Below are positions 1-32,000 of a stretch of 32,000 nt of DNA, in pieces. Position numbers and translations under genes: made by a program. The notes beneath the pieces are model-generated. The model searched no databases. It was given only the letters and a program-made list of their open reading frames with translations, and was not told where the DNA came from. Source of the DNA: Desulfotalea psychrophila LSv54. Its GTDB lineage: Bacteria > Desulfobacterota > Desulfobulbia > Desulfobulbales > Desulfocapsaceae. Numbering within the stretch: the first letter of the stretch is position 1; the number at the start of each line of letters is the position of its first letter. Location of the stretch: positions 1,950,001-1,982,000 of the forward strand of contig NC_006138.1 in NCBI RefSeq assembly GCF_000025945.1, read 5' to 3'.

Positions 1-124
1 CGGTTTTCAGGCGAATGGTTGCCCCGATTCGTGCCTCAAGTCGTTCCTGCTGTATGCGAAGGGTCTCTGCAAGACCTCTACCTACCGTGCCAAAACCTAT
101 AATTCCTACACAAATTTCTTTCAT
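1..124 (-). CDS. hom: homoserine dehydrogenase, N-terminal fragment (gene continues off the left edge)
   Basis: Reverse-strand ATG at 124..122, open to position 1, with an in-frame TAA just upstream (136..134). My translation is MKEICVGIIGFGTVGRGLAETLRIQQERLEARIGATIRLKT. It starts with a GxGxxG dinucleotide-binding motif (GIIGFGTVG) laid out as in Hom N-termini. Only 41 codons are visible. Confidence 0.5.
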   Translation of the reverse strand, partial: MKEICVGIIGFGTVGRGLAETLRIQQERLEARIGATIRLKT

Positions 125-566
125 GATAACCAGTTAGTAAAGTTGAGAGGGATAAACCAAGAGCGTATTTAGACGTGTTTTCCCTCAAAAATTAGAATTT
201 GGACGACAAGTGTACACCATTTCTACCAATAGACCAAAAAATATTCGTCTGCAAGGAAAAAGCGGCAGAAAAACGCTGATATTTTTCTAGCACCGCTGTT
301 AAGAATAGGCTATAGTTGCCGATATTGAGAAATTCATAGAGCGTAGACAGCGCAAATATTTAAGAAATTTGCAAGTATACAGCCTAGAGTTATCCTTGCA
401 GTTCTGATCTTACTCTTGTGCGGCACAATAAAGATAAGTCACGGTTTTTTCCGTGGCAGTTGTTTGTACCCAGCTGTTTTTACGAGTTTTTACAACGGTG
501 TTGTCTACCGTTTTTATATTTTTTTATTTATCTAAATATTGAAATTGGCGAGTAAGGAGAAAGGCT

Positions 567-1247
567 ATGGGAAAAAACATTCTGTTTTTTGGACCAAATG
601 GTAGTGGCAAGGGCACCCAGGGTGCTATTGTGCAGAAGAAGTATGACATTCCTCACATCGAGTCCGGTGCAATTTTCAGAGAACATATTGGTGGCGGTAC
701 AGAACTTGGTCTTAAGGCCAAGGAGTATATCGAAAGAGGTGATCTCGTTCCCGATGAGATTACTATTCCCATGATGGTCTCTCGGCTGCAAAAGGATGAC
801 TGCAAGAAGGGTTGGATTCTTGATGGTTTTCCCCGCTCTAAGGTACAGGCAATAACCCTTGCTGAAACCCTGGCGAAAGAGGGCATGGCCCTTGATTATG
901 TCATCGAGATCGTTCTTGATCGTGACATTGCTAAGGAGCGTATCATGGGTCGTCGTCTCTGTGTAAATGATAATAACCATCCAAATCATATTGCCTTTGA
1001 GGCTATCAAGCCCGTGGAGAAAGATGGCAAGCTTGTCTGTCGCGTTTGTGGTGGCGATTTGAAAACCCGTCCCGATGATCAGGACGTCAATGCAATCAAT
1101 AAGCGCCATGGCATTTATTATGATGAAGAGACCGGCACCATGGCGGCGGTAAATTATTTCAAGAACGCCAATGGCCCTAAGGTAATTAGTATTGATGGTT
1201 CTGCCTCCATTGGTGAGGTAACAGAGCTGATCATGAAAGAGCTATAG
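567..1247 (+). CDS. adk: adenylate kinase with a Cys/His metal-type LID
   Basis: 226-aa ORF with AAGGAG at 554-559, 7 nt before the ATG. P-loop GPNGSGKGTQ, ILDGFPR, and LID CVNDNNH...CRVCGG followed by RPDD. Confidence 0.95.
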   Translation: MGKNILFFGPNGSGKGTQGAIVQKKYDIPHIESGAIFREHIGGGTELGLKAKEYIERGDLVPDEITIPMMVSRLQKDDCKKGWILDGFPRSKVQAITLAETLAKEGMALDYVIEIVLDRDIAKERIMGRRLCVNDNNHPNHIAFEAIKPVEKDGKLVCRVCGGDLKTRPDDQDVNAINKRHGIYYDEETGTMAAVNYFKNANGPKVISIDGSASIGEVTELIMKEL

Positions 1248-1295
1248 TCGTACATAAGGCTTTGGTCTCTTAGTGTATTCATTGTGACGTAGTCA

Positions 1296-1337
1296 AAAAG
1301 GGTTGCTCTTTTTAAAAGAGTTACCCTTTTTGTTGTT
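1296..1337 (+). terminator. rho-independent terminator of adk
   Basis: aaaagggttgctcttt/tta/aaagagttaccctttt forms a roughly 15-bp stem (one mismatch, one G-U), followed by a T-rich run tttttgttgtt, about 50 nt after the adk stop. Confidence 0.65.
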
Positions 1338-1493
1338 CTAGGCTGTAGGAAATGTCCTCTGTTTTCTATATAATTTATATTTTCTAACGATTTTAAATTT
1401 TAACAAATTTGGCATAAATAGCCTTGGCGAATCTGCAAAGATAACATCTTGATATAAGAGTTATTCACTTTTCAGAATACGTCCTCATACATT

Positions 1494-3056
1494 ATGGAAG
1501 AAAAAAGAAAAGATCTAAAACTTGGCAAAGTATATCTTATTGGTGCAGGTCCGGGTGATCCAGGCCTCATTACGGTGCGTGGTAAGCAACTTCTCGAAAA
1601 GGCTGAGGTGGTGGTATATGATTACCTTGCCAATCCTAAGCTTTTAAAGCTTGTGCCAAAATCGTCAGAGCTTATCTATGTGGGAAAAAAGGGCAATATT
1701 CATCATGCCCATAGCCAGGAAGAGATCAATCAAATTCTGGTGGATAAGTCCCATGAGGGTAAGCTCATCGTTCGCCTCAAGGGTGGTGACCCCTTTATTT
1801 TTGGTCGTGGTGGTGAAGAGCTTCAGGAAATTCATAAAGAGGGCATTCCCTTTGAAGTTGTCCCCGGTGTGACCTCTGCCTCGGCAGCAGCCACCTATGC
1901 AGGTATTCCCATTACCCATCGTGATTTCGCTGCCTCCGTAGCCTTTGTGACGGGCCATGAAGATCCGAATAAGAAAGAGTCTAACGTTGACTGGGCAAAG
2001 CTTGCCACAGGCGCGGGCACCATCGTGGTCTATATGGGCATTAAAAATCTGCCCATCATTGTCGACAATTTGCTTAAGCACGGAAGAGACCCCGAAACAC
2101 CCGTTGCCGTTGTCCGTTGGGCATCGACTCCCGAGCAGGAGTCCGTGGTGGGAACCATTGCTACCATTAAGGATGTGGTGGCCGATGCGGGTATTAAGGC
2201 TCCAGCCCTGATCATTATTGGTGGGGTAGTAAGTCTGCGCGATACCATGGACTGGTTTGAAAAACGACCTCTCTTTGGCAAGAAGATCATTGTTACCAGA
2301 ACCCGTGAGCAGGCAAGCGAACTTGTCCAGGAACTGGAAGAACAGGGCGCTAATTGTCTTGAGTGTGCGACTATTAAGATTAGTCCAATCAAGGAACCTA
2401 AGGAGTTGGATAATGCTCTTGAACGTCTTCAGGAGTTCCATTGGATTCTCTTTACCTCCATTAACGGTGTAAAATACTTCTTTGAGAGGCTTTTTTCTAA
2501 AGGAATGGATGCCCGTGACCTGAAGGGGTGTGATATTGCCGTGGTTGGACCCAGTACTGCGGACTATCTGCGTAAATATGGTCTTAATGCCGATCTCTTT
2601 CCACCAGTTTTTACCGGTGAGGGTCTTGCTCAGGCGCTTTTGGATCAGGGTGTTGAGGGACGCAATATTCTTATTCCTCGTGCTCAACAGGCTCGAGAAA
2701 TTGTCCCGGAAAATCTCCGTGGAGCGGGCGCTCAGGTAACCGTCGCCCCCGTTTATGTAACCAAGCCTATCGCTGAGAATAAAAAAGAGATGAGGGCTGA
2801 GCTTGAGAGCGGCACCGTTGATATGGTGACCTTTACCAGCTCATCAACCGTGACCAATTTTATCAAGATGCTCCAGCCGGAAAGCCCAGAAGAGTTGGCG
2901 AGTCTGCTTAAGGGGGTGCGTATTGCCGCCATTGGTCCTATTACGGCAAAAACAGTTACGGACAATGGTCTGCAGGTAGATGTTCAGCCTGAAAATTATA
3001 CCATTGCCGGCATGCTTGATGCCATTGTTGAGTCCTATTCCTCTGAGAAGAAATAG
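1494..3056 (+). CDS. cobA-hemD: fused uroporphyrinogen-III C-methyltransferase / uroporphyrinogen-III synthase
   Basis: 520 aa. The N-terminal half carries SUMT motifs (VYLIGAGPGDPGLITVRG, GGDPFIFGRGGEE, VPGVTSA). The C-terminal ~250 aa are HemD-like (KKIIVTRTREQASEL..., ILFTSINGVKYFF, VTFTSSSTV). Confidence 0.9.
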   Translation: MEEKRKDLKLGKVYLIGAGPGDPGLITVRGKQLLEKAEVVVYDYLANPKLLKLVPKSSELIYVGKKGNIHHAHSQEEINQILVDKSHEGKLIVRLKGGDPFIFGRGGEELQEIHKEGIPFEVVPGVTSASAAATYAGIPITHRDFAASVAFVTGHEDPNKKESNVDWAKLATGAGTIVVYMGIKNLPIIVDNLLKHGRDPETPVAVVRWASTPEQESVVGTIATIKDVVADAGIKAPALIIIGGVVSLRDTMDWFEKRPLFGKKIIVTRTREQASELVQELEEQGANCLECATIKISPIKEPKELDNALERLQEFHWILFTSINGVKYFFERLFSKGMDARDLKGCDIAVVGPSTADYLRKYGLNADLFPPVFTGEGLAQALLDQGVEGRNILIPRAQQAREIVPENLRGAGAQVTVAPVYVTKPIAENKKEMRAELESGTVDMVTFTSSSTVTNFIKMLQPESPEELASLLKGVRIAAIGPITAKTVTDNGLQVDVQPENYTIAGMLDAIVESYSSEKK

Positions 3057-3114
3057 TCGTAGACCACCTTTCTGCCTTGGTGGAGAGGTATCTTTTTAGG
3101 ATTTGCCTGTACAT

Positions 3115-3151
3115 AAAAAAACGCCCTGGAGCTTCTCCGGGGCGTTTTTTT
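3115..3151. terminator. bidirectional rho-independent terminator between convergent genes
   Basis: A7 (3115-3121), then a 9-bp stem acgccctgg/ccggggcgt (one G-U) with the 7-nt loop agcttct, then T7 (3145-3151). The A-run and T-run flanks let it act on both strands. Confidence 0.7.
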
Positions 3152-3160
3152 GTTTAATGA

Positions 3161-3673
3161 TCATGGTTGCCTAGGCGTTGGTCCAGAGTTCTGTTCCCTC
3201 AGCTTCATCTTCATGCTCTTGCCGTTGGCGGTAAGGGGCTCTATGAAGTGGGCGTATTTCGGTGTCTTGTCTCTGGCAATCTGACCGTGGCAAAAATTGA
3301 TTACATCCTGCCCGCCATCTATATGGTGGAGAAAATCCTCTATCTCCTTGGAATAAATATTCTCACCATTTCGAATAAGCATATCCTTTCCCGTTTCCGG
3401 ACAATTGTAGAAGCAGATACCGCAACCAATACAAGCTTTTCCAATATACTCTGCGGGGACGTAGCCCTTGCTGTTCATCTGCGCTGCAAAACGAAGGCAG
3501 TTTTTGGGGTAGGCTTCAATGCACCGTCCACCTCCTTCCCACTCTATGATAAAAGTCATCTTCTCATCGTCAGTAAAGAAAAAATGACAAACCCTGTCAT
3601 GTCCGAATGGCTCTATCGGCCAAAATGGGATTTGTTTACTTTTTAAGATTTTTTTTCTATTATTCCAGGACAA
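3161..3673 (-). CDS. chimeric ORF, possibly a gene remnant: 4Fe-4S ferredoxin-type segment fused to a degraded C-terminal subdomain of an AMP-dependent (acyl-CoA) ligase
   Basis: 170 aa. CIGCGICFYNCPE is a canonical CxxCxxCxxxCP motif. It is directly followed by GKDMLIRNGENIYSKEIEDFL and ...KTPKYAHFIEPLTANGKSMKMKLRE. These match the ANL-ligase C-terminal pattern (KDMIIRGGENIYPxEIE ... P+xxxFv.elP.T.sGKi.K..LRE), but the middle of that subdomain is missing. Confidence 0.45.
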   Translation of the reverse strand: MSWNNRKKILKSKQIPFWPIEPFGHDRVCHFFFTDDEKMTFIIEWEGGGRCIEAYPKNCLRFAAQMNSKGYVPAEYIGKACIGCGICFYNCPETGKDMLIRNGENIYSKEIEDFLHHIDGGQDVINFCHGQIARDKTPKYAHFIEPLTANGKSMKMKLREQNSGPTPRQP

Positions 3674-3974
3674 TTAAGAGAGAAGGTGGTTTTGGCAGTC
3701 TGCCCTTGTCAGTTGCTTGTCTGGGCGATATTGCCTTTGCCTTTTATTCTGATAAAGGGCAGAGAAGAGGGCTAATAAAGAGCTACAATAAATTTACAGA
3801 TAGGGTAGTCTTAGCCAAATGATAAGTTCTCCGTCTTTTTAGTCATGGCAGGGCTTTTCTCTGCTATACCACCGAAAATAATGGTAAATATCATTTGCGG
3901 AAGAGTTGTTCATATGGTTAACGGTTTGAAGTAGTTCACGGGTTTTTATGAGTTTATAAGAAAGGAATAACACA

Positions 3975-4445
3975 TTGAAAAAGATAATTCTTTTGGCCCT
4001 GATCGGCCTTTGCCTCACCTCCTGCGATAGTGATGAAGTTGGTGATGTCTCTCTTGGTCTGTTTACCACTAAGGATATTAAGATCAATGTCCTGACCGAC
4101 CCCATCGTCACCGGTGTTACCTGTCATGTGTCAAGTATTGAGGCGAATCTTGACTGGGCAGATCCCTCCGATATGTCTATTTCCTGTAGGCAAACAGGTG
4201 AGATAAGCCCCGGGATGATTGAGCAGATAGATCAATCAAAATCAGGGGAAGTTGTCTTTCGCAAGTCCAAGAGTTTTCTTTTTAAGAATTTGAAAATACG
4301 AAGGATATACGATCCTCAGACCAGAACACTTATCTATCTCTCCTATAGCACCAAGGAGACAACGGGAAGCTATAAACATAGTATTTCAACGGTACCCCTC
4401 TGGGGCACTACAGCATATAGAACTACTGTTTCAAGCCTCAAGTAA
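3975..4445 (+). CDS. creA: CreA-family lipoprotein
   Basis: TTG start preceded by AAGGA. Lipobox LCLTSC. Segments DPIVTGVTCHVS, ISCRQTGEIS, GEVVFRKSKSFLFKNLKIRRIYD and LIYLSYS parallel E. coli CreA as I remember it. Confidence 0.75.
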   Translation: MKKIILLALIGLCLTSCDSDEVGDVSLGLFTTKDIKINVLTDPIVTGVTCHVSSIEANLDWADPSDMSISCRQTGEISPGMIEQIDQSKSGEVVFRKSKSFLFKNLKIRRIYDPQTRTLIYLSYSTKETTGSYKHSISTVPLWGTTAYRTTVSSLK

Positions 4446-4669
4446 AGAAATGAATTACCTTTCTTTAAATTAATCTTATGGGAAAATTGAATATTTTCTG
4501 GCTTATGCAGCTTGAAAGTGCGAAGAAACAGCTGAAAGAAGATAAATATAGAGAAGAAGTTCATCCTGCTTGCAAAGAGCAGTGGATTTTCCTATAGTTG
4601 TTTCATTTTTCTTCCTAAAAATTAAGCATAATTTTATATAACAGAGTTTTCCTGCACGAGAGAGCATCC

Positions 4670-5689
4670 ATGAAAAAAGAGAACCCACTTGCAATAGTAA
4701 TTCTTGCCGCCGGCAAGGGAACACGAATGAAGTCCGAGTTGGCCAAGGTGCTTCACCCCGTTTTTGGCAGACCGATGATCCAACATGTACTGGCCAGTAC
4801 AGCAGGCCTGCCCAGCGATAAACGCATCATTATTATTGGTCACCAGCGACATGCCGTGCGGGAGGCCCTTGCCGACGACGCCTGCACCTTTGTCGTGCAG
4901 GAAGAGCAGCTTGGCACTGCCCATGCCGTGCTTACTGCCAAGGAGGCAATCGCGGATGACTGTGAAGATGTTATGATTCTCTGCGGCGATACCCCTCTCA
5001 TTTCAGGACAGAGCTTGGAGGAGATGTATGATCGTCATCGAACCAACTCTGCCACTGTCACTCTGATGACCACCCAGTTAGGAGATCCGACCAATTACGG
5101 CAGAATAATCAGTGATAATGCGGGAAATCTTCTTCGTATCGTTGAGGAAAAGGATGCGGATCCTGCCGAGAAGAGGATAAAGGAGATTAACGCCGGCATC
5201 TACTGCGTCAGGCGAGATTTTCTCTATCGGGCCCTGCAGAAAGTAGAGAACAACAATAGTCAAGGAGAATTGTATCTTACAGATATCATTGATCTTGCTG
5301 TTAAGTCTGAGCAAAAGGTGCAAAGGTATCTGGCCCCTGAGCCAAAGGATGTGCTGGGAGTAAATTCACGTATTGAACTTGCCATGGCAGATGAGGAACT
5401 CCGTATGCGTCGTAACAGGGAGGTCATGCTGACAGGGGTGAGCATGATCCTGCCCGCTACCATCATGATCTCCTCTCAATCAGAAATTGGTTTTGATAGT
5501 CTTGTCGGTGCCGGAGTAGAACTTCGCGGTCATTGCCAGATTGGCAGTAACTGTAAAATTGATACCGGAGCCATTCTTACCAACTGCAAGATGGAGAGTG
5601 GCAGCCATGTCGGTGCCTACTCTGTCTTAACAGGTTGTACTGTCGCAGCCGATGAGAAAATTCCCGCCCAGCAGCGGGAGGAGGAGTAA
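4670..5689 (+). CDS. GlmU-like sugar-1-phosphate nucleotidyltransferase with a truncated left-handed beta-helix (no acetyltransferase C-terminus)
   Basis: 339 aa. LAIVILAAGKGTRMKSELAKVLHPVFGRPMIQHVL, ILCGDTPLI, NAGIY and ELYLTDII match the GlmU uridyltransferase domain. Only about 4-5 hexapeptide turns follow before the stop, whereas full GlmU is about 450 aa. Confidence 0.8.
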   Translation: MKKENPLAIVILAAGKGTRMKSELAKVLHPVFGRPMIQHVLASTAGLPSDKRIIIIGHQRHAVREALADDACTFVVQEEQLGTAHAVLTAKEAIADDCEDVMILCGDTPLISGQSLEEMYDRHRTNSATVTLMTTQLGDPTNYGRIISDNAGNLLRIVEEKDADPAEKRIKEINAGIYCVRRDFLYRALQKVENNNSQGELYLTDIIDLAVKSEQKVQRYLAPEPKDVLGVNSRIELAMADEELRMRRNREVMLTGVSMILPATIMISSQSEIGFDSLVGAGVELRGHCQIGSNCKIDTGAILTNCKMESGSHVGAYSVLTGCTVAADEKIPAQQREEE

Positions 5690-5692
5690 AGA

Positions 5693-5893
5693 GTGTATAT
5701 TCAGCTCAATGGCAAAAAAACGGAGTACTCGGAGACTACATCTATTTCCGATATTCTCAGCGATTTCAAACTGATGTCAGAAAGCGTTGTTATAGAGTAC
5801 AACAGGATCCTACTCAGCGAAACAGATAGCATAAATGCCCCTCTGGTAGATGGGGATTCACTTGAAATTGTTAGATTTGTAGGAGGTGGCTGA
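5693..5893 (+). CDS. thiS: sulfur-carrier protein ThiS
   Basis: 66 aa, GTG start 6 nt after [19 protein letters not shown]... with a C-terminal ...VGGG diglycine. Confidence 0.9.
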
Positions 5894-5894
5894 T

Positions 5895-6677
5895 ATGCTC
5901 ACCATAGCTGGCAAAACATTTTCTTCACGACTCTTTATTGGCACAGGCAAATTTGCCTCGCCGGAAATCATGCGGGATGTACTTCAGGCCTGCAAAAGTC
6001 AGATGGTAACCGTGGCCCTCAGGCGGGTAAATCTGGCCGATCCTGAAGATGATATCATGTCACAGATTGACACTGGAGAGACCAACTTTTTGCCCAATAC
6101 CTCCGGGGCCAGAAATGCTGAAGAGGCCATTCGCCTTGCTGAGTTGGCCCGGGCCGGTTCGGGCACCAATTGGGTTAAAATTGAGGTGGTCCCGGACCCA
6201 CGTACCCTCCTGCCCGATCCCATCGAGACTCTTAAGGCAACGGAAGAGCTGGTAAAACGTGGTTTTATTGTTCTTCCCTATATGAATGTGGATCCCATCC
6301 TTGCCCTGCGTTTGCAGGATGTAGGGGCGGCCGCCGTTATGCCCTTGGCGGCACCCATCGGCACCAATCTTGGCATCACCAATCGTCTGCAGCTGGAGAT
6401 GATTATTGAGCAGGCTCGGGTTCCCGTGGTGATTGATGCTGGTCTCGGTGCCCCATCCCATGCTGCCCTTGCCATGGAGCTGGGTGCCGATGCTGTCTTG
6501 GTCAATACGGCTATTGCCGTGGCTGATAAGCCCGTTGCCATGGCAGAGGCCTTTGCCATGGCTACCATAGCAGGCCGTGCCGCCTACCTTGCCGGACTTG
6601 GCTCACAATGTCCCGTTGCCTCGGCTTCTTCTCCCGTTAGCGGTAATATAACCGTTGACCTAGACTTCCTGGACTGA
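5895..6677 (+). CDS. thiG: thiazole synthase ThiG
   Basis: [43 protein letters not shown] at 5881-5886 favours ATG 5895. The track ORF starts at an upstream in-frame GTG (5886) that overlaps the thiS stop. Confidence 0.95.
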
Positions 6678-6679
6678 TC

Positions 6680-7786
6680 ATGTTTACACCGCTTAACAAA
6701 ACAGAGACAGATGCCCATATAGAAGGTGTGAGCGCCGCTGATGTAGAACGTATTTTGCGGGCCGGCAAATGTTCTGCCGAGGAGATAGGTATACTCCTTT
6801 CACCAGTGGCAGAAGCATTTCTTCCACAGATGGCGGAACTTGCCCGTAAGTTGACCCTGCGTAGATTTGGCAAGACAATGCAGGTCTATGCCCCCGTTTA
6901 TCTTTCCAATTACTGTTCCAATAACTGTGTCTACTGTGGATTTGCGGCAAAAAACAAAATTGTTCGTAAATGTCTGTCAGAAGAGGAGATAGCAAGGGAG
7001 ACAGAGATCCTCTATAATCGGGGTTTTCGGCAAATTCTCCTTGTTACCGGTGAAGCCAATAAAAAAATGGGTGTTCATGAATTGGCAAAGGTGGCGACAG
7101 ATCTTAAGGAGAGGTTCTCCTCTATCTCCATAGAGGTCCAGCCCTTTGACACCGATGACTATAAGACACTCTTTGCAGCCGGTGTTACGGGCGTTGCCGT
7201 TTATCAGGAGACCTACCAGCGAGATCTCTATGCAGAGCTTCATCTCTCGGGTAAAAAGACGGATTATGACTATCGTCTTGCCACTCCTGCCCGGGCCTGT
7301 GCGGCCGGGATGCGTGAGGTGGGTATTGGCGCCCTCTTGGGTCTTGGCGATTGGAGATTTGAGGGTATCAACCTTGCCTATCATCTTCAATGGCTACGCA
7401 GGCATTATTGGCAGACTGCCTTTACTGTTTCCTTTCCGAGGATGCGTCCTGCCAGTGGCGGCTTTGAACCTGCCCATCCCATGTCTGCAAGAGAGTTGAG
7501 CCAATTGATATTTGCTCTCAGAATCCTTGATCCTGATGTGGGTCTCCTTGTCTCTACCCGGGAAGAGGTGGCCTTTCGTGATGGTATGGTAGGCTTTGCC
7601 CCCACCCGCTATTCGGCTGGTTCAAGCACTACTCCAGGTGGATACGGTGACCCCGATGTTGCAGGAGAGCAGTGGGATATGGGCGATAATCGCTCTGTGG
7701 AAGAGGTGATTGAGATGCTTCTTAAGAAAGGTTTTGACCCCGTATATAAGGATTGGGATTCAAGCTTTCAATCCTTTGCTTGTTAG
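6680..7786 (+). CDS. thiH: 2-iminoacetate synthase (tyrosine lyase) ThiH, radical SAM
   Basis: 368 aa with radical-SAM CSNNCVYCGF. Starts 2 nt after the thiG stop. Confidence 0.95.
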   Translation: MFTPLNKTETDAHIEGVSAADVERILRAGKCSAEEIGILLSPVAEAFLPQMAELARKLTLRRFGKTMQVYAPVYLSNYCSNNCVYCGFAAKNKIVRKCLSEEEIARETEILYNRGFRQILLVTGEANKKMGVHELAKVATDLKERFSSISIEVQPFDTDDYKTLFAAGVTGVAVYQETYQRDLYAELHLSGKKTDYDYRLATPARACAAGMREVGIGALLGLGDWRFEGINLAYHLQWLRRHYWQTAFTVSFPRMRPASGGFEPAHPMSARELSQLIFALRILDPDVGLLVSTREEVAFRDGMVGFAPTRYSAGSSTTPGGYGDPDVAGEQWDMGDNRSVEEVIEMLLKKGFDPVYKDWDSSFQSFAC

Positions 7787-7852
7787 TAGTAGCCAACCAT
7801 TAGACCAATAACTCAGGCGGGGGCAGTTTTTTCATGTTTCCGCCCAATAGGA

Positions 7853-9151
7853 ATGAGAGCAATGAGTGATATAAAGAAGATGTATTCCACAATCCTCGGT
7901 GATAATTTTCCCATGGATATGACCATTAGCTTTGGCGAGCAGAAACTGGTTTACCGTAAAAAGACCTGGGCCATTCCGGGAGCAGACGGTAATCTCGAAG
8001 AACGTGGCGTGCGCTATGGTGAGAATCCCGATCAAGAGGCGGCCCTCTATGAACTCGCAAGCGGTAATCTGCAGCTGGGTGATTGTCAGTTTATCGAGGC
8101 GGGTAATGGTCTTGTCTCCTCCATCAAGGTTGAAGACATGCTCCAGGTGGGAAAGCATCCCGGTAAAATCAACCTGACCGATATTGATAATGGCCTTAAT
8201 ATCATTAAGTACCTGATGAAGAAGCCAGCCGCTGTTATCCTTAAGCACAACAATCCCTGTGGTGCCGCCTGGGATACCAGTCTGGCCATCGCCTTTAATC
8301 GAGCCCTGCGTTGCGACCGCATTGCCGCCTTTGGCGGTGCCGTTATCATGAACCGACCCTGTGATCTTGAAACGGCAGCGCTTCTTGCAGAAAACTATTT
8401 AGAAGTGGTTTGCGCCCCTGATTTTGAGGAGGGAACCCTTGAAATTCTTGCCCGTCGTAAGAACCTGCGTATCATTAAAATTGCAGGGATCGACAGACTT
8501 GCCGATTACGAAAAATTCCGTTTCATTGATTTCAAGAGCCTCATTGACGGTGGTATTATTGTCCAACAATCACCGGTAAATTCTATTCGGAGTGGGGATG
8601 ATCTCCTGCCTGCTACCACCACCCGTAAGGGCGAGGATTTCGCCTGTGAACGTCAGCCAACGGAACAGGAAGTTGAAGATATGATCTTTGGTTGGGCGGT
8701 AGAACATGGAGTTACCTCCAACTCTGTGCTCTATGTGAAGGATGGCTGTACCGTAGGTATCGGTACCGGTGAGCAGGATCGGGTCGGGGTGGCAGAAATT
8801 GCCGTGCATAAGGCCTATATCAAATATGCCGACCAACTCTCCTTTGATAGATTTGGTATACCATTTTCCAGTCTTGAACTTGAAATTGCCGCCGGTAAGC
8901 AGGATGCAGCTGTTCGGGATGAGATTTTGGCCAAGGCCAAGACGGATCGGGCTGGTCTGCCCGGTTGCGTGATGATCTCCGATGCCTTCTTCCCCTTCAG
9001 GGATGGTGCTGATATTGGTATTGAGCAGGGTATTACGGCGATTTTGCAGGCGGGTGGTTCCATGCGTGACGATGAGACCATTAAGGCCTGTAACGAGGCA
9101 GAGCCACAGGTGGCGATGATGTATACCGGTCAGCGTTCCTTCAAGCACTAA
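7853..9151 (+). CDS. purH: AICAR formyltransferase-domain protein (PurH-like, lacking the IMP cyclohydrolase/MGS domain)
   Basis: 432 aa. VRYGENPDQ, ILKHNNPCGAA and GTGEQDRV are AICARFT motifs. Only about 50 aa precede the YGENP motif, so there is no N-terminal IMPCH domain. ATG 7862 is an alternative start. Confidence 0.85.
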   Translation: MRAMSDIKKMYSTILGDNFPMDMTISFGEQKLVYRKKTWAIPGADGNLEERGVRYGENPDQEAALYELASGNLQLGDCQFIEAGNGLVSSIKVEDMLQVGKHPGKINLTDIDNGLNIIKYLMKKPAAVILKHNNPCGAAWDTSLAIAFNRALRCDRIAAFGGAVIMNRPCDLETAALLAENYLEVVCAPDFEEGTLEILARRKNLRIIKIAGIDRLADYEKFRFIDFKSLIDGGIIVQQSPVNSIRSGDDLLPATTTRKGEDFACERQPTEQEVEDMIFGWAVEHGVTSNSVLYVKDGCTVGIGTGEQDRVGVAEIAVHKAYIKYADQLSFDRFGIPFSSLELEIAAGKQDAAVRDEILAKAKTDRAGLPGCVMISDAFFPFRDGADIGIEQGITAILQAGGSMRDDETIKACNEAEPQVAMMYTGQRSFKH

Positions 9152-9156
9152 AAGAA

Positions 9157-9244
9157 CTTCCCCTCTCTCTTTTCTCCTCCCCTTTTTCTCTTCTCCTCCC
9201 CTTTATTTTGAAGGGGGAGGCCTGGGAGGGGGTCTTGAGGGGGG
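9157..9244 (+). other. 48-nt homopyrimidine tract followed by a G-rich homopurine tract containing a G-quadruplex motif
   Basis: 9157-9204 is pure C/T and contains a 13-nt direct repeat ttctcctcccctt (9172-9184 and 9191-9203). 9213-9244 reads GGGGG-aggcct-GGG-a-GGGGG-tcttga-GGGGGG. ctcctcccctt and aagggggagg can also pair as a hairpin. Confidence 0.6.
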
Positions 9245-9287
9245 AATCAAAGGCCTCTGCCTTTATGGGTACAGCGGAAAAGAAACT

Positions 9288-9733
9288 GCACTCACCACAG
9301 AGAACACGGAGAAAAAATTTTTAGTCGAACAGCAATAAGAACGATTTCATTGCATTATTTCTTCTAATTGTGACGAGTACAGTATTTAAATCTTCGGGTA
9401 AAGTCGTTTCAGCTTTACCCGTCCATTATCCAGATATTGAGTACCTTCATCTCTTTTGCTCAAAAGAGATGAAGGTGATGGACCCCGCCACTACGACCCT
9501 ACCCTGCGCTCCTCAAACCCCACGAGAGCTTGAGAAGGCTTGCTCTCAAACAGCTCAAATTCTATTTTCGTGGGTCTCTCCGGTGCTCAGCTTCGTGCCA
9601 ATGGGGCGAAATCAAGCTTGCTCGCTGACAGCCACTTTGCTTCACTGCCTCCGCTACGCTTCACTGCCGCCATTCCGCTACGCGTCACTGCTGCTTTTTA
9701 ATTAATTCCCTCTGTGTCCTCTGTGGTGAGCGC
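9288..9733. repeat. non-coding element bounded by imperfect terminal inverted repeats (MITE-like or a structured RNA locus)
   Basis: ctcaccacagagaacacggag (9291-9311) matches the reverse complement of ctctgtgtcctctgtggtgag (9710-9730) at 19/21 positions, extendable to 24 nt. Inside are a perfect 14-bp hairpin (9444-9457/9462-9475, loop gctc), a perfect 9-bp hairpin (9395-9403/9413-9421), and tandem cttcactgcc..ccgctacg repeats (9640-9694). Confidence 0.45.
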
Positions 9734-9752
9734 CTTTGCCCTTGTTCCTGGG

Positions 9753-10763
9753 TTATTTTTTTCGGGAGAGGATATAGTGGCCAAGGCCAACCAACAGGTT
9801 CATTTCGTCCTGTATATCTCTGCTCTTAAAAATATGTAACTGCTGACAGGCAAAGCTGATATCAGCCTCGGCATGGTCTCTGGCCTCGGCAAAGCCATTA
9901 TATTTCTCTATAAAGGCGGATATTTCTGTAAAAGATTCTGCCCGTAGGTTCTCGTCTGCCAGGATCTTCTCCACCCGGCAAACAGCGGGGGTATCGCCCC
10001 GTTTTTTTGCTTGGCTAAGGGCCAGAATAAGGGGCAGGGTCATCTTGCCCTCGGCAAGATCATTGCCCACGGCCTTGCCTGTCAACGCTGTATCCCCCTG
10101 GTAGTCGAGGAGGTCGTCGACAATCTGAAAGGCAGAGCCCAATTTTTCTCCATAGCTACGCAGGGCAGCTATCTCTGCCTCACTGCCCCCTCCGTAAAGC
10201 GCTCCCAGTTCACAGGCGGCGGCAATAAGTACCCCCGTTTTGCCCATAACAGCTCTATAATAATCAAGCTCTGAAATATTATACTCCTGGGCATTGCGTA
10301 GCTGTAAGAATTCACCATCGACCATGGCACTGGTGGCCTTGCCAAAACGGCGAAGTCCCTCTGCTCCCACCATCTCGCCGACAAAGATCATGGCCCTGGT
10401 GTGGAGGAAATCTCCGGCCAGGATGGCGGCCTCCATCCCAAATTTTTTAGCGATGGATTCCTGACCACGTCGCAGATCAGAGTGGTCAATGATATCATCG
10501 TGAAAAAGCGTTGCCGCATGCAGATACTCAAATCCTGTGGCCAATCGATATGTTTCCAGCCCGTTGTTGCCGCAGAGCCTGGCCGCCATTAAGACCAGCA
10601 GTGGCCTGATTCTCTTGCCGCCCGAGAGGAGGCCATATTCAAGGATATCACAGAGCAGGGGCTCCATGGACCCGCGGAGTAGAGCTATATCCTCTGCAAT
10701 ATAACGATTAACCTGCATTCCCTCTCTGCCAATCCCTTGGATCAATTCTATACTGTCTGTCAT
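9753..10763 (-). CDS. ispB: polyprenyl (octa/heptaprenyl) diphosphate synthase
   Basis: 336 aa with both Asp-rich motifs: LFHDDIIDHSDLRRG and FQIVDDLLDYQGD. Confidence 0.9.
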   Translation of the reverse strand: MTDSIELIQGIGREGMQVNRYIAEDIALLRGSMEPLLCDILEYGLLSGGKRIRPLLVLMAARLCGNNGLETYRLATGFEYLHAATLFHDDIIDHSDLRRGQESIAKKFGMEAAILAGDFLHTRAMIFVGEMVGAEGLRRFGKATSAMVDGEFLQLRNAQEYNISELDYYRAVMGKTGVLIAAACELGALYGGGSEAEIAALRSYGEKLGSAFQIVDDLLDYQGDTALTGKAVGNDLAEGKMTLPLILALSQAKKRGDTPAVCRVEKILADENLRAESFTEISAFIEKYNGFAEARDHAEADISFACQQLHIFKSRDIQDEMNLLVGLGHYILSRKK

Positions 10764-10803
10764 GAGCTTCTCATATTTTCTACCAACCCTGGAGGCTGTT
10801 TTA

Positions 10804-12777
10804 TTATAATGTTTTTTCCGTGCTAAAGAATTTCTTTACCTCATCAAGGGACCTGGTCACGGGTGCCGGTGGCAAACTGCGCAGGAATCTCTTACCATAA
10901 AATTTTGAGAAGAGACGAATGTCCAGAATGGTAATGAGACCCCGATCCCGGTCAGAACGCATTAGGCGGCCAACGCCTTGGCGCAGGGTCAGTACTGCCC
11001 GTGGCACCTGGAAATCCATGAAGGGATTACCACCGGCCGCCTTAATATACTCCATTCTGGCCTGGATGACAGGGTCAGTTGGCACTTCAAAGGGGAGTTT
11101 GTCAATAATAACACAACTCAGAGCCTCACCTGCCACATCAATACCCTCCCAAAAACTGGCAACGGCCAGGAGGACGGAGTCTCTATCCGCCTTAAACTCT
11201 TCCAGCAGGTGTTTGCGTGAGTGACGGCCTTGAACCAGCATGCGATAGTCAATTTTATCCGTAAGCCAGGTGGCAGCCCTCTCCATGGCAGAAAAACTGG
11301 TGAAGAGGATCAGGGCTCGACCACGACTCTGTTCCAGTATCTGCAATATTCTCTCGCAACTCTTCTGTCCATAGTCGGGGGCATTGGTCTCTGGAAATCC
11401 TCCTTCGGGTATATAGAGCAGGGCCTGCTCTTTATAGGCAAAGGGTGAGGCAAAACGGAGATATTTGGTGTCAGCTGGCAGGCCCAGCCTCTCTCGGAGA
11501 TAATCAAATTTTTCCCCTATGGAGAGGGTTGCCGAGGTCATTATGGTAGATTCAACTCCGGCGTATAAAAATTCATTTAACTCTTTGGCAACGGAGATGG
11601 GGGTCACCGACAGGACAATGGATTTTTCTCTATGCTCGAACCAGTGTACATAGTTGCTGCTGGTGGTATCGCGTGCGAGCCCCGTCAGGCGCAGGTTATC
11701 GTGGCACTCCTGACAACGGCGGACCAGGGTCTGCCATCCTTCACCTTTAAAATGGAGATCGGTAAGGGCCACTATCAGTTTTGCTATCCCTGTGGCTAAC
11801 AGTTCAACCTCCTGCTGCCATGCCTCTTGGCCGTACTCTGTTACTAACTCTTTAAGGGCTGTTTTCCCCCGTTTTTTAGGGAAAACGTGCATAAAGGCAT
11901 TAAGACGAACACGCATGCCGCTGAGGCGAGAGAGGAGATTTTTATGCTCATCGCTGACAAGAATCTTGTCACCAAGTCGCTCTGCGTCGCTGAGAATATC
12001 ACGGAGCTGATAGGAGCTAAAGCTCTTGGCAAAAAAGGTGGTGGCAATATCTTCCAGATGATGGGCTTCATCAAAGATCACTGCCTGATAGCGTGGCAGT
12101 ATCTCGCCATAGCCCTCTTTTTTCAGGGCCAGATCAGAAAAGAAGAGATGGTGATTGACGATGAGGATGCGGGCCGCCGCTGCTCGCCTGCGTAGGCGGC
12201 TAATAAAGCAGTTTTCCTGTTCGGGACATTCACTGCCGAGGCATTGGTCAGACTGGGAAGAGATCTTATGCCAGAGGGAGGCATCATCGGCAAGCCAGTG
12301 TAGCTCTGCCCGATCCCCGGTTACGGTGCTGGCCAGCCACTGTTCAATTTTATCCTCATCATCCTGGGCTATGAGGGAGAGTTGGGCGCTACTTCTATGT
12401 TGGTACCATTTATAGAGACAGAGGTAGTTTTGTCGGCCCTTAACGCATTGGGCAGAAACTCTGCCGCCAAACATCTTCTCCAGGAGGGGTATCTCCTTAT
12501 GGATAATCTGATCCTGCAGGTTGCGGGTAGCTGTTGAAACAACCACCCTCTTGCCGGAAATAACGGCGGGCAGGAGGTAGGCAAGGGTTTTGCCAATACC
12601 CGTTTCCGCCTCCACCACCAGTACCCTGGGGGGGGCAGAGACCGCATGGGGATCCGGGTCGTTGCTGTCCATCAGTGATCTACTCACCGCCTGGGCCATC
12701 TCTTGCTGACCACTGCGGGGCTGATAGTGGTCGATCAGCCCTGCCAGTCTGCCATTTTCACCAAAAAAATCTTCCAA
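10804..12777 (-). CDS. dinG: DinG/XPD-family ATP-dependent DNA helicase (Fe-S type)
   Basis: Walker A AETGIGKT, DEAH box IFDEAHHLED, Cys cluster (QNYLCLYK, SDQCLGSECPEQENCF), and C-terminal helicase motifs (VASFWEGIDV, QGVGRLMR). I place the start at TTG 12777, with GGAGAG 6 nt upstream. This gives MEDFFGENGRLAGLIDHYQPRSGQQEMAQAV and a family-typical 657 aa. The track ORF extends to 13134 through repeat DNA. Confidence 0.85.
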   Translation of the reverse strand: MEDFFGENGRLAGLIDHYQPRSGQQEMAQAVSRSLMDSNDPDPHAVSAPPRVLVVEAETGIGKTLAYLLPAVISGKRVVVSTATRNLQDQIIHKEIPLLEKMFGGRVSAQCVKGRQNYLCLYKWYQHRSSAQLSLIAQDDEDKIEQWLASTVTGDRAELHWLADDASLWHKISSQSDQCLGSECPEQENCFISRLRRRAAAARILIVNHHLFFSDLALKKEGYGEILPRYQAVIFDEAHHLEDIATTFFAKSFSSYQLRDILSDAERLGDKILVSDEHKNLLSRLSGMRVRLNAFMHVFPKKRGKTALKELVTEYGQEAWQQEVELLATGIAKLIVALTDLHFKGEGWQTLVRRCQECHDNLRLTGLARDTTSSNYVHWFEHREKSIVLSVTPISVAKELNEFLYAGVESTIMTSATLSIGEKFDYLRERLGLPADTKYLRFASPFAYKEQALLYIPEGGFPETNAPDYGQKSCERILQILEQSRGRALILFTSFSAMERAATWLTDKIDYRMLVQGRHSRKHLLEEFKADRDSVLLAVASFWEGIDVAGEALSCVIIDKLPFEVPTDPVIQARMEYIKAAGGNPFMDFQVPRAVLTLRQGVGRLMRSDRDRGLITILDIRLFSKFYGKRFLRSLPPAPVTRSLDEVKKFFSTEKTL

Positions 12778-12873
12778 TGCTCTCTCTCCATCCTGCCAGA
12801 TTTTACCTCTACCTCTACCTCTCCTCGGCCAAAGGGGCAGTATACAGGAAAAGGGGAAAGGGCGGAACAGCAG

Positions 12874-12922
12874 ATACGAGATGAGGAAGACCAGATACGA
12901 GATACTAGATGCGAGATACGAG
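12874..12922. repeat. degenerate heptamer array (7 phased units, consensus ATACGAG), inverted relative to the perfect array at 13128-13248
   Basis: The phased units are atacgag atgagga agaccag atacgag atactag atgcgag atacgag. atactag and atgcgag are each 1 mismatch from ATGCTAG, the reverse complement of CTAGCAT. A second phased block lies at 12984-13011 (atacgag cagcgaa gcggcgg atacgag). Confidence 0.7.
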
Positions 12923-13127
12923 AAAAAACAATGAACTGAAGAAAAATAGGTGCAAAGGAGAGGGATAGGGGAAGAGATATTAGATACGAGCAGCGAAGCG
13001 GCGGATACGAGAAAAGGGAAAAGGCGGAACAGCAGGGGGATAATGCAGGGGAACTTATTGGCTAATAAAATATTGGTGACATTTGGCAAAAAAATCGTGT
13101 AATTCTTTGCTATTAACATATGCTTTT

Positions 13128-13248
13128 CTAGCATCTAGCATCTAGCATCTAGCATCTAGCATCTAGCATCTAGCATCTAGCATCTAGCATCTAGCATCTA
13201 GCATCTAGCATCTAGCATCTAGCATCTAGCATCTAGCATCTAGCATCT
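13128..13248. repeat. perfect heptanucleotide tandem repeat (CTAGCAT) x about 17.3
   Basis: 121 bp of uninterrupted ctagcat units read directly from the sequence, between the porin terminator and the dinG upstream region. Confidence 0.97.
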
Positions 13249-13255
13249 GTTTTTC

Positions 13256-13293
13256 AAAAAAAAAGGGCCCATCCCCAAGAGGACAGACCCTTT
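13256..13293 (-). terminator. probable rho-independent terminator of the porin gene
   Basis: On the minus strand: AAAGGG-ucu-GUCC-ucuugg-GGAU-ggg-CCCUUU followed by U9, about 30 nt after the porin stop. The helix is interrupted, hence moderate confidence. Confidence 0.45.
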
Positions 13294-13325
13294 ATAAGCA
13301 GATTCTACTTTAGCTAAGGGCTAAA

Positions 13326-14597
13326 TTAGAATGCAAGCTCAAGAGACATACCAAAACCGAAAGCAGGATCTTCCATCTCATCTACGTCCATGTAACCGGC
13401 ACGGGCATAGACCATGGTGCCGTCGTTGATGGTGTAGGCAGCAGTTGCAGAGATCTCGTAGACAGAGGTAGAGTCCTCAGTGCCACCGGCAACAAGCATG
13501 ACGTTATTGCTGGTTTCCATGTTGGCATAGGCGAGGTTCAAGCCAAGACCAAGGGTCTCGGTGGCCTGGTAAGAGGTCTTGAAACCGGCAAAGTAGGTAT
13601 CAACAGCAATATCATCAGCACCAAATGCACCGATATTGTTAATGGCACCTGGGGTGATTTGATTATCACCAGCGATCATAACAAAACCAACTGGGGCATC
13701 AAAGGCATAACCGTCCATGGCAAAACCACCAAGAAAGGTTACGTTAACAGCGTCAAAGTCCATGCCAGCAGTTACATAAGCACCGTAACCATCATCGCCA
13801 GTCTCAGTAGTAAGACCATTCATGTCATCAGAGGCAGAGAAACCATCTTGCTGCCAGCCAAGCTCAGCGGTAAGGGCAACGGGACCAGCCTGACCTGCAG
13901 CAGCAGCATTCAGGATAAGACCGCCATTCTCACTTCGGGCATCAGGGTTATTAGGACTTGCAACGCCATCGGTAAGGCTCAAATCAAGCTGGGTGTAAGA
14001 TGCACCAAGCTTGGAAGACCATACGTCGTTCCACTCTTGGTTCCAGCCAAGAACGTAGATGCGATTTTCTGCATCATTAGCGTTGTAAGCTGGGGTCCCA
14101 ATGATACTAGTTCCTTGATTGTCCAAAGAGTTTAGCACACCATAGAGACCGACAACGGTGGTGCCCTCAGAGGCCCAGGTGAGACGAGCATTGTCGATAT
14201 AGGCATCGTTCCAGAAACCGGTGGTAAGGGAGAGCTGTTGACGACCTGCGGTGAGGAGGGTGCAACCCATGGGTACACCAACATAGGCTTCATACATTTG
14301 GAAGGTATCGCCACCATTGTCATCAGAAATACCTGGCTCGTTGCCCCAAACAGTATCTACACGGGTTTTCAAAACCGCATAAGAACCACCAGCGGTGGTG
14401 CCTCTCATTTTCAAACGTACACGGGAGTTCCAGTGATCAGCTTGGTCATCAGAACTGGCAACAGCACCCAAGTTGTAGTCACTTTGGTAGTAGTAACGGG
14501 CACGAGCGTCACCAGAAAATTCGATTCCAGCAACAGCGGTGGATACCATGGTGCCAGCAAGCATAAGGCCTGCAGCAGCAGCGATAATTTTTTTCAT
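13326..14597 (-). CDS. outer-membrane beta-barrel porin
   Basis: Start moved to ATG 14597 (AAGGAGA 7 nt upstream), giving the signal peptide MKKIIAAAAGLMLAGTMVSTAVA. The protein is rich in alternating Gly/aromatic beta-strand patterns and ends ...MSLELAF, with the C-terminal Phe typical of OMPs. Confidence 0.75.
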   Translation of the reverse strand: MKKIIAAAAGLMLAGTMVSTAVAGIEFSGDARARYYYQSDYNLGAVASSDDQADHWNSRVRLKMRGTTAGGSYAVLKTRVDTVWGNEPGISDDNGGDTFQMYEAYVGVPMGCTLLTAGRQQLSLTTGFWNDAYIDNARLTWASEGTTVVGLYGVLNSLDNQGTSIIGTPAYNANDAENRIYVLGWNQEWNDVWSSKLGASYTQLDLSLTDGVASPNNPDARSENGGLILNAAAAGQAGPVALTAELGWQQDGFSASDDMNGLTTETGDDGYGAYVTAGMDFDAVNVTFLGGFAMDGYAFDAPVGFVMIAGDNQITPGAINNIGAFGADDIAVDTYFAGFKTSYQATETLGLGLNLAYANMETSNNVMLVAGGTEDSTSVYEISATAAYTINDGTMVYARAGYMDVDEMEDPAFGFGMSLELAF

Positions 14598-14692
14598 TTT
14601 CTTCTCCTTGAAAAGCTTTTTGTATCCCCCAAGTCTCTCAGGCAAGGGGGGCGATCTCCGTCGCATTGACGGAAGATAATTCATGTTCACTC

Positions 14693-14721
14693 TTTTTATC
14701 GGCTATGGCGTCCAATGTCAA
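14693..14721 (-). promoter_or_regulatory. candidate sigma70 promoter for the porin gene
   Basis: Minus strand: TTGACA (14721..14716), a 17-nt spacer, then TAAAAA (14698..14693). This would give a 5' UTR of roughly 85-90 nt. Confidence 0.3.
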
Positions 14722-14769
14722 TTTTTTTTTACTCAGGGTTAAAAAATTTGTACCGCAAAGGCAACATTC

Positions 14770-14796
14770 CGTAGAGACGTCGATTTATCGCGTCTC
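14770..14796 (+). repeat. REP-like palindromic element, copy 1
   Basis: cgtagagacgtcgatttatcgcgtctc. The arms gagacg(t)cga / tcg-cgtctc form a bulged hairpin. Identical to the reverse complement of copy 3. Confidence 0.75.
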
Positions 14797-14839
14797 ATAA
14801 ACGAGTTTGTGGAATTTGGCATGTAAAAAAAAGGATGTT

Positions 14840-15374
14840 TTATGATTTTTGCCAATTCTGAGAATTGCTCACAATATATTCTCTTGTCAGTTGCAGTCTC
14901 TTTTCATTACGAATTATCTGCTCATAAAATCGTGCCTGCCATGCAAATTGCCTGTCGAATTTATGCACTTCAAATGTAACCCTGCCCTTATACCAACGAA
15001 CAATGGTCGATAAATTTTTATATAACATTGGATTTTTGCTTTTTGTTGTACCACCAGAGACGCGATAAATCGGTAGGTGATCCGTATCAGGTCTTTCAAG
15101 TATAATAATGGCGTGTAGATGATTTGGCATTATGACAAATTCATCCAGGTTGACAAAGGAAAAGTGAACAGGGATTGCCAACAAAGTTTTTTGCGCTATT
15201 TGGCCCGATTTCGATAATTGCATATATATCATGAGATATCTCTCCAAGAGACATCACATTGTTTTTGGTACAGATGGTCACAAAATAAGCGCTGTTTGCG
15301 CCATAATCCCATGATGACAATCTTGCCGATGGTACCCTGTATTGATTTTTATATTTTGTTCTATCCATTGTCAT
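14840..15374 (-). pseudogene. REP-associated tyrosine transposase (RAYT, IS200/Y1 HUH family), disrupted by a frameshift
   Basis: Two overlapping ORFs in different frames. 15374..15141 gives MTMDRTKYKNQYRVPSARLSSWDYGANSAYFVTICTKNN.... 15247..14840 gives ...LSKSGQIAQKTLLAIPVHFSFVNLDEFVIMPNHLHAIIIL...STIVRWYKGRVT...FAWQARFYEQIIRNEK. HUH motif (HLH) and catalytic Tyr (WYKG) are present. The frame switch falls at or next to the (AT)4 run at 15222-15229. Confidence 0.85.
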
Positions 15375-15400
15375 GTTTTCCAGCTAATCGCATATTTGCC

Positions 15401-15427
15401 CGTAGAGACGACGATTTATCGCGTCTC
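15401..15427 (+). repeat. REP-like palindromic element, copy 2
   Basis: cgtagagacgacgatttatcgcgtctc, 26/27 identical to copy 1 and in the same orientation. Confidence 0.75.
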
Positions 15428-15665
15428 ATGTTGTTGAATTATCCTGTCTTGATAATAGCATGGGTTATTATCTTGCAACAATGGCGTGCTAATTATTTTT
15501 ACAATGGTGGGGTGGATGGGGCTACCGTATTGGTGATGTGGTAAACGATCGGGGTTTGAAATTGGTGATGTCTTTACGTGTTTGTGAATTGGGCATGTGG
15601 GATAGATTAAGGAGCCAAGCCCAAAGGCTGACTCCTTAAAATATCTACTTTCTCCTGAAAGAGAG

Positions 15666-15692
15666 GAGACGCGATAAATCGACGTCTCTACG
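15666..15692 (-). repeat. REP-like palindromic element, copy 3 (inverted)
   Basis: gagacgcgataaatcgacgtctctacg is the exact reverse complement of copy 1. It contains the TAG stop (15690..15688) of the FG-GAP gene. Confidence 0.75.
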
Positions 15693-17493
15693 GTTTTTCG
15701 GTCTGCTCTTTATAGCTGAACTCATAAACAATAGCCTGCGATTCATCGCTGCTGCCAAAACCGAGAAAGGTGCTATCGATGTTTTTAGCAATAGAGAGAT
15801 GTACCACCTCTTTGTCCTGGCCCATTTCGTCTTTAACGGTGGCAATACGGTAGCTATAGTCTGGGATATAGCCGCTAATGGCCTTGGTTCGCCATACATC
15901 TCGTAAGGCTCCATCCGTATAGCTCAGGCAGGCAACGGTGCCTCCCTCATAGCTACGCATATTGGGGAAGAAGTCGAAGATGGCATTGACCATCCCCTTT
16001 GCCTCTTCATTGTCGGTCTTGCCCTCTTTTTTTGCCTTTCTCTTCTTCTCTTTTTCCCGGCCCGAGCTGACAAATTCTTCACGACGGTTAGAGCCGACAA
16101 TGATTTCGCTTCTGCCATCGCCATCTATATCGGTGGTGATAATTCTGGTGGGGATGTAGTTCCAGTTGCCAAAGTTATCAAGGTCTTCATTTTGGCCGAT
16201 CAGGGGTTGGTCGGTGAGTTTGCCCAGACCAATACCGAAGAAGTTGGTACTGCCACCATAGTTGTCCAGACTGACATGGAGGAGCTGGTTGTCTCCGTCA
16301 TAGATAAGCAGTCTCTCCCGTCTATCGAGCACCAGCAACTCTGCCTTGCCATTAGCTGTCAGGTCTGCCCAGGCAAAAGAGAAGAGGGTGGTGCCCTTAG
16401 GTAGAGAGATCTCTTCTCCTTTCTGGAAGGAGCTAAAGTCTTTTGCCACATCCAGTTGGTAGACGCCGGGCAGAAGGTAACTGTCGGCCCGTTTTGTTGA
16501 TCCCCTCTGGCCAAGGAGGAGGAGGCCACTACCTGGCTTTTCAATGGGCTGTAGATACCAGCCGTCTATTGTCATCAGGGGTTGAACAGTGCCTGCTGTG
16601 ATGGAGAGGATTTCAGAACGGGCCTTGGCGCCGAAGTTGCTGCTGATATAGAGCTCATCCCGACCGTCACCATCATAGTCAGCCGCAGATATGGCATTTA
16701 TTTTACTTCTGGTTGAAAGCGTATACTCACCTAGCTGAGTGAAGCGTTGTGCCTTTTGGGTATAAAAGAGAAGTTTTTGCCGGGAGGCGTAGACCATATC
16801 GTCCTGACCATCGCCATTAAAATCGCCCACGGCCATACCCACCATCTCCATGGGCAGTTTCGGGGTACGACGAATATTTTTTATAGCGACAGTGGTGCTC
16901 AGCTGGTTGCTACCGTAGAGGGAACCGCCACTTAAGAGACCCTTTTTATATTCACGTTCCGGATGGCTTGTCGCAAAGCCCGCCATGCCCATGGCTGCTG
17001 ACACATCCCGTTTTGCCTGTTCCTGATAGCCAAAGACATCCGTCCCAATTTTTGTGGCCATCAGATCAACGGCGGAAAAGATATCCTTCTCTTCTGCGGC
17101 CTTCTCAGAAAAATTTTGTTTGCTACCTGTCCCATTTATGGGCACAACCTTTACCTGTAGGGAGATGCCATTTTCCAACGCATAAACTGAGCCACGAACC
17201 ACATAATCAATATCGAGGTTCTGCCCTGTGACACTCTTGCCGGCGACGGTGAGGGCTTTGATCTCCTGTTGCTTTAGATTGTAGTCAACGGCGATTATAC
17301 GATCTTTACTTGCCAGTTGACTGGCTAGCATAGAACCTATGCCATTGACCAGGGGGCTATATTTGCCCGCATTAGTGCCATCTAAGGGGAGAAAAAGTAC
17401 TTTAGAAACAGCGACCTCTTCTTCAGCCCAGAGTGGCAGGGAAGAAAACAGCACGGCAAGGGCTACAAAGAGAGGTAGGAATAGACGAGGCAT
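15688..17493 (-). CDS. secreted FG-GAP/VCBS-repeat (beta-propeller) protein
   Basis: 601 aa with AAGGAG 7 nt upstream. Signal peptide MPRLFLPLFVALAVLFSSLPLWA. Repeated Ca-binding-type loops: GDFNGDGQDDMV, ADYDGDGRDELY, ADLTANGKAELLV, TDIDGDGRSEIIVG. Confidence 0.8.
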   Translation of the reverse strand: MPRLFLPLFVALAVLFSSLPLWAEEEVAVSKVLFLPLDGTNAGKYSPLVNGIGSMLASQLASKDRIIAVDYNLKQQEIKALTVAGKSVTGQNLDIDYVVRGSVYALENGISLQVKVVPINGTGSKQNFSEKAAEEKDIFSAVDLMATKIGTDVFGYQEQAKRDVSAAMGMAGFATSHPEREYKKGLLSGGSLYGSNQLSTTVAIKNIRRTPKLPMEMVGMAVGDFNGDGQDDMVYASRQKLLFYTQKAQRFTQLGEYTLSTRSKINAISAADYDGDGRDELYISSNFGAKARSEILSITAGTVQPLMTIDGWYLQPIEKPGSGLLLLGQRGSTKRADSYLLPGVYQLDVAKDFSSFQKGEEISLPKGTTLFSFAWADLTANGKAELLVLDRRERLLIYDGDNQLLHVSLDNYGGSTNFFGIGLGKLTDQPLIGQNEDLDNFGNWNYIPTRIITTDIDGDGRSEIIVGSNRREEFVSSGREKEKKRKAKKEGKTDNEEAKGMVNAIFDFFPNMRSYEGGTVACLSYTDGALRDVWRTKAISGYIPDYSYRIATVKDEMGQDKEVVHLSIAKNIDSTFLGFGSSDESQAIVYEFSYKEQTEKP

Positions 17494-17830
17494 GGTGGCT
17501 CCTTAACTTAAGAATAAGACTATACATAATAACGTGCACATTTATATCGTATATTCCTCTCCCTTACAATCTATTAGTGATATTGCGGGTCGAGACCTGT
17601 TTTTTAGGCGATACATCTGTCTCTCCTCTCTCTTCCACTTCGTCTAGCGTCCCATATGCTCAGTCTTTTTAGCAGAGAAAAAAATGGTAAAGATGTAAAG
17701 TTCAAGCTAAGCCTTGAATTTCCTTTCGCAATAGGGTTTTCTGGTTTTGTCTGTACGCAATTTAATGAGTTTTTTTACAGCCTCCACGCAAAAGAAATTT
17801 TCACCGAAACTCAGGGACAAGAGAGCAGCT

Positions 17831-19036
17831 ATGAATCAAACGGATACCTACAATATCCTGATGTACTCCCACGACACCTATGGGTTGGGGCATATCAGGC
17901 GCACCATGGCCATCGCCAACCATCTACGGGATGTGAATACCAATGTCTTGATTATGACAGGATCACCTATTGCCGGCAGATTCACCTTTCCGGAGCAGGT
18001 TGATTTTGTCCGTATTCCAGGAATGATAAAGAAGACTAACGATGAGTATCGTTCTCTCTCTATTCGGATTGGCCAGGAGCAGGCTCTGGCTATTCGCACC
18101 AGTATTATTAAAGCTACTGCTGAAACCTTTAAACCGGATCTCTTTATTGTTGATAAGGAGCCTTTGGGGCTGAAAGGTGAGGTCCTGCCAACCCTGGAGT
18201 GGTTTAAGGAGCATAGTCCGAACACCAATGTGGTCCTTGGTTTGCGAGATATTCTTGATGAGGCCGAGGTGGTAAAAAAAGATTGGCATAAAAAAGAGAT
18301 ATACGGCCGGATAGAATCTCTCTATGACGAGATATGGGTATACGGCGATCGGGATATTTATAATCCCATCGTTGAGTACGATCTGCCGGAAGTTCTTGAT
18401 GAACGGACCCTTTTCACTGGCTATATTCCCAGAAAGGCCATCAACGGTAGCACCCGGGAAGAGATACGCAGGAGTTATAGAATACTCGACGAAGACAAGC
18501 TGATCCTGGTAACAGCAGGTGGTGGTGGTGACGGTTCGGAGATGCTGGAACACTATGTGGCCATGCATGAATATTTTCCCACCTCACTGCCCTTTAAGAC
18601 CATTATGATTACCGGTCCTTTCATGCCCCGTGAGGCCCGGGAGAGTCTGCGAAAGCGGGCAAAACTGTATGGAATAAAAACCATCCCCTTTCATTCACGG
18701 GTGGAGGATATGGTAAAAGCAGCAGATCTGGTCATCTCCATGGGTGGTTATAATACCATCTGTGAGATACTCACCCAGCAGACGCCTGCCCTGATTATTC
18801 CGCGTGAGACACCGCGTAAGGAGCAGTTGATTCGGGCCCAGCATCTGCAACGACGTGGCCTGCTCGATTTTATCCCCTGGTCAGAGGTGAATCCGCAGCT
18901 ATTGAGAGAGAAAATAATCTCTCTCTTGGCCGATAGTGCCGGGTATAAGGAGACTATCTCATCCTTTGCCCTCACCGGTCTTGATACCATGCGTAATCGT
19001 CTTCAGGAGTTGAAACAGTTAAGGAGCAAGATATGA
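17831..19036 (+). CDS. glycosyltransferase, COG4671 / GT28-C-terminal (MurG-like) type
   Basis: Start set at ATG 17831 (MNQTDTYNILMYSHDTYGLGHIRR...). The C-terminal AADLVISMGGYNTICEIL is typical of the MurG-like C domain. The track ORF begins at an upstream TTG (17747). Confidence 0.75.
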   Translation: MNQTDTYNILMYSHDTYGLGHIRRTMAIANHLRDVNTNVLIMTGSPIAGRFTFPEQVDFVRIPGMIKKTNDEYRSLSIRIGQEQALAIRTSIIKATAETFKPDLFIVDKEPLGLKGEVLPTLEWFKEHSPNTNVVLGLRDILDEAEVVKKDWHKKEIYGRIESLYDEIWVYGDRDIYNPIVEYDLPEVLDERTLFTGYIPRKAINGSTREEIRRSYRILDEDKLILVTAGGGGDGSEMLEHYVAMHEYFPTSLPFKTIMITGPFMPREARESLRKRAKLYGIKTIPFHSRVEDMVKAADLVISMGGYNTICEILTQQTPALIIPRETPRKEQLIRAQHLQRRGLLDFIPWSEVNPQLLREKIISLLADSAGYKETISSFALTGLDTMRNRLQELKQLRSKI

Positions 19037-20289
19037 GCAATACACCAGTTCTCGGTTATGTTCTCAAGGGCTATCCTCGCCTGTCCGAGACATTCATTTC
19101 CAATGAAATCCTTCTTCTCGAAGAGATGGGAACGAAGATGCATCTCTTTTCCATGCGCCACCCACGGGAAAAGATCTGCCATCCATCGGTGCAGCAAATA
19201 GTGGCCGGGGTTACCTACCTGCCCACGGAACTGCTGGATGATTTTCCCCGTCTGCTTGCGGCCAATATGTCTCTTGCCGGGCGTGAGCCTGCCAGGTACA
19301 GGAAGGCCCTCCTCTATGCGGCAGGGCTTTTTAAAGAGAAGGGGAAGGTTGCCACCATTAAGCACTTCCTGCAGGCTGGGTTTTTGGTCAATACCATGGA
19401 GGAAAAGGGCTTGAATGTGCAGCAACTTCACGGTCATTTTGCCCATTCGCCTACCTCGGTTACCCTCTTTGCCTCCATGCTGGCAGACATTCCATTTAGC
19501 TTTACCGCCCATGCCAAGGATATCTATACCTCCAGTGTCGCCACTCTTCGGGAGAAGATGGAACGAGCCTCCTTTGTGGCCACCTGTACAAAGTATAATG
19601 ATGTCTATCTTGCCGATCTGCGCAGAGAGATAGATTGTCCCATCCATACCATCTATCACGGTATCAATATCTCCCTCTTTCATAATGATAACTCTGGGCA
19701 TCCACCTCAGCCACCCTATAGGATTCTTACCGTGGCCAGGCTTACAGAGAAAAAGGGTCTGCCAACTCTGTTCCAAGCCCTGAAGATACTGAAGGAGAGG
19801 GGGATTGAATTTCAGCATCAGCTCATTGGCGACGGCGATGACCGGCAGACTGTTCTGGCATATATTAAGGAGCTGGGACTTGAGGAGCAGTGCCATTGGT
19901 TGGGAGCCTGCACCCATACGGAGGTCTTGGAGGAATTTTCTCGCAGCCATCTCTTTGCCCTCAGCTGTAAGATCGCCGAAAATGGCGACCGGGATGGAGT
20001 ACCCAATGTTCTGGTGGAAAGCCTTGCCATGGGCGTTCCCGCCATCTCAACCACGGTTTCCGCGATCCCGGAACTGCTTCACCATGAGGAGACAGGCTAT
20101 CTGGTTGAACCGGATCAGCCAGAGGAGTTGGCCGACGGTATAGAGAGGATGCTCACCGACCTGCCTCTGCGTAAAAATATAATCGAGCAGGGTCGTCTCT
20201 TTGTTGAACAGTACTTCGATAATAGGGTGCAGACCAAAAAACTGCAGGAGGTCTTTCTCCAGGATAATCCCGCCCTGCAGAGGGGATAG
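19033..20289 (+). CDS. GT4-family glycosyltransferase (WcaL-like)
   Basis: 418 aa. N-terminal YPRLSETFISNEI and C-terminal GVPNVLVESLAMGVPAISTTVSAIPELL (E-x7-E region). ATGA start/stop overlap with the upstream gene (19033-19036). Confidence 0.85.
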   Translation: MSNTPVLGYVLKGYPRLSETFISNEILLLEEMGTKMHLFSMRHPREKICHPSVQQIVAGVTYLPTELLDDFPRLLAANMSLAGREPARYRKALLYAAGLFKEKGKVATIKHFLQAGFLVNTMEEKGLNVQQLHGHFAHSPTSVTLFASMLADIPFSFTAHAKDIYTSSVATLREKMERASFVATCTKYNDVYLADLRREIDCPIHTIYHGINISLFHNDNSGHPPQPPYRILTVARLTEKKGLPTLFQALKILKERGIEFQHQLIGDGDDRQTVLAYIKELGLEEQCHWLGACTHTEVLEEFSRSHLFALSCKIAENGDRDGVPNVLVESLAMGVPAISTTVSAIPELLHHEETGYLVEPDQPEELADGIERMLTDLPLRKNIIEQGRLFVEQYFDNRVQTKKLQEVFLQDNPALQRG

Positions 20290-20296
20290 CTCTCCT

Positions 20297-20914
20297 ATGC
20301 AAAGTGCAGATTTTTTTCTCCTTCGCCATGGAGAGACGGAGTGGAATCGGGAGAAGAGGATCCAGGGTTGCCAGGATTCACCGCTTACCGCTACCGGTAG
20401 CCAGACGTCAGCCCTTTGGGGGCCCTTGCTGCAGCGCTATTCATTCGATCATCTCTTTTCTAGCCCTCAGGGTAGGGCCCAGGCAACGGCTGCGATTATT
20501 AATCGCTCTCTTGGTCTTGAAACTATTGTTCATAGGGCTCTACGAGAACAGGATTGGGGCCTCTGGGAGGGCCTCACCCGTGCCGAGGTGGAGGTACATT
20601 TTCCCGGCGAGCTGCAAAGGCAGATGGATCGAGGCTGGGATTTTCAGGCGCCAGCGGGCGAATCCCGGCGTCAGGTACAGCTCAGGGCAGAACAGGCCAT
20701 TCGCCATATCTCTCACCAACACCCCGGTGGCACCTTTCTCCTTATCTGTCATCAGGGCCTTATTAAATCTTTACTCTATGCCATCCTCGGTCGGGATTTT
20801 CTGCCCACGGAAGAACAGGTGCTTGAAAAAAATTCCCTGCAAAAAATATCCCTTCGGCCCGGTGGATCTCTGCAGATAGAGGCCCTCAATATCAGGCCTC
20901 CATCCCTCCCTTAA
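20297..20914 (+). CDS. histidine phosphatase (phosphoglycerate mutase-like) family protein
   Basis: Start set at ATG 20297. FFLLRHGETEWN (RHG motif), and a second catalytic His in LLICHQG. Confidence 0.85.
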   Translation: MQSADFFLLRHGETEWNREKRIQGCQDSPLTATGSQTSALWGPLLQRYSFDHLFSSPQGRAQATAAIINRSLGLETIVHRALREQDWGLWEGLTRAEVEVHFPGELQRQMDRGWDFQAPAGESRRQVQLRAEQAIRHISHQHPGGTFLLICHQGLIKSLLYAILGRDFLPTEEQVLEKNSLQKISLRPGGSLQIEALNIRPPSLP

Positions 20915-20926
20915 GGTAAGAATAAT

Positions 20927-22087
20927 ATGAAAATTGCATTTTACTGTCAGCATATACTGGGCATAGGCCACTTTCAGCGCAGTCTTCTTCTCTGTCGCGC
21001 CCTCCTCGCCCGAGGACATCGTCTGACCCTGATACTCGGCGGTCCTGAGATAGAGGTGACTGATTCTCGTATTGAGGTGCTACAACTGCCCGGACTGCGG
21101 ATGGATGCAGAGTTTGGCGGTTTGCTTCCTTGTGATGAGGGAGCAGGCCTTGCCGATATCAAGGAGCAGCGACAAAAAATGCTCTATCAATTTTTCCAAG
21201 AGGAAGAGCCGGATATCTTTATTACCGAACTCTATCCCATGGGCAGAAAGGCCTTTCGCTTTGAACTCGACCCTGTCCTGCAGGGGATCGACCAGGGCAG
21301 CCTTGCTCCCTGTTTCTGTTGTTCCAGTGTGCGGGATATTCTGGTGGAAAAGAGTTCGGGCAGGGAAAAATTTGAGGAGCGAGCCGTTAAGACATTGAAC
21401 AGGTACTTTGATGGTCTTCTCATTCATGCCGATGCAAATATTATCTCTTTAGACGAGACCTTTGCCCGTACTGCGGAGGTTGTAATACCTAAATACTATA
21501 CGGGGTTTATTGCCCCGGAGATGGCGGCAAGAGGGGGAGGGGTAGCTCAAAAAGAGGATGACCTCCCCTTGGTTATTGCCTCCATCGGTGGTGGCAGTGT
21601 TGGCGGTGAACTCCTTGAGGCAGTGGCCAGTGCCAGTCAGGAGGGTACGTTTCGTCTGAAGATATTTTGTGGACGCTATAGCTCGGCTGAGCTGAAATTA
21701 CGTCTGGAGCAGTACCGATCGCCACTCATTGAAATTGTGACTTTCAGTCATGATTTCCAGAGGGAGATGGAGGCGGCGGATCTTTCTATCTCCATGGCAG
21801 GCTATAACACCTGTATGAACATTCTTCGGGCCGGAACGCCTGCTCTTCTCTATCCCTTCCAGCAGAACAGGGAACAGGGGTTACGGGTGAAAAAGCTTGG
21901 CATCTACCGGGAAATACAGATCCTGTCCGAGGCTGATCTGCCGGCGACGAGGCTCAGGGAACGGATTGAAGAGATGCTGGGCTATGAAAAATTTATGAGT
22001 AAGGTCGAGCTGGATGGAGCGATGAACAGTGCCCTGCAGGTAGAGGCATGGTTTGAAAAATTTACAGCAGAGGATCATAATGCCTAA
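20927..22087 (+). CDS. glycosyltransferase, second COG4671 / GT28-C-terminal paralogue
   Basis: MKIAFYCQHILGIGHFQRS parallels YSHDTYGLGHIRR of the 17831 gene. AADLSISMAGYNTCMNIL parallels AADLVISMGGYNTICEIL. Confidence 0.75.
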   Translation: MKIAFYCQHILGIGHFQRSLLLCRALLARGHRLTLILGGPEIEVTDSRIEVLQLPGLRMDAEFGGLLPCDEGAGLADIKEQRQKMLYQFFQEEEPDIFITELYPMGRKAFRFELDPVLQGIDQGSLAPCFCCSSVRDILVEKSSGREKFEERAVKTLNRYFDGLLIHADANIISLDETFARTAEVVIPKYYTGFIAPEMAARGGGVAQKEDDLPLVIASIGGGSVGGELLEAVASASQEGTFRLKIFCGRYSSAELKLRLEQYRSPLIEIVTFSHDFQREMEAADLSISMAGYNTCMNILRAGTPALLYPFQQNREQGLRVKKLGIYREIQILSEADLPATRLRERIEEMLGYEKFMSKVELDGAMNSALQVEAWFEKFTAEDHNA

Positions 22088-22874
22088 GGTTTCAAATATT
22101 TATCGAAAAAAATGGGATCTTGATCAGCTGGAGGAGAGATTTCGCCGAGCAGTTAACCGAGGCTGCAAACGATCCGGGCAGGTCTTTGTTTTTTTCCGTG
22201 CCGATGATATTGCTATCCCCTCCGTCGGATTTACCCGTTTGGCAGAGATTTTTAACAGGCACCAGGCACCACTCTGTCTTGCCCTTGTCCCCTCTTGGCT
22301 TAATCAGAGCCGCTTTGCTCAACTGCTTGAGATCACCGGGGAGAGTGAGAGGTGGTGTTGGCATCAGCATGGCAGACGGCATCGTAATTTTGAACCTACG
22401 GGGAAAAAACAGGAGTTTGGTCCCGAGCGTGGAGTGGCGGTTGGCCAGCAGTTAGAATTGGGTTGGCAACGTCTTGAGGCTATTCTGGGGCAGAGGCTGG
22501 AGCCTTTTTTTACTCCCCCGTGGAACCGCTGTAGTCAGCAGACTCTCGACGCTCTTGAAGAGCAGAGGTTTTCGGCCATATCGAGAAGCCGTGGCGCTCA
22601 ACCACAGAGCTCCGCTTGTCTGCCGGATCTTGCCATCAATGTCGATCTCCATACCAGAAAGGAGGAGGATCCCGAAGCTTCACTGTCTAAACTCCTCGAA
22701 GAGCTGGAGGAGAGCCTTGCCACGGGCTGTGCGGGGATTATGATTCACCATAGGTGTATGAACGGCTCTGCCTTTGCCATACTTGATCTTCTTCTCGCTA
22801 TTTTACAGGAAGAGAGGGGGCTTAAAATGGGTACCTTTCGCGAGTTGGTCGAGCAGGAAAATAAGATATCTTAG
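22080..22874 (+). CDS. NodB/CE4-like polysaccharide deacetylase family protein (tentative)
   Basis: Start set at ATG 22080, an 8-nt overlap with the upstream stop. FFRADDI resembles NodB motif 1 (TFDDG) and HQHGRRH resembles motif 2 (HxxxH). Similarity is weak, so the product call is tentative. The ORF itself is well supported by its coupling to the upstream gene. Confidence 0.45.
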   Translation: MPKVSNIYRKKWDLDQLEERFRRAVNRGCKRSGQVFVFFRADDIAIPSVGFTRLAEIFNRHQAPLCLALVPSWLNQSRFAQLLEITGESERWCWHQHGRRHRNFEPTGKKQEFGPERGVAVGQQLELGWQRLEAILGQRLEPFFTPPWNRCSQQTLDALEEQRFSAISRSRGAQPQSSACLPDLAINVDLHTRKEEDPEASLSKLLEELEESLATGCAGIMIHHRCMNGSAFAILDLLLAILQEERGLKMGTFRELVEQENKIS

Positions 22875-22891
22875 GGAGATGTTTTTAAAAA

Positions 22892-22920
22892 TTGACCTGG
22901 GCAGGAAATTTTCCTAAAAT
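22892..22920 (+). promoter_or_regulatory. candidate sigma70 promoter of the ABC/FtsX cluster
   Basis: TTGACC (22892-22897), an exact 17-nt spacer, then TAAAAT (22915-22920), about 40 nt upstream of ATG 22963 in the only sizeable intergenic gap (88 bp) of the 17.8-32 kb block. Confidence 0.45.
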
Positions 22921-22962
22921 TGAAACTGACAATAATTTTAAAGATCTTCTTCCAGGGCCATT

Positions 22963-23598
22963 ATGAGACGTCTTGTTGTTCTTCCCTTTTCAAAATCGGT
23001 ACAGATGGCATGTCAATCCCTACGTGCCCGGGCCCTGCGCTCGGCCATCACCACCATGAGTCTGGTCTTGGCGGTTGCCTTTTTAAGCTATAGTCAGGTC
23101 GGTAATATTATTATTCAACAGCTGGCAGGCTCAGGGGATAGCGAGATAGTTGGCGAGTTGCAGGCACTGGGCTATACGGGAGATGTGGCGGCTGCTGCTA
23201 AACAGCGCTGGATAGTCTTTCTCTCCCTTTTGGTATGTGTTGTCGGCATCATTAATGCCCAGATCATGTCTGTTACCGAACGCTTTCGGGAGATTGGCAC
23301 CCTTAAATGTCTGGGCGCTCTGGATAGTTTTGTTGTCCGTGTTTTTGTCTTGGAGGCAGGTATTCAGGGGCTGGTGGGATCCATTTTCGGTGCCATTGTC
23401 GGTCTCTTGGTGGCAACAGGTACTGCACTTTTTCGTTTTGGCTCGCCGGTTCAGGCAGCATTTTTTTCTATAGAAGTTTTGATTTCATTTATTATAACCT
23501 TGGCCATTGGCACCGGATTGAGTCTCATTGGAGCGCTCTATCCTGCTATTATCGCTGCTCGCATGCAACCCGTTGAGGCCATGCGTCGGGAGCAATAA
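22963..23598 (+). CDS. minimal FtsX-family ABC permease (4 TM, almost no periplasmic domain)
   Basis: 211 aa. LRARALRSAITTMSLVLAVAFLS (TM1), only about 35 residues to TM2, then the FtsX core IMSVTERFREIGTLKCLGALDSFVVRVFVLEAGIQGLVGSIFG and a C-terminal ...YPAIIAARMQPVEAMR. Confidence 0.8.
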   Translation: MRRLVVLPFSKSVQMACQSLRARALRSAITTMSLVLAVAFLSYSQVGNIIIQQLAGSGDSEIVGELQALGYTGDVAAAAKQRWIVFLSLLVCVVGIINAQIMSVTERFREIGTLKCLGALDSFVVRVFVLEAGIQGLVGSIFGAIVGLLVATGTALFRFGSPVQAAFFSIEVLISFIITLAIGTGLSLIGALYPAIIAARMQPVEAMRREQ

Positions 23599-23615
23599 CT
23601 TTTTAGGGATAAAAG

Positions 23616-24365
23616 ATGAGGCATAAGCATAAAAAAAACATTGTTCGGGTGAGTGCTGTAACCAAGGATTTCGATCTTGGTAAGATGGTGGTCCATGTCC
23701 TCAAGGGAATTGATCTTGAAATAGAGGAGGGGAAGTATATCTCTATCATGGGACCATCAGGCTCTGGAAAATCTACCCTTTTTAATATGATAGGTGGCCT
23801 TGATAAACCAACCTCGGGCAAGGTCTATATCGATGAGGTAGATATCGCTCAGCTCGATGCCTATGAACTAGCCTGGCTGAGGTGTAGGAAAATTGGTTAT
23901 ATCTTTCAGACATTTAACCTTATTCCGGTAATGACTGCCCTGGAGAACGTTACCATTCCCATGACCTTTGCCGGCATGTCCGATGACGATGCCCTCAAGA
24001 GGGGGATGAAACTGCTGGCTCAGGTGGGACTGGAGGGACGGCATGAGCATAAACCATCAGAACTCTCTGGCGGTCAACAACAGCGGGTGGCCATTGCCCG
24101 AGCCCTGGCTAATCAGCCATCCATTATTCTGGCCGATGAACCGACGGGTAACCTTGATTTGAGCACAGGCGAAGATGTTATAGCCCTGCTTAAAGATCTC
24201 AGTGCCAGGTTGGGTGTTACCGTTATCTCTGCCACCCACGACTATAAGATGCTTAATGTTTCCGATCAGGTGATATGGATACGGGATGGAAAGGTCGATA
24301 AAATTCAAGGCCGTGAAGAACTCGATATCCGTACTGGTGGTCTTGGAGAGATCCATGAGGCATAG
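23616..24365 (+). CDS. ABC transporter ATP-binding protein, LolD/MacB type
   Basis: Walker A GPSGSGKST, Q-loop, signature LSGGQQQRVAIARAL, Walker B IILADEPTGNLD, H-loop SATHD. Confidence 0.95.
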   Translation: MRHKHKKNIVRVSAVTKDFDLGKMVVHVLKGIDLEIEEGKYISIMGPSGSGKSTLFNMIGGLDKPTSGKVYIDEVDIAQLDAYELAWLRCRKIGYIFQTFNLIPVMTALENVTIPMTFAGMSDDDALKRGMKLLAQVGLEGRHEHKPSELSGGQQQRVAIARALANQPSIILADEPTGNLDLSTGEDVIALLKDLSARLGVTVISATHDYKMLNVSDQVIWIRDGKVDKIQGREELDIRTGGLGEIHEA

Positions 24366-27300
24366 AGTCGCCTCCCTCGTTCTGCTCGTAGTTGCTCTTC
24401 TTTGCCCTATTCTGGGCCTCTCTATTCCTGCCGGGGCCTCTTCTCTGCGTAGTCTGGTCTCAGACCTGAGTGGATGGGAGAGTCGTAGTACGGCAAGCGC
24501 TGGCGCTGAGCAGGCGGCCAGCTATATTGAGAAGAGACTCTCCGACCTGGGCCTATCGCCCCAGAGTTATTACTATCAGATAGCAAAGAGGCAGGTGGGA
24601 CAATCCACCCTGCAGATGGATGGTAGGCAGTACCCTCTCAAACCATTTTTTTATAATGCCATTACCCCCGAGAGTAGTGGGGAGACTCTCACCGGGCCTG
24701 TATATTATCTGGGCTCAGGTAGCCTTGCTCAACTGGACGGCATACCTATAAAAGACTCTATCATCCTCCTCGATTTTGCCTCGGCCAGAAACTGGCAGAG
24801 AGTTGCCTCCCTGGGAGCAAGGGCTATTATCTATCTCGGCCGTGGAGGGGAGAGTAGATTTTCCTTTCAGGAGAAGCAAGAGCTGAGTCCCCTGCAACTG
24901 CCCTGTTACTGGATGCCCAGAGAGGATGCTGAGGCATTTTTTGCCCGTCCGCTCAAGAAAGCAGATAGGGTTGCTAGCCAGATAAAGATCAGTACAGATA
25001 TAGGTTGGGAAAACAGCCTGAGTCGTAATATCTATGCCTTTATCCCCGGCACGGAGAGTGGCCAAGATCAGGAACTCCTCCTTCTTGAGGCATTTTACGA
25101 TGACGAGGAGATGGTCTATCGGGACTCTCCCGGAGCAGATGCCGCCCTCTCGATTGCCTCCCTGCTTGATGTTGCAGAAAATTTGGTGCAGACGCCGCCT
25201 AAACGTTCGGTTTTGCTTTTGGCCACCAGTGGTAATAGCCAGTCCTTGGCCGGTATGCGTGATGCCATCTGGAGTATAGTAAGTAGGGGCAAGGACCTGA
25301 AAAAAGAGGATTCCAGGTTGAATGGGGGCATTGCCCAAAAAGAACAGACACTGCTTGCCCTGCAAGATATTCGTTTTCCCCTGCCGGCAGATAAGGTGCG
25401 GGACAGACTTCTGCGTGGGGCAATAGCTCAGACCCTGAGCAGTCATATAGACAACCTCTCTCGCCGGGTGATGGAACTTCGTCTTGGAGAAAAGAGCAAG
25501 CTGCGCCGGCAGCAGATAAAAAAATTGGCCGCCGAACGTCTGCTCTATAAGCAACTCAGTTGGCAGAGTCACTACCATGATCTCGATGGCAAAAAGGAGA
25601 GGCTGCTCCAGGGCCTGCTCCCTCAAGTAATTCTCTCCTATAAAAGGGGGATTGAGGGCTTGGCTGTGCAGAAAAAATGCCTTGATTCGGCCCTTGCCTT
25701 TCGCCGGCAGGTAAAGGAGTATCGGCTGGCCGCCGCCATCAGCCTCCACCTTTCGGGGCATGGGACAGGCATTGGTGCATTTCACCGTGGTTGGCTCTAT
25801 CCCCTTAAATCCTCCGTTAACCGTACGGGTATCTATAGTCTCATCGCCGACGTTCTGGAGGAATCTAATCTTCAAGGGGGGAGGGCAGAGTATCAAAACA
25901 CCCTGCGTCCCACTCTGATGCGGAGTTGGAACTCCTGGTTTCTGGATAAACCCGCTTTGGGTGGAGAGGTCAGCTCTCTTGCCGGCCTGTTGGGCATTAG
26001 TCTGGTAACCACCGGAGATGCCAGGGCCCTGTGGGGAACGCCGGGAGATCTGGCAAAAAATATTGACTGGGATTATGTAGAGGGACAGAATGAACTGCTG
26101 CTTAGCCTGGTTAGGGGGCTCTGTGCCGCCCCTAGACTTGATATGGGCAGATTTCCCCGTAAGGGTTTTGCTCAACTGACAGGTAGGGCCAATCTTCTCC
26201 TGCAGGGAGAGCTCTTTGCCAGTTTTCCGGCTAAGGGAACAACCGTCCTCGCCTATCAGGGATTGGCCCGATACTATGCCATGGTTGATGGAGAGGGTTT
26301 ATTTCGGATTGTAGGCCTTGCCGATAAAAAGAATGTTGGAGATAAGGTTATTCTTGAGGGCTATCGTTTTGCCCCGGATGGCCGGGCCATTTGGGCCATA
26401 GATAAAAGGGATACGGGCAAGAGCAATTATAGAGTGAAGATGCTGCGGAAAAACATGCAGACGGATCTGACCATGTTCGCCTGCCAGCAGATCACCATCT
26501 TCGACCTTCTTGAACCACGTAATCTTGACTATATGACCAAAATACAGGTCTATGATGGCAGACGGGACGCCCCGCCTCAGCACTATTGGTACAGCAGGAT
26601 AGATACAAGGAAATCAGCTATCTGCTCTGTCTTTACAGAACCGGGAACGCCAGTTAAGCTCACCCTGTCAGACACCGTCCTTACCACCAAGATGCTCCTC
26701 ACTAACAGCCATGAGGAGAAGGTGGGAGGGGTAGGATTTAAGGGCAGTGATTATCCGCAGATAAATAGAACAGCGTATGCTGCTGCCAGGGACGCTTGGG
26801 CCTTGCTCGGGCCCCGAATAAAGAATCTCCAGAGCCATGGTATCTATGATAGCAGGATTGATGATCTCAAGGTGCGCGGTTTGCTTGCCCTGCACAATGC
26901 AGAGAGGGATTATCAAAACCTGAAATACTCATCGGCTCAGGAGGAGGCGGCCAGCTCTCTTGCCCTATCGACCAGGGTCTATACCGAGGTGGAAAAGACG
27001 CAGAAGGATGTTCTCTTTGGAGTGCTCTTTTATATAGCCCTCTTTGTCCCCTTTGCCTTTGTCATGGAACGCTTCATCTTTAACTATGCCCATATCTATA
27101 AGAGGATATCTGCCTTTCTCTTAATACTGTTCCTGCTTATTGCAATTATTTATCAGGTGCATCCGGCCTTTGAGCTTGCCTACAGTCCGCTTATTATTGT
27201 TCTCGCCTTTTTTATTATAGGGCTGTCACTGTTGGTTACCCTGATTATCTTCTTTCGTTTTGAAAGGGAGATGATCCGTCTTCAGAACCAGGCCAATCAC

Positions 27301-29109
27301 TATAGGCCGGAGGAGATCAGCCATTGGAAGGCCTTTGTCGCGGCCTTTTTTCTTGGTGTTTCTAATCTGCGTCGGCGGCGCTTGCGCACCATGCTGACCT
27401 GTCTGACCCTTATTATTCTCTCTTTTACCATCATGAGCTTTACCACCATTAAATCCGGTCAACAGCATCTCCGGCTGCCCTTTGGCGCCAAGGCCCCTTA
27501 TCAGGGTCTGCTTTTGGAAAAGAGGGATTGGAAAACCCTGCCGACGGATGCCACGGATATTCTTAAGAGCAGTATGGCAGGTAGTAGTAAAGCCGCGCCA
27601 CGGGCATGGTTGGAGGCGGTTCCTCCAACAAGACCTGTGCATGTTCCTCTGACTCGTGGGAATAAAAATATTGAAGTTAATGGCGTACTTGGTCTCAGTG
27701 TTAATGAGGCGGAGGTGACAGGCATATCCCGTCTCCTCACCACTGGTCATTGGTTTACCTCAGATAATGCTCAAAGTGTTATTCTGGCCGATGAGATTGC
27801 TGCAAAATTAGGGATTACTGGCATGAAGGATGCCCGGATACTGCTGTGGGGTATTCCATTTACTGTTATTGCCACCTTTGATAGTAAGGGCCTTGAGGCC
27901 ATGGCTGATCTTGATGGTGAAGCCCTTACCCCTGTCATCTTTCCTGAAGAACAGCAGCAGGAGTTGAGCGATGCCGAGCAGGAGGCCGTGGAACAGGGAG
28001 ATGATATACAGAGTTTTCAGAGCAGATATCAGCATATTGGTGCAGATAAAACTATCATCATTCCTGTCAATACCCTCCTGGCCGCCGGTGGTAGTCTGAA
28101 GAGTATTGCCATTCGTCCTGATTATCAGGAGGGGCAGGCTGGTGAGATTACTCGTGAGGCTGGCCTATTGGTAGATCGGTTCAACCTTGTCATCTTTGCC
28201 GGCGATGAGGATGGGGTCTGGCTCTATAATGCAACGGACACCATTAGCTATAGCGGTGTGCCCAATATTATTATTCCCCTTCTTATCTCTGTTTTTATTG
28301 TCCTTAATACCATGATCAGCTCTGTGCAGGAACGTCGGGGGGAGATAGGTGTTTATACCTCCATTGGCCTTGCCCCATCCCATGTAGCCTTTCTCTTTGT
28401 GGCGGAGGCCCTTGCCCTGGCGGTGGTTTCCGTGGTCATCGGCTATCTATTGGCCCAGATATCGGCCTACTTTCTCTCCACCACCTCCCTCTGGCAAGGC
28501 ATTACTGTTAATTACTCCTCTCTTGCTGGCGTTGCCTCCATGTTTCTTGTTATCATGGTGGTGCTTATCTCCGTTATCTATCCGGCCAGGATGGCCAGTA
28601 AAATTGCCATCCCCGATGTCAATAAGACCTTTTCTCTGCCCAAGGACGACGGGCACAGTATGAAGATTACCCTGCCCTTTCTTCTTAAGCAGAATGAGGC
28701 CGATAGTCTCGGCGGTTTCCTCTTCTCATATTTTAATGCTCACCTGGAAGTTTCCCATGGACTCTTTTCAACGGCCAAGCTCTCCCTTGAGAAAAATAGT
28801 GATAAGGAGGTCTACTGTTCCATTTGCTGCCAGACCTGGCTTGCCCCCTTTGATCTTGGCATTATGCAAGAGGTGGAGGTCACCTTGGAAAATGATAAGA
28901 CCTTTACCGATGATGATTTCTTGTCTGTTCAGGTGCATATAAGGCGGGAGGCTGGGGAGGTTGCCGCTTGGCGACGAATGAATACGGTTTTCTTCCATCA
29001 GTTGCGCAAACAACTCCTCGTCTGGCGCTCCCTTGATGGGGCGGGCCATTGCGAACAGGAGGCAATTTTTGCCGAAAAAACCGGCCTGCAAGGGAGCAGT
29101 CAATCATGA
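24355..29109 (+). CDS. 1,584-aa fusion protein: signal peptide + M28/PA peptidase-like ectodomain (apparently inactive) + 3 TM + FtsX permease with MacB-like periplasmic domain + cytoplasmic tail
   Basis: Start set at ATG 24355 (GGAGAG 4 nt upstream, 11-nt overlap with the ATPase gene). Signal peptide MRHRVASLVLLVVALLCPILGLSIPAGA. PA-like GPVYYLGSG...IKDSIILLDFA...SLGARAIIYLG. M28-like NIYAFIPG...LLLLEAFYDD...SPGADAALSIASLLDVAENL...SVLLLATSGNSQSLAGMRD. Hydrophobic TMs at about 27010-27260. FtsX TM1 LRRRRLRTMLTCLTLIILSF. MacB-PCD-like VILADEIAAKLGI...IPFTVIATFD. FtsX core ISSVQERRGEIGVYTSIGLAPSHVAFLFVAEALALAV ... YPARMASKI. Confidence 0.8.
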   Translation: MRHRVASLVLLVVALLCPILGLSIPAGASSLRSLVSDLSGWESRSTASAGAEQAASYIEKRLSDLGLSPQSYYYQIAKRQVGQSTLQMDGRQYPLKPFFYNAITPESSGETLTGPVYYLGSGSLAQLDGIPIKDSIILLDFASARNWQRVASLGARAIIYLGRGGESRFSFQEKQELSPLQLPCYWMPREDAEAFFARPLKKADRVASQIKISTDIGWENSLSRNIYAFIPGTESGQDQELLLLEAFYDDEEMVYRDSPGADAALSIASLLDVAENLVQTPPKRSVLLLATSGNSQSLAGMRDAIWSIVSRGKDLKKEDSRLNGGIAQKEQTLLALQDIRFPLPADKVRDRLLRGAIAQTLSSHIDNLSRRVMELRLGEKSKLRRQQIKKLAAERLLYKQLSWQSHYHDLDGKKERLLQGLLPQVILSYKRGIEGLAVQKKCLDSALAFRRQVKEYRLAAAISLHLSGHGTGIGAFHRGWLYPLKSSVNRTGIYSLIADVLEESNLQGGRAEYQNTLRPTLMRSWNSWFLDKPALGGEVSSLAGLLGISLVTTGDARALWGTPGDLAKNIDWDYVEGQNELLLSLVRGLCAAPRLDMGRFPRKGFAQLTGRANLLLQGELFASFPAKGTTVLAYQGLARYYAMVDGEGLFRIVGLADKKNVGDKVILEGYRFAPDGRAIWAIDKRDTGKSNYRVKMLRKNMQTDLTMFACQQITIFDLLEPRNLDYMTKIQVYDGRRDAPPQHYWYSRIDTRKSAICSVFTEPGTPVKLTLSDTVLTTKMLLTNSHEEKVGGVGFKGSDYPQINRTAYAAARDAWALLGPRIKNLQSHGIYDSRIDDLKVRGLLALHNAERDYQNLKYSSAQEEAASSLALSTRVYTEVEKTQKDVLFGVLFYIALFVPFAFVMERFIFNYAHIYKRISAFLLILFLLIAIIYQVHPAFELAYSPLIIVLAFFIIGLSLLVTLIIFFRFEREMIRLQNQANHYRPEEISHWKAFVAAFFLGVSNLRRRRLRTMLTCLTLIILSFTIMSFTTIKSGQQHLRLPFGAKAPYQGLLLEKRDWKTLPTDATDILKSSMAGSSKAAPRAWLEAVPPTRPVHVPLTRGNKNIEVNGVLGLSVNEAEVTGISRLLTTGHWFTSDNAQSVILADEIAAKLGITGMKDARILLWGIPFTVIATFDSKGLEAMADLDGEALTPVIFPEEQQQELSDAEQEAVEQGDDIQSFQSRYQHIGADKTIIIPVNTLLAAGGSLKSIAIRPDYQEGQAGEITREAGLLVDRFNLVIFAGDEDGVWLYNATDTISYSGVPNIIIPLLISVFIVLNTMISSVQERRGEIGVYTSIGLAPSHVAFLFVAEALALAVVSVVIGYLLAQISAYFLSTTSLWQGITVNYSSLAGVASMFLVIMVVLISVIYPARMASKIAIPDVNKTFSLPKDDGHSMKITLPFLLKQNEADSLGGFLFSYFNAHLEVSHGLFSTAKLSLEKNSDKEVYCSICCQTWLAPFDLGIMQEVEVTLENDKTFTDDDFLSVQVHIRREAGEVAAWRRMNTVFFHQLRKQLLVWRSLDGAGHCEQEAIFAEKTGLQGSSQS

Positions 29110-31112
29110 AAAATGAACAGTCCTCTGTCCCCGAAGTGGGGAATCGTGTTCGCCTGCGAGCCCCAATCATTGGCCTGCTCTTTGCCATGGGTATCTGCTT
29201 GCTCACGCCCTACAATAATATTTATCTACAGGCAACTCCGCTTGGTGGGGGGCATTTCCCCCTTGCTCCCTTTTTCTTGTTTCTAGGCCTCTCTGGTCTT
29301 ACCATCCTCTTGCAGGTTATCAGGGGCGGGGCAACTCTTTTGAGCGGTGGAGAGTTACTGACAATTTGGATTCAAGCGGTAATAGGATCCGGTATTGCCT
29401 ATACCGGTTTTGCCAGAACCTTTTTGATTAATATAACGACCCCTCTTCATTTTGCCGGTACAGAGAGTCGCTGGCAGGAAAATATTGACCCCCTTATCCC
29501 TGCGGGGCTTTTGCCCACGGACAAAGGGGCCATAGAGCTTTTGTATAATGGTATCCCCGGAGCACGAGAGGACAGCTGGCTCTCCATGCTTGGACAAATA
29601 CCCTGGCAGGCTTGGTTGCAGCCACTTTTCAGCTGGTCTGTCTATATCCTCCTGGCCTATCTGGTTATGATATTTTTGCTTAATATTATTGTCCGCCAGT
29701 GGATCTTTTATGAGCGGATGAATTTTCCGCTCTTGAAGGTACCACGGATGATTGCCCATGCTGTTAGTGAGGGAGAGGGGCTTGCATTTTTTACCAACCG
29801 TTTCTTGCTGATGGGTGTTCTTCTGCCGGTAATCCTCCACCTGCTGAATGGTCTGAACCTCTACTATCCATCGGTCCCCCAGATGCCGACCCTGCTCCTT
29901 GCCGGGCCTTATTTTGGCCAAACAGGAATTTTTTCTGGATTTCATAAGCTCAAGCTCTATTTCTTTCCTGCCTTTATAGGTTTTGCCTTTCTAACCTCAA
30001 GGCAAATTTCCTTCTCTTTTTGGTTTTTCTTTTTGGGTGGAGGGCTCTTTTATGGTCTCCTCAGTCTTCTCGGTTATTCACTGCCCGCCTCGGAACTGGG
30101 GGTAACCTTTGGCCCCACCATTACCCGGCCTGAAGAGATGCAGATGCTCGGAGCCTATGGAGTCTTTTTCTTCTCTCTGGTTTGGTTGGCCCGCTATCAT
30201 CTGCTGGATGTGACCCGTAGGTCTATCCTCTGGCAGAAGGCAGACAGTCCCGGGCCCGAGTGGCTCGATGTCAGGATTAGTTTCTGGGGTGCCATCATTG
30301 GCACAATAGCCCTTGTTTGTTGGTATGTATACTATGGCACTGCGCCCTTGGTTGCCGTTCTTCTTGTTTTCTCTTTTTTCATGATAACTATCGTTGCTAC
30401 CCGTGTTATTTGTCAGGGAGGCCTTGCCTATTTCACCCTGACAGCTGCTCCCATGGATGGCCTGATAGCCTTTTTGGGGCCTAAGTTTTTTACAGGGATA
30501 AACGCTCTCATTGCCGGTATCAGTCAAAAGGTGCTCTTTGTTGATCTGCGCGAATCGCTGATGCCCTCTCTTCTGCAAGCGGCCAGGGTGCAGCGAAGCA
30601 ATTGGCCCCGTGGGCTTCTCTTCTCCTCAATTCTTCTAACCATTGTTCTCTCTCTCTTTACCTCCTGCCTTGCCATGCTCACCCTCTGCTATCGTTTTGG
30701 TATCCGAGAGCTGCAACAGGATTGGGCCGCCACCACCAGTATTGCTGTCTATGAAAATATTTCCCGCCTGATGAATACTCCGCCGGAGACCGGGAGCTGG
30801 GTCTTTGGTTTTACCATGATGGGGGCGGTGGTTATGTTACTGCTCGTTGTCTGCTATCAGCGTCTGCACTGGTGGCCCCTTCATCCCCTCGGTTATCTCA
30901 CTGTTTATAGTTCGGCGATGCGTATTCTCTGGTTGAGCTTTTTTCTTGGCTGGTTATGCAATGCGCTCTGTATGCGCTACGGTGGAGTACGTCTCTTTAA
31001 AAAACTCCAGTTCTTTTTTATTGGTTTGATTATAGGTGACTTTAGCATGGGTGGTATTTGGGCCATTATCGGTCTCTTTACCCGTATGAGTTATCAGGTC
31101 CTGCCAAACTAA
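29106..31112 (+). CDS. large polytopic inner-membrane protein, function unknown
   Basis: Start set at ATG 29106 (ATGA overlap with the upstream stop). 668 aa and hydrophobic throughout, with more than 12 predicted TM stretches by eye. I recognise no transporter signature. Confidence 0.7.
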   Translation: MKNEQSSVPEVGNRVRLRAPIIGLLFAMGICLLTPYNNIYLQATPLGGGHFPLAPFFLFLGLSGLTILLQVIRGGATLLSGGELLTIWIQAVIGSGIAYTGFARTFLINITTPLHFAGTESRWQENIDPLIPAGLLPTDKGAIELLYNGIPGAREDSWLSMLGQIPWQAWLQPLFSWSVYILLAYLVMIFLLNIIVRQWIFYERMNFPLLKVPRMIAHAVSEGEGLAFFTNRFLLMGVLLPVILHLLNGLNLYYPSVPQMPTLLLAGPYFGQTGIFSGFHKLKLYFFPAFIGFAFLTSRQISFSFWFFFLGGGLFYGLLSLLGYSLPASELGVTFGPTITRPEEMQMLGAYGVFFFSLVWLARYHLLDVTRRSILWQKADSPGPEWLDVRISFWGAIIGTIALVCWYVYYGTAPLVAVLLVFSFFMITIVATRVICQGGLAYFTLTAAPMDGLIAFLGPKFFTGINALIAGISQKVLFVDLRESLMPSLLQAARVQRSNWPRGLLFSSILLTIVLSLFTSCLAMLTLCYRFGIRELQQDWAATTSIAVYENISRLMNTPPETGSWVFGFTMMGAVVMLLLVVCYQRLHWWPLHPLGYLTVYSSAMRILWLSFFLGWLCNALCMRYGGVRLFKKLQFFFIGLIIGDFSMGGIWAIIGLFTRMSYQVLPN

Positions 31113-31169
31113 GTTTTCGAGCCACCCTTTAGGGATAATGAAAGCCAGCAACCTCTTCTTTGGAAAATT

Positions 31170-32000
31170 ATGTACGATGATAAAGAGCTAAAAGAATATA
31201 GGGACCTGCTCCCGACTCCTACTCATTTTGAGGAGGGATTTGATTGGAAAACCATTATAGGCGCTGTTTTTATTGGTTTTTTGATGATGCCGGGATCCAT
31301 GTATCTGCAGTTGGTTATTGGCCAGGGTATTGGCCCTGCCGCCCGTTGGGTGACCATTATTCTTTTTGCTGAGATTGCCAAGAGGGCCCATTCGGAGCTT
31401 AAACAGCAGGAAATATTTTTGCTCTACTATATGGCAGGTGCAGCCCTTGCCTCGCCATTTTCCGGTCTTCTCTGGAACCAGTATCTGGTCCAGTCCGATG
31501 CCGCCAGGATGCTTGGGGTTACCGAATTCATCCCTGCCTGGATAGCTCCTTCTCCGGAATCAGAGTCCATGTTGGAGAGGACTTTTTTTCATCGAGACTG
31601 GATGATTCCCATCCTTCTCCTGGTGGGTTCCCAGATCATCCAGCGTATCGATCATTTTGGCTTGGGTTATGCCCTCTATAGAATCACCTCAGATGTGGAA
31701 AAACTTCCATTTCCCATGGCTCCGGTGGCGGCTCTTGGCACCATGGCCCTGGCTGAATCGGCCGAGGAGAAGGAGGGGAAGGGGAGTTGGAAGTGGAAGG
31801 TCTTTTCCATAGGGGCGGTCATAGGTCTGGGCTTTGGTGCCATCTATGTTGTTCTACCCATCGTCTCGGGACTCATCTTTACTGAACAGATCCGCCTCAT
31901 CCCCATTCCCTGGATTGAGTATACCCGCTATACCGAAGACATTCTGCCCGCTGTGGCCACCGGTCTCCAACTTGATCTTGGTCTGGTCTTTATCGGCATG
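31170..32000 (+). CDS. polytopic membrane protein, function unknown (5' part; continues beyond the window)
   Basis: Not in the ORF track because it is open at the right edge. ATG 31170, frame open for 277 codons to 32000. My translation starts MYDDKELKEYRDLLPTPTHFEEGFDWKTIIGAVFIGFLMMPGSMYLQLVIGQGIGPAARWVTIILFAEIAKRA... and shows several hydrophobic helices. Confidence 0.7.
   Translation, partial: MYDDKELKEYRDLLPTPTHFEEGFDWKTIIGAVFIGFLMMPGSMYLQLVIGQGIGPAARWVTIILFAEIAKRAHSELKQQEIFLLYYMAGAALASPFSGLLWNQYLVQSDAARMLGVTEFIPAWIAPSPESESMLERTFFHRDWMIPILLLVGSQIIQRIDHFGLGYALYRITSDVEKLPFPMAPVAALGTMALAESAEEKEGKGSWKWKVFSIGAVIGLGFGAIYVVLPIVSGLIFTEQIRLIPIPWIEYTRYTEDILPAVATGLQLDLGLVFIGM

What the first reader, a model, noticed from the sequence alone, without database searches (positions are those of the whole stretch)
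22892..32000. FtsX/MacB-type ABC module with an effector-like ectodomain fused to one permease half, plus two orphan giant membrane proteins
Five co-directional genes sit behind a near-consensus promoter (TTGACC-17-TAAAAT).
- A 211-aa FtsX permease with almost no periplasmic loop.
- A LolD/MacB-like ATPase.
- A 1,584-aa protein. After its signal peptide it has about 860 periplasmic residues (M28/PA-like), 3 TM, a complete FtsX permease with a MacB-type periplasmic core domain, and a roughly 170-aa cytoplasmic tail with no motif I recognise.
- 668-aa and >277-aa polytopic membrane proteins.

Coupling is tight: an 11-nt overlap at 24355-24365 and an ATGA overlap at 29106-29109.

Characterised FtsX/MacB systems (FtsEX with EnvC/PcsB/CwlO, LolCDE, MacAB) transmit ATPase motion to a separate periplasmic partner. 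Here a hydrolase-like domain is fused covalently to one half of what looks like a LolC/LolE-style heterodimer. I do not know of a characterised system with this architecture. The inferred topology is self-consistent: N-out after signal-peptide cleavage, 3+4 TM, C-in.
Basis: partly seen in the sequence, partly recalled or inferred. Interest (0 to 1): 0.8.

Follow-up and report, generated by a model that had tools for sequence, protein, structure and literature searches.

The report
ABC motor fused to dead peptidase
Sulfate-reducing bacteria share an uncharacterised ATP-driven membrane machine in which one subunit carries a large periplasmic domain shaped like an aminopeptidase that has lost its catalytic residues, followed by two distant relatives of oligopeptide (OPT) transporters.

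Summary
The window is Desulfotalea psychrophila. Coordinates, overlaps, topology and domain calls are all confirmed.

The 1,584-aa ORF is not an assembly artefact. Full-length homologues occur at 480 places in species-representative genomes, and the best 80 are all Desulfobacterota. A small FtsX gene and an ATPase gene precede it in 66 of 66 loci with enough flank.

An AlphaFold model of the ectodomain (pLDDT 92) matches PA-domain M28 aminopeptidases, transferrin receptor and GCPII. In all 72 homologues examined the catalytic glutamate is gone. Of the five zinc ligands, only the bridging aspartate is kept. The domain is therefore a pseudo-peptidase, more likely a binding or adaptor module than a hydrolase effector.

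The two "orphan" membrane proteins are not orphans. One is Pfam DUF6785/DUF6784, and its model's only significant fold match is the OPT transporter HvYS1. The other belongs to a very conserved family (79-92% identity) whose distant members hit Pfam OPT.

The five genes are the core of a roughly 13-gene cluster. It also holds glycosyltransferases, a histidine phosphatase, a DUF2334 protein and a PqqD-like protein, and it recurs in Maridesulfovibrio.

Verdict: a real, uncharacterised variant of type VII (MacB/FtsX) ABC systems. Substrate and mechanism are inferred only.

The parts
22892..22920 (+). sigma-70-like promoter match, TTGACC-17-TAAAAT
   Evidence: 10/12 match in the 88-nt gap before the small FtsX gene. 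The number of such sites in the region is at chance level, so function is unproven.
22963..23598 (+). Small FtsX-family permease half (211 aa, 4 TM) with no periplasmic core domain
   Evidence: Pfam FtsX E 3.4e-16. Hydropathy gives 4 TM helices with about 33 aa between TM1 and TM2. The TM2-TM3 loop motif SVTERxxEIG is shared with the large protein. It lies upstream of the large gene in 66/66 loci.
23616..24365 (+). ABC ATPase of the LolD/MacB/FtsE clade (249 aa)
   Evidence: ABC_tran E 1e-35. NCBIfam LolD scores 231 bits, below its equivalog cut-off of 308; MacB and FtsE models score next. Identity across the loci with a hit has median 83%.
24355..29109 (+). 1,584-aa fusion protein: signal peptide, pseudo-peptidase ectodomain, 3 TM, FtsX permease with MacB-type periplasmic core domain, cytoplasmic tail
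   Evidence: Identical to the NCBI D. psychrophila protein, with full-length homologues in at least 120 clusters. Relatives occur at 480 places in GTDB species representatives.
24427..26154 (+). PA-domain plus M28-fold pseudo-aminopeptidase (aa 25-600)
   Evidence: AlphaFold2 model pLDDT 92.1, pTM 0.90. Foldseek: 2ek8 E 4e-20, then BSAP, PaAP, TfR1 and GCPII. The family profile hits the 2ek8 sequence at E 1e-13. The catalytic Glu and the zinc ligands other than the bridging Asp are absent in 72/72 homologues.
25249..25719 (+). About 155-aa helical insertion inside the M28 core (aa 299-455)
   Evidence: DSSP on the model gives four long helices of 26, 31, 22 and 42 residues. This is the least conserved part of the ectodomain, at 31% identity. 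The segment has no counterpart in 2ek8/BSAP: the profile alignments to those sequences cover query positions up to 317-328 and resume near 567.
26155..27009 (+). Beta-rich domain (aa about 601-805) and three-helix stalk (aa 806-885) leading into the membrane
   Evidence: DSSP of the model. The beta-rich part is the best conserved ectodomain segment, at 60% identity. I did not check whether the Foldseek matches extend into this region.
27010..27393 (+). Three extra TM helices (aa 886-965) and an arginine-rich cytoplasmic linker (aa 966-1013)
   Evidence: Hydropathy. 72-74% identity with 44-47% invariant columns, more conserved than any soluble part. Included in the PADLOC PDLC01991 match, so these helices belong to the conserved permease core.
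27394..28599 (+). FtsX permease: TM1, 272-aa MacB-type periplasmic core domain, TM2-4
   Evidence: Pfam FtsX E 2e-13. MacB_PCD 27.0 bits, at the cut-off. PF12704 is precomputed in many homologues. The profile matches MacB 5gko at 1e-8, 5lil (including its periplasmic core domain) and YtrF at 1e-6.
28600..29106 (+). Conserved cytoplasmic C-terminal domain (aa 1416-1584), fold unknown
   Evidence: 40 invariant columns in 8 diverse homologues. No Pfam hit, no PDB sequence hit and no PADLOC hit for the tail alone.
29106..31112 (+). 668-aa polytopic membrane protein, Pfam DUF6785 plus DUF6784, with an OPT-like predicted fold
   Evidence: Pfam E 5e-159 and 4e-36. AlphaFold2 model pLDDT 65, pTM 0.70. 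The only significant Foldseek matches are HvYS1 7wst at E 8.5e-4 and 7wsr at 2.8e-3. It lies directly downstream of the large gene in 64/68 loci.
31170..32000 (+). First 277 aa of a 652-653-aa divergent OPT-superfamily membrane protein
   Evidence: 79-92% identical across orders. NCBI names it 'peptide transporter'. Distant full-length relatives (E 1e-55 to 1e-66) hit Pfam OPT above the cut-off. It lies within 5 kb downstream in 57/60 loci.
17747..22874 (+). Syntenic upstream genes, outside the finding's coordinates: GT28-C-like glycosyltransferase, GT4, histidine phosphatase (about 20294-20914), second GT28-C-like glycosyltransferase, DUF2334
   Evidence: Pfam, the frame check, and synteny in 36-41 of 47 loci plus Maridesulfovibrio.

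Best explanation
The region encodes a type VII (MacB/FtsX-type) ABC machine that is widely conserved in Desulfobacterota, together with two OPT-superfamily membrane proteins.

Shown:
- One ATPase gene sits between two different FtsX-family permease genes.
- The small permease has no periplasmic core domain.
- The large one has a 7-TM core (3 extra TM helices plus 4 FtsX TM helices), a MacB-type periplasmic core domain, a conserved cytoplasmic C-terminal domain of unknown fold, and an 860-aa N-terminal periplasmic module.
- That module is built on a PA-domain/M28 aminopeptidase fold that is catalytically dead across the family.

Inferred:
- The two permeases form an asymmetric LolC/LolE-like (or split BceB-like) heterodimer with two copies of the ATPase.
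- ATP binding and hydrolysis move the TM1/TM2 stalk and the periplasmic core domain (mechanotransmission). This motion repositions or opens the covalently attached pseudo-peptidase module.
- The module binds a ligand and does not cleave it. The ligand is probably a peptide- or glycopeptide-like envelope molecule or a partner protein.
- The ligand is made by the cluster's cytoplasmic glycosyltransferases, phosphatase and deacetylase-like enzyme. It crosses the inner membrane through the two OPT-like proteins.
- The ABC module therefore acts on the periplasmic side as an extraction, hand-off or activation device. It resembles LolCDE-LolA, MacAB or FtsEX-EnvC with the adaptor fused in cis. It is not a regulated hydrolase.
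For: - Architecture and topology.
- PA/M28 fold: a high-confidence model, Foldseek E 4e-20 and profile-to-PDB E 1e-13.
- Active-site loss in 72 homologues. The His ligand is Phe in 72/72. The catalytic Glu is never Glu. The ligand Glu is Ala, Gly, Ser or Asn in 69/72. The second His is Gly in 69/72. Only the bridging Asp is kept, in 68/72.
- Both permeases keep the FtsX TM2-TM3 loop motif. I take this to be the ATPase-docking loop from what I know of MacB-family structures.
- The trio is invariant in 66/66 loci, and DUF6785 follows in 64/68.
- Translational coupling.
- OPT affinity of the two downstream proteins.
- The same 13-gene cluster occurs in Desulfotalea sp. and in Maridesulfovibrio hydrothermalis.
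- The membrane-embedded parts are the most conserved, at 74-84% identity, as expected for a machine whose core is the transmission apparatus.
- Characterised type VII systems act through periplasmic partners (abstracts of PMC12646458 and PMC7668044).
Against: - No direct evidence exists for heterodimer formation, for ligand identity or for any interaction with the OPT-like proteins.
- In four Desulfobacteraceae-type loci the ABC trio stands alone without the OPT-like genes, so the coupling is not obligatory.
- The link between DUF6785 and OPT rests on a medium-confidence model (pLDDT 65) and TM-scores of about 0.4.
- Profile comparison of the two downstream families is not significant: 9.8% probability.
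- A retained Asp and a family-conserved His at two former ligand positions leave open a non-canonical single-metal site.
- The glycosyltransferase genes may belong to a separate pathway that is merely adjacent.
Confidence: 0.5

Rival explanations
1. One reading: the ectodomain is an active M28 aminopeptidase or hydrolase effector, and the ABC motor switches its activity.
For: The fold is M28/PA. Pfam Peptidase_M28 passes its cut-off on the fragment. Some databases name homologues 'M28 family peptidase'.
Against: The catalytic Glu is absent in 72/72 homologues. The His ligand is Phe in 72/72. The ligand Glu and the second His are replaced in at least 69/72. The window protein has Asn-Ser where active enzymes have Glu-Glu. 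The Pfam match covers only profile positions 1-72 of 193.
Confidence: 0.06
2. It is a conventional MacB-like exporter of a glycolipid, glycopeptide or peptide made by the neighbouring genes. The ectodomain is a passive scaffold or a bridge towards the outer membrane or peptidoglycan, and the OPT-like proteins are independent importers or recyclers.
For: The best PDB sequence matches of the permease core are MacB proteins. Glycosyltransferases and a PqqD-like gene are syntenic. Many loci also carry a classical ABC_membrane exporter.
Against: No membrane-fusion protein (MacA-like) or TolC-like gene appears among the Pfam annotations of the called genes in two full clusters. I did not search for them beyond those tables. 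The 860-aa ectodomain is well conserved, up to 60% identity in its beta-rich part, which argues for a specific role. The ATGA coupling to DUF6785 suggests stoichiometric co-production.
Confidence: 0.22
3. It is a signal-regulated or sensory device. The cytoplasmic tail is a ligand sensor (CARF-like, as the PADLOC family name suggests) that gates the ABC motor. The ectodomain acts as a receptor, in the way BceAB-type transporters sense as well as act.
For: The membrane core (aa 878-1463) matches the PADLOC model 'CARF_m8--CARF_LolE_TM' at E 5e-58, and a 'CARF_Beta-galactosidase_LolE_TM' model at 3e-16. The tail is a conserved domain. A cNMP-binding protein is encoded in many of the clusters.
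Against: The tails of six homologues give no PADLOC hit even at E up to 10. They also have no Pfam or PDB sequence hit. The strong PADLOC match stops 48 residues into the tail. I could not read the paper behind the model name, because it is not held.
Confidence: 0.12
4. The five genes are not one functional unit. The ABC trio is a self-contained module, and the two OPT-like genes and the glycosyltransferases are neighbours only by inheritance.
For: The trio occurs alone next to an M48+TPR peptidase and a DUF7796 protein in L054-type loci. The conservation levels differ greatly, at 53% against 87% identity.
Against: The gene order is kept in 64/68 and 57/60 loci across several orders, and in Desulfovibrionia. 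The ATGA overlap links the two genes.
Confidence: 0.1

Closest known systems
MacB of the MacAB-TolC efflux pump (type VII ABC)
   Same: Both have a 4-TM FtsX permease with a periplasmic core domain between TM1 and TM2 and an ATPase of the same clade. MacB proteins are the best PDB sequence matches of the permease part: 5gko at E 1e-8, and 5lil including its periplasmic core domain.
   Different: The ATPase is a separate gene here. The permease pair is heteromeric, and one half lacks the periplasmic core domain. There are three extra TM helices, an 860-aa N-terminal ectodomain and a C-terminal cytoplasmic domain. No MacA-like or TolC-like gene appears among the annotated cluster genes.
LolCDE (lipoprotein release)
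   Same: Two different FtsX-family permeases share one ATPase gene. LolD is the best NCBIfam model for the ATPase.
   Different: Scores are far below the LolC/LolE/LolD equivalog cut-offs: 52 against 362 bits and 231 against 308 bits. Both LolC and LolE have periplasmic domains; here only one half does.
FtsEX-EnvC (also FtsEX-PcsB, FtsEX-CwlO and FtsEX-RipC)
   Same: A type VII ABC motor transmits motion to a periplasmic module. EnvC is itself a catalytically dead metallopeptidase-fold (LytM) adaptor with long helices. The ectodomain here is likewise a dead metallopeptidase fold with a long helical insertion (PMC7668044).
   Different: The partner is fused in cis and has an M28/PA fold, not LytM or CHAP. 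The NCBIfam FtsX models score only 15-24 bits against cut-offs of 225-255. There is no cell-division gene context.
[quoted passage not shown]
   Same: A type VII ABC transporter is associated with a periplasmic hydrolase-fold protein (PMC12646458).
   Different: TesA is a separate, active lipid hydrolase. Here the hydrolase-fold domain is covalently fused and inactive.
BceAB-type transporters (from my own knowledge of the published cryo-EM structure)
   Same: There is an asymmetric pair of FtsX-type TM bundles, only one of which carries the large extracytoplasmic domain, plus extra TM helices.
   Different: In BceB the two bundles are one 10-TM polypeptide. Here they are split into 4 TM and 3+4 TM. 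The ectodomain is unrelated.
Transferrin receptor 1, nicastrin and GCPII; bacterial PA-M28 aminopeptidases (2ek8, BSAP, PaAP)
   Same: All share the M28 core with an inserted PA (apical) domain: Foldseek E 4e-20 to 1e-14 and profile hits. Like TfR1 and nicastrin, the fold is kept but the metal site is lost.
   Different: There is a 155-aa helical insertion, an extra beta-rich domain and a helical stalk. The module is tethered to an ABC permease. Sequence identity is only 9-14%.
OPT (oligopeptide transporter / Yellow Stripe-like) superfamily, e.g. HvYS1
   Same: Distant relatives of the last gene's product hit Pfam OPT. The DUF6785 model's only significant fold match is HvYS1.
   Different: Neither window protein hits Pfam OPT directly. 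To my knowledge no OPT member has been linked to a type VII ABC system. The substrate is unknown.

Membership tests
Type VII ABC (MacB/FtsX superfamily) | FtsX-type 4-TM permease domain (PF02687) | tested here: met
   Small protein E 3.4e-16; large protein E 2.3e-13 at aa 1307-1417.
Type VII ABC (MacB/FtsX superfamily) | Periplasmic core domain between TM1 and TM2: large protein | tested here: met
   MacB_PCD scores 27.0 bits, at the cut-off of 27. PF12704 is precomputed in many homologues. The profile aligns to the periplasmic core domain of MacB 5lil.
Type VII ABC (MacB/FtsX superfamily) | Periplasmic core domain between TM1 and TM2: 211-aa protein | tested here: not met
   Only about 33 residues lie between TM1 and TM2.
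Type VII ABC (MacB/FtsX superfamily) | Adjacent ATPase of the LolD/MacB/FtsE clade | tested here: met
   The best NCBIfam models are LolD, the MacB N-terminal part, DarD and FtsE, at E 1e-68 to 1e-60.
Type VII ABC (MacB/FtsX superfamily) | Dimeric permease with two ATPases, and mechanotransmission without transmembrane transport | not testable with these tools
   This needs a multimer model, cryo-EM or biochemistry.
LolCDE | Equivalog-level similarity to LolC/LolE and LolD | tested here: not met
   lolCE scores 52 bits against a cut-off of 362, and LolD 231 against 308.
FtsEX | Match to the FtsX/FtsE equivalog models | tested here: not met
   The FtsX models score 15-24 bits against cut-offs of 225-255, and FtsE 205 against 265.
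Peptidase M28 | M28 alpha/beta fold with an inserted PA domain | tested here: met
   Foldseek 2ek8 E 3.7e-20 on a pLDDT 92 model. The HMM hits 2ek8 at E 1e-13 over aa 26-317.
Peptidase M28 | Co-catalytic zinc ligands (His, Asp, Glu, Asp, His) and the catalytic Glu | tested here: not met
   In 72 homologues: His is Phe in 72; the catalytic Glu is His, Asn, Gln, Arg or Lys; the ligand Glu is Ala, Gly, Ser or Asn in 69; the second His is Gly in 69; the second Asp is probably His (my own motif alignment). Only the bridging Asp is kept, in 68.
Pfam DUF6785 / DUF6784 | Match above the gathering score | tested here: met
   530.5 and 123.8 bits.
OPT superfamily (product of the last gene) | Direct Pfam OPT (PF03169) match | tested here: not met
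   No Pfam family for the 277-aa fragment or for a full-length orthologue.
OPT superfamily (product of the last gene) | Homology to OPT through intermediate sequences | tested here: met
   Five of eight full-length relatives tested (E 1e-55 to 1e-66 to the family profile) hit PF03169 at 28-64 bits against a cut-off of 25.8.
OPT superfamily (DUF6785 protein) | OPT/YSL fold | tested here: inconclusive
   The only significant Foldseek match is HvYS1 (E 8.5e-4, TM 0.39-0.46), but the model has pLDDT 65. hhalign to the OPT-linked family gives 9.8% probability.
PADLOC 'CARF_m8--CARF_LolE_TM' (PDLC01991) | Permease core with three extra TM helices plus FtsX | tested here: met
   E 4.7e-58; aa 878-1463 against model positions 59-598 of 810.
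PADLOC 'CARF_m8--CARF_LolE_TM' (PDLC01991) | CARF-type sensor domain | tested here: not met
   The tail alone (six homologues) has no PADLOC hit at E up to 10, no Pfam hit and no PDB hit. Its fold was not modelled, so similarity at fold level remains open.

The most novel reading that the evidence does not exclude
This would be a previously unrecognised class of type VII ABC mechanotransducer. An EnvC-like, catalytically dead peptidase adaptor is fused in cis to a 7-TM FtsX core. That core belongs to a wider family in which other ectodomains are swapped in, for example a beta-galactosidase-like one, and which carries a cytoplasmic regulatory tail. The motor would work physically together with two OPT-fold membrane proteins as one envelope machine. 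That machine would export, hand off or activate a glycosylated peptide-like molecule specific to Desulfobacterota. It would be the first functional link between the OPT superfamily and ABC mechanotransmission.
Probability: 0.2. Interest if true: 0.8.

Novelty: new variant of a known kind. Interest (0 to 1): 0.58.

Why it matters
Type VII ABC systems (FtsEX, LolCDE, MacAB, YbbAP) are the model for ATP-driven work on the far side of the membrane. All characterised examples act on separate partners.

This family fuses the partner to the motor, and the partner is a pseudo-enzyme. It would be a natural single-chain system for studying mechanotransmission.

It would also give a first functional handle on bacterial OPT-like proteins and on DUF6785/DUF6784.

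The cluster is found at 480 places in species-representative genomes, and the closest 80 are all from sulfate-reducing lineages that are abundant in marine sediment. Its product is therefore probably a widespread, undescribed envelope component.

Tried and rejected
- The whole-protein Pfam scan of the 1,584-aa protein showed only FtsX. M28 and MacB_PCD appeared only when the protein was scanned in pieces.
- The first genome scan, with a single-sequence query, found nothing. It worked with an alignment.
- Exact-sequence look-ups of the D. psychrophila proteins failed, so I could not see the genes beyond the window end in this genome. I used orthologous loci instead.
- Shallow profiles of the two downstream membrane proteins gave no PDB sequence hits and no mutual similarity.
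- The homologue search for the last gene's product returned only proteins at 81% identity or more. The search of cluster representatives was needed to reach the OPT-positive relatives.
- Tail domain: no Pfam, PDB-sequence or PADLOC match. The CARF idea raised by the PADLOC model name could not be confirmed, and the source paper is not held.
- Anti-phage defence reading: I gave it no further weight. The only PADLOC matches are the generic ATPase and the permease core. The cluster is chromosomal and shows conserved synteny across several orders. No plasmid homologues were found.
- No Rfam element in the window, and no convincing intergenic terminator.
- Literature searches for DUF6785/DUF6784, for FtsX with M28, and for OPT with FtsX and PqqD found no description of this system.
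- An alignment of the conserved unknown protein of about 300 aa downstream was uninformative.
- My first Pfam scan of the window's histidine phosphatase used the wrong frame. This was corrected.

Full report
**Source and observation**

The window is from the Desulfotalea psychrophila chromosome. The 1,584-aa product is 100% identical to an NCBI protein of that species on a 3,523,383-bp contig.

The five co-directional ORFs are at the stated coordinates. The 11-nt overlap between the ATPase and the large gene (24355-24365) and the ATGA overlap between the large gene and the next gene (29106-29109) can be read directly. GGAG-type ribosome-binding sites lie upstream of both.

TTGACC-17-TAAAAT is at 22892-22920. 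It is one of 12 such matches in 10 kb, against 9.7 +/- 3.7 in shuffles. It lies in an 88-nt gap after five further co-directional genes that are syntenic in other genomes. The transcription start is therefore open. Rfam finds nothing in the window.

**The ABC module**

The 211-aa protein is a 4-TM FtsX-family permease (Pfam E 3e-16) with about 33 residues where MacB, LolC and FtsX have their periplasmic domain.

The 249-aa protein is an ATPase of the LolD/MacB/FtsE clade. Its best models are LolD, MacB, DarD and FtsE, all below their equivalog cut-offs.

The 1,584-aa protein has these parts (hydropathy; Pfam and NCBIfam):

| Residues | Part |
|---|---|
| 6-24 | signal peptide |
| 25-885 | ectodomain |
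| 886-965 | three TM helices |
| 966-1013 | arginine-rich linker |
| 1014-1032 | FtsX TM1 |
| 1033-1304 | periplasmic domain; hits MacB_PCD at the gathering score (27.0 bits) |
| 1305-1408 | FtsX TM2-4 |
| 1416-1584 | cytoplasmic tail |

A profile of 24 homologues matches the MacB sequences 5gko and 5lil (the latter including its periplasmic core domain) and YtrF. The topology with the N-terminus outside and the C-terminus inside is self-consistent.

Both permeases keep the FtsX TM2-TM3 loop motif (SV[TQ]ERxxEIG). From my knowledge of MacB-family structures this loop contacts the ATPase, so both look like competent partners of it.

One ATPase gene with two unlike permease genes is the LolCDE arrangement. 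Having only one half with an ectodomain resembles BceB in split form (my own knowledge of that structure).

**The ORF is real and the family is conserved**

At least 120 homologue clusters are 1,461-1,676 aa long at 44-64% identity. They come from Desulfobulbales, Desulfobacterales and Maridesulfovibrio.

A scan of one genome per GTDB species found 480 places that encode a relative. The best 80 are all Desulfobacterota MAGs or isolates.

In these loci the small FtsX and the ATPase precede the large gene in 66 of 66 cases with enough flank.

Within the large protein the membrane parts are the most conserved. The three extra TM helices are at 74% identity with 47% invariant columns, and the FtsX TM helices at 74-84%. 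The ectodomain segments are at 31-60%, the periplasmic core domain at 45% and the tail at 41%.

**The ectodomain**

An AlphaFold2 model of aa 25-885, built with a 72-sequence alignment, has mean pLDDT 92.1 and pTM 0.90.

Foldseek against the PDB gives PA-domain M28 aminopeptidases first: 2ek8 at E 3.7e-20, then BSAP and PaAP. Transferrin receptor 1 and GCPII follow. The family profile also hits the sequences of 2ek8 (E 1e-13) and BSAP, more weakly TfR1, and nicastrin only marginally (E about 0.09).

The HMMER alignment to 2ek8 lets the active-site positions be read. I counted them in 72 homologues:

| Active M28 position | In this family |
|---|---|
| His ligand (HxD motif) | Phe in 72/72 |
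| Bridging Asp | kept in 68/72 |
| Catalytic Glu | His, Asn, Gln, Arg or Lys; never Glu |
| Ligand Glu | Ala, Gly, Ser or Asn in 69/72 (Asp in 2, Met in 1) |
| C-terminal His ligand (YHTPxDT motif) | Gly in 69/72 |
| Remaining Asp ligand | probably His (68/72), by my own motif alignment |

The window protein reads Asn-Ser where active enzymes have Glu-Glu. This is a pseudo-peptidase, as TfR1 and nicastrin are.

The model adds three features to the M28 core. There is a helical insertion of about 155 aa (four helices of 22-42 residues), a beta-rich domain at aa about 601-805, and a three-helix stalk that enters the membrane.

**The two 'orphan' membrane proteins**

The 668-aa protein is Pfam DUF6785 plus DUF6784 (E 5e-159 and 4e-36). 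No paper in the library mentions these families. Its AlphaFold2 model is of medium quality (pLDDT 65, pTM 0.70). The only significant PDB matches are the two structures of the barley Yellow Stripe 1 transporter, an OPT-superfamily member (E 8.5e-4 and 2.8e-3, TM 0.39-0.46).

The last ORF is the start of a 652-653-aa protein that NCBI names 'peptide transporter'. It is 79-92% identical across orders, far more than its neighbours. It has no Pfam family itself. A profile search of 1.8 billion cluster representatives found 1,046 related clusters. Five of eight distant full-length relatives tested hit Pfam OPT above the cut-off.

Both proteins are therefore best read as divergent OPT-superfamily members. 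That is firm for the last gene and tentative for DUF6785. The two families are not detectably similar to each other, apart from a weak colinear hhalign match.

**Context**

DUF6785 follows the large gene in 64 of 68 loci. The OPT-like gene lies within 5 kb in 57 of 60.

Upstream, in the window and in 36-41 of 47 loci, are two GT28-C-like glycosyltransferases, a GT4, a histidine phosphatase (window about 20294-20914) and a DUF2334 protein. A divergently transcribed FG-GAP repeat protein lies beyond them.

Downstream of the OPT-like gene, the loci carry unknown proteins of about 200 aa and about 300 aa and a PqqD-like protein. Many loci also have an ABC_membrane exporter and a cNMP-binding protein there.

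The same cluster is present in Maridesulfovibrio hydrothermalis, which belongs to a different class; there the unknown protein of about 200 aa is absent.

In four Desulfobacteraceae-type loci the ABC trio stands alone, after an M48+TPR peptidase and a DUF7796 protein. The trio is thus the minimal module.

**An unexpected lead**

PADLOC's model 'CARF_m8--CARF_LolE_TM' matches aa 878-1463 at E 5e-58. A 'CARF_Beta-galactosidase_LolE_TM' model matches the FtsX part at 3e-16.

The 3TM+FtsX core therefore belongs to a wider catalogued family. Going only by that model's name and its 1,791-position length, some members may carry a different N-terminal domain.

The tail itself gives no hit in PADLOC, Pfam or PDB sequences. 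I could not read the paper that I recall as the source of these model names (a 2020 CARF-superfamily census).

**Mechanism**

The architecture is shown. The rest is inferred.

I think the two permeases and two ATPases form an asymmetric type VII ABC motor. Its ATP cycle would move the periplasmic core domain and, through it or through the helical stalk, the fused pseudo-peptidase module. That module would bind a peptide-like ligand or a partner protein and would not cleave it.

The closest functional parallel is FtsEX-EnvC. There the partner is also a dead metallopeptidase fold with long helices, but it is a separate protein (PMC7668044).

The OPT-like proteins and the cytoplasmic sugar-modifying enzymes suggest a peptide- or glycopeptide-like substrate. 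It would be made inside the cell, carried across the inner membrane, and then handled on the periplasmic side by the ABC module.

The alternatives are listed in the rival explanations:
- a plain MacB-like exporter with a scaffold ectodomain;
- a sensor gated by the tail;
- an ABC trio with no functional link to its neighbours;
- an active peptidase, which the residue counts make unlikely.

**Novelty**

I found no characterised orthologue and no literature on this system. The annotations are generic: 'FtsX-like permease family protein', 'M28 family peptidase', 'peptide ABC transporter permease'.

It is a member of the type VII ABC superfamily. It differs in the cis-fused pseudo-enzyme ectodomain, the 3+4 TM core, the partner without a periplasmic core domain, the conserved tail and the linkage to OPT-like proteins. 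I rate it a new variant of a known kind, of moderate to good interest.

Noticed in passing
window 31170-32000; full length in L023 18094-20052: The OPT-like protein is 79-92% identical across several orders, while its operon neighbours are 47-67% identical. This is an unusually constrained membrane protein, and it has no Pfam family although the profile search found 1,046 related clusters at 50% identity.
   Followed up: partly
L023 20056-23137, and many other loci: An 857-aa ABC_membrane+ABC_tran exporter whose ATPase domain is interrupted by about 300 residues, together with a 176-aa cNMP-binding protein, is inserted in either orientation between the OPT-like gene and the unknown/unknown/PqqD-like genes.
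   Followed up: partly
L081 18921-20690; L083 19246-20542: Unknown proteins of about 200 aa (with a signal peptide) and about 300 aa, followed by a PqqD-like (peptide-recognition type) protein, are conserved at the 3' end of the cluster. The 200-aa protein is absent in Maridesulfovibrio. No maturase partner or precursor peptide was identified.
   Followed up: partly
L054 5383-14782 (also L060, L062, L078): In some Desulfobacteraceae MAGs the small FtsX, ATPase and large protein stand alone, directly after an M48+TPR (BepA-like) peptidase and a 529-aa DUF7796 protein.
   Followed up: partly
window 20201-20914: The histidine phosphatase gene of the cluster (RHGETEWN motif, probable ATG near 20294) is in this frame. 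The overlapping 20304-20879 ORF from the mechanical list is spurious.
   Followed up: yes
P0370, P0366 (distant relatives of the OPT-like protein): Some family members of 990-1,080 aa carry a PDZ domain or a Reg_prop/beta-propeller insert after profile position about 540.
   Followed up: no
window 26986-28743 (aa 878-1463): There is a strong match (E 5e-58) to the PADLOC model 'CARF_m8--CARF_LolE_TM'. This implies a wider family with the same 3TM+FtsX core. The name of a second matching model suggests that some members carry a beta-galactosidase-like N-terminal domain. The tail here does not match.
   Followed up: partly
window 15688-17493 (- strand): A 601-aa FG-GAP repeat protein is divergently transcribed from the cluster. 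It is syntenic in many loci at 23-33% identity.
   Followed up: no
window 24715-26175 (- strand): A 486-aa antisense ORF lies inside the large gene. I did not test it separately. The sense strand here encodes the conserved ectodomain, so it is most likely a by-product of that coding sequence.
   Followed up: no
window 1-15000: The rest of the window is housekeeping: adenylate kinase, cobA/hemD fusion, CreA, a sugar-nucleotidyl transferase, thiG, a thiH-like radical SAM protein, purH, polyprenyl synthase, a DinG-like helicase and a porin. The cluster therefore starts near 15.7 kb.
   Followed up: yes
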